Of a stretch of 64,000 nt of DNA, positions 1 to 64,000 are shown in pieces. Both the position numbers and the translations under genes were made by a program. Positions within the stretch are counted from its first letter, which is position 1. The number at the start of each line of letters is the position of its first letter. Below the pieces are notes generated by a model. That model was not told the DNA's origin. It did not search any database and worked only from the letters and a program-made list of their open reading frames with translations. Source of the stretch: an uncultured Clostridia bacterium (GTDB lineage: Bacteria; Bacillota; DTU025; MWDF01); the NCBI GenBank assembly GCA_964545975.1, contig CAZJHY010000002.1, positions 18,867 through 82,866 of the forward strand, given 5' to 3'.

Positions 1-1
1 C

Positions 2-574
2 ACCAAGGTTGAGGACCAACCCGATTTCGCAAGCGACCCTCTCGGCCTGGAGGCAAGGAACCTGAACCGCGTGTATCCCGGCAAGGAGGACGGCACGCTC
101 ACTGAGAAGATTGCATATGGAATAATGAGACTTCTGGAAGTGGAGGGCATTGAGGCGGGCATCGACTTTCATGAGGCGAATCCGGGCAGCACCCTCGCCT
201 GGACGATAATCTCGCCAAATGAGACGCTTGATGCTGCTGTCCTTGCCGCTTTTGACCTTGAGGACAGGGGCATAAGGATGAATCCTGACAGAAGCGGGCC
301 GGGCTTTGCAGGATATAGCCACTGGGAATGGAGCAGGCTCGGCACGTCAGCCTACCTTCTGGAGACTGTAAACCCGGGAATGGAGACAGGGAAGAAGGCA
401 GATCCGATCGTCAGCGAGGAGTTCCCGATAAAAAAGCGGGTGGGAATACATCTTGAGACTATGCTGGCGCTGCTGAGATACCAGTCAGAGCTTTCCGGAG
501 TCAGGTTCGAGGCTTCAGGCATACCGGGCTATTCGGACCTGATGAAGCTCGGATTGGCGGGACTGCTCAGATAA
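2..574 (+). CDS. AstE/AspA (succinylglutamate desuccinylase/aspartoacylase, M14-like) family deacylase, C-terminal part; 5' end outside window
   Basis: The frame is open from base 2. The translation reads ..ARNLNRVYPG (family DLNRxFPG-type motif), then IDFHEA. Stop at 572-574. Confidence 0.6.
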   Translation, partial: TKVEDQPDFASDPLGLEARNLNRVYPGKEDGTLTEKIAYGIMRLLEVEGIEAGIDFHEANPGSTLAWTIISPNETLDAAVLAAFDLEDRGIRMNPDRSGPGFAGYSHWEWSRLGTSAYLLETVNPGMETGKKADPIVSEEFPIKKRVGIHLETMLALLRYQSELSGVRFEASGIPGYSDLMKLGLAGLLR

Positions 575-599
575 GATAGGATTACTTTGGATGATAGTG

Positions 600-638
600 G
601 CGCCGCGCGCAGATATGATGCTCGCGGCGCACTTTTTT
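600..638 (+). terminator. Rho-independent terminator after the deacylase gene
   Basis: GCGCCGCG (600-607) pairs with CGCGGCGC (623-630), followed by a T6 run at 633-638. Confidence 0.6.
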
Positions 639-648
639 GGTCTATTCG

Positions 649-1815
649 CTAGATCGCCCTGTCCAGCCTCATGATGACTGCCTCTGCGAACCTGTAGGCT
701 TTGTCCATTATGCCGGGATCCATCTTGTCGAAGGTATCCGATGGCATATGCCAGTGGGGGGCGAAACCGTCCCTCTCGAGGCCGATAAGGGTTACTGCCG
801 GTATGCCCCTGATTATCGCATCGCTTGCCTCGGTGCATCCTCCTGTGAGGACTGACGGATATGCATTGAACTCGGGATGCCGTCCTATCTCCTCCACAAT
901 CTCAAGAAGCTTCCTGTCCGGTTTCAGCGGTAGCAGCAGCCCCTCCTTGGTGATGAAAGATGGCCCGGCGCATCCGAGCATCTCGAAGTTCAGCATGATG
1001 GGGTTGTTGAACTCCCTTTTGTGAACGCTTAGAAAATGGACAGCCCCTTCATGCAGGGACTCCTCACTTCCGGAGCAGACGAACCAGACCCTGGAGTACT
1101 CCAGCGGCTTGGCCTTTATCTCCCGGGCCATCGTCAGCACGAGGCCGGCCCCGGTCGCGTTGTCGTTTGCCCCCTTGGTGAGCGGGGACAGTTCAGCTTC
1201 GAGCGTGATGATGATAAGAGATAGAGCCCCGATCACTGATATGAATGCGATCTTCCAGACAGTCATTGATATCTGAGGCCAGATCAGCGCAGCGCCGAAC
1301 ATGAATGTCTGCAGGAATAGAAGGGCCATTGCTACGTTGGACCATACGGCATAGACCTTCCTCCATGCCTTGGAGGAGAAGATCATAGGGGTGCGCTGGG
1401 TGTCCATGTGTCCCATCAGGATGATGTCCCTCTTCGGTATGCTGCGGGACATCTGCTTTGCATAGACGTTCCTGCTTATCTTCCTGCTGCCGAATATCCT
1501 CAGGGGGTTCGGCCTTAAAAGAAGCTCCAGTATCTCGGATACAAGCGCCACTGCGGCTATTATGAAAGAGGCCACAGGGGACCACAGGAATGTGGCATAG
1601 GATATCGCAAAAGCGACTGCTGCCACAAGGTGCGGCCTGAACACTGAGGCCTGGCTGCGGAAGGTCTCGACTACAGGCTCGAAATCCAGGGCTTTAAGCT
1701 GCGCCTCGCAGTAATCCGCCGCCTTCTTCTCCTCAGGGCTTCCGCTGCCCCTTGCTCCAATAGAGGATGAAAGCTCCTTTACATGTCCAAGCCAGGTAGA
1801 TACCCTCTGGTCCAT
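649..1815 (-). CDS. Membrane-anchored M28 family metallopeptidase (aminopeptidase-like)
   Basis: Motifs GHMDTQ, NDNATGAGLVL, SGSEESLHEGA and HWHMPSDT match M28 zinc-ligand blocks. Several hydrophobic TM segments lie in the middle of the protein. GGAGGG lies 7 nt upstream of the ATG. Confidence 0.8.
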   Translation of the reverse strand: MDQRVSTWLGHVKELSSSIGARGSGSPEEKKAADYCEAQLKALDFEPVVETFRSQASVFRPHLVAAVAFAISYATFLWSPVASFIIAAVALVSEILELLLRPNPLRIFGSRKISRNVYAKQMSRSIPKRDIILMGHMDTQRTPMIFSSKAWRKVYAVWSNVAMALLFLQTFMFGAALIWPQISMTVWKIAFISVIGALSLIIITLEAELSPLTKGANDNATGAGLVLTMAREIKAKPLEYSRVWFVCSGSEESLHEGAVHFLSVHKREFNNPIMLNFEMLGCAGPSFITKEGLLLPLKPDRKLLEIVEEIGRHPEFNAYPSVLTGGCTEASDAIIRGIPAVTLIGLERDGFAPHWHMPSDTFDKMDPGIMDKAYRFAEAVIMRLDRAI

Positions 1816-1885
1816 ATAGGTGCCCTCCCTTGGAAAAACTGGATTGTATTTTCATTATCGCACAGGTTATGATTCGTTGTAAGAT

Positions 1886-1990
1886 AACCGCGCTCCGAGC
1901 CGGACGACCTAAAGCGAGAAGCTATGGGCTTCCGGCCGACAGGGCCAGGGGGGAAACGCCCTGACCTCCCTTTTGGAAAGGATTGCGGCA
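1886..1990 (+). promoter_or_regulatory. Candidate molybdenum/tungsten cofactor (Moco/Tuco RNA motif) riboswitch aptamer
   Basis: CUCCGAGCC is at 1893-1901 and CCUCCC-N4-GGAAAGG is at 1965-1981. Closing helix: CCGC 1888-1891 with GCGG 1985-1988. Inner helices: GCCGG 1899-1903 with CCGGC 1932-1936, and CAGGG 1946-1950 with CCCUG 1959-1963. These were matched from memory to the published consensus and not searched. Confidence 0.6.
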
Positions 1991-2003
1991 GGCTTGAGTT
2001 TTC

Positions 2004-2045
2004 ATGCCGTGCCCTTCCTTCATGAGGATGGGCACGGCATTTTTT
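2004..2045 (+). terminator. Intrinsic terminator/attenuator (putative riboswitch expression platform)
   Basis: ATGCCGTGCCC (2004-2014) pairs with GGGCACGGCAT (2030-2040), followed by T5 (2041-2045). It ends only 11 nt before the ATG at 2057. Confidence 0.7.
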
Positions 2046-2056
2046 CGGAGGTACTG

Positions 2057-3007
2057 ATGAGAAGGATACTTGGCATTGTTTTGGCGCTGGCAGCAATCAC
2101 GGCCCTTTCGGCAGGGGCCCTTGCAAGCCAGGAGGCCCTCAGCATCAAACTGACCGACAGGCTGGGAACGTCGCAGACAGTTGTACTTGCCTCACTGCCA
2201 CAGCTCACCCACCTGGCCTCTTATAAGAGGTCCTCAGGAACGATAGTCGGCCCTTTCACTTATACCGGTCCGTCTCTTAATTCGATACTCGCCCTTATGG
2301 GAGGGATAAACAAGGGCGACGCGGTGCAGCTTATCGCAGGTGACGGCTACAGGATGAGCCTTACCTACGAGCAGGTCAATGGAGAGGTGACTGTCTACAA
2401 CGAGAAAGGCGAGGCGCTGGATGAGTTCTCAAGGCCGATTATGGTGATTGCCACATCCTCCGACAACCCTGCGTTCGACGGCATAAGGGCAATCTACTCG
2501 GGTCCTGCCAGCCCGCTAACCGATGGGCACACGTGGGTCAAGGACATCGTGGAAGTCAGGGTCATACCGATGGTCAAAGAGTGGATGCTCGAGCTTAAAG
2601 GAGCAATATCCACGAAGATGGACAGGTCCACTTTCGAAAGCCTGGCCACCTGCCCGGCATCTCCCCACCCGGGCGAGCAGCACGCGTCGATGTCCGGATC
2701 CTATGCGGGCACCCCGCTTTGGACGCTAGTCTCGGTGGTGGACAACATCGAACCCGAGAACTCTCACTATACCTTCGACAGGCAGCTTGCGGCGAAGGGC
2801 TATATGGTAAGGGTGATATCCGCGGACGGCTCCTTCCTGGACATCAGGTCCCAGGACATGGCCGACGACGGCGGCTATATTGTCGCATTCACAAAGGACG
2901 GGCACATACTGGGCGACGATGAGGGACCCCTTGTGCTTACAGGCCCCAAGGTCTCAAAGACGATTTTCAAGATAGTCTCGATCGAGCTTATCGGTCTGGG
3001 CAATTAG
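2057..3007 (+). CDS. Exported two-domain protein with molybdopterin-oxidoreductase-like (PF00174-like) fold
   Basis: The start was moved to the ATG at 2057 (GGAGG at 2047-2051). Signal peptide is MRRILGIVLALAAITALSAGALA. The pattern G-P-F-x-G-x-L-x-x-L...DGY...L...V occurs twice. The second half begins WMLELKG, which is typical of that fold. Confidence 0.55.
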   Translation: MRRILGIVLALAAITALSAGALASQEALSIKLTDRLGTSQTVVLASLPQLTHLASYKRSSGTIVGPFTYTGPSLNSILALMGGINKGDAVQLIAGDGYRMSLTYEQVNGEVTVYNEKGEALDEFSRPIMVIATSSDNPAFDGIRAIYSGPASPLTDGHTWVKDIVEVRVIPMVKEWMLELKGAISTKMDRSTFESLATCPASPHPGEQHASMSGSYAGTPLWTLVSVVDNIEPENSHYTFDRQLAAKGYMVRVISADGSFLDIRSQDMADDGGYIVAFTKDGHILGDDEGPLVLTGPKVSKTIFKIVSIELIGLGN

Positions 3008-3019
3008 GAGGAGAAGGCA

Positions 3020-3535
3020 ATGATAAGGAAGGTATTGGCGGCGGCATTACTGGCAGCATTTGCACTTAGCGTATCGGTCATGGCGGCAGGCCCCATGCTC
3101 AAGGTATCCAAGGGCGATGCAGCTGCGGTGACTGTGGACATCTCGACCCTGGAGCAGGTGTCAGGCAAGGCATACTACAAGAACTCCAAGGGAGTGCTCT
3201 CAGGCCCGTTCAGCATCAAGGGAGTGAGGCTCTCTGACGTGCTGAAGGCGGCAGGCGGCATCTTAGAGGCCGAGAAGCTTGTAGTCACATCGTCCGACGG
3301 CTATGTCACTGAGCTCACTTTCGCGCAGGTGATGGGCAAGATGGATATAACAAGGGCGGACGGAAGCGCGGAGACCGAGAAGGTCGAAGTGATACCCGTA
3401 ATCATCACATGGTCGGAGCCTGCTATGGAGAAGGACCTACCCAGGCTATCCTTCATAACGAAGGACGGCCACATCACCGAGAGCAAGTACTGGGCGAGAA
3501 ACGTAGTTGAGTTCAAAGTGGTCGCAGTAAAATAG
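3020..3535 (+). CDS. Exported single-domain paralog of the preceding gene (molybdopterin-oxidoreductase-like fold, no cysteine)
   Basis: Signal peptide is MIRKVLAAALLAAFALSVSVMAA. The block GPFSIKGVRLSDVLKAAGG...SSDGYVTELTFAQV...KYWARNVVEFKVV parallels the upstream gene. GGAGG RBS is present. Confidence 0.55.
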   Translation: MIRKVLAAALLAAFALSVSVMAAGPMLKVSKGDAAAVTVDISTLEQVSGKAYYKNSKGVLSGPFSIKGVRLSDVLKAAGGILEAEKLVVTSSDGYVTELTFAQVMGKMDITRADGSAETEKVEVIPVIITWSEPAMEKDLPRLSFITKDGHITESKYWARNVVEFKVVAVK

Positions 3536-3554
3536 GAGTCATCAGCGCAGTTGC

Positions 3555-3583
3555 AAGCGCCCTCTGCAATGGGGGCGCTTTCT
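3555..3583 (+). terminator. Probable terminator after the exported-protein pair
   Basis: AAGCGCCC (3555-3562) pairs with GGGCGCTT (3573-3580), followed by a weak T tract. Confidence 0.45.
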
Positions 3584-3681
3584 CACATCTATAGCCCTAA
3601 AAAGGTTATAATTTATTTATCAGGAAACGTATCCTAAAAGGCAGGCACAAAGCCCTGCCGCCACTTCAGGGAGGTGCCCGG

Positions 3682-5397
3682 ATGGCAGAATCCCTAAAAA
3701 TCTCGATAATCCAGATGGGAGCCTACGACATGATGAGCCCCCATCATTCGGACAACGAGATGTTCTACATGATCGAGATGGAGAAGGACTTCAACCCCGA
3801 CATAATACTGTTGCCCGAGTGCGCCTGGCCTGGCTACTTCCTTTCGGGCTGGGATTATGCGATGCAGGAGAAGTCCGACGATGTGATGGGCCGCCTGGCG
3901 GCAGCGGCAAGGAGGCTGGGTTGCTTCATAGTCGCAGGCCTTCCCGAGCCTGACAAGAGCGAGCCTACGGCGCAGGCCCTCCCGTTCAACGAGCAGTGGA
4001 TGCAACCGGAGGCATGCCCTCTCTACAATTCTGCGATCGCCTGGAATAAGCAGGGGAAGGTCGTGGCAAGGGGCAGGAAGGTGAACCTCTGGCACTTCGA
4101 CGGCAGGTGGTTTAGGAGAGGAGAGGAGCCGGCATCGTTCAGGACCAGATGGGGCAAGGTGGGCCTTATAGTCTGCGCGGACGCCAGGCTTCCGCAGCTT
4201 GTGGAGACCCTGGCGGAAGACGGTTGCCGCCTCGTGCTCAACTGCACGAACTGGGTCACAAGCGGGCCTGACAGGGCGAAACTGACGAATCCGCAGGCAG
4301 ACTACCTGATAAGGGTGAGGGCGGCCGAGAACAACGTCTGGATAGCCTCAGCAAACAAGGCCGGCTTGGAAGACGGGCTCATTGCCTTCTGCGGAGGCTC
4401 GCAGCTGGCATCCCCCGAGGGGGTGACCGTCAGAAGGGCTTCCTCCGACAAAGTGGAGGTCCTGAGGGTGGAGATTCCCCTGGATTCACAGGGAAGGATT
4501 GAGCTTCCGGAACCCCGGGTAGAAAGGATAAGAAACGTAGCCGAGTACGACGCATCAGTGACGGGGCTGTCATCTTCAGGCGCTGAGGGGCCAAAGGCTG
4601 AGGGGCAGGGCAGCATCGCAAGTGCGCCGGTTGCCTCGCATCATCCTTTCGCGGCAGTAGTGCAGCAATCCCCGGATTCGGCAGGGCAACCCGGGACAGG
4701 CCTTGTAGCCAAGGCGCAGGTTAAAAGGCTTGCTGCAAAGATAGAGTCACTGGAGGCGGACATCGTGGTCTTCTCCGGTACCTTCGCCGCGATGGCGGGG
4801 CCGGACCCGCAGGCCGCGGGGCTTAAGCATGAGGCCTCGACAAGGGGTAGGATCCTGGTGATTCCTCATGGGAAATGCGCGAAATGCGGAAACCCGATAG
4901 GAGGGGCGGACGTCGTATTCGACGGAGCGTCAATCGAGCAGTACGGAGCGCTGGCAAGGCGCGAGTCCACGAGAGGATGCCCGAGGTGCGGATACGGCGA
5001 TTCGGTAGCCCTCGCCCCGGTGGTGGAGACGCCATTCGGCCCGCTCGGCCTGCTTCTTGGCCGGGAGGGGCACGAACATAGGCTCGTCGCGAACCTTGCC
5101 GGCATGGGGGTGGGGATGTTCGCATGGATTACCTCCGGGCTCGTATACGAGCATGAGATAGTCACGAGGGCCAGGGCAATGGAATCAAGGGTATGGATGG
5201 CGACAGCCAACCCATCAAGGTTCAAGGCGAAGGGCGAGGAGATAGGATTCAGGTCTGGGCTTAGCCTTATCGCAGAGCCTGACGGAAGGGTCGCATCATG
5301 CGCCTTTCCGGACGAGGAACAGATCATATCCTCCTACATGGACCTTTGCCTTACGTTAAGGCGGGAAGTTGTGCCCGGCACCAAGGCGACGAGATAG
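3682..5397 (+). CDS. Two-domain carbon-nitrogen hydrolase (nitrilase superfamily): an active N-domain plus a degenerate C-domain carrying a 4-Cys insert
   Basis: The N-domain has LPECAWPGY (Glu), GRKVNLWHF (Lys) and GLIVCADARLP (Cys). The C-domain lacks the Glu and Cys equivalents and carries CAKC (4876-4887) and CPRC (4978-4989). Confidence 0.75.
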   Translation: MAESLKISIIQMGAYDMMSPHHSDNEMFYMIEMEKDFNPDIILLPECAWPGYFLSGWDYAMQEKSDDVMGRLAAAARRLGCFIVAGLPEPDKSEPTAQALPFNEQWMQPEACPLYNSAIAWNKQGKVVARGRKVNLWHFDGRWFRRGEEPASFRTRWGKVGLIVCADARLPQLVETLAEDGCRLVLNCTNWVTSGPDRAKLTNPQADYLIRVRAAENNVWIASANKAGLEDGLIAFCGGSQLASPEGVTVRRASSDKVEVLRVEIPLDSQGRIELPEPRVERIRNVAEYDASVTGLSSSGAEGPKAEGQGSIASAPVASHHPFAAVVQQSPDSAGQPGTGLVAKAQVKRLAAKIESLEADIVVFSGTFAAMAGPDPQAAGLKHEASTRGRILVIPHGKCAKCGNPIGGADVVFDGASIEQYGALARRESTRGCPRCGYGDSVALAPVVETPFGPLGLLLGREGHEHRLVANLAGMGVGMFAWITSGLVYEHEIVTRARAMESRVWMATANPSRFKAKGEEIGFRSGLSLIAEPDGRVASCAFPDEEQIISSYMDLCLTLRREVVPGTKATR

Positions 5398-5413
5398 ACT
5401 GGAGGAATAAGGT

Positions 5414-6331
5414 TTGCGCAAGGCCTTTCTTGCAGCACTTTTGATAATGGCATTGCTTGCAGCGTCAGGGGGCGCGGCCTCCTATAAGCCGAGGCTGGTA
5501 GTCCTAAACGGCGTGACGGGCCTAGGGCTCGTTGCACTTCTGGACGATGAGGGCTATGAGGTGGAGATTGGCAAGTCCGCCGATGTGGCAGTAGCAAGGC
5601 TCAACACGATGGGTGCGGACGCCGCAGCTCTTCCCGTGTCCACAGCAGCGCTTCTGAGAAACAAGGGCACGGCCATCAGGCTCGCCGCCATCACAAACTA
5701 CGGCTCCCTTTACATCGTCTCGTCGAAGGCTGATTCCGACCTCATATCTGCGGCGACGTCATTTCTTGGCGTGCCGGGCAAGGGCACGATGCCGGATGTG
5801 GTCCTGGACATACTGCTTTCCTCGAAGAAAGCAGGGGGCTCTGGCATCCAGTACTACTCATCTCCAGCGGAGCTTGCAAACCTTCTGGCGGCTGGTAGGA
5901 TCGAATCCGCCCTCCTCCCGGAGCCTTGGGTGAGCCAGGCTCTTTTCGCAAACAAGGACCTCCGCATAGCATACGACCTGCAGGCCGGATGGAGATCCGC
6001 TTATAGCTCGGACTATCCGCTAAGCTGCGTTGTTGCGACCGAAAGCTTCATAAGGAATCACCCGGCGGAGTTCGCTAAGCTTCTTTCGGATATCGAAGAG
6101 AGCGTAAGATGGGTAGCGGAGAACCCTTCAAAGGCAGCGGGAATAGCCGTAGAAAGGCTCGGGATGTCGGGGCCTTCTACGGAGGCTGCGATACCAAGAT
6201 GCAACTTCAGGTTTTTGGACGGAGCCGACGCCAGGCTTTCGGCCTTGTCCTTCTATGAGAGGGCCCTTCAGTCATCTGCTGCCCTGATAGGAGGCAAGCT
6301 TCCGGATGAAGCTTTCTATGCGGGCCGCTAA
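5414..6331 (+). CDS. ABC transporter substrate-binding protein, NitT/TauT (SsuA/NMT1-like) family
   Basis: TTG start with GGAGG upstream and a signal peptide. Overall similarity is to sulfonate/nitrate-type binding proteins. It is followed by a matching permease and ATPase. Confidence 0.6.
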   Translation: MRKAFLAALLIMALLAASGGAASYKPRLVVLNGVTGLGLVALLDDEGYEVEIGKSADVAVARLNTMGADAAALPVSTAALLRNKGTAIRLAAITNYGSLYIVSSKADSDLISAATSFLGVPGKGTMPDVVLDILLSSKKAGGSGIQYYSSPAELANLLAAGRIESALLPEPWVSQALFANKDLRIAYDLQAGWRSAYSSDYPLSCVVATESFIRNHPAEFAKLLSDIEESVRWVAENPSKAAGIAVERLGMSGPSTEAAIPRCNFRFLDGADARLSALSFYERALQSSAALIGGKLPDEAFYAGR

Positions 6332-7070
6332 GGTCGGGCCAATGGCCGGAACCGCCATAGTGCTCATTATTTGGTGGGCAGGCTCCGCCATTATCGAAAA
6401 CCCGCTGCTTCTGCCTTCCCCGCTGGAGACTGTCAGGGCGTTGGCAGTAGTTCTTGCAGGAAGGTCATTTGCTTCGGATATCTCTGCCACTGCCCTCAGG
6501 GTGGCTTATGCCTTCATCCTCTCCTTCTTGCTTGGAACGGCAGTCGGCGCTGCCTCCGGCAGGAACGTAATGCTAAGATCGATGCTGTCGCCAGCTATGG
6601 CGGCGCTGCGCACTGTTCCTTTCATCTCGCTGTCAGTGCTCTCCCTGGTATGGTTCAAGTCGGGGGCAGTTCCCGTCTTCGTGGCATTTCTGATGGCATT
6701 CCCGTTGGTAGCCTCGATCATTTCGGAGGCCGCGGCGTCCGTCGATGAGAAGCTAATAGAGCTGTCAAGGGTCTACATGGTGCCGAAGCCGAGGATGGTG
6801 AGGCTTCTCTATGCCCCGTCTCTGGCACCATATCTCGTATCGGCTGCTGCTCAGGCAATGGGGGTTAGCTGGAAAATCGTGGTTTCGGCTGAGGTTCTGT
6901 CACTTCCCAGGACGGGAATGGGGGCGAGAATGGATACTGCGAGAGCCTTTCTGGATACTCCCGGGCTATTTGCATGGACGCTTCTTCTGGTGCTCATTGG
7001 CTACGGGAGCGACCTGCTTCTGGGGCATCTCATGAGGTTATCCTTCAGAAGGAAGGAGGGGGCGTTGTGA
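6306..7070 (+). CDS. ABC transporter permease (SsuC/TauC-like)
   Basis: About six hydrophobic segments and an EAA-like loop (ELSRVYMVPKPRMVRLLYAPSLAPYL). The start is uncertain (6306, 6318 or 6342). Confidence 0.75.
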   Translation: MKLSMRAAKVGPMAGTAIVLIIWWAGSAIIENPLLLPSPLETVRALAVVLAGRSFASDISATALRVAYAFILSFLLGTAVGAASGRNVMLRSMLSPAMAALRTVPFISLSVLSLVWFKSGAVPVFVAFLMAFPLVASIISEAAASVDEKLIELSRVYMVPKPRMVRLLYAPSLAPYLVSAAAQAMGVSWKIVVSAEVLSLPRTGMGARMDTARAFLDTPGLFAWTLLLVLIGYGSDLLLGHLMRLSFRRKEGAL

Positions 7071-7819
7071 GCTCCATAACGATAAGCGGCCTATCCAAAT
7101 CCTTCGAGGGCACGCCGGTATTCAAAGGGCTGTCGATGTCGGCTGAGGCAGGCCGCGTGACCGCAATCCTCGGACCCTCCGGAAGGGGGAAAACCACCCT
7201 TCTTCGCATCCTCTGCGGGCTGGAGCGCCAGGACGGGGGAAGCGCCCAATTGCCTGAGGAATCCGGCATAGCTGTAGCATTCCAGGAGCCCAGGCTTCTT
7301 CCATGGCTTACAGTACAGGAGAACATGTCCTATTGCCTGGGCGAGGAATCCACGGCGAGGGCTTTGATGGTGCTAAAAGAGCTTGGACTTGAAGGATTCG
7401 CCCGAAGGAAGCCGTCAGCTATGTCCGGAGGAGAGCAACAAAGAGTGAACCTGGCGCGGGCTTTGGCCTCTGAGGCGAAGGTGCTTCTGCTTGACGAGCC
7501 ATTCAGCTCCATAGGTCTGGGAATGAAGGCCGAGATGCTTCCGAAGCTGAGAGAAAGGCTCGCTTCCGAGGGCAGGACGGTTGTCATGGTCACGCACAGC
7601 CCAGTGGATGTGGCCCTTATGGCCGATGCCTTCTACCTCATGGACGAGGAAGGCTCGGGGGCAAGGGGCCCATACAGTGTCCTTCTCCCCGAAAGAGGAA
7701 GAGAGCTAGGCGACGAGGCGACCGGCAGGGAAGTGCACAGGCTGATGCTGATGATGGCATCGCTCGGGGCTCTCCCGAGTGAATCGGAAGGGTTGAGGGA
7801 GGGCATAAATGGGCGCTGA
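7067..7819 (+). CDS. ABC transporter ATP-binding protein (SsuB/TauB-like)
   Basis: The GTG at 7067 overlaps the permease stop (GTGA). Walker A is GPSGRGKTT, the signature is MSGGEQQRVNLARAL, and Walker B is LLLDEP. Confidence 0.85.
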   Translation: MSSITISGLSKSFEGTPVFKGLSMSAEAGRVTAILGPSGRGKTTLLRILCGLERQDGGSAQLPEESGIAVAFQEPRLLPWLTVQENMSYCLGEESTARALMVLKELGLEGFARRKPSAMSGGEQQRVNLARALASEAKVLLLDEPFSSIGLGMKAEMLPKLRERLASEGRTVVMVTHSPVDVALMADAFYLMDEEGSGARGPYSVLLPERGRELGDEATGREVHRLMLMMASLGALPSESEGLREGINGR

Positions 7820-8528
7820 GGGCAGGTTCCAAAGGGAGATACTGCTCATAGGGCAGGAAGGGTATGAGAGGCTTAGGGATAGCCATGTTGCCGTCTTCGG
7901 CATCGGAGGCGTGGGCTCGTTCTGCGCCGAGGCGCTGGCAAGAGCCGGAGTTGGAGAGATAACACTAGTTGATTCCGACACCGTGCAGGAGAGTAACTCA
8001 AACAGACAGCTTGTGGCCCTTGGAAGTACCCTCGGCAGGGCTAAGGTGGACGTTATGGCCGAACGGATTCACGACATCAACCCCGATGCGACTACCCACC
8101 CGATTAAGGCCTGGTTCGGAGCAGAAAACGCCGATGAGATGCTATCAGAAGGGTTCGACTACGTAGCGGACGCGATAGACAGCGTGGAATCCAAGCTCAT
8201 GCTCATTGCCTCCTGCGTCAGAAAGGGCATTCCCGTGGCATCCAGCATGGGGGCCGGAAATAAGACCGACGCGACAGGTTATAGAATCGCCGACATCTCG
8301 AAGACCAAGGCATGTCCGCTGGCCAGGGTGATAAGGACCAGACTGAGGAAGGTGGGCATAACCGGCGGGGTCACTGCCATCTATTCCGACGATGAACCCT
8401 TATTAAGAAGGCCTGGGCCCCCAGGAAGCATCTCCTTCGTGCCACCAGTCGCGGGGCTTCTGCTCGCCCAGGCGGTAATAAACGCGCTTCTTGCCAGAAA
8501 TGAGGGGTATCTCCCCTTCATCGGATGA
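7809..8528 (+). CDS. tcdA: tRNA threonylcarbamoyladenosine dehydratase (ThiF/E1-like)
   Basis: GIGGVGSFCAEALARAGVGEITLVDSDTVQESNSNRQ and the overall length are typical of TcdA/CsdL. Confidence 0.8.
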   Translation: MGAEGRFQREILLIGQEGYERLRDSHVAVFGIGGVGSFCAEALARAGVGEITLVDSDTVQESNSNRQLVALGSTLGRAKVDVMAERIHDINPDATTHPIKAWFGAENADEMLSEGFDYVADAIDSVESKLMLIASCVRKGIPVASSMGAGNKTDATGYRIADISKTKACPLARVIRTRLRKVGITGGVTAIYSDDEPLLRRPGPPGSISFVPPVAGLLLAQAVINALLARNEGYLPFIG

Positions 8529-9144
8529 AATTAGTTCGGACCGGCTCCTGCCTTTCGGGCACCGTGATGCCGGCCGCCCTTCCGGCTTCGATCGATTTCA
8601 GAAGCCATGCCATGTTCCTTCCCAGCACGCTCATTATCTGAAGGCCTTCGAGGTCCTTTTTGACGTCCTCGGGAGTGGAGCCGTGCACCATGTTCCAGTA
8701 GCGCGATGAGACTATGGGCATGCCGCTTATGGAGAAGTACTTGTTTATCTGGTCGAGGGCGGCAGTGGTGCCTGCGCGGCGCGCGCTCACCACAGCGGCG
8801 GCCGGTTTGAAGGCATACCTCTTCGGGTCGCGGCTTGCATAGAATGCCCTGTCCATGAAGGATGCGAGAATGCCCGAAGCTGACGCATAATGCACAGGCG
8901 AACCGAAGACGAAGCCGTCCGCCTCAAGGGCAAGGTCCAAGAACCTGTTTACAGGATCATCCATGAAGCATCGCCCGGTCTTCGCGCAGGACCCGCATGC
9001 GATGCAGCCCGAGATGGGCTTCACGCCAAGCTGGAACACCTCTGTCTTAATACTGCTCTCCTCAAGCGCGCTCGCTACTGCGGCAAGCGCGGTGTAGGTG
9101 CATCCGTTCGGGTGCGGGCTTCCGTTGACCAGGATAACTTTCAT
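8518..9144 (-). CDS. Iron-sulfur flavoprotein (Isf-like, NADPH-dependent FMN reductase fold)
   Basis: The flavodoxin-like N-terminus is MKVILVNGSPHPNG. The compact motif CIACGSCAKTGRC equals CX2CX2CX5C. Confidence 0.7.
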   Translation of the reverse strand: MKVILVNGSPHPNGCTYTALAAVASALEESSIKTEVFQLGVKPISGCIACGSCAKTGRCFMDDPVNRFLDLALEADGFVFGSPVHYASASGILASFMDRAFYASRDPKRYAFKPAAAVVSARRAGTTAALDQINKYFSISGMPIVSSRYWNMVHGSTPEDVKKDLEGLQIMSVLGRNMAWLLKSIEAGRAAGITVPERQEPVRTNFIR

Positions 9145-9236
9145 CTTCTATACCTCTCTTCAAATGGTTTGGGCCCTGCCTCCAAGACATGACTGGGAAG
9201 AGGTTGCCCTAAGGATTATGGCAATTACGCTTTAAT

Positions 9237-9275
9237 GAAACCGCAGGTTGCCTCATTCCAGCAACCTGCGGTTTC
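9237..9275 (-). terminator. 15-bp perfect hairpin downstream of the 9303..10514 gene
   Basis: GAAACCGCAGGTTGC pairs with GCAACCTGCGGTTTC around a 9-nt loop. The U tract is poor. Confidence 0.45.
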
Positions 9276-9302
9276 ACTTGCTGCATCAGCTATTAGGACA
9301 GC

Positions 9303-10514
9303 CTATTTAAGCGTCCACTCCGCTTTCTGCGTCGTGCCGGTCACAGGGTCGATTACCTTGTCCTCCATCCAATATACCAGAAGACCGTCGGAGGCTCTGA
9401 AAGCCCAAGCCCTCTTGTAGTTCTTTCCGAACTCGAAGATCACCACCCGTCCGGTGCCATCCTTGCTCTCCCCTATGTAGCTGACCTCGATTATGCTGTT
9501 GGTTATGGGGTCCCTGTCAAGGACCTGACCCACCTTGAACTTCGACACTATGCTCTGAGGCATCCAGAAGCTCCCGCCTATCTGGGAAGTTCCGATGATT
9601 ATCTTGGAATCGTATTTCTCCTCAGCGCTGAACACCCGAGTAAGGCTTGCGGTTATGAGCTTCTTGTCTGCCTTCTCCACCCTGAAAGTCACGAGGGCGG
9701 GAACGGAAAGCCCCGGGCCCGTCTTAGGATGCCAGGTCTGTATGTTGCCGTCGTAAGCGAGCGTGAAGCCCGGTTTCACGAAGGCGGGCTGGCTGCTCGC
9801 GCTCCATGGAAGTCCCATGTAGCGCATCGAATAGAACTCGACGGCATTGACCTCTATTGCTGAACCCGGCTTGGCCCTGGATATCCTTGCGCTGTATAGC
9901 AGAAGCCCTGACGATTTCTCCACAATCCATGCGTAATGGGTCTCGGGTCCCTCAACGGGAGTGTATGACAGCTTGACGGCATCGTATGTCTGGTTAAGGA
10001 TCTTCCACTGGATCTCCTCTGTCTTCAGTCCCTTTGCCGTGGTTGCCTTAAGCAGTTCGGTATTGAGCCAGAAAGGTCCCATGCCCGTGGCGGAAATGCT
10101 GCTGTCGTCCTCCCAGGGAAGGAAAGACATATCAACGAATACGGTGCTGAATGTGGTGGCCAGCTTTCCGTCTATTCCTGTGACATCCGTCCTCACAAGC
10201 AGGGGATTGACCGATAGGTCCTCGGGCTTTTGAAGCGGAGCCTCCGACAGCTTTGCTACTGACTGCGACTGAGACCTGCCGATTTCTCCTCCTGCTGTCC
10301 TGTAATAAACGCGAAGGCCTTCCTTCAGCCATGCAGGGGCGGGCATGCCGGCAGCCTCAGGAAGCAGCGATATCAGAATTTCGTCCCCTCCAGTAGCATC
10401 CTTCGTCGGAACGGCCGCATATGCATTGCTCCAGGCCGTCGGCAGGATGCAGGCGGTGGAGAGGATAAGCAGAACAGCAGTCATCACCAGTGATCTCCTT
10501 GCCGGGGTCCTCAT
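9303..10514 (-). CDS. Secreted hypothetical protein
   Basis: ATG at 10514 lies 8 nt after GGGAGGAA. It has a signal peptide (..LSTACILPTAWSNAYA). I recognise no family motif. Confidence 0.6.
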   Translation of the reverse strand: MRTPARRSLVMTAVLLILSTACILPTAWSNAYAAVPTKDATGGDEILISLLPEAAGMPAPAWLKEGLRVYYRTAGGEIGRSQSQSVAKLSEAPLQKPEDLSVNPLLVRTDVTGIDGKLATTFSTVFVDMSFLPWEDDSSISATGMGPFWLNTELLKATTAKGLKTEEIQWKILNQTYDAVKLSYTPVEGPETHYAWIVEKSSGLLLYSARISRAKPGSAIEVNAVEFYSMRYMGLPWSASSQPAFVKPGFTLAYDGNIQTWHPKTGPGLSVPALVTFRVEKADKKLITASLTRVFSAEEKYDSKIIIGTSQIGGSFWMPQSIVSKFKVGQVLDRDPITNSIIEVSYIGESKDGTGRVVIFEFGKNYKRAWAFRASDGLLVYWMEDKVIDPVTGTTQKAEWTLK

Positions 10515-10667
10515 CGCCAATTCCTCCCAGTCATCAGAAGTGCAGGATTAGAAGCCTCCCGCACAGAACTTAGCTATAATCATGGTATCACAGTCCCTCA
10601 ATAATAAATTACGTACGAAAGCGCAAAAACCTTCCATGTCTGACGCAAAAAGACGGAGGCGAGCCCC

Positions 10668-12548
10668 ATGGGAAGATGCTCAATCAGGGCGATGGCGATA
10701 ATAATGTGCCTGATGGCTGCCATAATGAACGGGTGTGTCAAGGAGGAATCCTGCAAGGTAGAGATTTTCGGCACCGTGCGTGACTCATCATCAGAAGCCG
10801 GCATAGCGGGGGCCAGGATATCTGCGGACGGCGGCATATCCGCTCAAAGCGGTCAGGGCGGAGCCTTTGAGACCCAGCAGGTTACGCTTAAGCCCGGGAA
10901 GATAACCGTAAGGTTCACTGCAGACGGCTTTGCCCCCATCAGCAAAGAAATCGCGGTTTCCAGAAGCGCTCGGATGTGCGTGAATGCGGACATGTATCCG
11001 GCATCAGCTGGAAGGCCGCTCGTAGAGTTCAAGTTCACACTGTCCAATGATTATGAGCCTCAAGCGACCGTAATGGCTTCTTCTGCCGTAAGAAGCCTTC
11101 CCATGCAGGCGGAGGGGAGCGAAGAAGCAGCATCGGTTGTCGTATATCCCTCACGTGGGGCGAAGTTCGCTGAGATAAGGGAGACTTCGGAGCGTTTGGG
11201 AAGCATTGTGATAGAATCAGTCCCCGAAATGGGCTACATGCTATTAAGCCTGCCTGAGGGCTCAGACGCAGCGGAGTTCTCCGAAAGGCTCAAAGGCCTC
11301 TCATGGGTGGACGATGCCGAACCGGATTACGTGTGCTACACTCTCGGCGGCTATGTCCCGGATGACATGTACTGGCCGCAGCAGTGGGCTTTAAGGGCTT
11401 CGAGCATGCACAGGATGTGGAGGTATGCGATTCCCTCCGCCCCTGTGGTGGTTGCGGTGGTCGATACCGGCGTCGATGTGAGCCACCCGGACCTTAGCTC
11501 CAGATGCCTTCCAATGCTTAACTCCATAAATACGAACATGTTGGACAATGCGGGGCACGGAACGCACGTGACGGGAATCATAGCCGCCGAGATGGACAAT
11601 TCGGTCGGAATAGCCGGAGTGGCCAGCAATGCCGTGATTCTGCCTATTAAGAGCATGGAGAAGAGAGGGAGCACATCCTCGGGGACTATGTCCACTATCT
11701 CCAGGGGGATCCGCCTTGCCGCAGACAACGGGGCGGATATCATCAGCATGAGCATCGGATGGCCGCTGTTCTTCTCTGATTGTTCCTTCAGGCTTCTGAA
11801 GGAGGCATTGGACTATGCAGATTCCAAGGGGTGCGTGCTTGTGGCCGCGGCAGGCAACAACGGGTCCGACACGGACCTAACCATGCCCGGGAAATATGAG
11901 AAATGTTACTCTGTAGGTGCCATCACGCCGGCAATGTTTGTTGCCAATTACTCTAACACTGGGCCTGGACTGGACATATTCGCCCCCGGAGGGGGCACTG
12001 GCGCCTATGGCGTGCTCAGCACCGTGCCGTTTGCAGTAGAATCCACGGGCTATGTCAGGATGAGCGGCACCTCGATGGCCACCCCCCACATATCCGGGAT
12101 GCTGGCCGTACTTATGTCGCTCGGAATGGATGCTGAAGAGGCTAAGGACGCGCTTGACGCATCCTCGGAGTACTTGGAAGGCGAGGATGTGGGAGTGGCC
12201 AATTGTTATGCTGCGGCCGCCGGAGCCAGGGGAAGCCGCGCGATGTTCTGGCTTTGCGATGAGGATGGAGACCCATTAAGCTATGCATTCATGGGTTCCG
12301 ACGCCTCCAGGGACATGGTTGTCTTCGGCGATACGCAGGGAAGCGCGTTCCTCTGCGGATGGGTGAAGCTTTCTGCAGCAGACTACCCAAGCCAGGGGGA
12401 CTTCTTCGGAAAGCAGGAGGTGTTCCTGGATGAGATTCCGCTGACGCTTCCCTCTATCCTTAAGCTGAGGTTCGTAGACCTTGAGGATGAGGAAACGACG
12501 CGCAGCCTGTCTGTACCGGAAATCTGGGGGGAGTCGGGCAATGAATAG
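10668..12548 (+). CDS. S8 subtilisin-like serine protease, probable lipoprotein, with N-terminal carboxypeptidase-regulatory-like domain
   Basis: Catalytic blocks are VAVVDTGVDVSHPDL (Asp), HGTHVTGIIAA (His) and SGTSMATPHISG (Ser). An N-terminal Cys follows the hydrophobic segment. Confidence 0.85.
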   Translation: MGRCSIRAMAIIMCLMAAIMNGCVKEESCKVEIFGTVRDSSSEAGIAGARISADGGISAQSGQGGAFETQQVTLKPGKITVRFTADGFAPISKEIAVSRSARMCVNADMYPASAGRPLVEFKFTLSNDYEPQATVMASSAVRSLPMQAEGSEEAASVVVYPSRGAKFAEIRETSERLGSIVIESVPEMGYMLLSLPEGSDAAEFSERLKGLSWVDDAEPDYVCYTLGGYVPDDMYWPQQWALRASSMHRMWRYAIPSAPVVVAVVDTGVDVSHPDLSSRCLPMLNSINTNMLDNAGHGTHVTGIIAAEMDNSVGIAGVASNAVILPIKSMEKRGSTSSGTMSTISRGIRLAADNGADIISMSIGWPLFFSDCSFRLLKEALDYADSKGCVLVAAAGNNGSDTDLTMPGKYEKCYSVGAITPAMFVANYSNTGPGLDIFAPGGGTGAYGVLSTVPFAVESTGYVRMSGTSMATPHISGMLAVLMSLGMDAEEAKDALDASSEYLEGEDVGVANCYAAAAGARGSRAMFWLCDEDGDPLSYAFMGSDASRDMVVFGDTQGSAFLCGWVKLSAADYPSQGDFFGKQEVFLDEIPLTLPSILKLRFVDLEDEETTRSLSVPEIWGESGNE

Positions 12549-12599
12549 AACAATCGGGAGCTTGATACCGTCACAAAGCCATGAAGGCGGTGACACTCG

Positions 12600-14477
12600 A
12601 TGATCAAGAGGCTATTGGCGCTGCTGGCCGCATCTGCCCTTGTGCTTATGGCTGGCTGCAGTGAGACGGTGACCTTCAGCTTGGAAGTCGGAGGCACGGT
12701 CAGGGATCAATCGACCAGCTTCGCGATTTTCGGCGTGGCAGTCAGAGCTGAAGTGCAAGGTAAGCCGGGGCAGGTGACCACGAGCACCAACTCAAGCGGA
12801 GGGTATTCGTTCACTTTGACCGGGCTCAAGGCCGGGTCGGTGATAACGGTCAACTTCAGCCATGCCGACTACTACCAGGAGACCAGGACATTCACCAGGA
12901 GTACTGGCGGAAGCCACCTCCTGAATGTGTATATGGTTCAGGAATCGTCGGTAAACACTATATCGGGGTATGCAACCCTGATGAACCTTACCCCGCCGGC
13001 GGCATCGAAGACGCCTCTTGCTTCAAGCACGATAACGGTAAAGCCCGGCTATGATACTGAACCCACGGAAATCATTGTCGCCCCAAGAAAGGGCGCCAGT
13101 TTCCCTGCTATAGAGGGCTTCGCCCTGAAAAGGGGCTCAGCTGTGATAAGAAGCAACCCACGACTTGGCGTGATCATACTGAGAGTGCCCGAGGGAAGGT
13201 TCGCAGACGAGTTCGCGGCCGAAGTAGGCGGCGAGCCCTGGGTGGATTATGCGGAGCCGAACGGCAAGCTTTGGGCTAGCGGCTACTCCATACCAGACGA
13301 CGATTACTTCCAAGGCTACCAGTGGAACCTATTCGCGACCACGATGCCATTCGTATGGGATGGAGGCTTCTTCTCCCCGCCAGTCACGGTTGCCGTAATA
13401 GACACCAGGGTGGACGTGGCCCATCCAGACCTGTCCGGTCATGTAGACGACCTGGTGGATATCGTGAATAGCTCGTATGACTCGACTCAAAAGAAGTATC
13501 CCCATGGCACGCATGTAGCGGGAATAATTGGCGCGGTGACGGACAATAATAGCTATATGGCCGGCATGAACATCGGCGGCATAACGATACTGCCGATAAG
13601 GGGCTTAAGGGATGACGGAGGCGGGGATTATGATCAAATCGCGTCAGCAATCCAGCACGCAAGGCTGAACGGGGCGGATGTGATCAACCTGAGCCTAGGA
13701 GGCGGCGGGTTCAGCCAAGCAGTTTTCAACGAGGTGAATAGCGCGATAGCATCCGGGATAGCCGTTGTGGCTGCGGCTGGAAATGATGGCAGCTCCGAAT
13801 TGGATTTCCCGGCAAACATCCCCGGGGTCATCGCGGTCTCCGCCGTTGGCGATTTCTTCCAGCGGGCGGCTTACTCGAACTATGGAGAGGATTTGGACTT
13901 CGCGGCGCCAGGGGGCACTTCGTCTCTTGGAGTGAGGAGCCTTTATCCTAGCGACAGGGGCTATGTTGGATCCATGGCCGGCACTTCCCAGGCGGCGCCT
14001 CATGTGGCGGCATTGTTCGCAATGCTCATGCAGCAGGGGCACTCGCTGTCCTCCGCCGAGGACATCTTGAGGAAGACGTCACAGCTCAGCGACATATCAT
14101 TGCCTTATTACGGCTCGGGAATAATAAACGCACATGCAGCCTTGAAGGGGCTTACCATGGATAAAGCGGTATTCGCGCTTTTCGACAAGTATACCTTGAT
14201 GCAAGTCCCGGGGTGCTCCGGCTATGGCAACGCTGAGGACAGAAGCTTCGACTTCCCCAGCCAGCAGGGGGAATACTACCTGTTAGGGTGGCTTGATACC
14301 GACGCAAACGGCGACTACTCAGATGAGGATTATTACGGCATCGAAGAAGTCAGCATAGGCGGGTTCGGCCTCTCAAGAGGAAGCGATGTGCTTGAGATGT
14401 ACCTCTACAAGGAGGTAGCGGCAGGATCAGCCAAACAGGGAGGAATGGTCCTGCAGGAGCCTGTGCCTTTCCTCTAG
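12600..14477 (+). CDS. S8 subtilisin-like serine protease, lipoprotein; paralog of the upstream gene
   Basis: Lipobox LMAGC. Catalytic blocks are VAVIDTRVDVAHPDL, HGTHVAGIIGA and AGTSQAAPHVAALFA. The domain order matches the 10668 gene. Confidence 0.85.
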   Translation: MIKRLLALLAASALVLMAGCSETVTFSLEVGGTVRDQSTSFAIFGVAVRAEVQGKPGQVTTSTNSSGGYSFTLTGLKAGSVITVNFSHADYYQETRTFTRSTGGSHLLNVYMVQESSVNTISGYATLMNLTPPAASKTPLASSTITVKPGYDTEPTEIIVAPRKGASFPAIEGFALKRGSAVIRSNPRLGVIILRVPEGRFADEFAAEVGGEPWVDYAEPNGKLWASGYSIPDDDYFQGYQWNLFATTMPFVWDGGFFSPPVTVAVIDTRVDVAHPDLSGHVDDLVDIVNSSYDSTQKKYPHGTHVAGIIGAVTDNNSYMAGMNIGGITILPIRGLRDDGGGDYDQIASAIQHARLNGADVINLSLGGGGFSQAVFNEVNSAIASGIAVVAAAGNDGSSELDFPANIPGVIAVSAVGDFFQRAAYSNYGEDLDFAAPGGTSSLGVRSLYPSDRGYVGSMAGTSQAAPHVAALFAMLMQQGHSLSSAEDILRKTSQLSDISLPYYGSGIINAHAALKGLTMDKAVFALFDKYTLMQVPGCSGYGNAEDRSFDFPSQQGEYYLLGWLDTDANGDYSDEDYYGIEEVSIGGFGLSRGSDVLEMYLYKEVAAGSAKQGGMVLQEPVPFL

Positions 14478-17400
14478 GATCGGGGTTGGATCGCTTCTAT
14501 GCCCCTATCCTTGAAGACCGCGATGCAGGCATCAACGACATCAGGATCCAGCGCCGTTCCACGTAGCGCAAGGACCTCCTCGAGCGCTTCAGGAAGGGAA
14601 CTTGCCGGCCTGTACGGCCTGTGGGAAGTCATAGCGTCCACTATATCGGAGACGGCGATTATCTTGGCCTCCAGGAGGATCTCATCGCCTTTGAGCCCCC
14701 TGGGATAACCGTTTCCGTCGATTCTCTCGTGATGCTGGAACACGATTTCCGCAAGAGGCCACGGCAGCTTAATGTTGGAAAGGATATCCCTTCCCGACTT
14801 GCAATGCATCTGCACAAGCTTGTATTCAAGCGGTGTAAGGGTCCTTGGCCTGTTGAGGATGTCTGCAGGTATGTGAAGCTTTCCTATGTCATGGACCAGG
14901 GCGGATTTCGATATCGCCTCAACCCTGCCGTTCGAAAGGCCCATCTGCCTTGCGATGCTTTCAGCGATTTCCGCAACCCCCCTCTGATGTCCTGCTGTAT
15001 AGGGGTCTTTGAACTCGGTTACGGAGGAGAGCACGTCAAGGCTCCTGTTCCAAGCGAGCTTAAGCTCCTCGTGAGTTCTCAGCCTTTCGATTTCGGCAAG
15101 CTTCTTCTCCGTGTTGTCAATGATGACTCCCTGGATGCCTTCGATACTGCCGTCAGTCGCCCGAACTATCTTCGTATGGTCCTCAACCCAGATGAAATCC
15201 CCGTTTGCCATTCGCAGCCGGTATTCCTGGACGTATTCGGACATGCCTTTCTGCATGTACTCATCCGCTTCCCTGGTAAGATTCGCCAGATCCTCCTCGT
15301 GGACAAGTTCGGTGAACATTAGCTTGCGGCCCAGCAGGTCGTCAGGGCTGTACCCCCAGCGCGACACATTGGATGAAACATATTCTATAGACCAGTCAAC
15401 CTGATTTGACCATTTGATGAGCACTGCAGGGCTCTCCTTGATCACTTCGTTCGCCAAGCCGAGCATCTGCTGGCTTTGCGCCAGCTCGGACATGTCGTGG
15501 TAGATCGCATAGACATACCTCGAACCATCAGGGAGAGTCAACGGGATGCAGATCACACGGACCGGGATAATGCTTCCGTCCGCCCTCTGCCTCCTTGCCG
15601 TAAAATCGAGCTTGCTGCCCTCGATCGATTTGACGATATTTGATTCTATATCCTGTGCCGTCAGCTCAGTGCCTATCAGCCCTGAGAGAGTCTTCCCAAT
15701 TATTGAGCTCCTTGAGAATCCGAAAAGCTTCCTGAAGGCGATGTTTGCGCGGGTGATCCTTATGTCGCTGTCTATTACGACGACAGCGTCCGGGTTATTC
15801 TCGAACAGGCTGTCCAGATAAGCCCTCTCCCGTTCCAGCTTATCCTCCATCTGCCTGCGTTCCGAGATGTCATTGACGGTGAAGGAGAGCACCATCTTGT
15901 CCGCAAGGAAGAGTGTGCTTGCGAAAAGTTCGACATCCTTAACTAAGCCGCCTGATGCAAGCTGTCTTGTAAGCATTGAGCCGAACCCGGAATCCTTTGC
16001 TGATCCGGCCATGGCTTCGATGCTTCCGGATGATTCCGGCGGGGAGAAGCTGATAATGGTTCTGCCCTGCAAATCCTGCTCCGACAGACCATAGAACGAC
16101 TGCGATGCCTTGTTGGCCATCAGTACGGAGTACCTGTCGGCCTCGACGATAAGCATGGGGAGGTAGTTGTCCATGAACAGGGTCCTGAAGCGCTCTTCAG
16201 ACAGCGACATGCTTATGGCGGCCTCTTTCTGTTCTGTTATGTCCTGGCCCAGACAGATATAGCCCATGGTCTCGCCTTTGTCGATCACAGCTTTGGCAAT
16301 CCACCTCTGCCAGCGCTTCCTTTCATTCCTTATCAGCTCCAGCTCCTCAGAGTGGGTGGCATCCTTTCCATCAACTTCACTTCGCATCTTCCTGAAGAAC
16401 TGAACGTAATCCTCGCTGAAGACCTCATCCAGGGCTTTGCCGAGGTACTGCTCAGGGCTTCCGAGCTCGGCCATCTCCCTTAAAGAATCGTTGACATAGG
16501 TTATCCGGTAGCCAGAATCAAGGGAGAGGACGCACATAGGCATGCTCTCCACAAGGCTCCTGTACTTCAGCTCGCTTGCGGAGATCTCCCTTTGGAAGTT
16601 CCTTAGCGCAGTCTGGTCGGCAATCACCATGCCGAAAGTCTCTTCCGTCACGGGGAAGGCGGATATGTAAAGCCATCTTTGCGCTCCTGAAGAGAATCCG
16701 TCGATGACCACTGAACGCTTATCCAAGGCAGCCCGAAGTATCATGTCATACCAGCCTGCGTTAAGGAAGCTTGTGTTCTCCCGGAGCTTCCCGCCCAGCT
16801 GGAAGGGGCCTTTCTCGCCGGTGTTCCTCTCAAAAGCCGGATTCACGTCGATTAGCTCCATCTCCTTGTTTGAAGAACCGACTGGAAGCCTGTAGAGCAT
16901 GAACCCGGTTCCTGTGTGCAGGAAGAGGCTCCTGTACGTCCTTTCGCTCCTCTCCAGGTTCTGCTCTGCCTTGACCTCGCCCGAAACATCCCAGCCCACA
17001 AAGGTGAACCTGGTTGCCTGATTGTCGGGGTTTATGCTCGGATAGAGAGTGAAGCTCACATGTCTGCCCGCCAGCCTTTGCGTCTGCCTTGTTGACTCCC
17101 TCAGGGTCATCCTTGATTCAGAAACCATATCCTTCAGAAGATGCTCTGCCTCAGGCAGGATGTGGTAAATGGTCTGCCCGATGAGATCCATGCGGCTCTT
17201 TTTCAGCCATTTCTCCGATTCCTTGTTGGCAGCGATTATGAGCATGTCAGTATCAGTAATGAATGCGGGGTGGGCCAGAGCGGCAATCAGGGATGACCTG
17301 TCTGCAAGCAGAGGCATGATGCCCATCTCCAGATTGCCCCTTATGGCAGGCACTGTGAAACCTATGTAGAAGGACAGGTATGCAAACATATAGGAGAGTG

Positions 17401-18073
17401 ATTCCAGTATGTGGTAGTTGGGGCTGCTTGCCCTCAAACTGACGAGAGATACAACTCCACCAGTGATTAGCAGAACTCCGCCAATGGCGAAGGAAGCCAG
17501 ATAGGGTCTAAGGAACCTTTTACCGAGCAGGGCAGCAAGAAGGCCCGCTATCGAGAAAAGCTGCATGAAATTGAAGGATAACGCCAGGAAGGTAGGGTTT
17601 GACGCATCGTCGATAAGCGCAGGGAATGCTCCGAGATAGATCAGGAAATAGCAAAGAAGCATTACGAAGATAGTTACCGGCTGCATAAGCCAGATCCTGT
17701 CCTCCCTTGACCTAAGGACAAGATACTCTATGATGACGAAGCTTTGAGCTATCCTTACTACATATTGGATCTGCAAGCCGGCCTGCCCGGAGTAGTTCAG
17801 GAATGTAAGATATCCCAAATCGAACAGCAGGTGTATGTAAATGGACAGCCATGTGGCTATGGATGCGACCATGAGCGAGAAAGTATAGATGTCCTTGCTG
17901 TTGCGGTTCAGGTAATACAGGGTCACCATCGCCATCAAACCGATTGTCATGGAGCAGAAGCCGAAGAAGATATGCGTGGCTGCGTTGCCCTGCAAGGCTA
18001 TAAGAGCGATTGATGACAGGATCGCAAACGCTGATATACCCCATATGATAAACTCCCTGATCCTTCTGTACAT
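14474..18073 (-). CDS. Membrane-bound multi-PAS HD-GYP domain protein (probable c-di-GMP phosphodiesterase/sensor)
   Basis: The start was set to the ATG at 18073 (GGAGG 4 nt upstream). It has about 8 N-terminal TM segments and several PAS-like modules. The C-terminus reads HDIGKLHIP...HHERIDGNGYPRGL. Confidence 0.85.
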   Translation of the reverse strand: MYRRIREFIIWGISAFAILSSIALIALQGNAATHIFFGFCSMTIGLMAMVTLYYLNRNSKDIYTFSLMVASIATWLSIYIHLLFDLGYLTFLNYSGQAGLQIQYVVRIAQSFVIIEYLVLRSREDRIWLMQPVTIFVMLLCYFLIYLGAFPALIDDASNPTFLALSFNFMQLFSIAGLLAALLGKRFLRPYLASFAIGGVLLITGGVVSLVSLRASSPNYHILESLSYMFAYLSFYIGFTVPAIRGNLEMGIMPLLADRSSLIAALAHPAFITDTDMLIIAANKESEKWLKKSRMDLIGQTIYHILPEAEHLLKDMVSESRMTLRESTRQTQRLAGRHVSFTLYPSINPDNQATRFTFVGWDVSGEVKAEQNLERSERTYRSLFLHTGTGFMLYRLPVGSSNKEMELIDVNPAFERNTGEKGPFQLGGKLRENTSFLNAGWYDMILRAALDKRSVVIDGFSSGAQRWLYISAFPVTEETFGMVIADQTALRNFQREISASELKYRSLVESMPMCVLSLDSGYRITYVNDSLREMAELGSPEQYLGKALDEVFSEDYVQFFRKMRSEVDGKDATHSEELELIRNERKRWQRWIAKAVIDKGETMGYICLGQDITEQKEAAISMSLSEERFRTLFMDNYLPMLIVEADRYSVLMANKASQSFYGLSEQDLQGRTIISFSPPESSGSIEAMAGSAKDSGFGSMLTRQLASGGLVKDVELFASTLFLADKMVLSFTVNDISERRQMEDKLERERAYLDSLFENNPDAVVVIDSDIRITRANIAFRKLFGFSRSSIIGKTLSGLIGTELTAQDIESNIVKSIEGSKLDFTARRQRADGSIIPVRVICIPLTLPDGSRYVYAIYHDMSELAQSQQMLGLANEVIKESPAVLIKWSNQVDWSIEYVSSNVSRWGYSPDDLLGRKLMFTELVHEEDLANLTREADEYMQKGMSEYVQEYRLRMANGDFIWVEDHTKIVRATDGSIEGIQGVIIDNTEKKLAEIERLRTHEELKLAWNRSLDVLSSVTEFKDPYTAGHQRGVAEIAESIARQMGLSNGRVEAISKSALVHDIGKLHIPADILNRPRTLTPLEYKLVQMHCKSGRDILSNIKLPWPLAEIVFQHHERIDGNGYPRGLKGDEILLEAKIIAVSDIVDAMTSHRPYRPASSLPEALEEVLALRGTALDPDVVDACIAVFKDRGIEAIQPRS

Positions 18074-18104
18074 GCAGCCTCCGTTGCCCCGATGGCTTCT
18101 GCCA

Positions 18105-19919
18105 TTAGAAGGCGATGAACTCGAAGCCATCCTTGCCGAAAACTGCAAGGCAGGCATCCACTACTTCCCTGTCGAAGGTTATCGCCGATTTCGAGGCTAT
18201 CTCCTCCAACGCCGCCGCAATCCCGAGCGCCGGCCTGTATGGCCTGTTTGAGGACATGGCCTCCACGACGTCTGCTACTGCCAGTATCCTTGCCTCCTTC
18301 AGTATTTGGCTCCCTACAAGCCTGTTCGGGTAGCCGGACCCGTCCATCCTCTCATGATGCTGATAGGCGATTTCCGCAAGAGGCCAAGGAAATTCGATAT
18401 CCTTCAGGATACGCCAGCTCATCTCGCTGTGGGTCCTGAGAATCTCCAGCTCCACATCCTCAAGCCTGCCGGGTTTGGTAAGGATCTCGATGGGAATGTC
18501 AATCTTTCCAATATCGTGAACAATCCCTGCCAACTCCAGGCCCTTAAGGGCATCGGATGAAAGGCCCAGCCTGCTGCCTATAGCCTTTGCCAATTGCGCT
18601 ACCCTTCTTTGATGGCCCGCAGTGTAAAGGTCGCGCGCTTCAGATGCCGTGGCGAGCACGCTTATGGTCTGTATCCACGTCCGCTCAAGCTGCTTGACCT
18701 GGACCATAAGCCTCTCGTTAACGTCTCGGACCAGCCTTTCCGTGCTTTTGCGCTCTGTTATGTCATGGCTCATCCCGATTATGCCGGTAATCTTTCCGTC
18801 ATTGTCCTTGACAGGGGACAAGGTTATCTCAAAATCCCTTTCGCCGGTAAGAGTAGGCAGCCTTTCCTCTATGATGATGTTGCGGGTGCCTTCCAAGACC
18901 TTCAGGTCGAGCGCGCTGAGCCGGTCGGCGTTTCTTTTGGGCAGTATATCGTAATAGGTCATGCCAACCATGTCAGACGGAGGAAGGCCGCACCTGTCGG
19001 CCAGGGTCTTGCTGACCATCTGGAACCTTCCTTCAGTATCCTTATAGAAGATTCCGTCCGGGGCGACCTCAAATAGCGATCTGACGAAATCGAGGGCCTT
19101 CCTAAGCTCGTCTTCAAAAAGCTTCCTTTCGCTTATGTCCTGGTAAATCGCAAAAAACGCTACCTCCTGCTCCCTGTATGTTATGGGAAGCCCGATGAAG
19201 TGCACGTCAAGGAGCTTTCCATCCTTCCTCTTCCTTTTTCCCGTGGCGGAAAGCACATGCCCTGAGGAGCTCTCCCTGGTCAAGTCCATCGCTTCCGGAA
19301 GCTCCCCATGCGGGACGATCAGGTCATCGGCCTTCCGGCCAATCATTTCAGACCTCTCGAAACCGAACATGCTAGTACAGGCCTTGTTTATGTTTATAAT
19401 TGCCCCATCTCTTTCCGAGAGCATGATCGCCATCGGATAATTGTCGAAAAGCTGCTCGAGAAGCGCTACCTCAAGCCTGCCCTCCGAGCCCTGCCCCCGA
19501 GGATTGAAGGCGCTCATGTTCACCATGTATGATTCCGCGCCTATCTGCGTGCAGTAGGCCTCGAACCACATCCTCTTCTCCGGGCCGACCTTCAAAGGCA
19601 GGTCGAATGAGCGGATACCGGTGCTGAAAAGCTCATTGAGCTCAGCTTCTGCTACGTGGCTCCAGTTATCGGGGACAAAATCAGTCAGGGTGCGGCCGAT
19701 AAGGGCTTCAGCGGTCTCGCTGAAAAGCTCTGCAAAGGTTCTGCTCGCATGCAGGATGCGTCCGTCGGAGCCAAGCAGCACATTATGGAACATGCTTCCC
19801 GGGCCGATTGCAAGCGGCACGGCCTCATTATCATCGGCAGCAGCCCCTGCATCCTCGATTCCCATAATCGCAATTTTGAAGATGAGGCTTCGAACCCCAG
19901 TATATGGGCATGGCAACAA
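18105..19919 (-). CDS. PAS/HD-GYP domain protein; start uncertain and possibly the 3' part of a frameshifted longer gene
   Basis: HDIGKIDIP...HHERMDGSGYPNRL. Candidate starts are TTG 19919, ATG 19865 and ATG 19793, none with a good RBS. It overlaps the upstream PAS ORF by 89 nt in the +1 frame. Confidence 0.8.
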   Translation of the reverse strand: MLPCPYTGVRSLIFKIAIMGIEDAGAAADDNEAVPLAIGPGSMFHNVLLGSDGRILHASRTFAELFSETAEALIGRTLTDFVPDNWSHVAEAELNELFSTGIRSFDLPLKVGPEKRMWFEAYCTQIGAESYMVNMSAFNPRGQGSEGRLEVALLEQLFDNYPMAIMLSERDGAIININKACTSMFGFERSEMIGRKADDLIVPHGELPEAMDLTRESSSGHVLSATGKRKRKDGKLLDVHFIGLPITYREQEVAFFAIYQDISERKLFEDELRKALDFVRSLFEVAPDGIFYKDTEGRFQMVSKTLADRCGLPPSDMVGMTYYDILPKRNADRLSALDLKVLEGTRNIIIEERLPTLTGERDFEITLSPVKDNDGKITGIIGMSHDITERKSTERLVRDVNERLMVQVKQLERTWIQTISVLATASEARDLYTAGHQRRVAQLAKAIGSRLGLSSDALKGLELAGIVHDIGKIDIPIEILTKPGRLEDVELEILRTHSEMSWRILKDIEFPWPLAEIAYQHHERMDGSGYPNRLVGSQILKEARILAVADVVEAMSSNRPYRPALGIAAALEEIASKSAITFDREVVDACLAVFGKDGFEFIAF

Positions 19920-20577
19920 TGTCGCATAAAGACCTTCGCCCCCTAGCCGGGGAGAAGATCAGCTCGGCGTGGCGCATCTCGCCTCTCATCGCAGAGGAAA
20001 GCAGCTCGACTGCCTTCATCTTCTCGATTTCCAGCAGGTCATATATGCTCTTTCCCGTTAGATCGGCATTATATGCGGCAGCCATCCTTGCTGCCATGGA
20101 ATTGACATCGACTATCCTGCCCGTACTGATTTCGATAATCAGGATGGGGAGCTTGTTTTGAAGGAATTTACCTTCCTTGTAGGCATTAGTGGCGGGATGC
20201 CACCTGTTTCTTTGCCTGTGGTAGGTAATAAGCAAGAACTCTCCGTCGGAACAAAGGAAATGCAAGTCCCTTCTTCTTATCGATGGGCTGCCTAAGTGCT
20301 CAGTTCTGGGGGTTCCGCTTGCCTTCGAAACCTTGCCTGATGCAACGCCAGGAGGGCAGACAGGAAGTCCGTCAGGGCCGGACATCTGCTCGCACGACCT
20401 ACCCACCGCCTCTTCGGCGCCGATGCCCAGGTAATCGGCCATGATATCGCTAACCCAAACCACTTCGAGGGTCTGCTTCCTTAAAATGAGAGCAAGCTGA
20501 TCAAAGGCGCTGAAGATATCGATCAGCCCCTTCAGGTCAAGCTCCCTGAGGATGGCAGTGAACGCTTCTTGTTTCAT
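19831..20577 (-). CDS. Tandem-PAS protein (possible 5' part of the split sensor gene)
   Basis: The start was set to the ATG at 20577 (MKQEAF..), because the longer track ORF runs antisense through tRNA-Asp. It contains two PAS-like modules. The last PAS is truncated by the stop at 19831. Confidence 0.65.
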   Translation of the reverse strand: MKQEAFTAILRELDLKGLIDIFSAFDQLALILRKQTLEVVWVSDIMADYLGIGAEEAVGRSCEQMSGPDGLPVCPPGVASGKVSKASGTPRTEHLGSPSIRRRDLHFLCSDGEFLLITYHRQRNRWHPATNAYKEGKFLQNKLPILIIEISTGRIVDVNSMAARMAAAYNADLTGKSIYDLLEIEKMKAVELLSSAMRGEMRHAELIFSPARGRRSLCDIVAMPIYWGSKPHLQNCDYGNRGCRGCCR

Positions 20578-20699
20578 GGTCTGGTGCCCTTCCGTCGCGG
20601 TTGCGCATTGGATGTTATGAATATTAATACTATGCCTAAATGCTTTCTCCTTCCCTGTTCCCTGCTTGGCCTGATTATTGTATAATCTTATAGCAACGC

Positions 20700-20776
20700 G
20701 GAGGCGTGGTGTAGTGGTCAAACATGCCTGCCTGTCACGCAGGAGAACGCGGGTTCGACTCCCGTCGCTTCCGCCA
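20700..20776 (+). tRNA. tRNA-Asp: tRNA-Asp (anticodon GTC), CCA encoded
   Basis: Acceptor stem is GGAGGCG with CGCTTCC. Anticodon arm is CCTGC-CTGTCAC-GCAGG. T loop is TTCGACT. Discriminator G is followed by CCA. Confidence 0.93.
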
Positions 20777-20942
20777 TCTTTCTGGTTCATTGGGAGAACA
20801 GCCTGCCGGCAGCGGCAGGCTGTAGCCTCATCGTAAGCTGCATTCGAATGCGCCCACCTGTTATAACCTGTGAGGATGTGTTGGCACTTACCGGCGATAA
20901 GCGATCAGGAGCATCCGCCAAACAATGCCCGTAAGGGCTAAC

Positions 20943-20972
20943 TTGCCTAGCGGGCAGTCCAGGGTCTATAAT
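20943..20972 (+). promoter_or_regulatory. Sigma70-like promoter for tRNA-Gly
   Basis: TTGCCT (20943-20948), N18, TATAAT (20967-20972). The tRNA starts 12 nt downstream. Confidence 0.5.
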
Positions 20973-20984
20973 ATCTTCTGCCGA

Positions 20985-21059
20985 GCGGATGTAGCCCAGT
21001 GGTAGGGCAATGGCTTCCCAAGCCATGTGTCGCGGGTTCGAATCCCGTCATCCGCTCCA
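20985..21059 (+). tRNA. tRNA-Gly: tRNA-Gly (anticodon CCC), CCA encoded
   Basis: Acceptor stem is GCGGATG with CATCCGC. Anticodon arm is ATGGC-TTCCCAA-GCCAT. T loop is TTCGAAT. Confidence 0.93.
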
Positions 21060-21250
21060 TTTCTTTGCCTGATTTGCGAAGCGCCGAATCCCTCAAAACA
21101 ATTAAAGGCAGCATGGATGACTATTGCCGGCTGATGACGCATAAGCTTAGGGAACCCCTGCACCGCAGACATGACGAGTACTCCGGCAAGCCTGGATCTC
21201 ACCCTCTTTTGCTACGCCTGTTATAGGACCCTAAGCCGGGCAGTAGTATC

Positions 21251-21730
21251 ATGAAGGCAGAGAGAATGAATGCGGCAATCAAGGAGGCTTTTTTACTTAT
21301 GCCCAGATATGGCTATATCAGGGAAGCTGAGGCGGGCGCATCGGATTCTCCTGCAGAGAAGGTGAAGATGGGTTCTGATGTAGTCTACATCGAGGAACCC
21401 CCAACCACCCCAGCTGGCAGGCCGCGCCTTAATAAGCTAATGGCGGAGATAGGCGAGGGGGATTATCTTGTGACAGCCTCGTTCTCCGAGATAGCAGGGT
21501 CGTCGCATCTGCTTATGAACATAGTCTCAGTTCTAAACGCCAAGGGGGCCGACTTGATTAGCCTCAGGGAGGGTGTAGATACCTCCACAGGCGAAGGCAA
21601 AGCCGTGATCCGTGCCATGATGGCACTTAAGGAGCTTGATGAGGCCTCGATGGCCGAATGGACCAGGAACAGGGTGGATTACATTAAGAGGAATGCGTCG
21701 CCCAAGCACCAGATCGGAAGAAAGAAGTAA
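21251..21730 (+). CDS. Resolvase/serine-recombinase catalytic-domain homolog lacking the catalytic Ser and the HTH domain
   Basis: GRPRLNKLMAEIGEGDYLV...ISLREGVDTSTGEGKAVIRAMMALKELD aligns to the resolvase N-domain. YGYIREAEAG replaces Y-x-R-V-S-T, and FSEIAGS replaces LDRLGRS. The protein ends at GRKK. Confidence 0.6.
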   Translation: MKAERMNAAIKEAFLLMPRYGYIREAEAGASDSPAEKVKMGSDVVYIEEPPTTPAGRPRLNKLMAEIGEGDYLVTASFSEIAGSSHLLMNIVSVLNAKGADLISLREGVDTSTGEGKAVIRAMMALKELDEASMAEWTRNRVDYIKRNASPKHQIGRKK

Positions 21731-21772
21731 GGAAAGCGCCACGGGAGTTAAGGCCTCCATGACATCAGGTGC

Positions 21773-21991
21773 TCATCTTGCCAGCTCGAGAACTATAAGC
21801 GCAGAATCGGAAGCCCTCTGGATCACGGTGCGCTTCTTCAGGGCTGCAACCTTACGAACTGCCTCTTCGGGCTCGCCTGTGTCGACTGTCACAATTACTG
21901 GGCAGCCTCCAGAAACTGCTATGGCGCGCCTTACAATCTCCCCTGCCATTCTTCTATCAAGCCCGCGGGCATCGACTTCAACCTTATTCAC
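21773..21991 (-). CDS. Small TusA/SirA-fold-like protein without the active-site Cys-Pro
   Basis: VDARGLDRRMAGEIVRRA...VTVDTGEPEEAV resembles TusA D-x-RGL-CP-x-P...V..DD. The CP is replaced by DR. It overlaps the upstream DUF937 gene by 8 nt. Confidence 0.4.
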   Translation of the reverse strand: MNKVEVDARGLDRRMAGEIVRRAIAVSGGCPVIVTVDTGEPEEAVRKVAALKKRTVIQRASDSALIVLELAR

Positions 21992-22580
21992 CGGGCAATT
22001 TCCTTCCCAGGGAACCTAAGAGGCCCCCGATGTCATCCATAATGTCGCCGTCACCGTCAGCATCAAGAAGCCTCGTCGCCAACCCGGCGACATTGCCGCC
22101 TCCGAGCTTGCTTGCCGATCCGGTAAGCGACGACAGCAGGCCGGGGATACCTTCTGTGCCAATATTGCTGCTCTTCTTCTGCTGACCGAGAAGCCCTAAT
22201 AAAAGTGGAGCGAACTGAGAAAGAAGCCCTGCTACCTGGCTTGCGTCAAGCCCGGTGCTTCGTGCGATGCCCACCTCCACTTTCTGTTGCTTTCCGGAGA
22301 ATATGTGGCTTAGTATCTTCGCACCGTCATCAGTGTCCACAGAATCGAAGAAGCTGTCGAAGTCATCCACCTTTGAATCGGCATGCCTATCGAGCGCCCT
22401 CGAAAGAGATTCTGCGCCTTCCTGGGTGCTGGTATTCCTGGACATTGCAGTAAGAAGCGTGGGTAAGGCCAGCTGCGCCATCTGCATGACCTGGTCTGGC
22501 TTGGCCTGTACCTTGCTGCCGATTTTATTAAGCGTATTTGGGTTCATCAATCCGCCGGCAAGCATTTCCAATAGATCCAT
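21984..22580 (-). CDS. DUF937 (YidB-like) domain protein
   Basis: An N-terminal block (LLEMLAGGL...LALPTLLTAMSRN) and a Gly/Leu-rich C-terminus are typical of DUF937. Confidence 0.55.
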   Translation of the reverse strand: MDLLEMLAGGLMNPNTLNKIGSKVQAKPDQVMQMAQLALPTLLTAMSRNTSTQEGAESLSRALDRHADSKVDDFDSFFDSVDTDDGAKILSHIFSGKQQKVEVGIARSTGLDASQVAGLLSQFAPLLLGLLGQQKKSSNIGTEGIPGLLSSLTGSASKLGGGNVAGLATRLLDADGDGDIMDDIGGLLGSLGRKLPGE

Positions 22581-22721
22581 AATAATCCCCCCTCAATAAT
22601 CTAATTCTAACATGCGGGAACAGCAGTGCCCTTCTATGGGATTTCAAGAAACCGGGTTACTATGCAATGCCTGTGATGATAGAATCGTTTTATCCTTTAG
22701 ACTGCCTACGGAGGTGCACTG

Positions 22722-23666
22722 ATGCGCTACAGGATTCTGATGTTGCTTCTGGTTGCAGCGATTGTGTCATCATACGCCGCCTTGGCATTTGCGGCTGACG
22801 GCACATGGACCGAGGCGAAAGTAAAATATGACGGGTACGAGAGGGAATATGCGACCTATATACCGGCCTCCTGGAAGAGGGGTGGCCCTGTCATGGTCTT
22901 CTTCCATGGGTTTACGCTGGGCTTCAGGGATTACAGGAAGGGTTCCGGCATTCTGGAGGCATCCGACAAGCACTCGATTGCGCTTCTGATGCCTAACGGG
23001 CTGGCCCTGAAGGTTAAGTCAGCAGCATGGATTCTAAACCCCAGGGTCTGGGATATGGGGCAGGTGCAGGACAGAAACGAGTTCGTGGACGATGCCGGGT
23101 TCGTAAGCTGGCTTATCAACGATTTTGTTGCGCAAAACGGTGCTGATGCCGGAAGAGTGTTCCTCGGCGGGCATTCAAACGGCGCCTTCTTCGCGCATTA
23201 CCTGGCAGGGCTGAACCCAGGCAGGTTCGCCGGGCTGGCATCTATAATGGGAAGATTCTACAAGCTCACTGTGCCGAAGGCCATACCTCCCATGCCAACG
23301 GTGATAATCAACGGGCTTCAGGATCCTATCCTTCCCATCGAGGGCAAGGATGGAAATGCCCCGCAGCAGAACGTGCCCGCAGCCCAGGAGAACATAGAAT
23401 ACTGGGCATCGATAATGGGGCTTGAGGCATCCGCATCGCGAAGCGAGCTGAAGGAGGGCGGATACCGCCTCCAATACAAGGATGCGTTCGGAAAAGTAAT
23501 GCTTGTAGCCGATTACGTCGACAAGCAGGGTCACTGGATACCGGGAGCCCGGCCTTCAGTATTCCAGGCGTTCTTCGCAGGCCCGATAAACATGAGCTAC
23601 AAGGGGTTCGACAGGGCCTTCGGCATGCTTCTGGGATCGACCGGAGAAGGTTTCGGCATTTATTAG
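22722..23666 (+). CDS. Secreted alpha/beta-hydrolase, PHB-depolymerase/LpqC-type esterase family
   Basis: Signal peptide is present. Motifs are VMVFFHGFT and the nucleophile elbow GGHSNGA. GGAGG RBS is present. Confidence 0.65.
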   Translation: MRYRILMLLLVAAIVSSYAALAFAADGTWTEAKVKYDGYEREYATYIPASWKRGGPVMVFFHGFTLGFRDYRKGSGILEASDKHSIALLMPNGLALKVKSAAWILNPRVWDMGQVQDRNEFVDDAGFVSWLINDFVAQNGADAGRVFLGGHSNGAFFAHYLAGLNPGRFAGLASIMGRFYKLTVPKAIPPMPTVIINGLQDPILPIEGKDGNAPQQNVPAAQENIEYWASIMGLEASASRSELKEGGYRLQYKDAFGKVMLVADYVDKQGHWIPGARPSVFQAFFAGPINMSYKGFDRAFGMLLGSTGEGFGIY

Positions 23667-23695
23667 GGTCGGAAGCATGGATGGGATGCGGTAAA

Positions 23696-23724
23696 TTGAC
23701 ATGCTTGCATCCAGTTGGTAAAAT
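23696..23724 (+). promoter_or_regulatory. Consensus sigma70 promoter for tRNA-Thr
   Basis: TTGACA (23696-23701), N17, TAAAAT (23719-23724). Confidence 0.6.
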
Positions 23725-23743
23725 CAAGTCTGCTATAGGGTTT

Positions 23744-23818
23744 GCCGGTGTAGCTCAGTGGTAGAGCAGCGCATTCGTAATGCGCGGGTCGCGGGTTCAA
23801 CTCCCATCACCGGCTCCA
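23744..23818 (+). tRNA. tRNA-Thr: tRNA-Thr (anticodon CGT), CCA encoded
   Basis: Acceptor stem is GCCGGTG with CACCGGC. D arm is TAGCTCAGTGGTAGAGC. Anticodon arm is GCGCA-TTCGTAA-TGCGC. Confidence 0.93.
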
Positions 23819-23828
23819 TAGGAATAAC

Positions 23829-23860
23829 AGCCGCGGAGGTCGGATGGCCCTGCGGCTTTT
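23829..23860 (+). terminator. Hairpin plus T4 after tRNA-Thr
   Basis: AGCCGC (23829-23834) pairs with GCGGCT (23852-23857), followed by TTTT. Confidence 0.45.
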
Positions 23861-23884
23861 CCTTACATATCGCTGGAGGGCGGC

Positions 23885-24334
23885 ATGAAGATAGACTTGC
23901 ACGGAATGAGGACAAGAGATGCGATTGAGCTTTTCATAGCCCGGTATAACAAGCTTCTCTCGGAAGGAGGGGAGAGGCTTGAGGTGGTGCACGGCTACGG
24001 CTCTTCCGGTGTAGGAGGTGACATCAGAGGTGCCATCAGAGTCCTCATGGATGCATACCCGGGCAAGGTAAGATATATTAATGGTGAGATGATTGGAAAC
24101 AAGGGCGTCACAGTCGTAATACCGGATGGGCCGCTGCCCTCGCGAAGGGCGTCTGTCGCAGCGATTGTGAAAACCCATCTGGGTGTTAAGCCGGTGAGCG
24201 CATATTCGCTTGAGGAGAAGCTCAGCGGCCTAGCCAGCGCTGATGAGATTATTTCGGGCCTATCCGCCCTCGTGGCACAGGGAGCGGCAATTAAGATAGT
24301 CCAGGATGGCAGGGTCCTTTACAAGAGAAGATAG
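23885..24334 (+). CDS. Smr (MutS2 C-terminal-like) domain protein
   Basis: MKIDLHGMRTRDA...LEVVHGYGSSG matches the Smr D-L-H-G and H-G-x-G blocks. Confidence 0.65.
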   Translation: MKIDLHGMRTRDAIELFIARYNKLLSEGGERLEVVHGYGSSGVGGDIRGAIRVLMDAYPGKVRYINGEMIGNKGVTVVIPDGPLPSRRASVAAIVKTHLGVKPVSAYSLEEKLSGLASADEIISGLSALVAQGAAIKIVQDGRVLYKRR

Positions 24335-24343
24335 GATGGAGGT

Positions 24344-24736
24344 ATGCGCATGGCAAGCAAGGATGTCTACAATTACACGCTGAAGATAGACAAGGACGGA
24401 AGGACTTGGATGTTCAACGAGACAGGCGAGATAGACAGGCCGGAAAATTCCATAAGCTACATGCTCGTAGGCCTATTGAGCTGCATGGGGCTTACAGCCC
24501 AGTCGATTCTCGAAAAGATGAAGATCGATTATGAGAAAGTCGTTATGAACGGCCTTCTCTACATGGTCGACGAGAAGATCAGATACGGAAACAGGATAGA
24601 GTGCAGCTTGAGCCTTGAAGGAGGCCCTGAGCTGGATGGAGAGACGAAGGCAAGGATAGCCCAGATAACCAAGAAGTACTGCACGGTCTCCGTAACCATC
24701 GAGAAGAATCCCGAGATCACCCTTTCCATGAAATAA
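24344..24736 (+). CDS. OsmC/Ohr-family-like protein
   Basis: The size and the central block (GLLSCMGLTAQS) resemble the OsmC family. This is a weak call. Confidence 0.4.
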   Translation: MRMASKDVYNYTLKIDKDGRTWMFNETGEIDRPENSISYMLVGLLSCMGLTAQSILEKMKIDYEKVVMNGLLYMVDEKIRYGNRIECSLSLEGGPELDGETKARIAQITKKYCTVSVTIEKNPEITLSMK

Positions 24737-24745
24737 GGTGATCGA

Positions 24746-25369
24746 ATGGTAAAGCCGCCTACTTTTCTCGTAAGGCTTAAGGACTATCTGATAGCAGGGC
24801 TGCTGCTGGTGGCCCCGATAGTCCTCACGATCTATGCACTGATCTGGTCGTTCAACCTCCTTGACGGGATATTGAGCCCCATAGTCATCAAGATAGCAGG
24901 ACGACCGCTTCCCGGCGTAGGGCTTGTTTCCGGCTTTCTCATCACTCTATTGGCCGGTGTGCTCACAAGAGGGTGGGTCACGAGAAGATTAATGAAGTGG
25001 ATGGAGCTGTCCGTATCCAGACTGCCTCTCATAAGGCCGCTATATGGCACTTTGAAACAGCTGACCAACGCCCTTCTGTCAGGAAGCGACAAGAACATGT
25101 TCAAGCGCGTCGTGATGCTGGAGTACCCCAAGGCAGGGGTGTGGAGCATCGGTTTCGTCACTTCGGAAGAGATGGGCGAGCTTGGAAGGCAGATTGAGTC
25201 AAAGATGGGGAAGCATCTGTGCTCGGTATTCATGGTATCTTCCCCCAACCCGACGACCGGCTGGCTGATATTGGTGCCGGAAGAGAACCTGATAACCTTG
25301 AACGTGAGCGTCGAGGAAGCGCTTAAGCTCATAGTCTCGGGCGGTTATGTAAGACCGGAGGACAAATAG
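24746..25369 (+). CDS. DUF502 family membrane protein
   Basis: Two N-terminal TM helices are present. Blocks PLIRPLYGTLKQL, EYPKAGVWSIGFVT and PNPTTGWL..VP are typical of DUF502. Confidence 0.7.
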   Translation: MVKPPTFLVRLKDYLIAGLLLVAPIVLTIYALIWSFNLLDGILSPIVIKIAGRPLPGVGLVSGFLITLLAGVLTRGWVTRRLMKWMELSVSRLPLIRPLYGTLKQLTNALLSGSDKNMFKRVVMLEYPKAGVWSIGFVTSEEMGELGRQIESKMGKHLCSVFMVSSPNPTTGWLILVPEENLITLNVSVEEALKLIVSGGYVRPEDK

Positions 25370-25385
25370 GTTTACCTACAACGAG

Positions 25386-25421
25386 AAGGCGCCGCAGGTC
25401 TTTTGACCGCGGCGCCTTTTT
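25386..25421. terminator. Bidirectional terminator between convergent genes
   Basis: AAGGCGCCGC pairs with GCGGCGCCTT (10 bp) around a 13-nt loop, followed by a T run. Confidence 0.65.
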
Positions 25422-25438
25422 ACGCTCCCTAGCTTAAG

Positions 25439-26650
25439 CTATTCCCCCTCGGGGGCTGCCGACAATGTGAGGGTCAAATCCATCCTCTTGCCGTTTCTTA
25501 GTATCGTCAGCTTCACGTTTTCACCGATCTGCTTCTCCCTGACCCTTAAGGCCAGGTTGAACTTGCCCTCTGTGGATACCCCTTCAAACGCTTTTATTAT
25601 GTCGCCAGTCTTGATTCCTGCCCTTGAGGCCGGACTGCCGTCCGCGACATCCGCGACGTATATGCCGGACGTTTCCTTTATGCCGAGCTGCTCCGCCGCA
25701 TCTGCGTCAAGAGGGTAGTACCAGATGCCGATCCATGGCCTTGCGTATTTGCCGGTCTGTTTCAGCGACTGTATGGCATCCTTGACCGAGTCAATGGATA
25801 TTGCAAAGCTGATTCCCTGGGCATATGGGATTATCGCCGTATTGATGCCGACTATCTTGCCGTCCATGTTTATAAGAGGCCCGCCGCTGTTACCGGAGTT
25901 GATCGCAGCGTCGGTCTGTATTAGCTCGGCCTGAGAGATATCCTCCGCCCCTTCGACGTTCGCCAGGTTTCTTTCTATGGCGCTTACTATGCCGGCTGTG
26001 ACTGTATGCTCGAAGCCATGCGGATTGCCTATGGCAACAACCCATTCTCCGGGGCGCAGGTCCTTCGAGCTGCCAAGCACTGCATACGGAAGGCCGCTGG
26101 CCTCGACCTTAATCACAGCGATGTCATAGGCCGAGTAGCTTCCTATGAGCTTGGCATCGTAGGTCCGCCCATCCAGGAGGGTGACCTTTATCTCGTTCAT
26201 GCCGTCAATTACGTGATGGTTGGTAACTATGTAGCCGTCTGCGGATATGATGAAGCCTGATCCCGAGCCCTGCTGCTCGTACTGATAGTCGCCGAAGTTT
26301 CTGAATATGTCGCCGAAGATGCCGAAGTTCTCCTCGGGGGACTGCGATACGGTCTTCGTGACATCGATTCTAACCACCGCGGGGCTTACCGCTTCTGCGA
26401 TGTCCGCAATAGGCGGAAGCGCTGAAGCGTAGTCCGCACCTGTGGAAGGAAGCGCCGCGCCTCCTTCAAGAAGGCCGTCTGCATCCTCGTTTTGTTCCCC
26501 GGGGATGTCACCTGTTTCCTCCGTCTCATCCGATTGCCTGCTTAACGCGAGCTTGTCCCAGCCGTCGTATAGAACCATTCCGACTGCAAGAAGGCATGCG
26601 ATTATCACTATGAACGCTACAATCCTGTACACTCCGCCCTTTTCGGACAT
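25439..26650 (-). CDS. htrA: HtrA/DegP-family serine protease with one PDZ domain, membrane-anchored
   Basis: Motifs are GSGFIISADGYIVTNHHV, DIAVIKV and GNSGGPLINMDGKIVGINTA. The C-terminal PDZ block is GSPASRAGIKTGDII. Confidence 0.9.
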   Translation of the reverse strand: MSEKGGVYRIVAFIVIIACLLAVGMVLYDGWDKLALSRQSDETEETGDIPGEQNEDADGLLEGGAALPSTGADYASALPPIADIAEAVSPAVVRIDVTKTVSQSPEENFGIFGDIFRNFGDYQYEQQGSGSGFIISADGYIVTNHHVIDGMNEIKVTLLDGRTYDAKLIGSYSAYDIAVIKVEASGLPYAVLGSSKDLRPGEWVVAIGNPHGFEHTVTAGIVSAIERNLANVEGAEDISQAELIQTDAAINSGNSGGPLINMDGKIVGINTAIIPYAQGISFAISIDSVKDAIQSLKQTGKYARPWIGIWYYPLDADAAEQLGIKETSGIYVADVADGSPASRAGIKTGDIIKAFEGVSTEGKFNLALRVREKQIGENVKLTILRNGKRMDLTLTLSAAPEGE

Positions 26651-26672
26651 TCTATCACTCCCGTTTTCTTAC

Positions 26673-27314
26673 TCACCAATTGCTTCTGTATGAAGCCGGG
26701 CTGTATGAGCCCGATGTCTCGAAGGTCTGCACATACCGTGAAAGCCTGGGGTCGTCTATTGTCAATATCAGGTCGGACTGCGCCTGAGTAGAGCCCAGAG
26801 TAAGCGTGCCGTAGGATGCGCTGCTTACCACAGGCGAGCTCAGAGTGCCTATTCCGTTGGGGTTGAGGTCGGGGAGGACCACCTCCGCGGTATCGTCCAG
26901 CTGCTCCTCCAGGGGCTGCCTTGTCACAAGGCCCGCGATGGCTCCCGTGATGTTCACGTTGAATGCAAACTGCAGAATCGGGATGGCGATAAGCGTACCG
27001 ACAAGTGCCGCCGGAAGTAGCGCCCTTCCCAGGAATGAGAACAGCCCATATCGCCTTGCTCCGGCCGATGAGCCCTCCTCCTCCATCTCAAGCTGCAGCG
27101 CCCTGGTGCGGATGATCCCCATGTCGAAGGCTCCCTCGGGCTCCTCGGCGGGTTCCAGCTGCTCCAGCGCCTCTTTTATCCTCTCGAACTCATCGAGCAG
27201 CCTTGCGCAGCTGGCACACTCGATGACGTGCCTCTTTACCATCGCCGTCTCCTCGCTAGTCAGCTCCCTGTCGAGGAATGCGGAAAGCAGCCTCTCATAC
27301 TTGCTGCAAGTCAT
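26673..27314 (-). CDS. Anti-sigma factor (zf-HC2 type), single-pass membrane
   Basis: H-x3-C-x2-C (HVIECASC) lies after LSAFLDRELT, and there is a central TM segment. The gene abuts the sigma gene. Confidence 0.75.
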   Translation of the reverse strand: MTCSKYERLLSAFLDRELTSEETAMVKRHVIECASCARLLDEFERIKEALEQLEPAEEPEGAFDMGIIRTRALQLEMEEEGSSAGARRYGLFSFLGRALLPAALVGTLIAIPILQFAFNVNITGAIAGLVTRQPLEEQLDDTAEVVLPDLNPNGIGTLSSPVVSSASYGTLTLGSTQAQSDLILTIDDPRLSRYVQTFETSGSYSPASYRSNW

Positions 27315-27917
27315 CTAATTGATCCTCCTTTGGGCATCGAAGTGGGGCGCCAGCGCCTCCCTCAGGGCCTTCCTCGCCCTGTGGAGCCTGCTTCTGACCG
27401 TACCGATGGATGTGTTCATGATCCCTGCGATCTCCTCGTAGGAGAAGCCCTCGATGTCGCAAAGGATCACTACCATCCTGAACTCCGGCTGAAGCGCCTG
27501 AAGCGCCGCCGATACCCTGCTGTCCATCGCATTCTTGTCCAATACTATGAAGGGGTCCGCCCCGTGGTCGGGCAGCTCCCTTTGCATGCTGCCCTCCTCG
27601 GTCCTGACCGGGGCGTCGTATGACTCGGTCTCAGGGCGCCGCTTCCTCTTCCGTACCTCGTCTATGAAAAGGTTGGTCACTATCCTGTACAGCCACTTGT
27701 CGAAGGCCGTATCCTTCTTGTAGCTGTCGAAGGAGCGATATGCCCTGACAAAGGCGTCCTGGGCCAGGTCCTTGGCGTCCTCGGGGTTTCCCGTCATCCT
27801 GAGCGCAGCGTTATATACCGAGCCCTGATGCTTGCGCATGAGCTGCTCGAATTCCTCGGCCCGCGACATCCCGCCGGCGGCTGTGGCCAAAGTCCGCTCG
27901 GCAAGAATATTGAGCAT
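27315..27917 (-). CDS. ECF-type RNA polymerase sigma factor
   Basis: Region 2 is DLAQDAFVRAY and region 4 is FSYEEIAGIMNTSIGTVRSRLHRARKAL. Confidence 0.88.
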   Translation of the reverse strand: MLNILAERTLATAAGGMSRAEEFEQLMRKHQGSVYNAALRMTGNPEDAKDLAQDAFVRAYRSFDSYKKDTAFDKWLYRIVTNLFIDEVRKRKRRPETESYDAPVRTEEGSMQRELPDHGADPFIVLDKNAMDSRVSAALQALQPEFRMVVILCDIEGFSYEEIAGIMNTSIGTVRSRLHRARKALREALAPHFDAQRRIN

Positions 27918-27982
27918 TCGGCTTCCTCCATTGCTTGGGCATATGGGCCCAAAATTGACTAGAAATGTCGTTCAGTTCAGAA

Positions 27983-28010
27983 TAACGACAGGGAACCGCC
28001 TGTTGTTCCC
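27983..28010 (-). promoter_or_regulatory. Candidate ECF-type autoregulated promoter
   Basis: The minus strand reads GGGAAC-N17-CGTTA about 60 nt upstream of the sigma gene ATG. Confidence 0.4.
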
Positions 28011-28068
28011 GTAATCATTATAGTGCGTATCGGCAAATGGGCGAAACAGGCTCGGAAGGCGGTATGGC

Positions 28069-29370
28069 ATGCAGGGCCCTGAGATGAACGGGAAAAGGCT
28101 CCTTGAGCCGTCTGAGCTCCCTCAAAGGGTGAGGGAGGCGCTTTCCCGCCTTAAAGAGGACGGAAACAGCGCCTACATCGTCGGAGGGGCCATAAGGGAC
28201 ATTTACGTCAAGGGAAGCGCCGATGACTGGGACATAGCAACATCCGCCCGACCGGACAGGGTGAAGCTGCTGTTCCCCCATAATGCGCCCTTAGGGGAGC
28301 GGCATGGATCAGTCATGGCGATATTCGACGACGGTACCGTGGACATCACCACTTTCAGGACCGAGGGAGCCTACAGCGACTCCAGAAGGCCGGACAGCGT
28401 TGGCTACGTTGGGGATATTGAGCAGGACCTCTCCCGACGCGACTTCACCATGAACGCCATGGCTTGGGATCCATATGACAATAGGCTTATCGACCCATTC
28501 GGAGGATCAAGGGATATTGAATCAAGGATCATAAGGGCGGTTGGAGATCCCAGGGTCAGGTTCACCGAGGATGCTTTGAGGATGCTGAGGGCCTTAAGGT
28601 TCTGCTCCGCGCTGTGTTTTGAAATCGACAACGGCATTAAGGAGGCCATCAGGGCGGAAAGCAGGGGCATTGCCCTCATCTCCGGTGAGAGGAAGGCCAT
28701 GGAGCTGGGAAGAACCGTCCTTGGCCCATGCGCCCAGAATGCTCTGGCCATGATGGTGGAACTCGGGCTTGCTGAGGCGATCTTCCCCGGTCTGGAACGG
28801 GGGCTGATGCTGACCGCAGCCCGCAATATCGGCGATCTCCCGCAGGATGCGCTCATAAGGCTTGCGGCGTTCATATCCTCATCCGAGCCAGAAGGACCTC
28901 AGAGAGTCCAGTCGGCGCTGTCGGCAAGGCTTGATGCCCTGAAGCTTCCGAAGGCCGCCAGGCTTCATGCGGTGAGGCTGGCCGAGGGGCTTTACGAAGG
29001 GTACAAGCTTTCGGACGGGCCGTCCATCAGAAGGTGGGCTGCGCTCCTGGGGAGGGAAGCGGCTCAAGAGGGGCTCGCATTAAGAAGCTGGTACGACAGG
29101 TTATTCCGCCCGGATTCGGACTGGAGGGCTGAAAGGCGGAGGGTGGAATCAGTGCTTGCGGAGAAGCCCCCTCTTGCCATGGATGAGCTTCAGATCAGAG
29201 GCTCAGACATAGTCAGCCTGCTTAACGGGGAGAAGGGGCCGAGGGTTAAGGCCGTTATGAACAGGATCTACCTTGATGTACTGGATGCACCTGAGCTCAA
29301 CGACAGGCAGAAGCTTCTGATGCTCGCCTGGATGTATATAAAAGGAGACGAAGGAGGATTGCCGCAATGA
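28069..29370 (+). CDS. cca: CCA-adding tRNA nucleotidyltransferase / poly(A) polymerase family
   Basis: AYIVGGAIRDIYVKGSADDWDIATSARPDRV, then RRDFTMNAMA. Confidence 0.85.
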   Translation: MQGPEMNGKRLLEPSELPQRVREALSRLKEDGNSAYIVGGAIRDIYVKGSADDWDIATSARPDRVKLLFPHNAPLGERHGSVMAIFDDGTVDITTFRTEGAYSDSRRPDSVGYVGDIEQDLSRRDFTMNAMAWDPYDNRLIDPFGGSRDIESRIIRAVGDPRVRFTEDALRMLRALRFCSALCFEIDNGIKEAIRAESRGIALISGERKAMELGRTVLGPCAQNALAMMVELGLAEAIFPGLERGLMLTAARNIGDLPQDALIRLAAFISSSEPEGPQRVQSALSARLDALKLPKAARLHAVRLAEGLYEGYKLSDGPSIRRWAALLGREAAQEGLALRSWYDRLFRPDSDWRAERRRVESVLAEKPPLAMDELQIRGSDIVSLLNGEKGPRVKAVMNRIYLDVLDAPELNDRQKLLMLAWMYIKGDEGGLPQ

Positions 29371-30509
29371 AGATCGTGCTTGCCCCAGACTCTTTCAAGG
29401 GCTGCCTTACGGCGGTCGAGGTCTGCGACGCCCTGGAGAACGGGATAAGAAGGCGGTTTCCGGAAGCAGAAGTGGTCAAAGTCCCCATGGCCGACGGCGG
29501 GGAGGGCACTGTGCAGTCACTGGTGGACGTCTCCGGAGGCAAGGTGATCGAGAAGACGGTCCATGACCCCCTGGGAAGGAGGGTCAAATCCTTCTTCGGG
29601 ATTATGGGGGACGGCAGCACGGCGGTCATTGAGATGGCGGCGGCATCGGGCCTTCCCCTTCTGAGGCAGGGGGAGAGGAATCCGAGGGTCACAAGCACCG
29701 TAGGCACCGGCGAGCTGATACTGGAGGCCATCGGGATGGGGGCCAGAAGGGTGATAATGGGAATAGGGGGGTCAGCCACCAATGACGGGGGAAGGGGCAT
29801 GGCGGAGGCGCTGGGTGCGAGGTTCATGGATTCGGACGGAAAGCCTCTGGCTGAACCTGGAGGCGCGGCTCTTCACAGCCTTGCATCCATCGATGTGAGC
29901 GGGCTTGATGAAAGGCTCGCCGGGGTGCAGTTCATCGTTGCATGCGACGTCGACAACCCGCTGACAGGGCCCAAGGGCGCATCGGCGGTATACGGGCCTC
30001 AGAAGGGAGCGACTCCCGCTGACGTGGAGTACCTGGACGCAGCCCTTGCGAATTACGCCCATGTTGTGAAAAGGCAGCTCGGCAAGGATGTATCTGAGGT
30101 CCCTGGCGCAGGGGCCGCAGGAGGCTTGGGCGCCGGGCTACTGACCTTCTGCAACGCGACATTGCGCAGGGGAGTTGAGATAGTCGTGGAAGCTACTGGC
30201 CTTACGGATAAGTGCAGGGGCGCAGACCTCGTAATAAGCGGAGAGGGCAGGACCGATTTCCAGACCAAATTCGGAAAAACGCCCATGGGGGTCGCAAAGG
30301 CGGCCAAGGTGCACAAGATTCCTGTTATACTAATCAGCGGCAGCATAGCAGCCGGAGCGAGGGATTTGTACGAGCTGGGAGTCGAGGCCCTGTTTGCTAT
30401 TCCGAACGGGCCAATGACGCTGGAGTCTTCCCTCAAGGACGCTGAGGCGCTTCTGTCAGACGCAGCGGAGAATGCAGTCAGGCTTTTCGCCGTGGGCAAG
30501 GGGCTCTAA
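29367..30509 (+). CDS. glxK: Glycerate kinase
   Basis: MKIVLAPDSFKGCLTA, ADGGEGT and the C-terminal GEGRTDFQTKFGKTP blocks. It overlaps cca by 4 nt. Confidence 0.85.
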   Translation: MKIVLAPDSFKGCLTAVEVCDALENGIRRRFPEAEVVKVPMADGGEGTVQSLVDVSGGKVIEKTVHDPLGRRVKSFFGIMGDGSTAVIEMAAASGLPLLRQGERNPRVTSTVGTGELILEAIGMGARRVIMGIGGSATNDGGRGMAEALGARFMDSDGKPLAEPGGAALHSLASIDVSGLDERLAGVQFIVACDVDNPLTGPKGASAVYGPQKGATPADVEYLDAALANYAHVVKRQLGKDVSEVPGAGAAGGLGAGLLTFCNATLRRGVEIVVEATGLTDKCRGADLVISGEGRTDFQTKFGKTPMGVAKAAKVHKIPVILISGSIAAGARDLYELGVEALFAIPNGPMTLESSLKDAEALLSDAAENAVRLFAVGKGL

Positions 30510-30552
30510 GGAGCCGGAAGCCCATGCTGGCGGAATGCTGCCGGAGGATTTC

Positions 30553-31983
30553 ATGGCTACAGAAAGGCAAAGAAGGATACTTAGGTCCTTCGAGGGCAAG
30601 AGGGTCGCAGTCGCCGGCCTCGGCCGCACAAGCGTGCCGCTGGTTAGGCTTCTATCGGGCTCCGGCGCAAGGGTCACCGTATTCGACAAGAAGGGCCAGA
30701 AGGAGCTTATCTCGCAACTGGACCAGCTTAGGGGCTCCGTCTATGAGCTTCGTGCGGGGACTGACTCTTTCGATGGCATAAGCTGCTTCGATTACTTCTT
30801 TCCGTCTCCGGGGATCAACCCCGACAGGCCGGACTTCCTATCAGCAAAGGCGGCAGGGGTCAAGTTCGGCTATGAGATAGAGCTTACCATTGAGCTGGCG
30901 GAATGCCCTGTGATCGGCATTACGGGGAGCTCAGGGAAGACCACGACCACCACCCTTGTGGGCCTTATGCTTGAGGAGGCCTGCAGGCGCCGCGGCAAGG
31001 GAGTCGTCATGGTAGGCGGAAACATCGGAAGGCCGCTGGTCGAGGAAGTGCTCTCTGGCTCGCCAAGCGATTTCGCGGTGCTTGAGATGTCCAGCTTTCA
31101 GCTGAAGTTCATACGCACCAGCCCCGATATCTCCGCAGTGCTCAACATAACACCGAACCACCTGGACGTGCATCCTAGCATGGAGGACTATATATCGTCC
31201 AAGGCGAATATACTCGCCTTCCAGGGGAAGGATTCAACTGCGGTGCTTGGCGCGGACGATCCTACGGCGGCATCGCTGGCCTCCGCCTGCAAGGGCCGCT
31301 TGCTGTGGTTCTCAACGGAAACTGAGGTCGAGGCGGGTGCTTTCCTGAAAGGCGACGTGCTTATGCTCAGGATGCCCGGCCGATCGGACGAGGCTGTGAT
31401 GTCAAGGCATGACATAAGGATACCGGGGATGCACAACGTCCTGAACGTGCTGGCGTCGATGGCTGTGTCTGCCGCAGCAGGCGCTGAGGCTTCGGACATG
31501 CGCTCTGCGGTGATTGGTTTCACCGGGGTCGAGCATAGGCTCGAGCACGCCGGGGAGGATGACGGTGTGCTCTATGTCAACGACTCGATAGCTACCAGCC
31601 CAGCAAGGACGATAGCGGCCCTTGAGGCCTTCGACAGGCCCATTGTGCTCATTGCGGGAGGATACGACAAGCACCTTCCGTTTGACGAGATGGCGGAGAT
31701 CGCACTAGGCAGGGTAAGGCATCTGGTCACGCTTGGAGTCACTGCGGGGAAGATAGAGGAAGCCTTCGCCGCCGCTGCGGCAAGGACGGGGAAGGCGCTT
31801 CCTGGAATGGAGAGGTCCGCTACTTTCGATGATGCCGTCATGGCGGCATCAAGGGCGGCAAGAGAAGGGGACGTGGTCCTTATGTCGCCTGCTTGCGCAA
31901 GCTACGACATGTTCAACAACTTCGAGGAGCGCGGCAGGCGTTTCAAGGAGCTTGCCGGGGAGATTACGGGCAAAGGGAGGTAA
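30553..31983 (+). CDS. murD: UDP-N-acetylmuramoylalanine--D-glutamate ligase
   Basis: The start was set to the ATG at 30553 (GGAGGA 4 nt upstream). Motifs are [22 protein letters not shown] and DSIATSP. Confidence 0.88.
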
Positions 31984-31987
31984 TCAG

Positions 31988-32854
31988 ATGTCCGCTATCA
32001 TAATCGACGGAAAGGCAGTCGCTGCCGAAATCAGGGAGGGCCTCAAATGCGAGGTGGCCAAGTTCACGGAGGCTTACGGTAGGGCGCCCGGACTTGCCGT
32101 CGTAATCGTAGGGGAGGATCCGGCCAGCAGGACCTATGTCAACAACAAGAAGAAGGGCTGCGCGGAGCTGGGTATGTACTCTGAAGAGCACTCCCTGCCG
32201 GACACGACGACGCAGTGCGAGCTAGTGGAGCTGGTCAACAGGCTTAACTGCGATCCGAACATCGACGGCATCCTCGTGCAGCTGCCGCTTCCCAAGCACA
32301 TGGACGCCGACGCGGTAATAAGCACGATAGACCCGATGAAGGACGTCGACGGGTTCCATCCCGTCAGCGTGGGAAACCTCATGATAGGAAGGCCTTGCCT
32401 TAAGTCATGCACCCCCGCCGGGATAATGGAGCTCATCAGAAGAAGCGGGCAGGAGCTCACAGGAAAGAACGCAGTCGTGGTAGGCAGGAGCAACATCGTA
32501 GGGAAGCCCGTCTCCCTTCTTCTGCTCGAGAAGCATGCCACAGTCACGATATGCCATTCCAGGACGAAGGACCTGGCCGAAGTCTGCCGAAGGGCTGACG
32601 TGCTCGTTGCGGCGGTAGGAAAGGCCAAGCTAATAAAGGGCGATTGGATAAAGCCCGGCGCAGTCGTGATAGACGTCGGCACCAATAAAGTCGAAGGCTC
32701 CAAGAAACTTGTCGGAGATGTGGATTTCGATGAAGCAAAGGAGGTTGCCGGCTGGATCACACCCGTTCCCGGAGGAGTGGGGCCGATGACGATAACCATG
32801 CTCATGAACAACACCTTGAGGGCCGCGAAGGCCATACAGGAATGCAGGAAGTAG
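31988..32854 (+). CDS. folD: Bifunctional methylenetetrahydrofolate dehydrogenase/cyclohydrolase
   Basis: The start was set to the ATG at 31988 (GGGAGG upstream). Motifs are [35 protein letters not shown] and GGVGPMT. Confidence 0.92.
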
Positions 32855-32871
32855 GCGGAAAAGCCCGCGAC

Positions 32872-33570
32872 ATGCTTCTGGAGCTTCTCAAGAGGGAGCC
32901 CATAGTGAACTACGGGTTCATCAGATACTTGGGGAAATATGAAGTTAAGAGGTCGGCGGTGTGCGGGGGATCCTGCGCCGCCGTCTTCGGTTTCGGGGAC
33001 GAGCGTTTCGGGGCGCTGTACTCAAGAGACGAGGATGAGGCACGGAGTGTCTGTAAGATCTTTGAAGGGATCACCGACCTTGCGATAGAGCCTGCCTTCG
33101 ACTGGAGCATCAGTGCCGCCCTTGGTGAGAGGAAGCCGGCAAACGTCCTGCATGCGGTGATGCTTTACTTGCCGGAGGATGTTGAAGTGGGCAAGCCGTC
33201 CAGTGAAGTCGTGGAGATCGGAGATGAACATACCGAGACGGTCTACTCCAATTATGCAAGGGCGGAGCTGGTAAATCTCGATTATATCAGGGAAAGGCTC
33301 TCCGAAGGCCCTGCGGTGGGAGTCTTCAGGGACGGCGCCCTGGTGGGGTGGGCCATGACCCATGACGACATGGCCATGGGCATGCTTACCGTGCTTCCCG
33401 AGTACAGAAGGCAGGGGATCGCCTACGACATTACGCTGGCGCTCATTAGGAAGATGAGGCAGATTGGCGAGATTCCGATAGTTCACATCTCAAAGGGCAA
33501 CTCGATGTCCCTGCCGCTTGTCCGGAAGCTGGGATTTCTCGAAATCTGTGACGTCATGTTCATAAGCTGA
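32872..33570 (+). CDS. GNAT family N-acetyltransferase
   Basis: The C-terminal acetyl-CoA block is LTVLPEYRRQGIAYDI. The start could be 32842 or 32872. Confidence 0.65.
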   Translation: MLLELLKREPIVNYGFIRYLGKYEVKRSAVCGGSCAAVFGFGDERFGALYSRDEDEARSVCKIFEGITDLAIEPAFDWSISAALGERKPANVLHAVMLYLPEDVEVGKPSSEVVEIGDEHTETVYSNYARAELVNLDYIRERLSEGPAVGVFRDGALVGWAMTHDDMAMGMLTVLPEYRRQGIAYDITLALIRKMRQIGEIPIVHISKGNSMSLPLVRKLGFLEICDVMFIS

Positions 33571-33573
33571 TTA

Positions 33574-33606
33574 CAGGCGGTGAGGCAAGCACCGCCTGAC
33601 TTTTTC
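33574..33606 (+). terminator. Rho-independent terminator
   Basis: CAGGCGGT pairs with ACCGCCTG, followed by ACTTTTT. Confidence 0.65.
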
Positions 33607-33690
33607 GGGAGCTAAGCGAAGGAATAGAGGATTCCGGGCGGGATTATTGAATTACGGTTCATTCCTAATAATTCAGGAGGGGGTGACTGT

Positions 33691-34338
33691 ATGAAGGGCT
33701 TGCGCATGATTGCAACGATTTGCATGCTTGCGGTCCTGTTTATGCTTGCTGGCTGCAGGGCATCCTGGGTGGTCGATTTCACGGAGGCGGAGGATGCAGA
33801 CCTTGATGATTGGGGAGGATACACATCCTGGAGCCTGAACGACCCTGAAGGCACCGGCCTTACCGTGCCTTACGATTACGTGATGACGCCGGTCGGCTTC
33901 CCTTCGGACTTCGCTCTTACGATTTGGATGAAGATGAAGACCAGCGAAATCAACAACGCGGACTTCAGGATATGGATCGCTGGAGATGAAAGCGATTATC
34001 CGGAGCACTACATAGAGTGCGTCTTCTCTGAAGCCGGGGATGAGGACAATGAGGAGGTGCTCATCCACGAGGACGGTGTAGGCATAGGCTACAGGGACGT
34101 GGACACCTTGAAACCGATTCCTGGGTTGAAGTCAGGAGACAATGTATTCAAGCTTGTAAGAAACGGCGACCATTATCGGATTACGGTGAATGGGGCGCTT
34201 CTTGCGAGCTTCGATGCACTTTACTTCGATCCTGAGGCATGCTATGTGGCTTTCGTCACACCCGACACTTCCGACGTAGTCATCTACTACACGAAGATCA
34301 AGGTAGATTACGAAGGGGAGACGGTCCCCCTGCATTGA
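33691..34338 (+). CDS. Hypothetical lipoprotein (beta-sandwich-like)
   Basis: Lipobox MLAGC with a strong GGAGGGGG RBS. No family was recognised. Confidence 0.6.
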   Translation: MKGLRMIATICMLAVLFMLAGCRASWVVDFTEAEDADLDDWGGYTSWSLNDPEGTGLTVPYDYVMTPVGFPSDFALTIWMKMKTSEINNADFRIWIAGDESDYPEHYIECVFSEAGDEDNEEVLIHEDGVGIGYRDVDTLKPIPGLKSGDNVFKLVRNGDHYRITVNGALLASFDALYFDPEACYVAFVTPDTSDVVIYYTKIKVDYEGETVPLH

Positions 34339-34369
34339 TGGAAGGACGACTTGGAAAGCGGTGATCTGA

Positions 34370-34843
34370 TTGAAGCATCTTAGTTTTAGGCTGACAATAC
34401 TCGTAATCCTGATTTCCATATTCATGCCGCACATAGCCCTTGCCGTGGATAAAGGGCTCAGCTACGAATGGGTCAGGGAAGGACTTACGGCTCCGCTGGC
34501 TGCCGTAAGCGGTGACGGTTCCGTCCTTGTAGCAGACGGCGAGCAGCTGTTGAGGCTCACCGGTGCTGGCGTTCAGCAATGGAGCATCAAGCTGGGTGAG
34601 AAAACAAAATTCCTGGAGGCGGACGCAAAGGGAGGATGCTGGGCAGCTTCCGATGAAACCGTCGCAAGGGTGCTGCCATCAGGTAAGGTCTCATGGACAT
34701 ATCGCTGCGATGAGAGGATCACCTGCCTGGAGCCCCTGCCCGACGGAAGGGTGCTTGTGGGGACCAGCCTGGGAGGCTTCCTGCTGGATGAGGATGGCAG
34801 GTTCGTGTGGCTGTACGACCCAGCCACCGGCTGCGACACTTGA
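34370..34843 (+). CDS. Secreted beta-propeller-like protein, N-terminal half; ends at an in-frame TGA
   Basis: TTG start and a signal peptide. PQQ-like blade motifs recur (G-x-V-x-W). The C-terminus is ..ATGCDT-TGA. Confidence 0.6.
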   Translation: MKHLSFRLTILVILISIFMPHIALAVDKGLSYEWVREGLTAPLAAVSGDGSVLVADGEQLLRLTGAGVQQWSIKLGEKTKFLEADAKGGCWAASDETVARVLPSGKVSWTYRCDERITCLEPLPDGRVLVGTSLGGFLLDEDGRFVWLYDPATGCDT

Positions 34844-34852
34844 ATACCTATC

Positions 34853-34880
34853 ATTCTTGGACCTGTAAGGTCCATGGAAT
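34853..34880 (+). other. Stem-loop immediately 3' of the in-frame TGA (SECIS-like candidate, or a structure occluding the next ATG)
   Basis: ATTC with GAAT forms the lower stem, with an internal loop. GGACC (34859-34863) pairs with GGTCC (34869-34873) around the loop UGUAA. Confidence 0.45.
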
Positions 34881-35461
34881 ACCTCGGCGGAGATGACATA
34901 CTCTTCCTCGGTCAGGTTTTCGGCATATACAGCGACATGGAGGCGCTCGACTACCTTACCGTGGTGAGCGTCAAATACGGGGACACATCTTACGACTGCA
35001 ATTACCTGTGGCCTTTCAATCTCTACGAGGCAGTGGCGGTGGCAAGGGATGCGATAGTAGTGTCTGCCGACTACCGGAGGGTCTGCAGATGGAACGGGGT
35101 AAGCGGCACGACGGTAGACTGGCAGGTATCAATCGATATCCCTTCCTACATCGTCAGGAGAGATGAGGGAAGCGTACTTGCGGTGGCCGATGATATGAGA
35201 ACAGCATTCCCGATCATGCTTTCCGACGGAAAGGTAGAAGCGGGTTCCTCCCTGCCGTTCGCAATTATCGCAAGACCTGCATCCCTGGGGGAAAATGGGG
35301 TGGCAATCGCGGGGCAGGGGGTAGTCGCCCTCCTCTCATGGGACCTTTTGGTCCTTGGGGAGATCCGCGACGACAGGATAGGTCAGGGGAGCATCCTAAT
35401 CCCTGATAGGGACTCAGTGATAGTAGTAGGGAGAGGATTTGTGGCGAAGATAGAGCTATAA
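34874..35461 (+). CDS. Beta-propeller-like protein, C-terminal half; same frame as 34370..34843, no signal peptide
   Basis: The ATG at 34874 is in phase with the upstream ORF, with 10 sense codons between the TGA and the ATG. Blade-like repeats continue. Confidence 0.55.
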   Translation: MEYLGGDDILFLGQVFGIYSDMEALDYLTVVSVKYGDTSYDCNYLWPFNLYEAVAVARDAIVVSADYRRVCRWNGVSGTTVDWQVSIDIPSYIVRRDEGSVLAVADDMRTAFPIMLSDGKVEAGSSLPFAIIARPASLGENGVAIAGQGVVALLSWDLLVLGEIRDDRIGQGSILIPDRDSVIVVGRGFVAKIEL

Positions 35462-36388
35462 GAAAGATGAGGGCTTTGCTGACCTGCAGGCGAAGCAGCG
35501 CAGCTTCGTGAAGCCCTCGCTTGTATAGAGCCTGAGCGCAGTCTCGTTGTCCGCATTCACGCTAAGAGTAGTCACTCCGAAGCCCTTCACGCTGGCGACC
35601 GAAACGAGGCTTCTGAGAAGCGCCCTGCCGAGCCCCATGCCCTGCCTGTCGGGAAGCACCGCTATAGGCCCGATGTTCATCGAGGGCTTGCCTTCAAGCA
35701 CATCTCGTGAACCTCTGGCCACGGCAACGGCCGTGCCCCGTTCTTCCAGCATCAGCATGGCTCCATCGATTCCATCGGTCGAGGAGGCCATCAAAGAGAC
35801 TTCTTCGGGAGACTGCGGCGCCTCATTGCCCTTAACCGCGGCGAAGGCGGCGTTTCTTACCTTGCACCATGCATGCTCATCCTTCCCCATTACAAAGGGC
35901 CTGATAGCGAAGCCTTCAGGAAGGGCGACTTCACCAGGCGGAAGCGCAGTGTCCCTCTTAAGGGAGTATACATTCCTTTCGATAGTGAAGCCCAAATCAT
36001 CGAGAAGGCCGCTCAGATGTGCGTCCTCAAGTGGCGCGAAGAAGTAGGCCGTATCTATGCCGGCGGCCTCCTTCATCAACTCGGCAAGAAGGAGGGCATA
36101 GTCCTCTCTGGACCCTTTTGGGCACCAAAGGATCCTGAAGCGCGCCTTCCTTGCGGCAACCGCCCTTGCTGTGAGCATGATGGACGCGGCGCCTGCGATG
36201 GACCCATCACATCCAGCAAGAATGCACGTCGGGTCGGCCTCACCGACGGCGAAGCCATGAAGCTCCTCATCGGAAAGATACGAGCCGTCGACCTTCTCCC
36301 TGCTGGCAATGCAGAACTCCTTGAACTCCCCCAGGCGGTCCGCATCAAGCTTAATGACTTCCAAGAGGTCACCACCCTCCGTACGCAA
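35456..36388 (-). CDS. Tandem-GNAT acetyltransferase (MshD-like architecture)
   Basis: The C-terminal block is IAVLPDRQGMGLGRALL and an N-terminal degenerate GNAT is present. It has a TTG start, which is uncertain. Confidence 0.65.
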   Translation of the reverse strand: MRTEGGDLLEVIKLDADRLGEFKEFCIASREKVDGSYLSDEELHGFAVGEADPTCILAGCDGSIAGAASIMLTARAVAARKARFRILWCPKGSREDYALLLAELMKEAAGIDTAYFFAPLEDAHLSGLLDDLGFTIERNVYSLKRDTALPPGEVALPEGFAIRPFVMGKDEHAWCKVRNAAFAAVKGNEAPQSPEEVSLMASSTDGIDGAMLMLEERGTAVAVARGSRDVLEGKPSMNIGPIAVLPDRQGMGLGRALLRSLVSVASVKGFGVTTLSVNADNETALRLYTSEGFTKLRCFACRSAKPSSFL

Positions 36389-36393
36389 TCTAA

Positions 36394-37302
36394 TCAGAAA
36401 TCCGTCAGCTCTCCAGAGATGCCCAGCTTATCAAGAGGGATGATGGCCCGTACGGTCATCTGTGGGTCCACGCACTGGCTTATGCGCAAGTCGACGAGAA
36501 GGCTTGCCATCATGTAGGCCTCCTCCCATCCGATGCCGCACGCCCTTGAGATATATCTGACAGCCGAATCTGTAGCTGACCGCGCCGCATCCTCAAGATC
36601 CGCTCCGGAAGATACGACCATCAGCTTGCTTCCTCGCCTGATTGCCGGCCAGCTTATGCTTAGATTCTTCACAACACTCACCTGAACGAGAACCTTAGCG
36701 GCTATCTCAAGGCCGGTGACGCAGGCCTCTCCGTCGGCCATTAGGGCATGGACGTCGCCAATGGCAAGCATCGCCCCCTCCTGGCTTACAGGAAGGTATA
36801 GGGTTGAGCCTTCTGAGATGTCCTTTGTGTCCATGTTTCCGCCGTGCCTTCCGGGAACGCCTGTAGATACCCGGCCCTGCTCCGAAGACGTCGCGACGCC
36901 GATTACGCCTATCATGGGGGAAACGGGAAGGAGCCTTCCTGCAAAGCTTGCCATCCCGGAGGAGACGGGGATGACTTTGGTTACGGATTTCTTCACTTTC
37001 GCGCCGAGAAGCCCGGCACCCGGGATTACGCTGATGACTCCACGGGAAGCGACCTCGATTGAAAGCACCGAGACGGAGAGGACGTCTCCGGGCTCTGCCC
37101 CTTCGATGAAGACCGGCCCTGTGGCGGGATTCAGGCAGGAGAAATCCACCTTGTCTATATCCTGGCCTTCGGAGCTCATCTGGCCGTGCCAGCAGTCGTG
37201 GGTCTCGAAAAGTATCAGCTCGCCGGGCTTTGCGAAAGCCACAGGGCTCATCGCAGGGGTGAATGCGCCCACTGAGCTCTCCTTTGGTATCCTTAGCATC
37301 AC
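36394..37302 (-). CDS. Acetamidase/formamidase (FmdA_AmdA) family amidohydrolase
   Basis: Motifs are GPVFIEGAEPGDVLSV, GGNMDTKDI and AIGDVHALMADGE. Confidence 0.8.
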   Translation of the reverse strand: MMLRIPKESSVGAFTPAMSPVAFAKPGELILFETHDCWHGQMSSEGQDIDKVDFSCLNPATGPVFIEGAEPGDVLSVSVLSIEVASRGVISVIPGAGLLGAKVKKSVTKVIPVSSGMASFAGRLLPVSPMIGVIGVATSSEQGRVSTGVPGRHGGNMDTKDISEGSTLYLPVSQEGAMLAIGDVHALMADGEACVTGLEIAAKVLVQVSVVKNLSISWPAIRRGSKLMVVSSGADLEDAARSATDSAVRYISRACGIGWEEAYMMASLLVDLRISQCVDPQMTVRAIIPLDKLGISGELTDF

Positions 37303-37314
37303 GCCACCTCCCGA

Positions 37315-38109
37315 CTACTTAAGGAAATTCCACTCATCCGCCCTGTATTTGCCTACAAGCTCCGTGGCTCGCCTAACCTCTGCATCGCTAAGGCCTGCCT
37401 CAGTAAGGGGCGAACCCACCAGCTTTCCGAACTCCTCTGAGATGGACCCAGTAAGCTCATAGGCCCCGACCTTCCTGCCGAGCGCCTCATCCACGGTCGC
37501 AATCCCTCCGGTAAGCCTTCCTTTCATGGTTTCCGGGAGGGCGCACACCTTCAAAAGCGCATCTATATCGGCGGACATGAGTATGGAGCCATGCTGCAGG
37601 AAGTGCCTTCCCGACCTGAACTGCGCGCTTCCTATGATCTTCCTGCCCCTCCAGGCGACCTCGAAGCTGGACGGCACGTCGAAGCAGGCGGCTGTCTTCT
37701 CCTTGCCCCTGTCGCTGTAAGCCGGCACAAGGTCGGCCGCTATCCCGTATGCCTTAAGCCCGTCTGACAGGGCGCTGCTGATCATCATGTAAACGTCGAG
37801 GACAGCCCCTCCCCCGAAGAGAAGGGAGTCGGCGATTACGCTGTACGTAAGCTCGTCGTCATGGAGCACGGCGCGGCCTCCGGTCCTTCTTCTCACCATC
37901 GTGAAGCCTCTGGACCGCACCTCCTCCATGTCGCATGATTCCACCGCCTTCTGGTTGTAGCCCAATGAAAGGCAGGGCGGATTCCATGTATAGAACCTGA
38001 GGGTGGGCGGAGATGCGCCGGCTATTACGGATTCGAGCACCGCCTCATCGGCCGCCATGTTCCAGGCGCCCTCCGATGCTGGCGATATGATAAGCCTCCA
38101 CTGCGCCAA
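37315..38109 (-). CDS. Lipoate-protein ligase / octanoyltransferase (LplA/LipM-type catalytic domain)
   Basis: Motifs are PTLRFYTWNPPCLSLGYNQ, RRRTGGRAVLHDDELTYS, GRKIIGSAQFR and LQHGSIL. Confidence 0.8.
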   Translation of the reverse strand: MAQWRLIISPASEGAWNMAADEAVLESVIAGASPPTLRFYTWNPPCLSLGYNQKAVESCDMEEVRSRGFTMVRRRTGGRAVLHDDELTYSVIADSLLFGGGAVLDVYMMISSALSDGLKAYGIAADLVPAYSDRGKEKTAACFDVPSSFEVAWRGRKIIGSAQFRSGRHFLQHGSILMSADIDALLKVCALPETMKGRLTGGIATVDEALGRKVGAYELTGSISEEFGKLVGSPLTEAGLSDAEVRRATELVGKYRADEWNFLK

Positions 38110-38123
38110 ATGAATCCCTCCCG

Positions 38124-39122
38124 TCAGTCCAGCATAAGACCCTCAAGGGCCATAGACAGAGCCTTCTCGGATTCCTCGCTGGTCAGCGCCTTAGGGTAGT
38201 TGTAGAGCTCCGCGCCCGGGCTTTCGTTGTAGTAGGGCCTGTTGCAGAAGCTGCAGCCGGAAGTAAGAAACGGGGAACCTCCTGCTGCCAGCAAGACTAT
38301 GTCGTGCTCCTTAAGCGAGATGCCGCTGAGCCTTCCATCTACATCGAAGCGCATCCCATCCGCCTTAAGGTCATGGTGTTTAATCAGCCAGAAAGCGAGC
38401 TGCACCCTCCTGTAGGAGCGGATGTCCGGCTTTGGGTGCCCTTCCATCTCCGTACCCCTAAGGGGGGTGAAGGCGAACAGGCCGAGGCCTACACCCATAT
38501 CCTTCATCTTGGCAGCGAGAAGGAGCAGGTCTTTTTCGGTTTCGCCCATTCCTGAGATCAGATGGGTCGATATTCTCCCCGGGTACTTGGAAGAAGCCTC
38601 GGAGATGAGCCTCATCGAAGCCTCCATGGAGGACTTCTTTATCAGAAGGTGCAGCTTAGGATTGCAGGCGTCTATCGAGAGGGCAACCTTGTCGGCTCCC
38701 GCCTCGATAATGCTTCCTATGTCGCCTAAACCCGCCGTCGCGCTGAATGATACAGATATCGGTGTTCCGCCCTCGCAGGCATCTCTTAGCTTTCCCACTG
38801 CAGCCACGACTGCCTTCAGGGATGAGCTTCCTCCAACGGTCTGAATGCAGACACGCCTGATGATGCCGGTTGCTGTGGCAGCACCAAGGGCCTGCATGAG
38901 CTCCTTCTCTTCTGCCTCCGGCCAGGTGATCCGGGACAGCCTGCCCGCGCCGGCGCCGCTTCTTCTTGCCTGGGCGCAGAACGCGCAGTCTCTTACGCAC
39001 TTCTCCCCCAGCATGATGTAGGCGGTGGTAGGAAGGGCGTCGGCCTTAATGTCCATGAGGCCCAAAGCGGCCATGGTCCCGGAGGACGGCCTGAACTTAA
39101 GGGCCTGCCCTGGGTCATCCAT
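38124..39122 (-). CDS. Radical SAM protein, biotin-synthase-like; candidate LipS1/LipS2-type lipoyl synthase subunit
   Basis: CVRDCAFC equals CX3CX2C, and there is no LipA-type CX4CX5C motif. The gene sits between the ligase and a second rSAM gene, which it overlaps by 8 nt. Confidence 0.65.
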   Translation of the reverse strand: MDDPGQALKFRPSSGTMAALGLMDIKADALPTTAYIMLGEKCVRDCAFCAQARRSGAGAGRLSRITWPEAEEKELMQALGAATATGIIRRVCIQTVGGSSSLKAVVAAVGKLRDACEGGTPISVSFSATAGLGDIGSIIEAGADKVALSIDACNPKLHLLIKKSSMEASMRLISEASSKYPGRISTHLISGMGETEKDLLLLAAKMKDMGVGLGLFAFTPLRGTEMEGHPKPDIRSYRRVQLAFWLIKHHDLKADGMRFDVDGRLSGISLKEHDIVLLAAGGSPFLTSGCSFCNRPYYNESPGAELYNYPKALTSEESEKALSMALEGLMLD

Positions 39123-39987
39123 CCTTCCTCATCCCCCTTCCGAGGGCGGGGAAGACGCAGCATTCATCCGCTGCAAGCACTTCGAAGCCTTCAGACTGCG
39201 CCCAGAGCACTGCCTCCTTCGCCGGCATGACGATTATGTCTGCGCCTGCTTTCAAGGCAAGGATGTCCAGCCTGGAGCGATACCCACCGGCCGGCCTCAT
39301 GCAGCCCAGCGAGACAGGAGAATTCGGGAAGGTCTCCTTCGCATGCCTTATCACATCGGCGGCTGTAGCCTCAGAAGGAGGCATTACGCCTTCCATCCTT
39401 GTCCCCTTGGTGGGCCTGAACACAATAACGACAACTCCGGGTGGCTCCGGTATGCTGCCGGAATCGGCCAAAGCCCTTATTTCATCCAGGACGCCGACGG
39501 AGAAGTACGGTTCGGAATCCGGTCCCAGCAGCCCTACCGTTATGTGGGGGATGGTGGGTACAGCGTTTGATGCCAGCACGAAGCTTCTCACATAGTCCCC
39601 CGGAGCCGACTTCGAACCATATACACCCTCAGTTATCCTTATGTCGTTTACATAGTCGAAAGAGATGACGTCGGCAACACCCGCAAGCCTTGAGATCCCA
39701 TCCTCATCCAATATGCCAGTATGGCAATTAATGGAAAGGTGGGGATGATCCTCGGATACCCTCTCGGGCCAACCCTCTATCGGGACATGTCCATAGGCAT
39801 CGCTTCCGCCTGAGATGAGCACGCTTCTTGCCGACAGGTCGATGAAGGCCGCCAGCGCTTCATCCGGCGGCCTCATCCCCTTCAGGTATCTAGCGCCGCA
39901 GTGGGCGCAGTTTAGCCCGCAGGCCTCACCGGTGACGGATATCGCCACGGTGGCCGTGGGGCGAGCGAAGATGACCTTCCTACTCAT
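39115..39987 (-). CDS. Radical SAM protein; candidate second LipS1/LipS2-type lipoyl synthase subunit
   Basis: CGLNCAHC equals CX3CX2C. It overlaps gcvPB by 8 nt. Confidence 0.65.
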
Positions 39988-41449
39988 TGTCCGCTTTAGT
40001 CCACCTCAGTACCGGTTTTCTTGCAGCAAGCGTCTCATCCAGCCTTCCGACCGGAGTGTTGTGGGGCGCTGAGTGCAGGTTCTCCGGGTTCTCCTTCGCT
40101 TCCTTAGCTATCTCCCTCATCGCCTCGATGAAGGAGTCCAGGGTCTCTTTGCTCTCAGTCTCGGTGGGCTCAATCATTATCGCCTCCTCGACTATGAGGG
40201 GGAAGTAGACTGTGGGGGCATGGTAGCCGTAGTCCAGGAGCCTCTTTGCCATGTCGAGGGTCCTTACTCCGCTCTCCTTCTTCTGCTTGGCTCCGGAGAG
40301 CACGAATTCGTGCTTGCAGGTCCTGTCGAAGTTGAGCTGGAAGTCGCTTTTAAGCTCGTGCATGAGGTAGTTGGCGTTTAGCACCGCTAGCTCGGATGCC
40401 GCCTTGAGGCCGTCCGGGCCCATCGTCCTGATGTAAGCCCAGGTCCTAAGAAGCACGCCGAAGTTGCCGTTGAAGGAGTGCACGTGGCCTATGGAATCCG
40501 GCCTGTCGAAGTCCCACCTGTACATGCCGCCGTTGAGCTCCACCAGGGGCTTGGGGAGGAATGGCTCAAGGAACTTCTTCACGCCGACTGGGCCTGCTCC
40601 CGGCCCTCCCCCGCCATGGGGCGTGGAGAAGGTCTTATGCAAATTCAGGTGGACGACGTCGAAACCCATGTCGCCGGGCCTGGATTTGCCCATTATGGCG
40701 TTTGCGTTCGCCCCGTCGTAATAGACGAGGCCGCCCGCGTCATGGACTATCTCGGTAATATCGCAGATATGCTCGTCGAAAAGGCCGAGCGTGTTGGGGT
40801 TCGTGAGCATGAGCGCCGCTGTGTCGGGACCTACCTTCGCCTTCAGGTCCTCAATGTCCACGTTGCCCCTCGCGTCCGATGCCACCTGTATGACCGTCAT
40901 CCCGGCGGCCGCCGCGCTTGCAGGGTTGGTGCCGTGAGACGAGTCGGGGGCCAGTATCTTGTCCCTCTTGCAGTCCATCCTGCTGAAGTGGTAGGCGCGG
41001 ATAATGAAAAGGCCGGTTAGCTCACCATGGGCGCCTGCCACCGGCTGGAGCGTGAACCTGTCCATGCCGCAGATCTCGGAAAGCCATAGGTCGAGGTCAT
41101 GGATGACCTTAAGGGCGCCTTGCGCGCCACGCTCCGGCATATCGGGGTGCAGCCTGGCAAAGCCGGGAAGCCTCGCCGCATCCTCGTTTATTTTCGGGTT
41201 GTACTTCATAGTGCAGCTTCCCAGAGGGTAGAATCCCGTGTCGACGCTGTGGTTAAGGTTCGAGAGGTTCACGAAGTGCCTCACCACGTCAACCTCGGAG
41301 ACTTCGGGTAGCCCCGGAGCTTGCTTTCTAATCATGCTGTCCGGCACCATGGACTCCACGGCAAGTTCCGGCACGTCCGAGGCAGGAAGGCTTACGCCCA
41401 CCCTTCCGGGCCTGCTCATCTCGAAAATCAGGGGCATGAGCCTCTTCAT
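39980..41449 (-). CDS. gcvPB: Glycine dehydrogenase (aminomethyl-transferring) subunit 2
   Basis: Typical GcvPB sequence including the PLP-Lys block [16 protein letters not shown]. Confidence 0.93.
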
Positions 41450-42798
41450 CTTGCGCTCACCTCCAGTAGGGATACGAGCCTGTCCATCTGCTCCCTGGTG
41501 CGAAGCTCGGTCACCGCCCAGAGGGAGTTGTGCTTAAGCTCGGGGTATGCGGTTGAAAGGGGTAATCCTCCGAGCATGCCTTCATCCAATAGCCTGTCTC
41601 TAAGCTCAGCCGCGCAGCCATCGCCCTCTATTGCAAACTCGTTGAAGAATGGACCTGTAAACTTGAGCTTATAGGGCGTCTTCTCTGAGATGCTCTTCGC
41701 CAGGTAGTGTGCCTTCCACATGGAAAGCTCCGCTGCCTTTCTAAGGCCTTTGGGACCCATCAGGCTCAGGTGTATCGTGGCAGCAAGCGCGCATAGAGCC
41801 TCGTTGGAACAGATGTTGCTAGTGGCGTTCTCTCGCCTTATGTGCTGCTCTCTGGTCTGAAGCGTCAGGACGAATGCCCTCTGGCCGCGGTTGTCCAGCG
41901 TCTGGCCGACGAGCCTTCCCGGCATGCGCCTTACCAGCTGCTGGGTCGCCGCCATGAAGCCGAGGAGCGGGCCTCCGAAGTTCATGCCGTTTCCCATCGA
42001 CTGTCCCTCGCCGACTGCGATGTCGGCGCCGTAGGCTCTCGGTGCTTCAAGCACAGCGAGGCTTACCGGGTTAACCACCGTGACGAAGAAGCCCCCGTCT
42101 GAGTGGGCTGCCTCCGAAAGCCCGTGCATGTCCTCTATCACGCCCAGGTAATTGGGATTTTGAGCTATCACGCAGGCAGCCCCTTCCGCAGCCTTCCTGA
42201 GCTCCGCCGCGTCTGTCTGGCCTGTCTTGGGGTCGAAGGGGACTTCCACGACCTCGTACTCCCTGGGTTCGGCATAGGTCTTGACCACCTCGCGGTAGCG
42301 CGGGTTGGTTGCCCTGGTGATGACTACCTTCTTCCTGCCGGACTGGCTTGCGCACATTATCGAGGCTTCGGCGGCTGCCGTGCCGGCGTCATACATCGAT
42401 GCGTTCGCCTGGTCCATGCCGGTGAGCTCGCATATCATCGTCTGATACTGGAAGATCGCGGTGAGGGTCCCCTGGCTTACCTCCGGCTGATAGGGCGTAT
42501 AGGCTGTGTAGAACTCGCCGCGCCTTAGCATGTGGTCCACCACGGATGGCACGAAGTGGTCGTAGATGCCGCCTCCTGCGAAACAGACCGCGCATGCATC
42601 ATTCATTTTGGCTATCATGTCCAGCTCGGCTACCAGCTCGGGCTCCGAAAGAGATTCGGGGATGTCGAGCTTCCCGGTGAACCTAAGGCCCTCGGGGATA
42701 TCGGAGAAAAGGTCATCGATGCTCTTTGCGCCTATCGCATCCAGCATCTCGCGCACTTCCTGCTCGGTCGCAGGAAGGTAATGGCGAGGAGCTCCCAT
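41446..42798 (-). CDS. gcvPA: Glycine dehydrogenase subunit 1
   Basis: [17 protein letters not shown]. It overlaps gcvPB by 4 nt. Confidence 0.93.
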
Positions 42799-42816
42799 AT
42801 CCAGCTACCTCCTAAC

Positions 42817-43188
42817 TTAATGCTGCGACTCGAGGAACTTGCGGTAAGCTGCCTCGTCCATCAGCGCATCCAGCTCGGCGGGGTTCGCCGCCTCGATTTT
42901 CACTATCCAGCCATCTCCCTGGGGGGATTCGTTGATTATTCCGGCGTTGCTGCCTACGCCCTCGTTTACTTCAACGACCTTGCCGCTGACAGGCGAGAAT
43001 ACCTCGGCTACCGCCTTCACTGATTCGAGGTCCACGAGCTTTGCGCCCTTCTTCACGGTCGAACCGACCGCGGGAAGTTCAGCGAAGATCACGTCGCCGA
43101 GGTGCTCGGCCGCGTAATCGCTTATGCCCACTGTGACGAGCTTGCCCTCTGCCTTTGCCCATTCATGGCTGTCTGCGTACTTGAACAT
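42817..43188 (-). CDS. gcvH: Glycine cleavage system H protein
   Basis: The lipoyl-lysine block is ESVKAVAEVFSPVSGKV. Confidence 0.93.
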   Translation of the reverse strand: MFKYADSHEWAKAEGKLVTVGISDYAAEHLGDVIFAELPAVGSTVKKGAKLVDLESVKAVAEVFSPVSGKVVEVNEGVGSNAGIINESPQGDGWIVKIEAANPAELDALMDEAAYRKFLESQH

Positions 43189-43226
43189 CTCTCCAACCTC
43201 CGTATGTTTATTTCAGTGCTTGTCCA

Positions 43227-44354
43227 TCAAGGCTTCTTATAGGCTTTCTTGTAGAATGGAGTCTTCACGACGACCGCCTTCATCGCCCTGTCTCTTATCT
43301 GGACTGCTATTTCGGTGCCGGTCTTCGCGTAGGCGATGGCAACCTGCGCCATGGCGAGATTCTTGCCCAGTGTCGGGCTGGGAAGCCCGCTTGTGACCCA
43401 GCCGATCTCCGCGCCTTCGGGGGAGAGCACCTTGTAGCCGTTTCTGGGTATGCCCCTGTCTATGAGCTCGACTCCTACCTGCTTTCTTGCAAGGCCATTC
43501 TCCTTCTGGGCGATGAGGACGTCCTTTCCGATGAAGGAGGGCTTGTCCAGCTTCACGAAGTAGCCAAGCGACGCTTCAAGCGGGGTGATGTCCTTCGAAA
43601 GCTCGTGGCCGTACAGCGGCAGGCATGCCTCGAACCTGAGCGAATCCCTCGAGCCGAGCCCGCAGGGCGATACTCCGAGGTCCTCGCCGGCCTTCATCGC
43701 GCTCTCCCAGACATTGACTGCATCCTCCGGCTTCATATAGATTTCGAAGCCGTCCTCGCCGGTATAGCCCGTTCGGGAGATAAGGCACTCCGCACCTGCT
43801 ATGCCTACATTTTCCTTGCAGTAGAAGAACTTGAGCTCGTCGAGGTTGTAGTCGGTGAGCCTCTGCACCAGCTCCTGCGCCTTGGGTCCCTGCACCGCGA
43901 TTTCCGCCCATTCGGCCGATTCGTTGACGACCGTGCAGTCCCAGCCCTCGGCCTGCTTTCTGATCCATTCGTAGTCCTTGTCGGAATTGGAGGCGTTGAC
44001 AACGAGGAAGAACTCCTCGTCGGAGAGCTTGTAGGCGAGAAGGTCGTCCACTATGCCGCCTTCCGGGTAGCACATCTGGGCGTATGTGACCTGGTTCATC
44101 TCGGCGCCTGCGACGTCGTTTGTTATGAGGTTGTCCACGAACTTGAGCGTGGCCGGCCCCTTGACCCTTATCTCGCCCATGTGGGACACGTCGAAAAGGC
44201 CGACTGCCTCCCTCACGGTCCTATGCTCCTCAAGGTCGCCCTTGCCCTTGTACCTTACCGGCAGCTCCCAGCCGCCGAAGTCGACGATCATCCCGCCGTA
44301 TTTTATGTGCATCTCGTATAGCGGGGTCCTCTTCAATCCTGACAATCGGGACAC
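43227..44354 (-). CDS. gcvT: Aminomethyltransferase (glycine cleavage T protein)
   Basis: LKRTPLYEMH..GWELPVRY. The GTG at 44354 abuts the GGAG, so the TTG at 44345 (RBS spacing about 8) may be the real start. Confidence 0.92.
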   Translation of the reverse strand: MSRLSGLKRTPLYEMHIKYGGMIVDFGGWELPVRYKGKGDLEEHRTVREAVGLFDVSHMGEIRVKGPATLKFVDNLITNDVAGAEMNQVTYAQMCYPEGGIVDDLLAYKLSDEEFFLVVNASNSDKDYEWIRKQAEGWDCTVVNESAEWAEIAVQGPKAQELVQRLTDYNLDELKFFYCKENVGIAGAECLISRTGYTGEDGFEIYMKPEDAVNVWESAMKAGEDLGVSPCGLGSRDSLRFEACLPLYGHELSKDITPLEASLGYFVKLDKPSFIGKDVLIAQKENGLARKQVGVELIDRGIPRNGYKVLSPEGAEIGWVTSGLPSPTLGKNLAMAQVAIAYAKTGTEIAVQIRDRAMKAVVVKTPFYKKAYKKP

Positions 44355-44519
44355 CTCCGATATTGTGATGTGTACAAACTGTGCATGCGAATAAAGTGCG
44401 GTTCTTGCCGCTTACTATTATATAATACTCCTTGGGCTAATAGGACATAGCGGAGGGTGCGGCGAATAGCACAACTGAGAGCCTCTCCGCTTCGTTAATA
44501 TACTCGTGGAGGTATCGCG

Positions 44520-45893
44520 ATGTTCGACGTGCTGGTCATAGGCGGAGGGCCTGGAGGCTACACCTGCGCGATAAGGTCTGCCCAGCTCGGGCTCAAAGTG
44601 GCGGTCGCAGAGAGGAAGCATCTGGGGGGTATCTGCCTCAACTGGGGATGCATCCCCACCAAGGCGCTCTCCCATACTGCTGAGATGCTGGCAAACGCGA
44701 GGAGAGGCGCCGAATACGGCATCAACTCCGAGGGCGTAAGCTTCGACATAGTCAAGGCCATGTCCAGGAAGGACAGGGTAACCGCCAAGCTAAAAGCCGG
44801 CGTGGGCTACCTTATGAAGAAGAACGGCATCACCGTGATAAACGGCGACGCCAGGGTGCTATCCCCCGGAAAAGTGGAAGTGACCGCCGCGGATGGCAAC
44901 AAGCAATTGTATGAAACAAAGAACATCGTGATAGCTACCGGCTCTTCGCCCGTGGCCCCGAAGATGTTCGGTTACGACGGGAGCCTGGTGCTAACCTCGG
45001 ACGAGATGCTGGCATTGAGGGAAGTGCCGGGGGAGCTGCTGGTAGTAGGCGCCGGAGTCATCGGATGCGAGTTTGCCAGCATATACGGCACGTTCGGCAG
45101 CAAGGTGACCCTCGTAGACGTGATGCCGAGGATACTTCCCATGGTGGACGAGGAGGCGGCATCCATAGTGGAGGCCTCTTTCAGGAAGAGGGGCATGGAG
45201 GTCATCACAGGGGTGGGCGTAGGATCCGTCGAGAAGGCTGAGGGCAGGGTCGCCGCGGTATTGGAGGACGGAAGGCGCATAGAGGCCGACAGGATGCTCC
45301 TGTCCATAGGAAGAAAGCCTAACGGTTCGTCAGCAGGCGCTGCGGATGCCGGGGTCGAAATCGGCAAGGCCGGGGAGATTGTAGTCGACAACGCGATGAG
45401 CACTAACGTGCCCGGCATATGGGCCATCGGCGACGTGAACAACAGGATGCAGCTTGCCCACGTTGCGTCATATCAGGGCATGGTCTGCGCCGCTAACATG
45501 GCCGGCGGAAACCGCACGATGGGCTATTATGCCGTACCGAACTGCATCTTCACTTATCCCGAGGTGGCACAGGTCGGAGTGAGCGAGGATGGAGCCAAGT
45601 CCTCAGGGATTGAGTACACGGTCGGAAGATTCCCGTATTCGGCTCTGGGCAAGGCATCCGCGATGGGAGAGCCCGAGGGCTTCGCGAAGCTGGTTGCAGA
45701 CGGGGCAGGCAGGGTGATAGGAGGAACTGTCGTGGGAGCGCACGCGTCGGACATAATCGCCGAGGTGGCGCTGGCCGTGACCGCGGGCCTTACGCTCAAG
45801 GAAGTCGGACATACGGTCCACGCGCATCCGACGCTAGCCGAGTCGGTGCTTGAGGCCGCGGAGGCCGCCTACGGGCTGGCCATCAACATATAA
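44520..45893 (+). CDS. lpdA: Dihydrolipoyl dehydrogenase (L protein/E3)
   Basis: Motifs are GGGPGGY, the redox disulfide GGICLNWGCIPTK, and a C-terminal HAHPT block. Confidence 0.92.
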   Translation: MFDVLVIGGGPGGYTCAIRSAQLGLKVAVAERKHLGGICLNWGCIPTKALSHTAEMLANARRGAEYGINSEGVSFDIVKAMSRKDRVTAKLKAGVGYLMKKNGITVINGDARVLSPGKVEVTAADGNKQLYETKNIVIATGSSPVAPKMFGYDGSLVLTSDEMLALREVPGELLVVGAGVIGCEFASIYGTFGSKVTLVDVMPRILPMVDEEAASIVEASFRKRGMEVITGVGVGSVEKAEGRVAAVLEDGRRIEADRMLLSIGRKPNGSSAGAADAGVEIGKAGEIVVDNAMSTNVPGIWAIGDVNNRMQLAHVASYQGMVCAANMAGGNRTMGYYAVPNCIFTYPEVAQVGVSEDGAKSSGIEYTVGRFPYSALGKASAMGEPEGFAKLVADGAGRVIGGTVVGAHASDIIAEVALAVTAGLTLKEVGHTVHAHPTLAESVLEAAEAAYGLAINI

Positions 45894-45934
45894 TCCACAA
45901 CATGGGCGGTAAAACCGCTTGGGAGGTGCGTAAG

Positions 45935-46213
45935 ATGAGGGGTAAGGACTGGTTCGCGCTGGTGCTGGTTCTCCTGGGGCTCGTGCTTCTGGGGGACAAC
46001 CTGGGATTGTTCAGGCTGAGCTACATAATCAGGCTGTGGCCTGTGGTGCTGATAATACTCGGCCTTTGGGTCTTCATAAGAAGGGACCAGCCAAAGAAGA
46101 CGGCAGTGGAAGTGAGCTTCTCTACTTTAAAGGCGGTGGAGCCCGAGACCAAAGTGGAACCTGAGGAGGTCATCGCCGCGAATGACGATGACGACGACGA
46201 GGACGAAGTCTAA
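45935..46213 (+). CDS. Small membrane protein with LiaF/DUF5668-like TM hairpin and poly-acidic tail
   Basis: The start was set to the ATG at 45935 (GGGAGG 8 nt upstream). Sequence is LVLLGDNLGLF..WPVVLIILGLW, with a tail of NDDDDDEDEV. Confidence 0.6.
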   Translation: MRGKDWFALVLVLLGLVLLGDNLGLFRLSYIIRLWPVVLIILGLWVFIRRDQPKKTAVEVSFSTLKAVEPETKVEPEEVIAANDDDDDEDEV

Positions 46214-46236
46214 ATCTTGTTCTTGGAGGGGAGAAA

Positions 46237-46719
46237 ATGAGAGGCAGGGTGTTCTTGGCGCTGGCCCTCATAGCAGTGGGCGTCGTGCTTCTTCTTAACA
46301 ATCTGGGCATGGGGGTCCTGCCTAATAAGCTGGTGCTCTGGCCCGTGCTTCTGATGGCGTTCGGGGCAGCCATAGGCGCCGACGCAGTGCGCAGGGGCGA
46401 GAAGGACCCGCTCTTCGGGGCGGTTATCCTGTTCTTCGTGGGACTCCTGTTCCTGCTTACGGAAAGCGGCTACCTTACCGGAGGAATAAACAAACTGTGG
46501 CCCGTCTTCGTCATCATATTGGGATTGGCGTTCATGTCCAACTCCCTTATGTCCGGGACGGTCCGCGGGCTTCTCATCGGGCTTGTGTACGCAGCGGTTG
46601 GCTTCGTGCTTCTTGCCGACAAGTTCGGGCTGTTCAGGGTCGACTTCGACCTTGGGACCTACTGGCCCGTCATCCTGATAATACTGGGGCTTGCGACCTT
46701 CTTTCAGAAGGGGAGATAG
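46237..46719 (+). CDS. Membrane protein with repeated LiaF/DUF5668-like TM hairpins (paralog of the preceding gene)
   Basis: The N-terminus MRGRVFLALALIAVGVVLLLNNLGMG parallels the upstream MRGKDWFALVLVLLGLVLLGDNLGLF. Confidence 0.6.
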   Translation: MRGRVFLALALIAVGVVLLLNNLGMGVLPNKLVLWPVLLMAFGAAIGADAVRRGEKDPLFGAVILFFVGLLFLLTESGYLTGGINKLWPVFVIILGLAFMSNSLMSGTVRGLLIGLVYAAVGFVLLADKFGLFRVDFDLGTYWPVILIILGLATFFQKGR

Positions 46720-46722
46720 GAC

Positions 46723-48282
46723 TTGAGAAGAGGACTGGCTTGCGCCGGCAGTCCCGGCGGCCCATCCGGTTGCGCGGAGAAGGCCGTCCGGGAGTTCTTC
46801 GCCGCCCTGTTCAAAGACAGGGAGGAAGGGGCAGTGGAACCCGTCGTGGTCGGCTTCTCCGGAGGTGTTGATTCGACGGTCCTCCTTCATGTGCTTTACG
46901 AGCTGGGACCCGAAATCGGAGCCCAGCCTGTGGCAGCGCATCTGAACCACGGGCTAAGGGGCGCCGATTCGGATGCCGATCAGGAGCACTGCAGGGTCTT
47001 CTGCGAGAAAAGGGGCATACCCTTCAGGTCTGCGACGAGGGACATCGCAAGGGAGGCTTCCGACAGCGGGCTAAATCTGGAGGATGCCGGAAGGCGGGCG
47101 AGATACTCCTTCTACAAGGAAGTGGCCGAGGAGTTCGGGGCAAGGTATGCCGCACTGGCCCACCATGCCGACGACCAGGCCGAGACGGTCCTCATGAGGA
47201 TCATAAGGGGCACAGGGACCAGGGGAATGGGCGCGATGCCGGCCATCAGGAGCTCCGGCGGCATATTCATAGTCAGGCCCCTCATCTCTGTCAGAAAGCA
47301 GGATGTCGCCTACTATGCCGACGCCAGCGGCCTTGAGTACAGGGATGATGCCAGCAACCTGGACACCGGTTACCTAAGAAACAAGGTGAGGCACGAGCTG
47401 ATGCCGCTTCTGGAGAAGAGCTACTCGGCCAGCATAGTCGACGTGCTGTGCAGGACGGCTGAGCTGGCCAGAGACGAATCTGCAGCACTTGACGAGCTAG
47501 GCGACAAGGCCTTCAGGAAGTCGCTCAGGTCAGGTGCCCCGAACGAAGGGGCGGTGCTTGACCTCGATGCCCTAAGCGGAATGCCAGCCGCGGTGACAGC
47601 CCGCTGCCTGAGGATGGCATTCGCCTATGTAAGGGGGAGCGCCTCCGACCTCTATGCTTCCAACCAGGCTGACCTTGCAAAGCTGGCCGCATCGACCGGA
47701 AGGGCCAGGTCGCTGTACCTTCCCGGAGGGATCAAGGCCTCAAGAAGCGGCAGGGAGCTTACGATCGAAAGGCGGGGCGGCGAGAAGGCGCTGGCCAAGC
47801 TTAATGGCATGAGGATCGAAGTGCCGGGCATAACCGACACACCCCTTATGAGGATAAGGGCAGCATCTATCGATATCCCTGAGGAGCTTTCGGGCAAGAG
47901 GCGCTACACTCACTCCGAGCTTGCTGCCATCGCATCAAAGGCGATGGGAACGGGCTATGCCGACGAGAAGGGTGCCGGCACTGAATGGGCCGTATTCGAC
48001 CTGGACCTTGCGGGCGAGCCGGGCGTGAGGGCATGGGAACCAGGAGATGCCGTCACGCCGTTCGGAATGAGGGGGAAGAAAAAGCTGCAGGACCTATTCA
48101 CGGACGCCAAGGTGCCTAAGGACAGAAGGTCGCTGTGGCCGGTGGTCACAATCTCGGACGGAACCATCGCATGGGTGCCCGGCATCAGGCAGGCAAGCGC
48201 AGCCAAGCTGGGACCGGAGTCGGCCGCAGCGCTTGTGCTTGGCATAGAATGGAAGAGGCGGTCTGGCCGATGCGGGGCCTAA
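46723..48282 (+). CDS. tilS: tRNA(Ile)-lysidine synthetase
   Basis: PP-loop VGFSGGVDSTVLLH, with the C-terminal block KKLQDLFTDAKVP. TTG start, uncertain. Confidence 0.88.
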   Translation: MRRGLACAGSPGGPSGCAEKAVREFFAALFKDREEGAVEPVVVGFSGGVDSTVLLHVLYELGPEIGAQPVAAHLNHGLRGADSDADQEHCRVFCEKRGIPFRSATRDIAREASDSGLNLEDAGRRARYSFYKEVAEEFGARYAALAHHADDQAETVLMRIIRGTGTRGMGAMPAIRSSGGIFIVRPLISVRKQDVAYYADASGLEYRDDASNLDTGYLRNKVRHELMPLLEKSYSASIVDVLCRTAELARDESAALDELGDKAFRKSLRSGAPNEGAVLDLDALSGMPAAVTARCLRMAFAYVRGSASDLYASNQADLAKLAASTGRARSLYLPGGIKASRSGRELTIERRGGEKALAKLNGMRIEVPGITDTPLMRIRAASIDIPEELSGKRRYTHSELAAIASKAMGTGYADEKGAGTEWAVFDLDLAGEPGVRAWEPGDAVTPFGMRGKKKLQDLFTDAKVPKDRRSLWPVVTISDGTIAWVPGIRQASAAKLGPESAAALVLGIEWKRRSGRCGA

Positions 48283-48336
48283 ATGATGGTATAATGTTAA
48301 GGTAATGCGCGTCTGACCCGTAAGGAGGATATAGAT

Positions 48337-50265
48337 TTGAACCGTGGTTTTCAGAGGGCGGCGTTATGGATACTCATCTTCCTAATCGCCGTAACAATAG
48401 GACAGAACTTCCTTGGCTCTCAGAACAGGACCGAGCAGATGACTGCGGACGGCTTCATCAACGAATGGAACGCCGGCAACGTCAAGGTGCTTGAGATACT
48501 GCCCGAGGGGATAATTAGCGGAGAGCTGAGCGACGGAAAGAAGTTCGAACTGTATTACACAAACTCCGCAGGGCTCATCGAGGATGTGAAAAGCAACCCC
48601 GAGAAGTTTGCCGGCTTGACCATATCCGAAAAGCCCAAGACCAACGACTGGCTCCTGACGCTTCTGCCCAACATCTTCTTCATAGTGGCGCTGGGCCTGT
48701 TCTTCATGTTCATGCTAAACCAGATGCAGGGCTCCAACAACAGGGCGATGCAGTTCGGAAAGAGCAGGGCGCGCCTGCAGTCAGACGGAAGGGGCAAGGT
48801 CACCTTCGCAGATGTAGCCGGCATCGACGAGGTCATGGAGGAGCTTGCGGAGATAGTAGACTACTTGAAGTACCCCAGGCGCTTCACCGAGATGGGCGCA
48901 AGGATACCCAAGGGCATACTGCTCATGGGACCTCCCGGCACCGGGAAGACTCATGTTACCAGGGCTTTGGCCGGTGAGGCCGGAGTGCCCTTCTTCTTCA
49001 TATCGGGCTCTGACTTCGTCGAGATGTTCGTAGGAGTGGGCGCAAGCAGGGTGCGCGACATGTTCACGCAGGCCAAGAAGGCCGCCCCCTGCATCATATT
49101 CATAGACGAGATCGACGCCGTCGGCCGCCAGAGGGGCGCAGGCCTGGGCGGCGGGCACGATGAGAGGGAGCAGACCTTAAATCAGCTTCTAGTCGAGATG
49201 GACGGCTTTGAGAACAACTCCGGAGTCATAGTGGTTGCGGCCACCAACAGGCCGGACGTCCTTGACCCGGCGCTTCTCAGGCCCGGCAGGTTCGACAGGC
49301 AGATCACCCTGGATGTCCCTGATGCAAAAGGGCGCGAGGAGATACTGAAGATTTACGCGAGAAACAAGCAGCTCTCCGAGATAAACCTCAAGGAGCTGGC
49401 AAGGCGCACTCCCGGCTTCACCGGAGCCGACCTTGAGAACCTGCTTAACGAGGCCGCGCTTCTTACTGTGCGCTACAGGAGGAAAAGGATATCGATGGAC
49501 CTCATGGACGAGGCCATCGAAAGGATAGTGATGGGACCGGCGAAGAAGGGGCGCCTTCTTACGGACAAGGAGAAGGACCTGGTCGCATACCATGAGACGG
49601 GGCACGCCCTTCTTGCCAAGCTCCTTCCCGGAGCTGACCCGGTCGTGAAGGTGTCCATAGTCGGAAGGGGCAGCGCAGGCGGGTTCACCCTTGTCATACC
49701 CGAAGACGAGAGGAAGTTCAGATATTCCTCCAAAGAGGACATAATAAACAACATCACCATGTCGCTGGGCGGGCGCGTCGCAGAGGAACTCTGCCTGGAT
49801 GACGTCTCGACCGGAGCGTCAAAGGACCTTGAGAGGGCCACGAGCCTTGCCAGGAAGATGGTGGTGGAGTACGGAATGAGCAGCCTCGGCCTTATCACCT
49901 ACGGCAGGCCGGAGACCCAGAACGTCTTCCTGGGAAGGGACATCTCCCGCGAGAGGAACTACTCCGAGGAGGTCGCCGCCCAGATAGACAAGGAAGTAAA
50001 GGCCATAGTGGATCAGTGCTACTCCAAGGCAAAGCAGCTGCTCTCCGACAACATCGAGCTTCTCAGGAGGATCGCAGCCGTGCTCAAAGAGCGCGAGAAC
50101 CTCGAGGGAAGCGAGATTGACCTCATCCTTGAGGGCAAGGAGCTTCCTCCCATGCAAGCTCCCATGCCCGAGCAGGCAGCGCATCAGGAAACGCCAAATT
50201 CGGAAACGGCAGACAAGGAGCACGTCTCAGCCCCCCTAAACAAACCGGCGGCAGAGGAGCGATAA
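48337..50265 (+). CDS. ftsH: ATP-dependent zinc metalloprotease FtsH
   Basis: Two TM segments are present. Motifs are [17 protein letters not shown], the SRH, and HETGHAL (HEXXH). TTG start. Confidence 0.95.
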
Positions 50266-50292
50266 CCCGCAGCATAATGTATTCGCCGGGCC

Positions 50293-50700
50293 ATGGCCCA
50301 TGGCCCGGTTTGTTTCGCACCCATAGGAAAAATGAGCATGCGGATGATCAGGAGGGATAAGGTGGAGTTGATCGATTCACACCCTATACTGGAATTCAAG
50401 CATGGAAGGGAAGTGGAGTTCACGTTCGACGGGGCCTTGTTGAAAGGCTTCGAGGGTGAACCCATAGCAGTCGCCCTGCACGCAAACGGCGTGAAGGTAT
50501 ACAGGCATAGCCCCGTGGATAGAAGGCCGCGGGGTTTCTTCTGCGCCATAGGGAAGTGCAGCTCATGCTTCATGGTAGTAGACGGGATTCCTAACGTAAG
50601 GACCTGCGTGACTCCCTTGAAGGAGGGCATGGCTGTCCAGACCCAGCATGGCAGGGGAGCGCTTCCCCCAGCGGAGACGGGGGGGCGGGACGATGCTTGA
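50293..50700 (+). CDS. [2Fe-2S]-binding small subunit (HcnA / sarcosine-oxidase-alpha N-terminal-like)
   Basis: FTFDGALLKGFEGEPIAVAL..RGFFCAIGKCSSCFMVVDGIPNVRTC. The start is more likely the ATG at 50332. Confidence 0.7.
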   Translation: MAHGPVCFAPIGKMSMRMIRRDKVELIDSHPILEFKHGREVEFTFDGALLKGFEGEPIAVALHANGVKVYRHSPVDRRPRGFFCAIGKCSSCFMVVDGIPNVRTCVTPLKEGMAVQTQHGRGALPPAETGGRDDA

Positions 50701-51781
50701 GACGGAGATTCTCGTAATAGGAGGAGGGCCGGCCGGCCTGTCGGCCGCTTGCGAGGCGGCATCCATGGGCGCGGGCGTGATGCTTGTGGACAGCGCCCCG
50801 ATGCTCGGAGGGCAGCTCATCAAGCAGACGCACAAGTTCTTCGGAAGCCGGGACGAGTATGCCGGAACCAGGGGCTACAAGATATCAGACATATTGCTTG
50901 AGGAGCTCAAAGGGCTATCCGGCAGAGTGAGCGCGATGACTGACACCACAGCTACGGGCTACTACAGGGAGGACGGCACCGTGGCCCTTACAAGAGGTGA
51001 GGAGGAGTACTTCCTGGTTAGGCCGAAGAAGATCATCCTTGCCGCAGGCGCGCAGGAGAGGCTCATACCATTTCCCGGAAACGACCTGCCCGGAGTCTAC
51101 GGAGCGGGTGCCGTGCAGACGCTGATGAATGTGTACGGTGTAGCACCCGGCAAGAAAGTGCTCATGGTAGGCGCCGGAAACATCGGCATAATCGTAGCCT
51201 ATCAGCTCATGCAGGCGGGAGTGGAGGTCGCAGGGGTGCTCGAGGCAATGCCAAGAGTGGGCGGCTATTGGGTGCATGCTGCGAAGATCAGGCGCCTGGG
51301 CGTGCCCATCCACCTCATGCACAGCATAAAGAGGGCTGTCGGAGACACCGTGGTCACCGGCGCCGAAGTCATGGAGCTAGATGAGAGGTTCAAACCTACC
51401 GGTATAGAATTCGCCGTCGAATGCGACACCATCTGCCTTGCAGTAGGGCTCACTCCCACGGTCGAGATGCTGTGGCAGGCCGGCTGCCAGATGAAGTACG
51501 TATCCCAGCTTTGCGGATATGTTCCGGTAAGGGACTGCGGCCTGAGGACTACAAACAGGGACATCTGGGTCGCCGGCGACTCTTCCGGGATAGAGGAGGC
51601 GAGCTCAGCCATGGTAGAAGGAAGGCTTGCCGGGCTTGGAGCCGCATCGTCGCTCGGATATAAGCCGATTGCAGGAAGGTATGAGAGCTTCATGGCAAGG
51701 CTCGAGCACCTGAGGGCCGGGGAAGTGTGCGACAAGATCAGGGCGGGCATCGCCTGCGCCCTTTGCGAAGGAGGCGAGTGA
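50693..51781 (+). CDS. FAD/NAD(P)-binding oxidoreductase subunit (HcnB/OoxA/PDH-alpha-like)
   Basis: The start was set to the ATG at 50693 (8-nt overlap). First dinucleotide fold is ILVIGGGPAGLSAA and the second is VLMVGAGNIGI. Confidence 0.75.
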   Translation: MLETEILVIGGGPAGLSAACEAASMGAGVMLVDSAPMLGGQLIKQTHKFFGSRDEYAGTRGYKISDILLEELKGLSGRVSAMTDTTATGYYREDGTVALTRGEEEYFLVRPKKIILAAGAQERLIPFPGNDLPGVYGAGAVQTLMNVYGVAPGKKVLMVGAGNIGIIVAYQLMQAGVEVAGVLEAMPRVGGYWVHAAKIRRLGVPIHLMHSIKRAVGDTVVTGAEVMELDERFKPTGIEFAVECDTICLAVGLTPTVEMLWQAGCQMKYVSQLCGYVPVRDCGLRTTNRDIWVAGDSSGIEEASSAMVEGRLAGLGAASSLGYKPIAGRYESFMARLEHLRAGEVCDKIRAGIACALCEGGE

Positions 51782-51784
51782 GCG

Positions 51785-52306
51785 ATGCCAACCGCAGAAG
51801 AGCTTCTGTACGGCTCCGGAGTGCTCGCCGACAGAAGGCCCGGTGTCTGCGTCCCTGAGGATGCGGACTGGTTAAGGAAGAGGAACGGCTACGTGGTGAT
51901 AGAGTGCCCCCAGAGGATACCCTGCAATCCGTGCCACACCAGCTGCCCCACAGGAGCCGTGCTCCCCTTCGAGGACATAAACGACGTGCCGAAGGTGGAT
52001 TACTCCAAATGCACAGGATGCGCGAGGTGCGTCGCAAGATGCCCGGGGCTTGCCTGCTTCGTGGTGGACCTCGCCTGGAAAGAGGGCTGGGCGCTCATGA
52101 AGCTGCCCTATGAGATGCTTCCCAGGCCTGTGAAGGGCATGGAGGCGGAATGCCTCGACAGGCAGGGCAATGCTGTATGCCGGTCGATGATAGAGCAGGT
52201 CTTGGAACCCTTCAAGGACCGCACCTACGTCGTGGCCGTGCCCGTGCCCATAGAGCTTAAGGACAAGGTCAGGGCGGTAAGGGTGGTGAGATCCGATGCC
52301 AGGTAA
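51785..52306 (+). CDS. 2x[4Fe-4S] ferredoxin-like subunit
   Basis: Cluster motifs are CPQRIPCNPCHTSCP and CTGCARCVARCP. Confidence 0.7.
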   Translation: MPTAEELLYGSGVLADRRPGVCVPEDADWLRKRNGYVVIECPQRIPCNPCHTSCPTGAVLPFEDINDVPKVDYSKCTGCARCVARCPGLACFVVDLAWKEGWALMKLPYEMLPRPVKGMEAECLDRQGNAVCRSMIEQVLEPFKDRTYVVAVPVPIELKDKVRAVRVVRSDAR

Positions 52307-52586
52307 GGAGAAGGTCTACATCTGCAGGTGCGAGGAGATCACCATCGACGAGGTCAGGGAGTGGATACTAAGAGGATATGACACGCCAGAGGAGCTCAAA
52401 AGGGTGACAAGGATCGGAATGGGCCCCTGCCAGGGCAGGGGATGCACCGACATACTCGTAAGGGAGATAGCGCGCCTTAAGGGCATCGAGGTAAGCGAGG
52501 TCAAGCCGCCTAGCTTCAGGCCCCCTGCGAAGCCCATCAAGCTAGGGCTTCTTGCCGGGACATGTAAGGATGGTGGCCGCAAATGA
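52296..52586 (+). CDS. BFD-like [2Fe-2S]-binding small subunit
   Basis: CRCEEIT...GPCQGRGC. Confidence 0.65.
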   Translation: MPGKEKVYICRCEEITIDEVREWILRGYDTPEELKRVTRIGMGPCQGRGCTDILVREIARLKGIEVSEVKPPSFRPPAKPIKLGLLAGTCKDGGRK

Positions 52587-53725
52587 TGACGAAGGCCGAC
52601 GTGGTGATAATAGGCGGCGGCATAAATGGGGCGGCGACAGCATACAACCTTGCGAAGCTGGGCGTGAAGGACATACTTGTCGTAGAGCGGGATACCATCT
52701 GCGGCGGATCGACAGGAAGGTGCGGCGCTGGGATAAGGGCACAGTGGGGAACGCTCATGAACTGCCAGATCGCCGCCAATGCGCTCTCCACGTTCGAAAA
52801 CCTCAGGGAAGAGCTGGGCATGGATATCGGCCTCAATCAATGCGGATACCTCATGGTCGCCTATAAGGAAAGCGAGTTCGAACAGCTTCAGAGGAACGTG
52901 TGCCTCCAGAACTCGTGCGGCATTGGCTCAAGAACAGTGACCAAAGAGGAGGCATATGAAATCTGCCCCGGCCTTTGGGCGGAGGATGCGGTAGGCTTCA
53001 CTTTCCACTCCAAGGACGGGCACGCCGACCCGTTCCTAACCACCTTCGCCTATGTAGAGGCAGCCAAGAGGCTGGGCGTGGAGTTTGCGCGGTTCACCGA
53101 GGTGCAAGCCATTAACCTGGCCGGCGGTAAGGTGGAATCGGTGCTTACCAGCAACGGCACCGTCTGGACCAAGGCTGTCATAAACTGCGCGGGACCTTAC
53201 TCCCAGGTGGTAGGCAAGATGGCAGGCGTCAATCTTCCTGTGTTCTCGGAGAGGCATGAGATTCTCATCACCGAGCCGGTGGATCCGGGAGTGTGCCCTC
53301 CAATGCTCATGAGCTTCTCAGGCAACTACTACATACAGCAGAGGCCCCATGGCTCGATAATCGGCGGATGCAGCCCCGAAGGGCACCCGCAGGACTTCGC
53401 CAACAATGTCTCGTGGGACTTCCTCGGCCATATGGCGAGCGTGTTCACCAAGCTCCTTCCCCGAACGAGGAACATCAGGGTCGTAAGGCAGTGGGCAGGC
53501 ATGTACAACATGACGCCGGACAGGCAGCCTCTTCTCGGAAGGACCGAAGTCGAGGGCTTCTTCATCTCTTGCGGCTACTCCGGCCACGGCTTCATGCTCG
53601 CGCCGTTCACAGGGAAGCTTCTGGCCGAGATGGTCGCTTGCGGGGAATCGTCGATGGACATGTCTATGCTCGATTACAGGCGCTTTGAAAGAGGCGAGAT
53701 GATAGTGGAGCCGGCGGTAGTCTGA
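52583..53725 (+). CDS. FAD-dependent oxidoreductase (DAO family; sarcosine-oxidase-beta / proline-dehydrogenase-beta-like)
   Basis: VVIIGGGINGAATAYNLAK and the C-terminal GYSGHGFMLAP. It overlaps the preceding gene by 4 nt. Confidence 0.8.
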   Translation: MMTKADVVIIGGGINGAATAYNLAKLGVKDILVVERDTICGGSTGRCGAGIRAQWGTLMNCQIAANALSTFENLREELGMDIGLNQCGYLMVAYKESEFEQLQRNVCLQNSCGIGSRTVTKEEAYEICPGLWAEDAVGFTFHSKDGHADPFLTTFAYVEAAKRLGVEFARFTEVQAINLAGGKVESVLTSNGTVWTKAVINCAGPYSQVVGKMAGVNLPVFSERHEILITEPVDPGVCPPMLMSFSGNYYIQQRPHGSIIGGCSPEGHPQDFANNVSWDFLGHMASVFTKLLPRTRNIRVVRQWAGMYNMTPDRQPLLGRTEVEGFFISCGYSGHGFMLAPFTGKLLAEMVACGESSMDMSMLDYRRFERGEMIVEPAVV

Positions 53726-53744
53726 GAAGGCGGCATGTCCATGG

Positions 53745-53778
53745 AAAAGAGGCCCGTCTGCGAAGATGGGCCTCTTTT
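53745..53778. terminator. Bidirectional terminator between convergent genes
   Basis: AAAAGAGGCCC pairs with GGGCCTCTTTT (11 bp) around a 12-nt loop. Confidence 0.7.
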
Positions 53779-53806
53779 CATTAAGTCCGTACAATTCCCC
53801 AAGCTT

Positions 53807-54385
53807 CTACAGGAAAAGCGACACCGCGCAGTACAGAAGAAGCATCGCCATCACGGCGTTGACAGGCCTGTAGTTCTTCTCATAGAACGACTGGAACAGC
53901 GCACCGAAGCCTCCCCAGATGAGCGTTGATGCTATGCACATGGCTCCGACCAGTAGCGCAAGCGCGATGATCGGAAGCGTGGCGGTGAAGTTCGGGGTTA
54001 TGTACACCGAGGCCACCGTAAGTGCCATCAGTATGCCCTTGGGGTTTATGAACTGGACGGCAAGCCCCGGAAGGAAGGTATGGATGCTGGCCCCTCCCGA
54101 ACTCGAATGGGGCTTCGAACTCCATGTCCTCCATGCAAGATAAAGTATGTAGGCTGCACCGATGAAGGTAACAAAGGGCTTCACCTGCGGCACCAGCTTA
54201 TACAGGTATGAGCTGAACAGGCTAGCCAGTAGCACGTTCATGGTCTGTCCGGCGAAGACCCCGAAATTGAAGCCCAGGCTCTTTGCAACGCCGTATCTTA
54301 TTCCGTTGTTCATCGCCATGATGTTGTTCGGCCCTGGCGTGATGATCTGCAGCATCGTGTACGAGAAGAAGGAAGCGTAGTTCAT
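53807..54385 (-). CDS. LysE/RhtB family amino-acid exporter
   Basis: The start was set to the ATG at 54385. ITPGPNN is near the N-terminus, and there are about six TM segments. Confidence 0.75.
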   Translation of the reverse strand: MNYASFFSYTMLQIITPGPNNIMAMNNGIRYGVAKSLGFNFGVFAGQTMNVLLASLFSSYLYKLVPQVKPFVTFIGAAYILYLAWRTWSSKPHSSSGGASIHTFLPGLAVQFINPKGILMALTVASVYITPNFTATLPIIALALLVGAMCIASTLIWGGFGALFQSFYEKNYRPVNAVMAMLLLYCAVSLFL

Positions 54386-54529
54386 TCCGGCGACCTCATA
54401 TCTATCCGCCTTCCGGCGGGCTTTTGTAGAAATATACCACAAGAGGCCCGGGTGCGCACCTTTATGCGAATATTCACTATGTCGGTGCTGAGAGACAAAG
54501 ACAGCGCCAGGAAGCCCTCTGAGGGCCTC

Positions 54530-55918
54530 CTAGCTGGTTGCGCCGGTAGTCAGGTTCTTGACCCAGCGTTCCTTCCTGAACAGCGTGTAAGCTATCGTAA
54601 GCTTCACGAACTCCGTGATTTGGACCAGCAGGAACAGCTGCAGCAGAGTCACCTTGGTGAAGTATGCGATCGCAAGGGCATATGGTACCGTGATGAACCA
54701 TGTGAACAGCGAGTCCATGAGCATCACGGATTTCGTGTCCCCGCCCGACCTAAGCACAAAGAAGAAACTCGCGTTGGTTAGGTAGATCGGCATCATGAAC
54801 GCTGAAAGCGAGGTCAGTATCCTTGCCGTCGTGCGCACTTCATCAGTCACATTGTAGATCGAAGGCACAGCAAGTCCGGAGCCTATATGCAGCAGCATCA
54901 GGCAACCTGAGATCATCATCCCGAATACTATGAGCCTCCTTGAATCCCTGCGGGCATCATCCAGCCTGTCGGCCCCGAGCGCATGCCCGATTATCACGGA
55001 GATGGCCGTCGCCTGACCGCCGGTAACCACGAAGAAGATATTATTGACAGCATACATAATATTTAGTGCAGCAAGCGCGACCACTCCACGCGTGGAATAG
55101 GCTTTGAACTGCATAGTAACGCCTGTTGACCAAAGCAGCTCATTTGCTATGAGCGGAAGCGACTTGATTAGTATGGTCTTGAATAGGGCGGGCTTCACCC
55201 TGAACATACGGGATAATGAACTTCTGAACGCGCAAGTGTCCTTGCGCATAGCAATGTAGAGCAGCGTCATCTCGACCAGCCTTGCCAGAATGGTCGCATA
55301 TGCGGCGCCCTGGACTCCAAGCCTCGGGGCACCGAACTTGCCGAATATGAGGATATAGTTGAAGACCATGTTGACGAATACGGCAATTATCGAAGGAAGC
55401 ATGGCCACCTTGGCCTGACCGATGCTCCTGAAGGATCCTGCCGTAGAGATGCTGAAAGCAGTCGGCATGAAGGTGAACAAGACCACCCTAAGGTATGCGA
55501 CACCCTCCGATATCGTCCCAGCATCCTTGGTGAAAAAGCCTATTATGCTGGGTGCGCCGAAGAAGGCAAGAAGCATGAAGGTTATGGAGACGAAAAATGA
55601 CGAGATGAGCATGAACCTGTAGGACTGCTTCATGCCGTCGTTGTCCCTTGCCCCCCAGAACTGCGCGACGAATAGGCCTCCTCCACCTGCTATGCCGAAG
55701 AGCATAAGGGAATAGATGAAGAAGAACTGGTTTGCGATGCCGACTCCTGCTATGGATTGCGAACCGAGCTGCCCGACTTGAAGGTTGTCCACAAGGTTCA
55801 CCACTGTTGTTATGAGCTGCTGCGCCATTATGGGCATCATCACGGAAAGGGTGCGCTTGTAGAAGGCCTTGTCGGCTATATGCGGCTTGATCTTGTTGTA
55901 AACTTTAGAGCCTAGCAT
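54530..55918 (-). CDS. MATE family efflux transporter
   Basis: The start was set to the ATG at 55918 (AAGGAGG 5 nt upstream). It has a 12-TM profile and typical MATE N-terminal blocks (P.....L......D....VG.LG). Confidence 0.8.
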   Translation of the reverse strand: MLGSKVYNKIKPHIADKAFYKRTLSVMMPIMAQQLITTVVNLVDNLQVGQLGSQSIAGVGIANQFFFIYSLMLFGIAGGGGLFVAQFWGARDNDGMKQSYRFMLISSFFVSITFMLLAFFGAPSIIGFFTKDAGTISEGVAYLRVVLFTFMPTAFSISTAGSFRSIGQAKVAMLPSIIAVFVNMVFNYILIFGKFGAPRLGVQGAAYATILARLVEMTLLYIAMRKDTCAFRSSLSRMFRVKPALFKTILIKSLPLIANELLWSTGVTMQFKAYSTRGVVALAALNIMYAVNNIFFVVTGGQATAISVIIGHALGADRLDDARRDSRRLIVFGMMISGCLMLLHIGSGLAVPSIYNVTDEVRTTARILTSLSAFMMPIYLTNASFFFVLRSGGDTKSVMLMDSLFTWFITVPYALAIAYFTKVTLLQLFLLVQITEFVKLTIAYTLFRKERWVKNLTTGATS

Positions 55919-56084
55919 GCCGGCCTCCTTCGCCACAAAGCGGCGAATATATATTTTAACAGCACAAAAACCGCGCGGCAAGAAGAATCGGATGAGTTGT
56001 TGTTGGTCAGCGATAATGCCATGGCATAACTCACCAGGCAGGTCATGATGAGAAGCTGCCTGAACCCGCAGCCCAAAGAAGAAG

Positions 56085-56112
56085 CCCGTCCGACTTTTCT
56101 AAGCAGGACGGG
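56085..56112 (-). terminator. Terminator after the UxaA-like genes
   Basis: On the minus strand, CCCGTCC pairs with GGACGGG, followed by CTTCTTCTTT. Confidence 0.45.
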
Positions 56113-56139
56113 CAGCGAGCCTTAAACGGCGGTCCGGCG

Positions 56140-57318
56140 TCAGAAGGTGGGGCCCACCCTGTATATGCCGAACTCCCTGTGGCCTGTAATCTCTGATTTG
56201 GTGAGCTTGCCCCTTGCGGATTCGACCATCGCGGAGAAGATCAGGGCTCCGGCCTCGTCCAGCGTCATCTCCCCGGCCATGACGGGGCTCAGGTCGATAT
56301 CGATGTTGCCGCTCATCCTTTCATAGGTCCTGCCGTTGGCTGTCACTTTTATGACCGGCGCAATGGGAGTCCCGGTCGGGGTGCCCAGCCCGGTGGTGAA
56401 GACAACTATATGAGCCCCTCCTGCGAGCATGCCGATCATGGAATCGACATCCTGGCCCGGGCTGTCCATCATGTAGAGGCCCCGTGCTCCTTCAGGAAGC
56501 TCCTCACCATACTTGAGGACGCCCATCATCCTGGACTTTCCTGCCTTCAGGATGCAGCCCAGGGACTTCTCCTCTATCGTTGAAAGGCCTCCTTTGATGT
56601 TTCCTGGTGTGGGTTGCGTGCCCCTGAGGTCCGATCCCATCGCAAGCGCCCGCTTCTCGACGTCGTCGACAATCCCAAGAAGCTGATGCGCGGTCTCATC
56701 AGAGCAGCACCTTGCCGCAAGTATCCTCTCCGCGCCTATGAGCTCAGTGGTCTCGGAAAGTATGGAAGTGCCGCCCGCTGCGACGAGCATGTCCGACGCT
56801 ACTCCTAATGAAGGGTTGGCGGCTATCCCGGACGTGGGGTCCGATCCTCCGCATTCAAGCCCCAGCACCAGCTCGGATATCGGGAAAGGTTCCGGCTTCA
56901 TGTCCGAGATGCCGGAAGCAAGAGCCCTTGCCTTCCTGATGCCATCCGCGACCGCACCGTCAGTCCCGCCGCATTCCTGTATGATAACCAGCTCAACCTG
57001 CTTCCCCGATCTTGCTATGCCCTCTACGAGCTGCGAGGGCTGCATGCCCTCGCAGCCGAGTCCCACTACAAGGACAGCGCCCGTATTGGGATTGGTCCCC
57101 ATGCCGATGAGCGTCCTTGCCGTCTGAGCGTAGTCTTCCCCCATCTGGCAGCAGCCGTTCGAATGGACGAGCGCGACAGCGCCCGGCACAGCGGCGGCGA
57201 TGCGCGACGACACCTCGCCTGCGCAGACTGAAGCAGGGATGATCGCCATGTGGTTTCTTAAGCCGTGCCTTCCGTCGGGCCTTCTATACCCGTAGAGCAT
57301 TATCGTATCGCCTGCCAT
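56140..57318 (-). CDS. UxaA-family dehydratase, large (C-terminal) subunit (altronate dehydratase / SuyB-like)
   Basis: Blocks include VVGLGCEG, LGLECGGSD and GLSTIEEKSLGC. Confidence 0.8.
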   Translation of the reverse strand: MAGDTIMLYGYRRPDGRHGLRNHMAIIPASVCAGEVSSRIAAAVPGAVALVHSNGCCQMGEDYAQTARTLIGMGTNPNTGAVLVVGLGCEGMQPSQLVEGIARSGKQVELVIIQECGGTDGAVADGIRKARALASGISDMKPEPFPISELVLGLECGGSDPTSGIAANPSLGVASDMLVAAGGTSILSETTELIGAERILAARCCSDETAHQLLGIVDDVEKRALAMGSDLRGTQPTPGNIKGGLSTIEEKSLGCILKAGKSRMMGVLKYGEELPEGARGLYMMDSPGQDVDSMIGMLAGGAHIVVFTTGLGTPTGTPIAPVIKVTANGRTYERMSGNIDIDLSPVMAGEMTLDEAGALIFSAMVESARGKLTKSEITGHREFGIYRVGPTF

Positions 57319-57608
57319 CAGGAATTCCTCCTGGCCCTAAGGCTTGCTATGTTGTGTATGTGCACATGCTCGCCCTTTGCTATGGGCTTCGTAGCAACTC
57401 CCATCGGATTTCCGTATTTGCTTATGATCCCGCCCTCGGGAATGTCCGCAAGAGAGATCTTGTGGTACATCGGCACATTGGTGGAAGCCGTCACCGAGAA
57501 ACTTGAAACACCCGCCTTGCCGGCCACGAGCACTTCCTCGCCGGTTATCGCGTCTTGCAGCATGGTCGCTATGTTGTCAGCCGGGTCGGAGATCAATCCC
57601 TTGGGCAT
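57318..57608 (-). CDS. UxaA-family small subunit (SAF domain; SuyA-like)
   Basis: SAF-type blocks are D.VATML..I..GE and G..I.KYG.PIG.AT..I..GEHVH.HN. Its stop overlaps the start of the large subunit. Confidence 0.75.
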   Translation of the reverse strand: MPKGLISDPADNIATMLQDAITGEEVLVAGKAGVSSFSVTASTNVPMYHKISLADIPEGGIISKYGNPMGVATKPIAKGEHVHIHNIASLRARRNS

Positions 57609-57738
57609 GATAATCCTCCTGATGCTCAGGTAAGTTGGACACCAATCGGCGCCTTACTGATAGAATAATACATGGGGACGCCCATTGCACCAACCAAAGG
57701 GCGGCTCTGAAGCTGAAGACACATCGCGGAGGTGTGGC

Positions 57739-58458
57739 ATGGGCAGATATGACAGACACCGGGGCCTTCCGGGCTTCGATGGGGGCGCGCAGGGCAGGCT
57801 GGCAAATTCGGGCGCGCTCGTAGTGGGAGCTGGAGGCATAGGTTCGCCGCTTCTTTACTACCTCGCCGCAGCGGGCGTGGGCAGAATCGGCATAATCGAT
57901 TCCGATGTAATCGAGCTTTCGAACTTGAACAGGCAGATTCTGCACTTCACACCGGACATAGGTGAAGTGAAGGCCTCCTCGGCCGCATTCAAGATAACCC
58001 AGCTGAACCCCGAGGTGAAGGCCATGGTGCATGCCTTAAGGCTGGAGGACGAGAACGCGCCGGAGCTAATAATGGGCTACGATATAGTGCTGGGCGCCGT
58101 TGACAACCCCCATGCAAGGCAGGTGATAAACAGGGCCTGCAGGAAGACCGGCACTGCATATATCGACGGGTCGGTTGAAGGGTATACTGGCATGGTCGGC
58201 TTCTTCGAACCGAAGATCGGCCCCTGCAGGGCATGCCTTCTGCCCGACGAGTCAGAGGAGAAGGGGGAGCCCCCTTCGGTGCTTGGAGCCACTGCCGGTG
58301 TTGTCGGTTCCATCATGGCTGCGGAAGCTGTGAAGTTCCTTGCCGCCGGGAGGACCGGATTCCCGTCCGGTAGGCTGATATATTTCGACCTCTACACCGG
58401 CGCCTTCGAGACGATGGAGCTTCAGAGGAAGGACAACTGCAAGGTTTGCGGGGCATAG
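57739..58458 (+). CDS. ThiF/MoeB/HesA-family E1-like adenylyltransferase
   Basis: The start was set to the ATG at 57739 (GGAGG 6 nt upstream). Motifs are VVGAGGIGSPLLYYLAAAGVGRIGIIDSDVIELSNLNRQ, CRAC...CKVC. Confidence 0.8.
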   Translation: MGRYDRHRGLPGFDGGAQGRLANSGALVVGAGGIGSPLLYYLAAAGVGRIGIIDSDVIELSNLNRQILHFTPDIGEVKASSAAFKITQLNPEVKAMVHALRLEDENAPELIMGYDIVLGAVDNPHARQVINRACRKTGTAYIDGSVEGYTGMVGFFEPKIGPCRACLLPDESEEKGEPPSVLGATAGVVGSIMAAEAVKFLAAGRTGFPSGRLIYFDLYTGAFETMELQRKDNCKVCGA

Positions 58459-58564
58459 AAGCCGTCCTGCCTGTTGAACAAGGGCAGTGATTGAAGCATA
58501 ATCATATGTGTTGCCGAATATGGCCGGCTTGGAGCTGGCTTCAATAAACTTAGGAGGAAGAAAG

Positions 58565-59728
58565 ATGCGCAATAAGGAAATGTTGCTGATACCGGGCCCG
58601 ACTCCGGTAGCCGACGAAGTGTACGATGCCTTATCAGGAGAGACCCGCGCCCATACCGACCCCAGGTTCGTCGAGATCTATAAGAATGCCCTCGCAATGA
58701 CCAGGCAGATGTTCAGTTGCGACGGGGAAGTATTCGTGGTGGCGGGTTCCGGCACGCTTTCGATGGAGATTGCGATTGTGAACACCGTAGCTCCCGGGGA
58801 GAAGCTCCTGGTATTGAGCCATGGCTATTTCGGCGACAGGTTCATCCAGCTTGCCGAGGCATTCGGAATCAAGGCCGAGGCGATCAAGTCCGAGTGGGGC
58901 AAGCACGTCGATTTGAAGGAAGTCGAGGCGAAGCTCGCCGAGGGAGGCTTCAAGGCCGTCACAGTCACCCATGTCGACACGTCTACCGGCGTCGAGTCAG
59001 ACCTGGAGAAGCTAGTCCCCGTCATCAAGAAGAGCGGCGCCCTTCTCATACTTGACGGCGTGTGCGCGACAGCGGCTATAGAGGAGGACATGTCCAGAGC
59101 TTACGCAGGCAACGAGGCCTATAAGATCGACTTGGTGCTCACCGGGAGCCAGAAGGCCATCGGAGTGCCACCGGGACTTGCGATAGTGGCTTTCGGCAAG
59201 AAGGCGCTTGAGGCGAGGGCCGCATTGGGAAGGGTGAGCGCATACTACGCCGACATCAACATGTGGACGCCCGTCATGCAGAACCCGGGCAAGTACTACG
59301 CAACCCCAGCCGTGAACATGATCTACGCATACGAGGCAGGCATGAAAGCTGTAATGGCCGAGGGGCTCAAAGCCCGCTACGCAAGGCACAAGGCATATGG
59401 GAAGGCAGTGAGGGCGGCTCTCGCCACATACGGGCTCAAGCCCCTTGCCGAATCCGGCATAGAAGCGCCGACTCTTACGACCTTCAGGCACGTCGAGGGC
59501 ACGGACGACGCGGCATTCAGGGCAGCCCTCGCCAAGCGCGGCATGATAGTCGCAGGCGCCCTCGCATCCCTCGCAGGAAAGGCGTTCAGGCTTGGACACA
59601 TGGGAAGCACCACCCCTGAGATGCTGGAGAAGGCCATCACTCTTATCGGAGAGGTACTAAGCGAGATGGGGATGAAGGCCGATGCCGGCAGGGCTGTTGC
59701 CGAGTTCAGGAAGGCCTACGGAGCGTAA
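58565..59728 (+). CDS. Class-V aminotransferase (serine/alanine--glyoxylate aminotransferase family)
   Basis: The start was set to the ATG at 58565 (AGGAGG upstream). Motifs are LLIPGPTPV and PLP-Lys TGSQKAIGVPPGLA. Confidence 0.85.
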   Translation: MRNKEMLLIPGPTPVADEVYDALSGETRAHTDPRFVEIYKNALAMTRQMFSCDGEVFVVAGSGTLSMEIAIVNTVAPGEKLLVLSHGYFGDRFIQLAEAFGIKAEAIKSEWGKHVDLKEVEAKLAEGGFKAVTVTHVDTSTGVESDLEKLVPVIKKSGALLILDGVCATAAIEEDMSRAYAGNEAYKIDLVLTGSQKAIGVPPGLAIVAFGKKALEARAALGRVSAYYADINMWTPVMQNPGKYYATPAVNMIYAYEAGMKAVMAEGLKARYARHKAYGKAVRAALATYGLKPLAESGIEAPTLTTFRHVEGTDDAAFRAALAKRGMIVAGALASLAGKAFRLGHMGSTTPEMLEKAITLIGEVLSEMGMKADAGRAVAEFRKAYGA

Positions 59729-59748
59729 GGGAAGGCTGGCGATAAACC

Positions 59749-59787
59749 GGAGGGGGCTGCGCACAGTATGCGCAACCCCCTCCTTTT
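59749..59787. terminator. Strong bidirectional terminator between convergent genes
   Basis: GGAGGGGG-C-TGCGC pairs with GCGCA-A-CCCCCTCC, followed by TTTT. Confidence 0.75.
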
Positions 59788-59801
59788 CACATGAAGAACA
59801 C

Positions 59802-62800
59802 CTAGAACAGGTCGAATTCGAGGTTGTAGCCGACGACGCTGACGCTGAACTTGCCAGTTGCAAGGTCTACTGAACCACTTACCGACTTGGGGTCGATTAC
59901 TGGCGCGTCCACTGTCCCTGAAGCGGTGAGCTTGAGTTCGTTCGTGTTCTGGATTCCTACCGAGACAGTCGCGGAAAGGGAGAACGTGGGGTCGGATATG
60001 AGCGGAACGGGCACGGTGCAGCTTGCGCTCGCAGACATGCTGCCTGTCAGCGAAATCGAGCTTGATGTAAGGGTGAAGTTGCACTTCACGTTGTTTGCGC
60101 CCAGCCCCAGATAGGCGATTCCCGTTATGCTGCCGGATTTTGCGATGCCGAAGTCCGCGTTTGCAAGAGTCACATTCGCGAGCTTAAGCCTTCCGGTTCC
60201 CCTCATGCCGTTTGCGGTGTCAAGCGTGAGCTTGCAGTTTTCGATAGTCACCTTCTTTCCTCCGGGCAGCGGGAAGTCCATGTTCTGCTCGTATTTGCCG
60301 GAAGCTCCGGTCGGAGTCACGGTGAAGTCGAAGTTCGGCTTCACTCCCAGGATGTCTATCTTGCCAGTACCTGTTATCGCCGAGTTGGCAAGCTTGAGGG
60401 AGGCCTCCGCGGCATCCCAGCTGCACACCGTTATCTGGCCAGTCGCCGTGGCTTCGAACTTAGTGGTGCTGGCAGCGACGGTGAACTGGGTCGACGTCAG
60501 CCCGGGGACGGCCAGCTTGAAGCTTCCTGTCATCGTGGAACCGGCAATCCTAAGGTCCGCATTGGTCACGTCATAGCCCATTACCGTGATGCTTCCGGCG
60601 TATGTGATGTCCAGCTTGGTAGGTGAGGCATCCACGAGATAGCTTGTCTTGGCGATTCCCGGCACAGTAATATCGAGGGTCCCCGTGACGGCAAGGCCGT
60701 TTAATGTCAGCGAGCCTGTCGCAAGCGTCCAGCCCATCAGGGTGGGCCCGGCGACGGTGGCGGAGCCGGAAATGCCGGTCGGCGTTATGGTTACGTTGAA
60801 CGACTGAGTGAACGACGGAGTAGTGCCAAGCTTGAGGCTTGCCGTCCCGACCAGGCTGTTGTTGCTGAAGCTCACGCTTATGGAAGTTGACGTCCAGCTC
60901 AGGAGCTTGCCTGAGGAGAGGCTTGCGCTTCCTGTGACCGTCGTGGGGGTGAATGTTAGGTTTGCCGCGGCCTTGCTTCCTCCGGGCAGGTCGACCTTGC
61001 CGGCGCCCGTGAACGATGTATCCGTCATCGTGAGCTTCATCGTCGTGAAGGTCCATCCCATAATCGTGAGATCCTGCGTGACAGTCCCGGAGAAGGACGT
61101 AGGTGTGATGTTGAATGCCAGGCTCACGCTTGGTCCAGAAGGCAGCGACACTGAAGCGCTGCCGGAGATCTTCGTCGTGCTGAGCGAAAGAGATGCATTC
61201 GTGAGGTTGTACCCGAGAAGCGTGAGGCTTTGGGCTGCTGTCGCGGTGAAGCTCGTAGGTGTTCCGCTGAGGCCGAAGGCGATGCTCGAGTTTCCGGGTA
61301 TGCCGGCCTTGGCGCTTCCGGAGAAGCTGCCATCGGTCACCGTGACTGCCGCCTCGGCCAGCGTCCATGAGCCGTACCCGACCGAGCCTGCCCAGCTTGC
61401 GCTCAGCTTCAGGTCCGATGTTATGGTTATACCGTACTGCATCTCGGTCGCGGTGCCGGGAAGCTTAATGTATCCTGTACCCGTGATCTTTGTGTTGCCG
61501 ATCGCAAGCTGAGTCCTTGCCAGCGACCAGCCTGCTATCTTGAAATCCTTAGCATAGCTTCCGCTGATTGTGCCGTCGCTGCTTACGCTGATGTCCCATC
61601 GTGTGGTCGTCCCGCCCGGCATGACGAGGTCGCCTGAGCCTGTGATGCCGGAGTTATCCAACCGGAAGTCTGCGTTGGCAAAGGCCCAGGGGCCGATTCT
61701 CACCGACTGCTTGGCACTTCCATAGAACTGCCCTGTAGAAAGGTCGATGCCCACTGCATACTGCTGGCTCACCCCGAGCAGGCTTGCCGTGGCTGTGCCC
61801 TGGCCCGACAGCTCGAAGTCGGGGCCTAACCTCATGTCAATCGAGGCCGACGCCGGCATGAAGGGAAGGCCGGGGTTTGCAGACCAGTGCAGCCCATCAT
61901 CCTTAAGGCTCCCCGAAGCTATGCTGAAGGTCCTTTCGGCTATTCTGACTGTCCCCTTCCAGCTGCCGGACAGCACCTTACCGGCTTTGTCGGTTTTAAA
62001 GCTCGCATCGACCGTGCCGCCGATAGGAAGGTGAAGCTTCCCTGAGCCGCTCAATGACCCGTCCTGCGCCACGGAACCCTTGTAGGATGTGACAAGGAAG
62101 CCTGCTACGATGACCTCAACAGGTGAGGTTGGCTTGCTGTCCACCTCCCGGAACGTAACGTTGAACAACTTGTGCTTGGTATCAACCCCCGCTGAGGCCT
62201 CCACCTCTACGAATTCTCCGGGCTCGACCTTGCCCTCGCCTTCAAACTCGAACAGAAGGCCCACGGAAGCCTCGCCGTCCTTGCCTGCGCTGTCGTACTT
62301 GCTTCCTGCCAAAACGCAGGGCAGCTCTAGGTCGGTCTTGATGAATGCCTTGGCTCCGATTCCGATTTCCGCTGCAGCTTCGGCGCCCAAGGAGACGTCG
62401 AATCCACCGCCGAGCTTAAGCGTGAATGTGGAATCCTTCTTGAATTCGGTGACTGCCTTGGATGTCAGGCTTGCAAATGAACCGGCGGCCTTCTTCATGA
62501 GCGGCGTGAAGTTGCCGCTTCGCACGCACTCGGGAAGCGATGCCAGCAGTTCGATTACGGAAGAGCCTCCCGCCTTTATGGTCTCCGCCATTGAGGAGAG
62601 GGGGAACTTGGCCTCAAGTGTCATAAGGGGTATGCCCGGACTCAGCTCCAGTTCGAGCAGCGTGCCAGCCGGGACTGCTGAAAGCAGCCTGTTCCAGTCA
62701 GGTTCCTGTGCCGCCCGCCTTCCGGAGATGCCCTTAGGGGAGATCCGGTCGATTATATAGACTATCGCATTGATGCATTCATTGACGAAATCGGTCCTGA

Positions 62801-64000
62801 AAATTGACTGAATGCTTCGACCCGCCGGAATCTCAGCCTCTATCCCGAACATGCGAAGCGAAGTGGCGGAATCGGACTTCCCCTCGCCAAGCGCGTCCAA
62901 TGCAACTTCAAGCTTCGCTTTGGAGTTCGATGAAGCAGCCAAGGCCTTGGACAGGCCGCTTCTTGCAAGGTTTGCCAGGATGCGCTCTAGCTCCGCGGCA
63001 TCCCTTCCGATTGCCTCAGGATCGTTGAAGGACCTATATGTCGCATACCTCTGAATATATGGAAGGGAGTCCATGCCTGCCTGAAGGACATCTCCTATGA
63101 CGGCTACGGTCAGCTTCGCCGCGTCTCCTACCGGCAGCATGAAGCCTATCCCTGCCTTAAGGCTTCCTGCGGTTGCGGAAGTGTCAGCCGCCCCGACGCC
63201 GGCCTTTGCCGTAAGCTCGACCTGGATGCCGACTTCACCAAGCGTGTCTCCTGAGGCGGTTATGCTTGAGAGCACCTGCCTGAAGCCGGCATAAAGCATA
63301 TTTGCGGCCGTCCTTGCGTCAACCTCCATGCCGGGTTTAATGGGCGCCGACCTCTGCATCGCCTCCATGGCCTGCCTGGCAAACGCCGTGGCCTTATGAG
63401 GCTCGCACTCGTAGCAGAGCTTGCCTTCCAGCTCTCCTTCAAGCATGAGCTCGGCATCGAAGGTGGCCTCAATGCCGAGTCCTATCTCACATTCGACTTT
63501 GGTGGGGACAAAGTCGAAGGCGGACAGGTCGATGCTGAACAGCTGACCGCCGATTTCCATCGATGAAGAGGCCCTGATAAGCGGGAGGCCCCCAACCAGG
63601 GGCATCCTTGCCTGGAAGGACGAGTACAAGCCTCCGGTGATGTCGATGAATGCGTAGGGAAGGCCGGGGGTGGGATTTGAAAGCCTGCCTCCGGCGTAAT
63701 CGCAAAGAGGGTCGGAGTTCGAGATGCCTACGATGAGCCTGCTTCCGGATGCTCTCATTATACCCATCACCGCAAGAGATCCTCCCCGCTTGAAAGCCTC
63801 AAACCTTCCTCCTGGGAAGCTCCAGCCTATCTCCGCATCGGGAATGGATGCCAATGCCGACCTGATCTTGTCATAGGCGGCCTTGATCTGCGGGCCTGTT
63901 ATGTAGATCATCGCCTGTGCGAGCTTGCTGAGCTCGCCGGCGACCGCCTTCATCTCTTCATCCAGTTTTACTTCCAGAGGGCTTTTGAAGCGGTTGATGA
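59802..64000 (-). CDS. Giant Ser/Thr/Gly-rich repeat protein of unknown function (at least 1399 aa); 5' end probably outside window
   Basis: The frame stays open upstream of the first Met (63953) to the window edge. No signal peptide is visible at the first Met. The C-terminal half is repetitive beta-strand-like sequence ending ..NLEFDLF. Confidence 0.75.
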   Translation of the reverse strand, partial: INRFKSPLEVKLDEEMKAVAGELSKLAQAMIYITGPQIKAAYDKIRSALASIPDAEIGWSFPGGRFEAFKRGGSLAVMGIMRASGSRLIVGISNSDPLCDYAGGRLSNPTPGLPYAFIDITGGLYSSFQARMPLVGGLPLIRASSSMEIGGQLFSIDLSAFDFVPTKVECEIGLGIEATFDAELMLEGELEGKLCYECEPHKATAFARQAMEAMQRSAPIKPGMEVDARTAANMLYAGFRQVLSSITASGDTLGEVGIQVELTAKAGVGAADTSATAGSLKAGIGFMLPVGDAAKLTVAVIGDVLQAGMDSLPYIQRYATYRSFNDPEAIGRDAAELERILANLARSGLSKALAASSNSKAKLEVALDALGEGKSDSATSLRMFGIEAEIPAGRSIQSIFRTDFVNECINAIVYIIDRISPKGISGRRAAQEPDWNRLLSAVPAGTLLELELSPGIPLMTLEAKFPLSSMAETIKAGGSSVIELLASLPECVRSGNFTPLMKKAAGSFASLTSKAVTEFKKDSTFTLKLGGGFDVSLGAEAAAEIGIGAKAFIKTDLELPCVLAGSKYDSAGKDGEASVGLLFEFEGEGKVEPGEFVEVEASAGVDTKHKLFNVTFREVDSKPTSPVEVIVAGFLVTSYKGSVAQDGSLSGSGKLHLPIGGTVDASFKTDKAGKVLSGSWKGTVRIAERTFSIASGSLKDDGLHWSANPGLPFMPASASIDMRLGPDFELSGQGTATASLLGVSQQYAVGIDLSTGQFYGSAKQSVRIGPWAFANADFRLDNSGITGSGDLVMPGGTTTRWDISVSSDGTISGSYAKDFKIAGWSLARTQLAIGNTKITGTGYIKLPGTATEMQYGITITSDLKLSASWAGSVGYGSWTLAEAAVTVTDGSFSGSAKAGIPGNSSIAFGLSGTPTSFTATAAQSLTLLGYNLTNASLSLSTTKISGSASVSLPSGPSVSLAFNITPTSFSGTVTQDLTIMGWTFTTMKLTMTDTSFTGAGKVDLPGGSKAAANLTFTPTTVTGSASLSSGKLLSWTSTSISVSFSNNSLVGTASLKLGTTPSFTQSFNVTITPTGISGSATVAGPTLMGWTLATGSLTLNGLAVTGTLDITVPGIAKTSYLVDASPTKLDITYAGSITVMGYDVTNADLRIAGSTMTGSFKLAVPGLTSTQFTVAASTTKFEATATGQITVCSWDAAEASLKLANSAITGTGKIDILGVKPNFDFTVTPTGASGKYEQNMDFPLPGGKKVTIENCKLTLDTANGMRGTGRLKLANVTLANADFGIAKSGSITGIAYLGLGANNVKCNFTLTSSSISLTGSMSASASCTVPVPLISDPTFSLSATVSVGIQNTNELKLTASGTVDAPVIDPKSVSGSVDLATGKFSVSVVGYNLEFDLF
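60306..61727 (-). repeat. Protein-level tandem array: nine ~51-55-aa degenerate repeats inside the giant gene
   Basis: By manual alignment, the units start FYGSAKQ, ISGSYAK, LSASWAG, FTATAAQ, FSGTVTQ, VTGSASL, ISGSATV, LDITYAG and FEATATG. The consensus is x-SG-S-x5-T-x2-GW-T-L-x2-A-x-L-x-L-x5-TG-S/T-G-x3-LPG-x7-F-x-I/V-TPT. There are weaker copies on both sides. Confidence 0.7.

Follow-up and report, generated by a model that had tools for sequence, protein, structure and literature searches.

The P3-less members of the Moco RNA motif family (RF01055) have been associated with the tungsten cofactor (Tuco) through a published correlation, in work that did not itself demonstrate specificity (PMC2408646). 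Direct binding was beyond the reach of that founding study, the cofactor being unstable (PMC2408646). The same study, by Regulski et al. in 2008, listed a pair of P3-less RNAs in Syntrophomonas wolfei that precede genes annotated as 'putative sulphite oxidase', an exception left without explanation (PMC2408646). The prevailing view is that cells do not acquire the molybdenum cofactor (Moco) as a nutrient (PMC9026282); the sole described case of Moco uptake that we found in the literature is that of nematodes.

Here we describe a P3-less RF01055 riboswitch in a 64-kb stretch of DNA from an uncultured Clostridia bacterium (hereafter the window), together with the two genes that follow it and their relatives in other genomes. 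An earlier note on this DNA had likened the leader to the Moco RNA motif, had drawn attention to a hairpin and U-run behind it, and had described the genes that follow as encoding exported, non-enzymatic-looking proteins whose place in such a regulon would be unusual.

Results

An RF01055 aptamer lies in the leader of ORF1

The leader between genes that precedes ORF1 is 241 nt long (1816-2056). A cmscan search of the window against all of Rfam 15 returned a single riboswitch match, to RF01055 in this leader, at 64.5 bits and E = 3.3e-13 over model positions 1-135. This is above the gathering score of 36 bits, and the Moco RNA motif call is thus borne out. Both blocks required by RF01055, CUCCGAGCC and CCUCCC...GGAAAGG, are present as CTCCGAGCC at 1893-1901 and CCTCCC-TTTT-GGAAAGG at 1965-1981, and the helix that had been proposed to enclose them can also be read from the sequence (CCGC at 1888-1891 with GCGG at 1985-1988). 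The 180-nt leader folds with -82.2 kcal/mol (z = -4.2), a value that none of 200 shuffled sequences equalled. The minimum free energy (MFE) fold recovered P1, P2, P4 and P5, and also the hairpin behind them (Table 1).

[quoted passage not shown] The stem is missing: its columns are deleted in the cmscan alignment of the window, and P2 and P4 are joined by CCGACAGGG without P3, which assigns the RNA to the P3-less 'Tuco' class. The leader is a genuine and ordinary P3-less member of the Moco/Tuco family, and as an RNA it brings nothing new to riboswitch biology. The identity of the ligand, Tuco as opposed to Moco, is suggested by this class assignment.

Upstream of the aptamer lies a candidate sigma-70-type promoter. 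The TTGTAT/TATGAT pair scored below the threshold of a consensus promoter scanner and was recovered instead by an alignment of six orthologous leaders, in which the hexamers fall in invariant or near-invariant columns and their flanks diverge. Transcription from this promoter would begin at ~1880, at the aptamer's 5' boundary.

Table 1. Positions of the features of the riboswitch and of the unit downstream (window coordinates unless residues are given; d1 and d2, domains 1 and 2)
Feature	Position	Strand	Description
Candidate sigma-70-type promoter	1844-1873	+	-35-like TTGTAT (1844-1849), 18-nt spacer, -10-like TATGAT (1868-1873)
Moco/Tuco riboswitch aptamer (RF01055), P3-less	1881-1999	+	cmscan, MFE fold, covariation
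P1	1888-1892/1984-1988 and 1894-1896/1980-1982	+	Aptamer helix
P2	1899-1936	+	Contains CCUAAAG...CUAUGG tetraloop-receptor-like motif
Receptor-like motif CCUAAAG...CUAUGG	1907-1913/1921-1926	+	Read from sequence; columns kept among relatives
P4	1942-1967	+	GAAA-capped
GNRA (GAAA) tetraloop	1953-1958	+	G-GAAA-C, on P4; conserved
P5	1969-1970/1975-1976	+	Aptamer helix
Predicted antiterminator	1977-2020	+	1977-1992 AAGGAUUGCGGCAGGC pairs with terminator 5' arm 2006-2020 GCCGUGCCCUUCCUU
Intrinsic terminator	Hairpin 2004-2040, U-run 2040-2045	+	Folding
Shine-Dalgarno and start codon of ORF1	GGAGG 2047-2051; ATG 2057-2059	+	Read from sequence
ORF1	2057-3007	+	316 aa, signal peptide, two tandem domains of predicted SUOX/PruR fold
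ORF1 d1	Residues ~27-172		TDGHTW motif
ORF1 d2	Residues ~173-316		Invariant Cys199 and His204
ORF2	3020-3535	+	171 aa, signal peptide, single putative d1-type SUOX/PruR-like domain
GC-rich hairpin and UUUCUC	3555-3580	+	20 nt past the ORF2 stop
TATAAT box	3607-3612	+	Ahead of the next gene (3682)

The aptamer is conserved together with its downstream gene

Homologues of ORF1 were collected from a large protein database (21 relatives) and by a genome scan with one genome per species, and contigs of relatives at 63-72% and at 33-40% identity were compared. The genome scan found homologues in 24 bacterial species, all of them uncultured or little-studied anaerobic Bacillota (including Syntrophaceticus, Fermentithermobacillaceae, DTU068, Peptococcaceae SCADC and Moorellaceae), and in ~35 archaeal species (Thermoplasmata, Thorarchaeota and Methanosarcinales/ANME-2). 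Of the 24 bacterial species, 22 have a P3-less RF01055 match that precedes the homologous gene on its own strand. The scores of these upstream matches were 53.6-84.6 bits, plus one 5'-truncated match of 37.3 bits. Scans of three archaeal loci gave no RF01055 match.

When 25 related aptamers were aligned, the P2-P4 junction always read CCGnnAGGG with no P3 insertion, and the longer RF01055 matches differed just by an extended P2 tip. The block cores UCCGA, CUCCC and GGAAAGG were invariant or nearly so across the 25 leaders. Covariation, proposed earlier as a check on orthologous leaders, was evaluated using RNAalifold and revealed compensatory changes at 19 of 33 pairs with seven sequences and at 16 of 24 pairs with 25 sequences; P1 covaries in the seven-sequence set and is misaligned by MAFFT in the larger one. 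The position, strand and structure of the aptamer are kept down to ~35% identity of the downstream protein.

A terminator and a predicted competing pairing suggest an OFF switch

The hairpin and U-run that had been described at 2004-2045 were confirmed; the outer stem has 11 bp, the inner stem has 5 bp, and U6 follows the hairpin. The U-run ends 11 nt ahead of the ATG, which is the transcription-terminating layout that had been recognised there. The 56-nt region containing the terminator (1995-2050) folds with -29.4 kcal/mol (z = -6.0), and the hairpin alone with -28.5 kcal/mol. A simple terminator scanner left the hairpin unflagged, as the interior loop and inner stem go beyond the loop size that the scanner allows; the miss is not evidence against the hairpin. 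A hairpin and U-run were present at the same place in six of six other leaders tested, two of them being weak (z ~ -2.0 to -2.5), and an automatic terminator finder reported a convincing hairpin and U-run in most of 25 leaders and none in seven.

Since the terminator lies wholly downstream of P1, the aptamer would act on it via a competing structure alone. A candidate for this structure is the predicted antiterminator, in which the segment 1977-1992, consisting of part of GGAAAGG and the 3' strand of P1, pairs with the 5' arm of the terminator. In folds of transcription intermediates ending at 2020-2026, the MFE structure swaps P1 for this pairing. Similar complementarity was found in most relatives, for example GGAAAGG:CCUUUCC in leader L006. 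In a shuffle test across 25 leaders, the duplex is modestly better than shuffled sequences, with z = -1.6 and 21 of 300 shuffles as good in the window, and z between -1.3 and -3.4 in the window's clade. Given this modest z and the failure of the finder on seven leaders, we infer the OFF logic from the architecture. When W/Mo-pterin cofactor is scarce, the 3' strand of the aptamer would pair with the terminator's 5' arm, letting RNA polymerase read through. When the cofactor is bound, P1 would be locked, the terminator would form and the transcript would stop before reaching ORF1. Such an OFF switch, in which cofactor binding leads to termination, would match the behaviour of the sole experimentally tested member of the family, that of E. 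coli moaA (PMC2408646).

ORF1 and ORF2 encode exported proteins of a predicted SUOX/PruR fold

Both controlled products carry signal peptides and are exported proteins, as had been claimed. The observation that their genes are not moa or mod genes also holds, and they are neither tup genes nor genes of known W/Mo enzymes. The product of ORF1 aligned with its homologues over its full length, and its two domains are homologous to each other (hhalign probability 94%). ORF2 and ORF1 d1 are paralogues (33% identity, E = 4e-18) with a common DGHxW-type motif. Near relatives keep ORF2 directly after ORF1; elsewhere, the kin of ORF2 are PF00174 proteins of ~170-197 aa encoded beside ECF S components or Mod/Wtp-type transporters.

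The riboswitch-controlled unit is probably the ORF1-ORF2 bicistron, which would end at the GC-rich hairpin behind ORF2. The CN-hydrolase, NitT/TauT-type ABC and TcdA-like ThiF genes further downstream (3682-8528) were considered as members of the unit and rejected, as this hairpin and the TATAAT box intervene and the operons of more distant relatives lack these genes. Some read-through beyond the hairpin into these genes may occur. No other obvious Moco genes were seen across the window apart from ThiF-family genes. The rest of the window holds glycine-cleavage genes, subtilases, PAS-HD proteins and tRNAs.

With ORF1 or ORF2 as the query, Pfam, NCBIfam and the PDB yielded no significant sequence match (in Pfam, no family at E <= 0.01), so that family identity came solely from remote homologues and the predicted fold. 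PF00174 (Oxidored_molyb) is present in remote ORF1 homologues at 33-40% identity. The AlphaFold2 model of ORF1, built with 14 sequences (pLDDT 86.4, pTM 0.79), consists of two beta-rich domains. Its best Foldseek matches are to the periplasmic pterin binder PruR (7kp2, 7kom, 7kos and the neopterin-bound 7rkb; E 3e-5 to 3e-3, target TM 0.60-0.71), followed by SorA, SoxC and nitrate reductase, each through its Moco domain, all at a Foldseek probability of 1.00. As modelled, ORF1 is a protein of the SUOX/PruR molybdopterin/pterin-binding-type fold; ORF2 was putatively assigned this fold by its homology to d1.

The invariant Cys199 of d2 is located within a hairpin region before a Y-x-G-x-P-L motif. 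It was not placed at the SUOX Mo-ligand position by PDB profile searches, hhalign or comparison with an S-layer homologue, and in the hhalign alignment it lies ~10 residues off the position aligned with the PruR Trp and the SUOX Cys. The Cys is absent from d1, from ORF2 and from the S-component and phosphoesterase domains described below. Members of the family begin with Sec signal peptides or lipoboxes, and a twin-arginine motif is not conserved among them: ORF1 of the window starts MRRILG, and this RR is not kept, with many members having lipoboxes or KK/KR n-regions. Cofactor-loaded periplasmic molybdoenzymes leave via Tat, and the lack of a conserved twin-arginine motif argues against export as a cofactor-loaded enzyme. 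The description of the genes as 'non-enzymatic-looking' is probably right, in view of the lack of a redox partner gene in the annotated loci, the Sec/lipoprotein export and PruR as the best structural match. The view that the regulon is unusual holds just in part and was overstated, since the SUOX/PruR fold ties the genes to Moco biology.

Relatives link the family to an ECF transporter

Distant relatives have the riboswitch at the head of a longer operon, among whose products is an ORF1-like lipoprotein. The operon also encodes an anchored metallophosphoesterase (CpdA/SpdA-like or purple-acid-phosphatase-like) whose C-terminus is the same SUOX-like domain, and a PF09819 (YkoE-type) ECF S component extended at its C-terminus by a basic linker, an extra transmembrane helix and, last, a PF00174 domain (33.2 and 25.2 bits, cutoff 24). 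This PF00174 domain should face outward because the extra transmembrane helix precedes it. The S component is accompanied by a fused A-A' ATPase of the ECF type (TIGR04520 and TIGR04521 both exceed their cutoffs), mostly by a CbiQ T component, and often by MobB, a Bud32/APH-like kinase or a HAD hydrolase. A Thermoplasmata locus also holds genes for the ORF1-like protein, the phosphoesterase, the S component and the ATPase, and a Thorarchaeota locus holds these plus CbiQ. Within the window's clade, the ECF genes stand apart from the riboswitch operon, in a cluster of their own 4-9 kb upstream. This cluster encodes a NadE-like protein, the S component, a stand-alone 171-aa PF00174 protein, two ATPases, CbiQ, MobB (85 bits, cutoff 76.2), a kinase-like protein and BioY. 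By analogy with the clade, the cluster in this genome would fall just beyond the left end of the window.

The S-component fusion family comprises over 800 protein clusters and is encoded in no fewer than 236 species genomes, with carriers that include Syntrophomonas, Pelotomaculum, Dethiobacteria, Desulfosporosinus, Thermovorax subterraneus and Anoxynatronum. Its public names are generic or wrong ('thiamin/HMP permease', 'molybdopterin-dependent oxidoreductase'). RF01055 heads the S-component operon in two of three sampled contigs. Among 22 further S-component loci, an RF01055 match lies at most 6 kb upstream in 10, and at least one copy occurs within ~6 kb on either side in 14.

In loci of Peptococcaceae and Moorellaceae, the domains occur within S-layer-anchored proteins, and a 197-aa single-domain homologue is encoded directly upstream of SBP_bac_11 and permease genes. 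The Moorellaceae locus adds a TOBE-domain ATPase like those of Mod/Wtp-type oxyanion transporters, and an 84.6-bit RF01055 match stands at the head of the Peptococcaceae locus. One locus adjoins an aldehyde:ferredoxin oxidoreductase and a MoaD-like gene. No haem, Fe-S or cytochrome partner gene was found in the loci with annotated genes.

Discussion

A probable role on the supply side of the cofactor

We consider it likely that the P3-less Tuco-type OFF switch governs ORF1 and ORF2 as exported capture proteins that act on the supply side of the cofactor. Outside the cytoplasm, these proteins would capture a pterin-type cofactor or precursor, which we favour, or a W/Mo species, and pass it to importers; in near relatives the importer would be the YkoE-type ECF transporter. 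Capture and import are preferred over catalysis because the domains are secreted and PruR-sized, because they are fused to transporter and phosphoesterase modules, because no redox partner gene was found in the annotated loci, and because the predicted OFF switch has the logic expected for a supply function. The fold and the genes for the phosphoesterase and the kinase speak for a pterin-type cargo, the Mod/Wtp neighbours for a W/Mo cargo. Counting against this reading are Cys199 and His204 of d2, which could mark a catalytic Mo/W site, the lability of Moco, the separation of the ECF genes from the riboswitch operon in the window's clade, the lack of a significant Pfam match for ORF1 and ORF2 themselves, and the Mod/Wtp neighbours in two lineages, which fit metal capture equally well. 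The unnamed, uncharacterised system under the riboswitch plausibly serves to take up a W/Mo-pterin cofactor, one of its precursors or the metal itself.

We hold more tentatively, as a possibility that we would not yet favour, that the riboswitch marks a prokaryotic Mo/W-cofactor salvage route. Surface SUOX/PruR-fold domains would capture extracellular Moco/Tuco, MGD/MCD, MPT or cPMP, these domains being free (ORF1/ORF2), S-layer-anchored, or fused to the phosphoesterase or the S component. The phosphoesterase would trim the captured molecule, the YkoE-type ECF transporter would import it, and the kinase-like protein and MobB would reprocess it inside the cell. The Tuco-sensing OFF switch would feedback-repress the whole system, which on this scheme would be conserved from syntrophic Bacillota to Thermoplasmata and Thorarchaeota. 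In the literature we found no description of a bacterial Moco/MPT importer or of this ECF family.

Alternative functions of ORF1 and ORF2

The exported SUOX-fold proteins might instead bind tungsten or molybdenum at the cell surface, as an oxyanion or thio-anion, for delivery to Mod/Wtp-type or ECF importers, with the riboswitch part of the proposal unchanged. Mo/W transporters are classic members of the regulon (PMC2408646), and the 197-aa homologue upstream of the SBP_bac_11 and permease genes in Peptococcaceae and Moorellaceae, with the Peptococcaceae locus under RF01055, points in this direction, as do the invariant Cys and His of d2. The YkoE-type S component, the extracellular phosphoesterases and the kinase-like gene, however, resemble the salvage of an organic cofactor. 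We know of no SUOX- or PruR-fold protein that binds a free oxyanion, and the nearest solved structures are pterin binders (Foldseek; PMC11194511). On this balance we judge capture of the metal itself to be rather unlikely.

It is less probable still that ORF1, and perhaps ORF2, are extracytoplasmic Moco/Tuco oxidoreductases of the MsrP/YedY or sulfite-dehydrogenase kind, whose level is matched to that of the cofactor. The SUOX-fold matches to SorA, SoxC and nitrate reductase, the homologues with PF00174 and the invariance of Cys199 before Y-x-G-x-P-L would all be expected of such enzymes, and comparable genes were annotated as sulphite oxidases in the 2008 paper (PMC2408646). However, the domains, at ~145 aa, have the size of PruR and not of a full SUOX enzyme, the annotated loci contain no haem, Fe-S or cytochrome partner, and export is by Sec or as a lipoprotein with no conserved twin-arginine motif. 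The Cys, moreover, is confined to d2 and is placed by hhalign ~10 residues off the position aligned with the SUOX Cys, being missing from d1, ORF2 and the S-component and phosphoesterase domains, and an OFF switch is odd logic for a consumer of the cofactor.

Very little probability attaches to ORF1 and ORF2 being PruR-like sensors of an excreted non-Moco pterin that signal to a membrane partner. PruR provides the best structural matches, one of them solved with neopterin, and small secreted SUOX-fold proteins without a catalytic partner would suit this role, but there is no DcpA-type GGDEF/EAL or other signalling partner nearby, the Pro-Trp motif of PruR is missing (the aligned position is SSG), and the Moco-class riboswitch and the transporter-subunit fusions indicate transport. 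That the RF01055 match is a relic or a chance resemblance without a regulatory role has a negligible chance of being true, as it is contradicted by E = 3e-13 and by a position, strand and structure that are kept, with covariation, to ~35% protein identity.

Implications

The riboswitch serves as a signpost that ties a hypothetical secreted protein family to W/Mo-cofactor homeostasis and, via the relatives, ties a widespread ECF transporter with an extracytoplasmic Moco-binding-fold domain to the same homeostasis. A bacterial or archaeal importer, if real, would alter the view of cofactor economy in anaerobic consortia, and would account for the 'sulphite oxidase' exception of the 2008 paper. 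A second genome scan, made with a domain-1 profile, returned neither Syntrophomonas nor new lineages, and membership of the S. wolfei genes in this family would be tentative. The idea is testable in cultured carriers, namely Thermovorax subterraneus DSM 21563 and two Anoxynatronum species.

Comparison with known systems

The leader shares with the P3-lacking subclass of RF01055 the conserved blocks, P1, P2, P4 and P5, and the GAAA tetraloop with its receptor-like motif, and a terminator-type expression platform has also been described for some members of the family (PMC2408646). Its host likewise falls among the anaerobic Clostridia-type genomes in which P3-less variants dominate. The RNA differs in nothing essential; the difference lies in the downstream genes, which encode secreted PruR-sized SUOX-fold proteins.

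These proteins resemble PruR (7kou, 7kos, 7kom, 7kp2, 7rkb; PMC11194511) in being small (~140 aa) secreted domains with a degenerate SUOX fold and no accompanying catalytic domain. In contrast, PruR of Proteobacteria has a DcpA diguanylate cyclase/phosphodiesterase partner and a Pro-Trp motif, and the window proteins are without both. Sequence identity to PruR is just 13-17%, and the domains of the window's family are duplicated or fused to transporter or phosphoesterase modules, under a Moco-class riboswitch. With the SUOX molybdoenzymes (sulfite oxidase, SorA, SoxC and YedY/MsrP; PF00174), the family has in common the predicted fold and, in some of its members, matches to the Pfam model; the C-terminal motif aligns weakly with that of SorA. 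The proteins are much shorter than these enzymes, lack dimerisation and electron-transfer domains as well as a conserved Tat signal, and carry a candidate metal-ligand Cys, a putative counterpart of the SUOX Cys, in ORF1 d2 alone.

ECF systems of the YkoEDC type, with a PF09819 S component, are thiamine/HMP-related in Bacillus. The relatives of the window's locus have the same kind of assembly, made up of a PF09819 S component, a fused A-A' ATPase and mostly a CbiQ T component. They differ from YkoEDC in that control is by a Moco/Tuco riboswitch instead of a THI-box, in that the window does not encode the transporter, and in that the S component of the relatives bears an extra transmembrane helix and a SUOX-like domain predicted to be extracytoplasmic.

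ECF operon of near relatives and the gene block 3' of the riboswitch operon

In the near relatives L072 and L073, an ECF operon is located 4-9 kb upstream of the riboswitch. It encodes a NadE-like protein, a PF09819 S component and two ATPases, together with CbiQ, MobB, a kinase-like protein and BioY; its PF00174 protein, of 171 aa, is a separate gene product. No RF01055 match was detected in this region of L072 or L073 within the stretch of sequence covered. The counterpart of the region falls beyond the limits of the window.

Directly 3' of the riboswitch operon lies a block of five genes. Its synteny is kept across all near relatives, but the block is missing from distant relatives. It appears to be under a promoter of its own.

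Further RF01055 copies and other RNAs

At loci L166, L171, L163, L169, L176 and L178 from other genomes, a second RF01055 copy was observed just 3' of the ECF operon (~9.5-11.3 kb), and L178 carries a third copy as well. Several Moco/Tuco-riboswitch units are thus clustered at each of these loci. Locus L131 has an RF01055 match that scores 71 bits and runs in the opposite orientation to its ECF operon. This copy adjoins a gene for a 67-aa TOBE (molybdate-binding) protein, and no called gene was found downstream of it on the (-) strand. At locus L023, the Moco riboswitch is directly preceded by a TwoAYGGAY RNA (RF01731; 49.5 bits versus 43) that lies on the other strand.

Other genes of the window

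The window encodes a second ThiF-family E1 enzyme, which matched the full-length model at 208.7 bits and is followed by a class-V aminotransferase/cysteine-desulfurase-like gene. The two could form a sulfur-carrier activation pair. The three tRNA genes and the resolvase-like ORF may be the remnant of an integrated element, and the multi-PAS proteins are candidate signalling phosphodiesterases. The first of the two subtilases has a CarboxypepD_reg domain, and the subtilase pair is also found downstream in L073. Neither the 1383-aa nor the 405-aa ORF had a Pfam match at E <= 1e-5.

Positions of features in the window and at related loci
Feature	Sequence	Position	Strand
Five-gene block	window	3682-8528	+
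571-aa protein, CN_hydrolase matches in two stretches	window	within 3682-8528	+
NitT/TauT (SsuA/NMT1-like) ABC transporter: binding protein, permease, ATPase	window	within 3682-8528	+
TcdA/ThiF-like E1 enzyme	window	within 3682-8528	+
405-aa ORF	window	9303-10520	-
Two tandem paralogous subtilases (S8), ~625 aa	window	10668-14477	+
Neighbouring genes for two large multi-PAS proteins of 1227 and 604 aa that carry HD_5 (HD-GYP-type) domains	window	14474-19919	-
Three tRNA genes	window	20700-20773, 20985-21056, 23744-23815	+
159-aa ORF between tRNA genes, matching resolvase N-terminal domain	window	21251-21730	+
Glycine cleavage genes GcvT, GcvPA, GcvPB	window	within 39980-45893	-
Dihydrolipoamide-dehydrogenase-like gene, divergent from glycine cleavage genes	window	within 39980-45893	
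Second ThiF-family E1 enzyme and aminotransferase/desulfurase-like gene	window	57685-59728	+
1383-aa ORF	window	59802-63953	-
ECF operon	L072	259-6093	
ECF operon	L073	1-4650	
RF01055 copy	L131	13599-13718	-
TwoAYGGAY RNA	L023	4016-4173	-
Heliorhodopsin gene	L054	5826-6614	+

SUOX-like domains

Immediately upstream of the archaeal version of the module found in Thermoplasmata (locus L054) is a heliorhodopsin gene (323.9 bits).

The SUOX-like domains of ORF1 and ORF2, and those of the ORF1-like, S-component and phosphoesterase proteins of locus L025, were compared with NCBIfam NF041762 (GEGP diheme protein). Because every domain tested weakly matched the same stretch of the profile (positions ~158-207), the sequence comparison suggests that a related domain lies inside the GEGP diheme family.

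Follow-up and report, generated by a model that had tools for sequence, protein, structure and literature searches.

Organization of the locus

Within the window, by which we mean the whole 64-kb stretch of DNA that was analysed, two open reading frames, 34370..34843 (TTG start, 157 aa) and 34874..35461 (ATG start, 195 aa), lie in a common frame. Only a single TGA (34841-34843) and the ten sense codons that follow it (IPIILGPVRS) stand between them, a layout that agrees on re-reading with the one described in an earlier note on this DNA. The residues preceding the TGA are G-C-D-T, which places Cys155 three positions before it, in the CxxU context that the note had pointed out. A signal-peptide-like N-terminus (MKHLSFRLTILVILISIFMPHIALA/VD) was recognized by eye on the first ORF only, as had been claimed, and residues 1-28 had a pLDDT below 50 in the AlphaFold2 model described below; comparable hydrophobic N-termini are present in the homologues. 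The region 34370..35461 is most likely one gene and not two small neighbouring genes. The features of the locus are listed in Table 1.

Table 1. Features of the propeller gene and its upstream neighbour (positions refer to the window)
Feature	Position	Strand	Remarks
Upstream lipoprotein gene, 215 aa, LAGC lipobox	33691..34338	+	31 nt before the propeller gene
Propeller gene, 363-residue precursor	34370..35461	+	TTG start, TAA stop 35459-35461, one internal UGA at codon 158
Signal peptide, ~25 residues, ...HIALA/VDKG, type I, without lipobox	34370..34444	+	Read from the sequence
Cys155 codon TGC, putative Sec partner	34832..34834	+	Invariant across the family
In-frame UGA, putative selenocysteine codon, residue 158	34841..34843	+	TGA at the aligned codon in homologues
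Ten codons IPIILGPVRS, UGA to ATG of the second ORF	34844..34873	+	Translated coding sequence, not spacer
Lower stem extension, ATTC 34853-34856 / GAAT 34877-34880	34853..34880	+	Part of the minimum-energy fold of the window
Putative bacterial SECIS core	34856..34876	+	6-bp stem 34858-34863/34869-34874, 5-nt loop UGUAA 34864-34868, outer C-G 34856/34876

The in-frame UGA is conserved among homologous loci

Fifteen further homologous loci were recovered from independent metagenomes and MAGs (Logan, ENA, JGI and NCBI; differing assemblers), giving 11 distinct junction sequences, window included. TGA occupies the identical codon in the window and in L001-L016 (16 loci, window counted). The homologues are 38-85% identical over the whole protein, and those of the distant subfamilies about 24-30% over the N-half; because identities span 24-85%, the loci cannot all be copies of one contaminant. 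Cys155 is invariant (17/17 N-half sequences and 11/11 distinct junction sequences) and precedes the UGA by three residues (CxxU) or, in one subfamily, immediately (CU). The best-conserved stretch of the protein straddles the UGA (FVWLYDPATGCDT-U-IPIxLGPVRSxxYLGGD). Since TGA, Cys and the hairpin described below are found together at unchanged positions in each of the 15 homologous loci, the arrangement is not due to chance. Translation runs across the UGA: the ten "spacer" codons are subject to purifying selection just as the coding sequence on either side is, with a pN/pS of 0.18 for codons +1..+10 and 0.28 for codons +1..+5, compared with 0.30 in the upstream and 0.20 in the downstream flank, and the Pro, Ile, Leu, Gly and Val codons after the UGA vary at synonymous positions. 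A genome-wide reassignment of TGA was ruled out because this codon ends 16 of the 50 window ORFs of at least 150 codons; the gene of L016 contains eight TGG codons and one TGA.

A recent review states that nearly all selenoprotein families have Cys-containing homologues. Among the best 150 of 256 matches of a phmmer search of 1.84 billion representative proteins, no Cys-containing homologue was detected, and P0011 was the sole protein of more than 300 aa covering both halves. This full-length match was rejected as a non-TGA homologue, its "W" being a TGA in the DNA. Of the two possibilities that the earlier note had raised for this codon in homologues, TGA was thus found in every locus and Cys in none of these matches. 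Two MAFFT alignments in which N-half and C-half fragments were mixed (A5 and A6) superimposed the halves and were discarded.

A conserved hairpin lies downstream of the UGA

The coding sequence downstream of the UGA contains a hairpin whose stem and loop begin 14 and 20 nt, respectively, after the UGA in every sequence. Its upper stem in the window pairs GGACC (34859-34863) with GGTCC (34869-34873) around the loop TGTAA (34864-34868), and the loop follows the pattern N-G-U-N-N, with G-U always at positions 2-3. The core was also predicted by RNAalifold, and 97.4% of the cells were paired (11 sequences). Pair 54-70 of alignment A8 was seen as UA, GC, AU and CG, another pair was maintained via AU/GU/GC changes, and the observed covariation score was reached in 0/500 shuffles. 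Moreover, synonymous sites are restricted as pairing demands, with Arg encoded by AGG/CGG only, Ser by UCC only and Gly by GGA/GGG only. The minimum free energy of the stretch from the UGA to +42 ranged from -10.1 to -14.8 kcal/mol over 11/11 sequences (-13.1 in the window, with -8.1 for the window core). Single-sequence folding energies were not significantly under those of shuffles (z +0.1 to -1.7), so that covariation and synonymous-site constraint carry the argument. The hairpin is under RNA-level selection and fits the bacterial SECIS model; the conservation of GPVRS could in part be at the protein level. The bSECIS model asks for an apical loop of 3-9 nt, an upper stem of 4-16 bp, a UGA-to-loop distance of 16-37 nt, a G in the first two loop positions (G[G|U]) and an MFE of -7.5 kcal/mol or below (PMC13188914, Fig. 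2), and the hairpin has a loop of 5 nt, a stem of 6 bp and a spacing of 20 nt, in agreement with this model.

The SECIS-like hairpin that the earlier note had described downstream of the UGA was borne out in its upper part. The lower stem does begin 9 nt after the TGA in the window; its ATTC/GAAT pairing is exact in the window and L004 only, partial in other close relatives, and not kept in L001, L003, L011, L012 and L016. The conserved, covarying core that fits the bSECIS model is the upper 6-bp hairpin, not ATTC/GAAT. When the 16 loci were searched for the pattern of this hairpin, it occurred at the propeller gene only. Rfam searches of the junction with E-values up to 10 returned chance snoRNA-like matches and no SECIS family, and a search of nine related loci at the gathering threshold found nothing. 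The SelB-binding SECIS elements of Escherichia coli fdhF and Moorella thermoacetica fdhA are short hairpins that follow soon after the UGA and expose a G-U in the apical loop. The hairpin described here resembles them in its shortness and in its loop G-U, and the loop of several members starts with GGUC as in fdhF; it differs from them in having a shorter stem (6 bp), no conserved bulged U and a lower stem that is not conserved, and binding of SelB to it is putative.

Predicted fold and family relationships

AlphaFold2, supplied with alignment A7 (full-length sequences and C-halves), predicted the joined sequence as a single domain (pLDDT 82.9, pTM 0.79). Foldseek matched the model to BamB (3prw; TM 0.72/0.74 over 371 columns), and further matches were the designed eight-bladed propellers Cake8 and Tako8 as well as YxaL. 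The joined protein is therefore predicted to be one BamB/YxaL-like eight-bladed propeller, in line with the earlier proposal that the two halves make up one full propeller. The UGA falls within blade 4 of the model, between its first and second strands, and residues 162-173, part of which is encoded by the ten codons after the UGA, are predicted to form a beta-strand. A thioredoxin-fold oxidoreductase of the CxxU/UxxC type was considered and rejected, the model being all-beta with the Cys/Sec motif in a loop of blade 4.

At the sequence level, PF13360 (PQQ_2) was the only Pfam match of the joined protein, with 18.3 bits, under the gathering threshold of 27.6. A PF13360 match is precomputed on some homologous N-halves and the N-half was matched by many PQQ-like repeat proteins; the C-terminal five blades had no family match. 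The only NCBIfam match was to the BamB model TIGR03300 (15.3 bits versus a cut-off of 285.2), and an assignment as BamB equivalog was rejected on the basis of this score far below the cut-off and of a signal peptide without a lipobox Cys. None of the curated selenoprotein family models (NCBIfam release 20.0, Pfam-A) scored above its cut-off. The protein thus shares with BamB/YxaL/PQQ-like propellers (PF13360; PDB 3prw, 7dxn) the predicted fold (Foldseek TM about 0.64-0.72), export and a weak PQQ_2 similarity, whereas its type I signal peptide sets it apart from BamB, which has a lipobox, and none of these propellers has a counterpart of its putative Cys/Sec loop in blade 4.

Genomic neighbourhood and selenocysteine machinery

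The lipoprotein gene and the propeller gene are probably co-transcribed. In L002 and L001 the propeller gene is immediately preceded by an orthologue of the lipoprotein gene (83% and 54% identity, respectively), which is not the case in L011 and L012. The lipoprotein had no Pfam or NCBIfam match. The lipoprotein gene lies next door in the near clade only, and the neighbours of the distant subfamilies form another set, so that the context yields no functional lead. A search for tRNA-Sec in the 64-kb window and in the 10-kb flanks of the homologous loci, which make up a small part of each genome, gave no hit; likewise, no selA, selB, selC or selD was found in the window or in the 10-kb flanks, again a small part of each genome, and no SelA, SelB or SelD domain in the 30 mostly larger window ORFs, out of about 50, that were scanned with Pfam. 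The literature contained no mention that we could find of the MAG ADurb.Bin153.

Probable recoding of the UGA codon

Taken together, the conserved TGA, the selection across the spacer, the lack of a conserved restart (see below), the covarying SECIS-like hairpin and the joined fold support the main reading of the earlier note, a secreted propeller with a recoded UGA, and we consider it likely that 34370..35461 is a single gene coding for an exported eight-bladed BamB/PQQ-like propeller in which the UGA at codon 158 is read as selenocysteine. From this we infer that the inserted residue is Sec and that the genome encodes the Sec machinery. On arrival of the ribosome at the UGA, SelB with Sec-tRNA(Sec) would be held by the hairpin (stem of 6 bp, loop N-G-U-N-N) located 14-33 nt past this codon, in the stretch that also codes for the invariant peptide G-P-V-R-S. 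Translation would then go on through the remainder of blade 4 and through blades 5-8, and the product would be exported via the Sec translocon with cleavage of the signal peptide, yielding a mature protein of ~338 residues. Cys155 and Sec158, spaced as CxxU here and as CU in one subfamily, would be placed in a long loop inside blade 4, where their most likely function would be that of a selenenylsulfide redox pair or of a pair of soft-metal or metalloid ligands at the cell envelope.

Alternatively, the UGA could be read through to give one polypeptide with a standard amino acid in place of Sec. Either Cys would be brought in via SelB on a tRNA(Cys) resembling tRNA(Sec), or near-cognate read-through, stimulated by the hairpin, would place Trp or some other residue at this position. 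Everything that speaks for translation past the UGA fits this explanation equally well, and no Sec machinery turned up in the window or in any of the flanks, which represent a small part of each genome. UGA-to-Cys recoding via SelB-dependent tRNAs was reportedly described in uncultured bacteria by Mukai and co-workers in 2016, which also counts in its favour. However, a Cys or Trp product would be expected to be accompanied by TGC/TGT or TGG variants somewhere in a family this diverged, and none was found among the best 150 of 256 matches; moreover, the geometry of the hairpin and its G-U loop are those of SelB-dependent elements, and the pairing of Sec with a Cys is what selenoproteins usually show. 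We therefore regard the insertion of a standard residue as unlikely.

Still less probable, in our view, are two translationally coupled genes, in which the UGA would be a true stop, the hairpin would promote re-initiation, and a secreted N-terminal and a C-terminal fragment would assemble as a split propeller. Gene callers annotate two ORFs everywhere, an ATG immediately follows the TGA in L003, and in the window an AAGG precedes the ATG located 11 codons past the stop; this AAGG (34867-34870) lies 3 nt before the ATG at 34874 and not 4 nt as previously given. Against this, the position of a restart codon is not conserved: the first in-frame ATG, GTG or TTG after the UGA is found at +1, +4, +8, +11, +19 or +20 depending on the member, L016 has no in-frame start codon within 39 codons, the ATG of the second ORF in the window corresponds to Leu or Ala in other members, and the SD-like AAGG is present in the window clade only. 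Furthermore, the codons between the stop and these starts are under coding-type purifying selection and encode part of the predicted strand of residues 162-173, the break falls inside blade 4, and the second product, which has no signal peptide, would have to join an exported partner. A nonsense-mutated pseudogene or a TGA caused by a sequencing or assembly error, as might be suspected from the window, which alone shows merely an interrupted frame, has a negligible probability given that 15 other loci, sampled and assembled independently, carry the identical TGA and that both flanks are under purifying selection. Both alternatives named in the earlier note, the pseudogene and the AAGG/ATG-coupled genes, are hence contradicted by the TGA of the homologues, the selection and the unconserved ATG.

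Relationship to known selenoproteins and implications

The propeller with its putative UGA-encoded Sec resembles bacterial CxxU/CU selenoproteins with a bSECIS (GrdA, SelW-like, AhpD-like, HdrA and the MerB-like SaoL; PMC13188914, Table 1) in that the UGA lies near a conserved Cys, a hairpin fitting the bSECIS model is located just downstream in the coding region, and TGA homologues occur in several organisms. It differs from them in its eight-bladed beta-propeller, as opposed to thioredoxin-like, AhpD and other small redox folds, and in belonging to a family in which neither a Cys homologue, among the best 150 of 256 matches, nor a match to an NCBIfam or Pfam selenoprotein model was detected. 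Predicted extracytoplasmic selenoproteins include a TonB-dependent receptor, an MtrB/PioB-family protein, the cytochrome ExtKL and DsbA/DsbG-like proteins (PMC12013277, PMC13188914); these, too, are putative Sec proteins that act outside the cytoplasm, but their folds are unrelated and their families have Cys homologues. A propeller selenoprotein family is absent from the 2025-2026 selenoproteome surveys that were searched. The family, which is listed neither by a Pfam or NCBIfam model nor in these surveys, would most likely be a previously unlisted bacterial selenoprotein family, and it probably represents a new exported Sec-only family in uncultured Bacillota. If Sec is confirmed, bacterial selenoproteins would gain a new fold, the beta-propeller, and a family whose every known member uses Sec, which is rare; pipelines built on Sec/Cys pairs are unable to detect families of this kind.

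More tentatively, the family may be obligately selenium-dependent, Sec being present in all members and a Cys form lacking altogether, a possibility that we regard as rather doubtful. If it were true, the Cys/Sec pair would perform envelope chemistry in which Cys cannot replace Sec, for example extracellular selenenylsulfide redox catalysis or the capture of metals or metalloids, the family would be the first selenoprotein on a propeller scaffold, and discovery relying on Sec/Cys pairs would systematically miss Sec-only families. Provided that Sec is confirmed, the compact hairpin overlapping GPVRS would be suited to probing minimal SelB recognition in Bacillota. The genes are stored in public databases as pairs of fragments annotated as "hypothetical protein" or "BamB", or with a Trp at the UGA.

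A conserved in-frame UGA is translated within a propeller gene

Direct reading of the sequence confirmed the layout described in the earlier note, in which two ORFs share one frame and are separated by a TGA and ten sense codons (IPIILGPVRS; Table). G-C-D-T directly precedes the TGA and, as had also been noted, only the first ORF begins with a signal peptide, of typical type I (MKHLSFRLTILVILISIFMPHIALA/VD), none being seen on the second. A first protein search yielded only products of the size of the C-half (the part encoded after the TGA), whose contigs carried an upstream same-frame ORF ending in TGA at the identical codon, and genome and metagenome scans added seven further loci. Among 1.84 billion representative proteins, phmmer found many ORFs of N-half size (143–166 aa) ending exactly at query residue 157, as well as C-half-sized ORFs beginning at residues 160–190. 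Alignment of the window with 15 other loci gave 11 distinct junction sequences, all with TGA at this codon, including those of three distant subfamilies (L011, L012–L015 and L016) with N-halves about 24–30% identical to that of the window. The sole apparently uninterrupted homologue found, the JGI product P0011 (L016:770–1798), was rejected: its gene contains eight TGG codons and one TGA, which lies at the aligned position and had been translated as W. At L012:9290–9292 a Trp codon of the C-terminal half reads TGA instead of TGG, giving this locus a second stop not found in L013–L015; it reflects either a variant, a local pseudogene or an error.

Five lines of evidence indicate that the UGA is translated through, three of which (the lack of a conserved restart codon, the single-domain fold and the complete eight-bladed propeller) are set out further below. 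The best-conserved stretch of the protein, FVWLYDPATGCDT-U-IPIxLGPVRSxxYLGGD, spans the stop, and the spacer between the UGA and the ATG evolves like coding sequence: in seven near-clade sequences, pN/pS was 0.18 for its ten codons and 0.28 for the five codons before the hairpin, compared with 0.30 and 0.20 for the 30 codons upstream and downstream, respectively, and changes in the Pro, Ile, Leu, Gly and Val codons of the spacer were mostly synonymous. TGA ends 16 of the 50 window ORFs of at least 150 codons, and UGA is therefore not reassigned genome-wide in the host.

Features of the window and of homologous loci (L001, L011, L012)
Feature	Position	Strand	Basis or content
First ORF, 157 aa, TTG start	34370..34843	+	direct sequence reading
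Second ORF, 195 aa, ATG start	34874..35461	+	direct sequence reading
In-frame TGA	34841-34843	+	direct sequence reading
Hairpin GGACC-UGUAA-GGUCC	34859-34873	+	sequence reading
Lipoprotein gene	33691-34338	+	LAGC lipobox; no family match
Syntenic genes	35456-44354; L001:6301-15185	- (window)	GNAT, FmdA-like amidase, lipoate-protein ligase, radical SAM gene, glycine-cleavage P2, P1, H, T
Neighbour set of distant subfamilies	L011:4989-8445; L012:3509-6722		DUF6305; ~435-aa protein without family; 49-51 aa ORF; AstE/AspA-like protein of ~380 aa
Moco/tungsten-cofactor riboswitch	1881-1999	+	64.5 bits
ORF 3' of riboswitch	1973-3007		no Pfam match
ThiF/MoeB-like gene	7809-8528		
Subtilase and signalling genes	10668-19919	both	
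Pyr_redox_2 gene	50648-51781	+	
4Fe-4S ferredoxin gene	51785-52306	+	
1383-aa ORF	59802-63953	-	no Pfam match at E <=0.001

An invariant Cys and a SECIS-type hairpin flank the UGA

The CxxU context pointed out earlier recurred in homologues, the Cys three residues before the UGA being invariant in 17 N-halves; in the subfamily of P0011 and P0124 the ORFs end right after that Cys, giving CU instead of CxxU. RNAalifold kept the downstream hairpin in register in all sequences, with a 6-bp stem from 14 nt after the UGA and a 5-nt loop (N-G-U-N-N) from 20 nt after it, and 97.4% of cells were paired in the 11 distinct sequences. The closing pair was UA (5), GC (4), AU (1) or CG (1) and a second varying pair AU, GU or GC; 500 column shuffles all fell short of the covariation score, and pairing dropped to 9–58% when the 3' partners were slid. 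Within the hairpin, Arg was encoded by AGG (ten times) or CGG (once), Ser always by UCC and Gly only by GGA or GGG, while the Pro and Val third positions, which fall in the loop, varied freely. Synonymous sites are thus restricted exactly as pairing requires, which shows selection at the level of the RNA beyond any on the peptide GPVRS. The hairpin, which the earlier note had likened to a SECIS, agrees on all four counts with the bacterial SECIS model as quoted in PMC13188914 (stem of 4–16 bp; loop of 3–9 nt; G, then G/U, in the first loop positions; UGA-to-loop distance of 16–37 nt with MFE <= -7.5 kcal/mol), the stretch from the UGA to +42 folding at -10.1 to -14.8 kcal/mol. Single-sequence folding z-scores were not significant (+0.1 to -1.7), and no Rfam model matched the junction hairpin. 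The proposed lower stem (ATTC/GAAT) does start 9 nt after the TGA, but is specific to the window and not conserved. At L008:166–168, CTT replaces CCT in the 5' arm; the Pro of GPVRS becomes Leu and the pair is retained as U-G. This change may be an error, contig coverage being only ~1.9x.

The joined product is predicted to be an eight-bladed propeller

AlphaFold2, run on the joined sequence with an alignment of full-length sequences and C-halves, returned one domain (mean pLDDT 82.9, pTM 0.79), with low confidence limited to the signal peptide and residues 155–159, the site of the UGA-encoded residue. Foldseek aligned about 350–380 model columns to eight-bladed propellers, including E. coli BamB (3prw; TM 0.72/0.74, rmsd 3.9), the designed proteins Cake8 and Tako8, and Bacillus YxaL. 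In line with the suggestion that both halves make up one full propeller, the model thus predicts a complete eight-bladed fold. Judging from its strand list, the UGA would lie between the first (residues 145–149) and second (162–173) strands of blade 4, in which case closing the propeller would take both ORFs, and a product that begins with M169 would be short of half a strand.

Selenocysteine is the likely residue at the UGA

We consider it likely that the gene encodes a single selenocysteine (Sec)-containing exported propeller. A Sec/Cys pair is a usual supporting feature for selenoproteins. The Cys (TGC/TGT) homologue sought since the earlier note was absent, no uninterrupted Cys-containing member occurring among the best 150 of 256 phmmer matches, and this cuts two ways: a standard line of evidence is lost, yet the same absence argues against readthrough with a residue other than Sec, since a family of such age should then have given rise to TGC or TGG variants, neither of which was seen among those matches. 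We regard that alternative as improbable. No tRNA-Sec, SelA, SelB or SelD was found in the 64-kb window (Pfam on 30 of ~58 ORFs) or in any 10-kb flank. Even less probable are two coupled genes, proposed from an AAGG that precedes the second ATG, by 3 nt rather than the 4 given earlier: this ATG is Leu or Ala in other members. The position of the first in-frame ATG/GTG/TTG after the UGA varies, being +11 for the window clade, +8 for the L001 clade, +4 for L002, +1 for L003, +20 for L011 and +19 for L012, with none within 39 codons in L016; a restart codon is not conserved. A nonsense-mutated pseudogene or an assembly error is excluded by the recurrence of the identical TGA in 15 other loci and every distinct junction.

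The data show one gene whose product is an exported propeller and whose UGA is conserved and translated, with an invariant Cys near it and a hairpin of SECIS type that is under selection. With Sec as the inserted residue, SelB carrying Sec-tRNA(Sec) would bind the hairpin and insert Sec at residue 158, by the ordinary bacterial recoding mechanism, and the precursor would leave the cytoplasm by the Sec pathway, with cleavage after ALA. A 12-residue loop within blade 4, which includes a short helix, would then hold Cys155 and Sec158, and the two could pair as a reversible selenenylsulfide or as soft ligands. Subfamilies differ in their Cys–Sec spacing (CxxU versus CU), a difference that points to a simple pair of chalcogens carried by a binding scaffold and away from an active site of the thioredoxin type.

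The family would be new among selenoproteins, not being so recognised in the families and surveys searched. Neither NCBIfam (release 20.0) nor Pfam has a model matching the protein, apart from sub-threshold PQQ_2/BamB similarity; the family table of a 2026 review (PMC13188914), the deep-Sep paper and the BSepDB paper hold no propeller, PQQ, BamB or PF13360 entry; and a full-text search for selenocysteine, beta-propeller and SECIS in bacteria returned nothing relevant. Publicly, the halves are named "hypothetical protein" or "outer membrane protein assembly factor BamB". If true, the finding would matter for selenoprotein biology, adding an extracytoplasmic protein with a fold new to selenoproteins and a family that uses Sec only; it would carry less weight for general biology, the mechanism being canonical.

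Gene neighbourhood and other features of the window

The lipoprotein gene 31 nt 5' of the propeller gene has orthologues upstream in L001 (54%) and L002 (83%), but not in the distant subfamily loci, where L011 and L012 share a different, divergent neighbour set (with an additional SurA_N/TPR protein in L011). Being thus conserved in the near clade only, the neighbourhood offers no functional lead. On the other side of the propeller gene, synteny with L001 extends through the glycine-cleavage genes. Bacterial housekeeping genes in the window include FtsH, TilS, a MurD-like ligase, FolD, the glycine-cleavage operon and LiaF-like genes, and the nearest homologous loci belong to MAGs that bear the label uncultured Clostridia or Bacillota.

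The Moco riboswitch is followed by an ORF, NMT1-like and ABC transporter genes and a ThiF/MoeB-like gene. The Pyr_redox_2 and ferredoxin genes, within an HcnABC/opine-oxidase-like cluster, likewise share one frame with a single TGA between them (...CALCEGGE*AMP...); they are probably ordinary adjacent genes. The product of the 1383-aa ORF had no record under its longest-ORF start. Two tandem S8 subtilase genes with N-terminal CarboxypepD_reg domains adjoin, on the opposite strand, genes for two large multi-PAS/HD_5 (HD-GYP-like) signalling proteins.

Follow-up and report, generated by a model that had tools for sequence, protein, structure and literature searches.

LipS1 and LipS2 of Thermococcus kodakarensis were reportedly described as a two-protein lipoyl synthase by Jin et al. 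in 2020. To our knowledge, GcvH is the only lipoyl protein of that organism. The LipM-LipA-LipL lipoyl relay of Bacillus subtilis is said to go back to Christensen and Cronan in 2010 and Martin et al. in 2011. The T. kodakarensis pair, LipS1 (TK2109) and LipS2 (TK2248), is the closest two-protein lipoyl synthase to the one considered here (Neti et al. 2022, PMC9585515), and its cluster ligands were mapped by mutagenesis to C27/31/34, C230, C276, C277 and the fully conserved H159 in LipS1, and to C39/43/46, C85, C276 and C279 in LipS2 (PMC9585515). An sLpl(AB)-LipS1/LipS2(-LipT) pathway operates in sulfur oxidisers, among them Hyphomicrobium denitrificans and Thioalkalivibrio (Cao et al. 2018, PMC6067878; Tanabe et al. 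2023, PMC10332631). For Firmicutes, S4 Table of the latter paper lists 41 genomes with LipS1/S2 and LipM but without Lpl, and Sporomusa is named; in its main text we found no explicit statement that these genes are embedded in a gcv operon.

Here we analysed a window, the whole stretch of 64,000 nucleotides, in which genes for such a synthase lie among glycine cleavage genes. As in T. kodakarensis, there are two BioB-like radical-SAM proteins, each predicted to carry a Cx3Cx2C cluster and an auxiliary [4Fe-4S] cluster with Cys, a CC pair and His as ligands in LipS1 and Cys and CxxC in LipS2; no LipA was found in the genome, and GcvH appears to be the client. Unlike T. kodakarensis, the host is a bacterium of a mesophilic digester-type lineage, ACP is available as acyl donor, and the partner enzyme is single-domain and LipM-like instead of a heterodimeric LplA-LplB ligase. 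Whereas lipS1 and lipS2 are more than 130 genes apart in Thermococcus, they are adjacent and overlapping here, inside the gcv operon. The locus shares with the sulfur-oxidiser systems the clustering of synthase genes with a PF03099-family enzyme and their own acceptor. In those bacteria, however, LbpA of the sHdr system takes the lipoyl group, LipA/LipB coexist, the ligase has two domains and lipT is often present, whereas here the acceptor would be GcvH and the canonical route was not found. By description only, no gene of the operon besides lpd resembles lipT, an FAD oxidoreductase.

Gene order and the glycine cleavage system

The four genes gcvT, gcvH, gcvPA and gcvPB lie on the minus strand, and behind them come two radical-SAM genes and an LplA/LipB-family gene of the same strand (Table 1). 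Reading the junctions from the sequence, gcvPA and gcvPB overlap by 4 nt, gcvPB and lipS1 share 8 nt (ATGAGTAG), and lipS1 and lipS2 share another 8 nt (ATGGATGA). The LplA/LipB-family gene begins with TTG after a 14-nt spacer that holds a GGGAGGG ribosome-binding site. The earlier note had described this gene succession with lpd divergent upstream, and the ORF map, including the 4-, 8- and 8-nt overlaps, agrees with it on both points. It had also called the operon compact; the union of gcv and cofactor-assembly genes holds, but the extent does not, as two further genes follow on the same strand, an acetamidase-family gene after 12 nt and a double GNAT after another 5 nt. No terminator-like site was detected between the operon genes, so the transcription unit probably extends to ∼35456. 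The lipoyl-assembly and gcv genes thus probably form one transcription unit and would be co-transcribed, judging from this spacing. In the divergent intergenic region, no Rfam family was found at the gathering threshold or at E ≤ 1, and no riboswitch; the region folds no better than its shuffles (z = 0.42) and contains only weak promoter-like matches.

Table 1. Features of the glycine cleavage and lipoyl-assembly locus (positions in the window)
Feature	Position	Strand	Basis or size
Double-GNAT acetyltransferase, MshD-like architecture	35456..36388	-	GNAT Pfam matches
Acetamidase/formamidase-family gene	36394..37302	-	PF03069, 122 bits
Single-domain LplA/LipB-family enzyme, 264 aa	37315..38109	-	PF21948/PF03099 catalytic domain only
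lipS2, radical-SAM enzyme, predicted to act first, adding sulfur to C8 of octanoyl-GcvH	38124..39122	-	NF053743
lipS1, radical-SAM enzyme, predicted to add the C6 sulfur to the 8-mercaptooctanoyl intermediate	39115..39987	-	NF053742
gcvPB, glycine dehydrogenase subunit 2	39980..41449	-	NF003346, 777.1 bits (cut-off 441)
gcvPA, glycine dehydrogenase subunit 1	41446..42798	-	NF001696, 615.1 bits (cut-off 364)
gcvH, lipoyl carrier H protein	42817..43188	-	NF002270, 151.3 bits (cut-off 117)
gcvT, aminomethyltransferase	43227..44354	-	NF001567, 462.8 bits, and TIGR00528, 428.5 bits (both above cut-off)
Divergent intergenic region, presumed promoters	44355..44519	.	165 nt
lpd, dihydrolipoyl dehydrogenase (L protein)	44520..45893	+	TIGR01350, 524.9 bits (cut-off 408.8)

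The T, H, P (alpha and beta) and L proteins form a full set, each above its curated cut-off (Pfam, NCBIfam). No lipoyl acceptor other than GcvH, which has the lipoyl-lysine motif ESVKAV, was found in the genome: the one other Biotin_lipoyl domain has EAMKM, which marks a biotin carrier, and two 2-oxoacid_dh-like ORFs are without lipoyl domains.

The arrangement of gcv genes, lipS1, lipS2 and a lipM-like gene recurs at ∼30 other Bacillota loci, and the order gcvTHPAPB-lipS1-lipS2-lipM occurs in Sporomusa, Pelosinus, Propionispira, Acidaminococcaceae and Fermentithermobacillaceae. The LipS1/LipS2 system is already described and common in anaerobic Bacillota; because the arrangement is conserved across so many of them and its components are catalogued (PMC10332631), it is not unusual. 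Two features differ between this genus and the Sporomusa-type lineages. In the latter, lpd lies on the same strand, behind the lipM-like gene, whereas here and in same-order relatives it is kept divergent upstream, and only here are the amidase and double GNAT added downstream. The amidase follows the ligase-family gene at loci L014–L019 only and not in same-order relatives, and the double GNAT has the same conservation pattern, making both genus-specific. The closest solved structures to the amidase are 'putative acetamidases' of ∼300 aa (2F4L, 2II1, 3TKK), and the double GNAT also has a weak TIGR03448 match in two stretches. As a bold extension of the improbable wider claim discussed at the end, the acyl-lysine cofactor might be a target of the two, which could, say, remove or edit mis-acylated H protein.

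The two radical-SAM proteins

LipS2 matches NF053743 with 318.6 bits (cut-off 270) over model positions 2–292 of 292. LipS1 matches NF053742 over its full length (1–268 of 268) with 207.1 bits, below the cut-off of 230. The seven LipS1 copies of the genus score 205–227 bits, all below 230, apart from that of G001, which is split into two frames; we read this as a divergent subclade, probably lying slightly under the annotation threshold. The radical-SAM motifs are CGLNCAHC and CVRDCAFC. LipA is marked by the motifs CX4CX5C and RSSY, and neither is present in either translation when read directly. Invariant positions are C23/C27/C30, H148, C229 and C276/C277 in LipS1 (32 homologues) and C42/C46/C49, C92 and C290/C293 in LipS2 (44 homologues, including archaeal ones). 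The positions equivalent to all mapped T. kodakarensis ligands are thus invariant in both alignments, neither of which includes the T. kodakarensis sequences themselves. In the tree, LipS1 forms one group apart from BioB (SH-aLRT 97) and LipS2 one group apart from LipA (support 88).

Could the pair instead be BioB-, HydE- or HmdB-like, with another role, and stand beside gcv by chance? Of the two proteins, Pfam recognises one by a generic Radical_SAM match and leaves the other unmatched; the LipS1 score falls short of its curated cut-off, and LipS2 has weak BioB and HmdB matches. However, the BioB match of LipS2 reaches 38 bits against the 318.6 of its own model, and LipS1 is matched end to end with no other NCBIfam family competing. 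The invariant auxiliary-cluster ligands and the position of both proteins outside the BioB and LipA groups speak against this explanation too, as do the retention of the pair beside gcvPB and the lipoyl-transfer gene across distant Bacillota, and a genome that has a lipoyl-dependent H protein and in which no other lipoyl synthase was found. We consider it extremely improbable. Family matches, cluster ligands and tree grouping together support the assignment of the two proteins as a LipS1 plus LipS2 lipoyl synthase, predicted here from sequence. The earlier note had proposed such a pair from the two motifs and the missing LipA auxiliary motif; the translations bear out both points, and the phylogenetic check it called for places both proteins within the LipS1 and LipS2 groups.

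The LplA/LipB-family enzyme

The product of the third assembly gene is probably an octanoyl-ACP:GcvH octanoyltransferase of the LipM type; an ATP-dependent ligase is less likely. This reading is favoured because the protein has a single domain and an invariant Cys-Lys pair, no LplB was found, and genes for type II fatty-acid synthesis are present. Cys142 (context CFxxPSxxE) lies 15 residues before Lys157 (GRKxxGSAQ), and neither residue varies among 121 homologues; of the homologues listed, the best 120 are all single-domain proteins of 193–311 aa. In LipM, the active-site Cys carries an acyl-thioester intermediate and sits on another loop than the Cys of LipB. Cys142 may correspond to the active-site Cys150 of B. 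subtilis LipM. An Atlas neighbour cluster is named LipM family. Genes of type II fatty-acid synthesis comprise two ACP genes above cut-off, FabF, a FabZ-like gene and PlsX; octanoyl-ACP would thus be available to the enzyme, and we infer that it serves as acyl donor.

The alternative is an LplA-type ATP-dependent octanoate/lipoate:protein ligase working without LplB. As in Thermococcus and the sulfur oxidisers, the pathway would then begin with scavenged lipoate or free octanoate. The closest solved structure is indeed the catalytic subunit of Thermoplasma acidophilum LplA (E = 7e-13). However, that enzyme needs LplB for adenylation, no LplB domain (PF10437) was found in seven genomes of the genus (its own and six congeners), and the residue equivalent to the family-invariant Cys142 is Ser in Thermoplasma LplA. 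Likewise, LplA_large, again for an archaeal LplA catalytic subunit, is the best NCBIfam model, but its 82 bits are far below the cut-off of 480, and the other ligase models are similarly distant (LplAB, 69 bits, cut-off 550; TIGR00545, 67 bits, cut-off 280). The invariant Lys157 is common to ligases. Same-order genomes with a full Lpl(AB) are those without LipS1/S2, whereas every experimentally characterised LipS1/S2 system pairs with a ligase (PMC10332631; PMC13692748), and a separate Thioalkalivibrio lpl-like protein has weak ligase activity (bioRxiv 10.64898/2026.10.01.755906). Cronan has moreover warned that functions within PF03099 cannot be safely assigned from sequence (PMC7253636). On balance, a ligase seems unlikely, though it deserves some weight. 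Of the earlier proposal of a two-protein synthase working with an LplA/LipM-type lipoate/octanoate ligase, the LipS1/LipS2 part and the membership of the third protein in the LplA/LipB family (PF21948/PF03099) are retained; we would replace the ligase by the more probable LipM-type transferase.

A probable lipoyl-assembly line for GcvH

The genome is a metagenome assembly estimated to be 85% complete, so a gene not found there is not shown to be absent; congeners that are 94–98% complete give the same picture. Neither lipA nor lipB, for which the earlier note had wanted the rest of the genome searched, was found in this 85% complete assembly, nor was bioB, and lipA was not found in 21 same-order genomes. 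PF21948 was counted in six genomes of the genus, and all six (6/6) have it in exactly one gene, that of the operon; neither lipL nor another ligase-family gene turned up in the own genome or congeners. In Pseudomonadota and Aquificota, the sLpl-LipS1/S2 route is reserved for LbpA and as a rule leaves GcvH unmodified, and with an incomplete genome one could imagine that LipS1/LipS2 serve an LbpA-like acceptor here, too, while GcvH is lipoylated by a canonical route encoded in the unassembled 15%. This is very hard to credit: searches of the genome and of three congeners (94–98% complete) yielded no lipoyl-domain protein besides GcvH, those across the genus neither LipA nor LipB nor another PF21948 gene, and with 151 bits (cut-off 117) the H protein is recognised as a genuine GcvH.

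We therefore regard it as probable that one unit encodes the T, H and P proteins together with a complete LipM/LipS2/LipS1 lipoyl-assembly line for GcvH. In the proposed pathway, the LipM-type enzyme would draw octanoate from octanoyl-ACP supplied by type II fatty-acid synthesis, probably bind the acyl chain to Cys142 in thioester linkage and pass it to the lipoyl lysine of apo-GcvH. The radical-SAM [4Fe-4S] cluster of LipS2 would then abstract a hydrogen at C8, with sulfur coming from the auxiliary cluster bound by C92, C290 and C293. LipS1 would act likewise at C6, using an auxiliary cluster held by C229, C276, C277 and probably H148, to yield lipoyl-GcvH, whose dihydrolipoyl arm would be reoxidised by Lpd during glycine cleavage. 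The order of sulfur insertion, C8 before C6, is carried over from the Thermococcus enzymes and presumed to apply here. Like the B. subtilis LipM-LipA-LipL relay (PMC7253636), this scheme places a single-domain octanoyl transferase on GcvH with octanoyl-ACP as the expected donor, but LipS2 and LipS1 would insert the sulfur instead of LipA; with neither LipL nor an E2 acceptor found, no relay would be needed.

Within this genus, the searches turned up no lipoyl protein besides GcvH and no lipoylation genes outside the operon, so that client and machinery would be made together. The 8-nt start/stop overlaps and the synteny conserved in the ∼30 Bacillota loci point to such coupling. A far wider claim, which we think quite improbable as it stands, is that throughout the order GcvH is the sole lipoylated protein and LipM-LipS2-LipS1 from the same transcript the sole route, with no relay enzyme and no salvage. 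If true, these bacteria would be a living example of the relay ancestor proposed by Cronan, with the 'H protein as sole lipoyl protein', built on a non-LipA synthase.

Organization of the operon

The operon lies in a metagenome-assembled genome (MAG) of 2.03 Mb in 123 contigs, with an estimated completeness of 85%, whose closest public relatives are MAGs of uncultured Clostridia, Firmicutes or Bacillota, several of them from sludge digesters. Open reading frames, NCBIfam matches and gene junctions agree with the order described in the earlier note, in which gcvT, gcvH, gcvPA and gcvPB are followed by two radical-SAM genes and a ligase-family gene, with lpd divergent. As read from the sequence, gcvPA and gcvPB overlap by 4 nt, gcvPB and the first radical-SAM gene by 8 nt (ATGAGTAG), and the two radical-SAM genes by another 8 nt (ATGGATGA). 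The third gene of the lipoylation module starts with TTG, and the 14-nt spacer before it contains the ribosome-binding site GGGAGGG.

Genes of the glycine-cleavage and lipoylation operon and the divergent lpd, in window positions
Gene	Position	Strand	Basis
gcvT	44354-43227	minus	NCBIfam, above curated cut-off
gcvH	43188-42817	minus	NCBIfam, above curated cut-off
gcvPA	42798-41446	minus	NCBIfam, above curated cut-off
gcvPB	41449-39980	minus	NCBIfam, above curated cut-off
lipS1, first radical-SAM gene (290 aa)	39987-39115	minus	LipS1 model match
lipS2, second radical-SAM gene (332 aa)	39122-38124	minus	LipS2 model match
third gene, LplA/LipB family (264 aa)	38109-37315	minus	catalytic domain alone
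acetamidase/formamidase-family gene and MshD-like double GNAT	35456-37302	minus	
lpd	44520-45893	divergent from operon	NCBIfam, above curated cut-off

The operon is two genes longer than first described. Downstream on the same strand lie a gene of the acetamidase family and, after it, one for a double GNAT, at spacings of 12 nt and 5 nt, and no terminator-like sites were detected between operon genes, including these two. The pair follows the lipoylation module in this genus only, and the operon of same-order relatives stops at the ligase-like gene. Relatives of the amidase among solved structures are ∼300-aa structural-genomics 'putative acetamidases' without an assigned substrate. Given this confinement to one genus and this resemblance, we set aside a functional tie to lipoylation and regard the two genes as an addition particular to this lineage. 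Two small open reading frames without a Pfam match (window 34370-35461, plus strand) are convergent with the operon end. A glycine riboswitch before gcvT was not found at Rfam gathering scores in the whole window, nor at E ≤ 1 in the gcvT/lpd intergenic region, whose fold was not unusual. Elsewhere in the window, a molybdenum/tungsten cofactor riboswitch (RF01055; 1881-1999, plus strand) scored 64.5 bits, above its gathering score.

Identity of the two radical-SAM proteins

Pfam assigned only a generic Radical_SAM domain to one of the two radical-SAM proteins and nothing to the other. NCBIfam, however, holds dedicated LipS1 and LipS2 models, with cut-offs of 230 and 270 bits, respectively. The second protein scored 318.6 bits against LipS2, compared with 38 bits against BioB and 25 bits against LipA. 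The first matched LipS1 from end to end at 207 bits and matched no other family. Across all seven genomes of the genus, LipS1 scores ranged from 205 to 227, with the exception of G001, whose copy lies in two frames; these sub-cut-off scores appear to reflect slight divergence of the subclade, not damage to the gene. In G001, a long-read MAG, the two pieces of LipS1 (L016:9109-9955) reflect a pseudogene or else a frameshift introduced by the assembly.

Both motifs named in the earlier note, CGLNCAHC and CVRDCAFC, were found in the translations, and the CX4CX5C motif is indeed missing from both proteins. Cluster ligands of the Thermococcus kodakarensis enzymes have been mapped by Neti et al. to C27/31/34, C230, C276 and C277, together with a conserved H159, in LipS1 and to C39/43/46, C85, C276 and C279 in LipS2 (PMC9585515). 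We aligned the window proteins with homologues that included archaeal ones, the T. kodakarensis sequences not being among them. At positions matching the Thermococcus ligands, C23/C27/C30, H148, C229 and C276/C277 of the window LipS1 were invariant among 32 homologues, and C42/C46/C49, C92 and C290/C293 of the window LipS2 among 44. In a maximum-likelihood tree that took in BioB and LipA from related genomes, LipS1 formed a single group separate from BioB (SH-aLRT 97) and LipS2 a single group separate from LipA (support 88), with the window proteins falling within Bacillota subclades. Tree, models and ligands therefore place the pair inside the LipS1/LipS2 clades, as had been proposed, and not with BioB. 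No solved structures related by sequence to LipS1 or LipS2 were found.

A probable acyl transferase and the lipoyl client

The third gene had been described as an 'LplA-like' or 'LplA/LipM-type' ligase. Its place in the LplA/LipB family stands: with a single domain, low ligase-model scores and no LplB accessory domain found, it probably encodes a LipM-type octanoyl transferase, an LplA-type ATP-dependent ligase being a distinctly less likely reading. The protein scored far under the cut-offs of two ligase models (82 bits against 480, and 67 against 280). Among solved structures it comes closest to the catalytic subunit of Thermoplasma LplA, an enzyme that requires LplB; an LplB domain was not found in the seven genus genomes. 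Among 121 homologues, those listed being single-domain proteins of 193–311 aa, Cys142 within CFxxPSxxE is 100% conserved and stands 15 residues before the invariant Lys of GRKxxGSAQ; Ser replaces it at the equivalent position in Thermoplasma LplA. Cys142 probably occupies the place of the cysteine that forms the acyl-enzyme in B. subtilis LipM. The catalytic residue of LipL is C150, and the cysteines of LipM and LipB lie on different loops. The genome also encodes ACP (two copies), FabF, a FabZ-like protein and PlsX, so octanoyl-ACP should be available. For the third gene, Cronan's caution applies that functions within PF03099 are not safely assigned from sequence (PMC7253636).

Neither lipA, lipB nor bioB was found in the genome itself, where the sole weak matches were LipS2. 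Because this assembly is incomplete, searches were extended to relatives: lipA was found in 0 of 21 same-order genomes, and each of five further genus genomes searched (87–98% complete) holds exactly one LplA/LipB-family catalytic domain, directly after lipS2, a finding that also speaks against the presence of LipL or of another ligase. A canonical lipA/lipB pair that might explain lipoylation was thus not found elsewhere in the genome. Within the order, full two-domain Lpl(AB) belongs to the genus in which LipS1/S2 are lacking; there, G012, G015 and G017 encode a two-domain lipoate ligase in an open frame of 355–396 aa with an LplB domain. Judged from these gene contents, lipoate salvage and LipS-based synthesis seem to exclude each other within the order.

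Two Biotin_lipoyl domains are encoded in the genome, the first being GcvH. The second carries EAMKM and adjoins a decarboxylase beta-subunit-like membrane protein; it was therefore rejected as a lipoyl acceptor and regarded as a biotin carrier. Three congeners (94–98% complete) gave the same picture. Adjacent open reading frames of 294 and 303 aa in this genome (L048:931-1815 and L048:1934-2845, contig C13) match the 2-oxoacid dehydrogenase acyltransferase domain (2-oxoacid_dh), and were also rejected, as the match is limited to the domain's C-terminal third and neither frame has a lipoyl domain. GcvH is thus the only lipoyl acceptor found in this genome and the three congeners. With a sole acceptor and no competing route found, the label 'self-sufficient' holds for the operon.

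Distribution and use of the operon

Scanning one genome per species, we recovered 33 loci with a LipS2 relative, and about 30 keep the order gcvT-gcvH-gcvPA-gcvPB-lipS1-lipS2-ligase-like. Those of Sporomusa rhizae and S. silvacetica, both from complete genomes, are among them, as are loci in Propionispira, Pelosinus, Acidaminococcaceae, Veillonellaceae, Desulfocucumis and Fermentithermobacillaceae. In most loci that keep this order lpd comes after the ligase-like gene, whereas in the window's order it is divergent upstream and conserved there. Contigs from bins named 'Patescibacteria group' and 'Acholeplasmataceae' (L033 and L026) carry the operon as well; for the 'Acholeplasmataceae' copy, close clustering with Acidaminococcaceae in the tree points to misbinning.

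Two variants occur within the order. In G007 and G011, gcvPB and the ligase-like gene flank one open frame of about 635–714 aa that joins LipS1 and LipS2 (L078:7305-9449, plus strand, and L079:7513-9420, minus strand), a single-chain form of the two-protein synthase. In another genus (G010, G014, G016, G019 and G020), the order is gcvPB-lipS2-ligase-like without an intervening lipS1 (for example L080, G016:C20); a full-length lipS1 lies on a separate contig in most of these genomes, and none was found in G019.

Tanabe et al. (2023) established the bacterial LipS1/S2 pathway, noted that some bacteria with lipS1/S2 have lipM in place of a ligase, with Sporomusa mentioned, and reported LipS1 plus LipS2 in 106 Firmicutes genomes, 41 of which have LipM without Lpl (PMC10332631). 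Current understanding is unchanged, as earlier publications cover the enzymes, their occurrence in Firmicutes and the LipM pairing; the main text of that paper yielded no explicit statement that lipS1/lipS2 lie inside gcv operons. The main practical value lies in annotation. The third gene usually carries the label 'lipoate--protein ligase family protein', though it is probably an octanoyl transferase, and LipS1 of this clade, just under the NCBIfam cut-off, would probably stay a generic 'radical SAM protein'. Beyond this, the operon is a clean minimal bacterial case, in which one client protein is served by a single acyl transferase and a synthase of two proteins, and a handy bacterial LipM/LipS2/LipS1/GcvH set for reconstitution, which could help answer how LipS auxiliary clusters are regenerated (PMC13692748).
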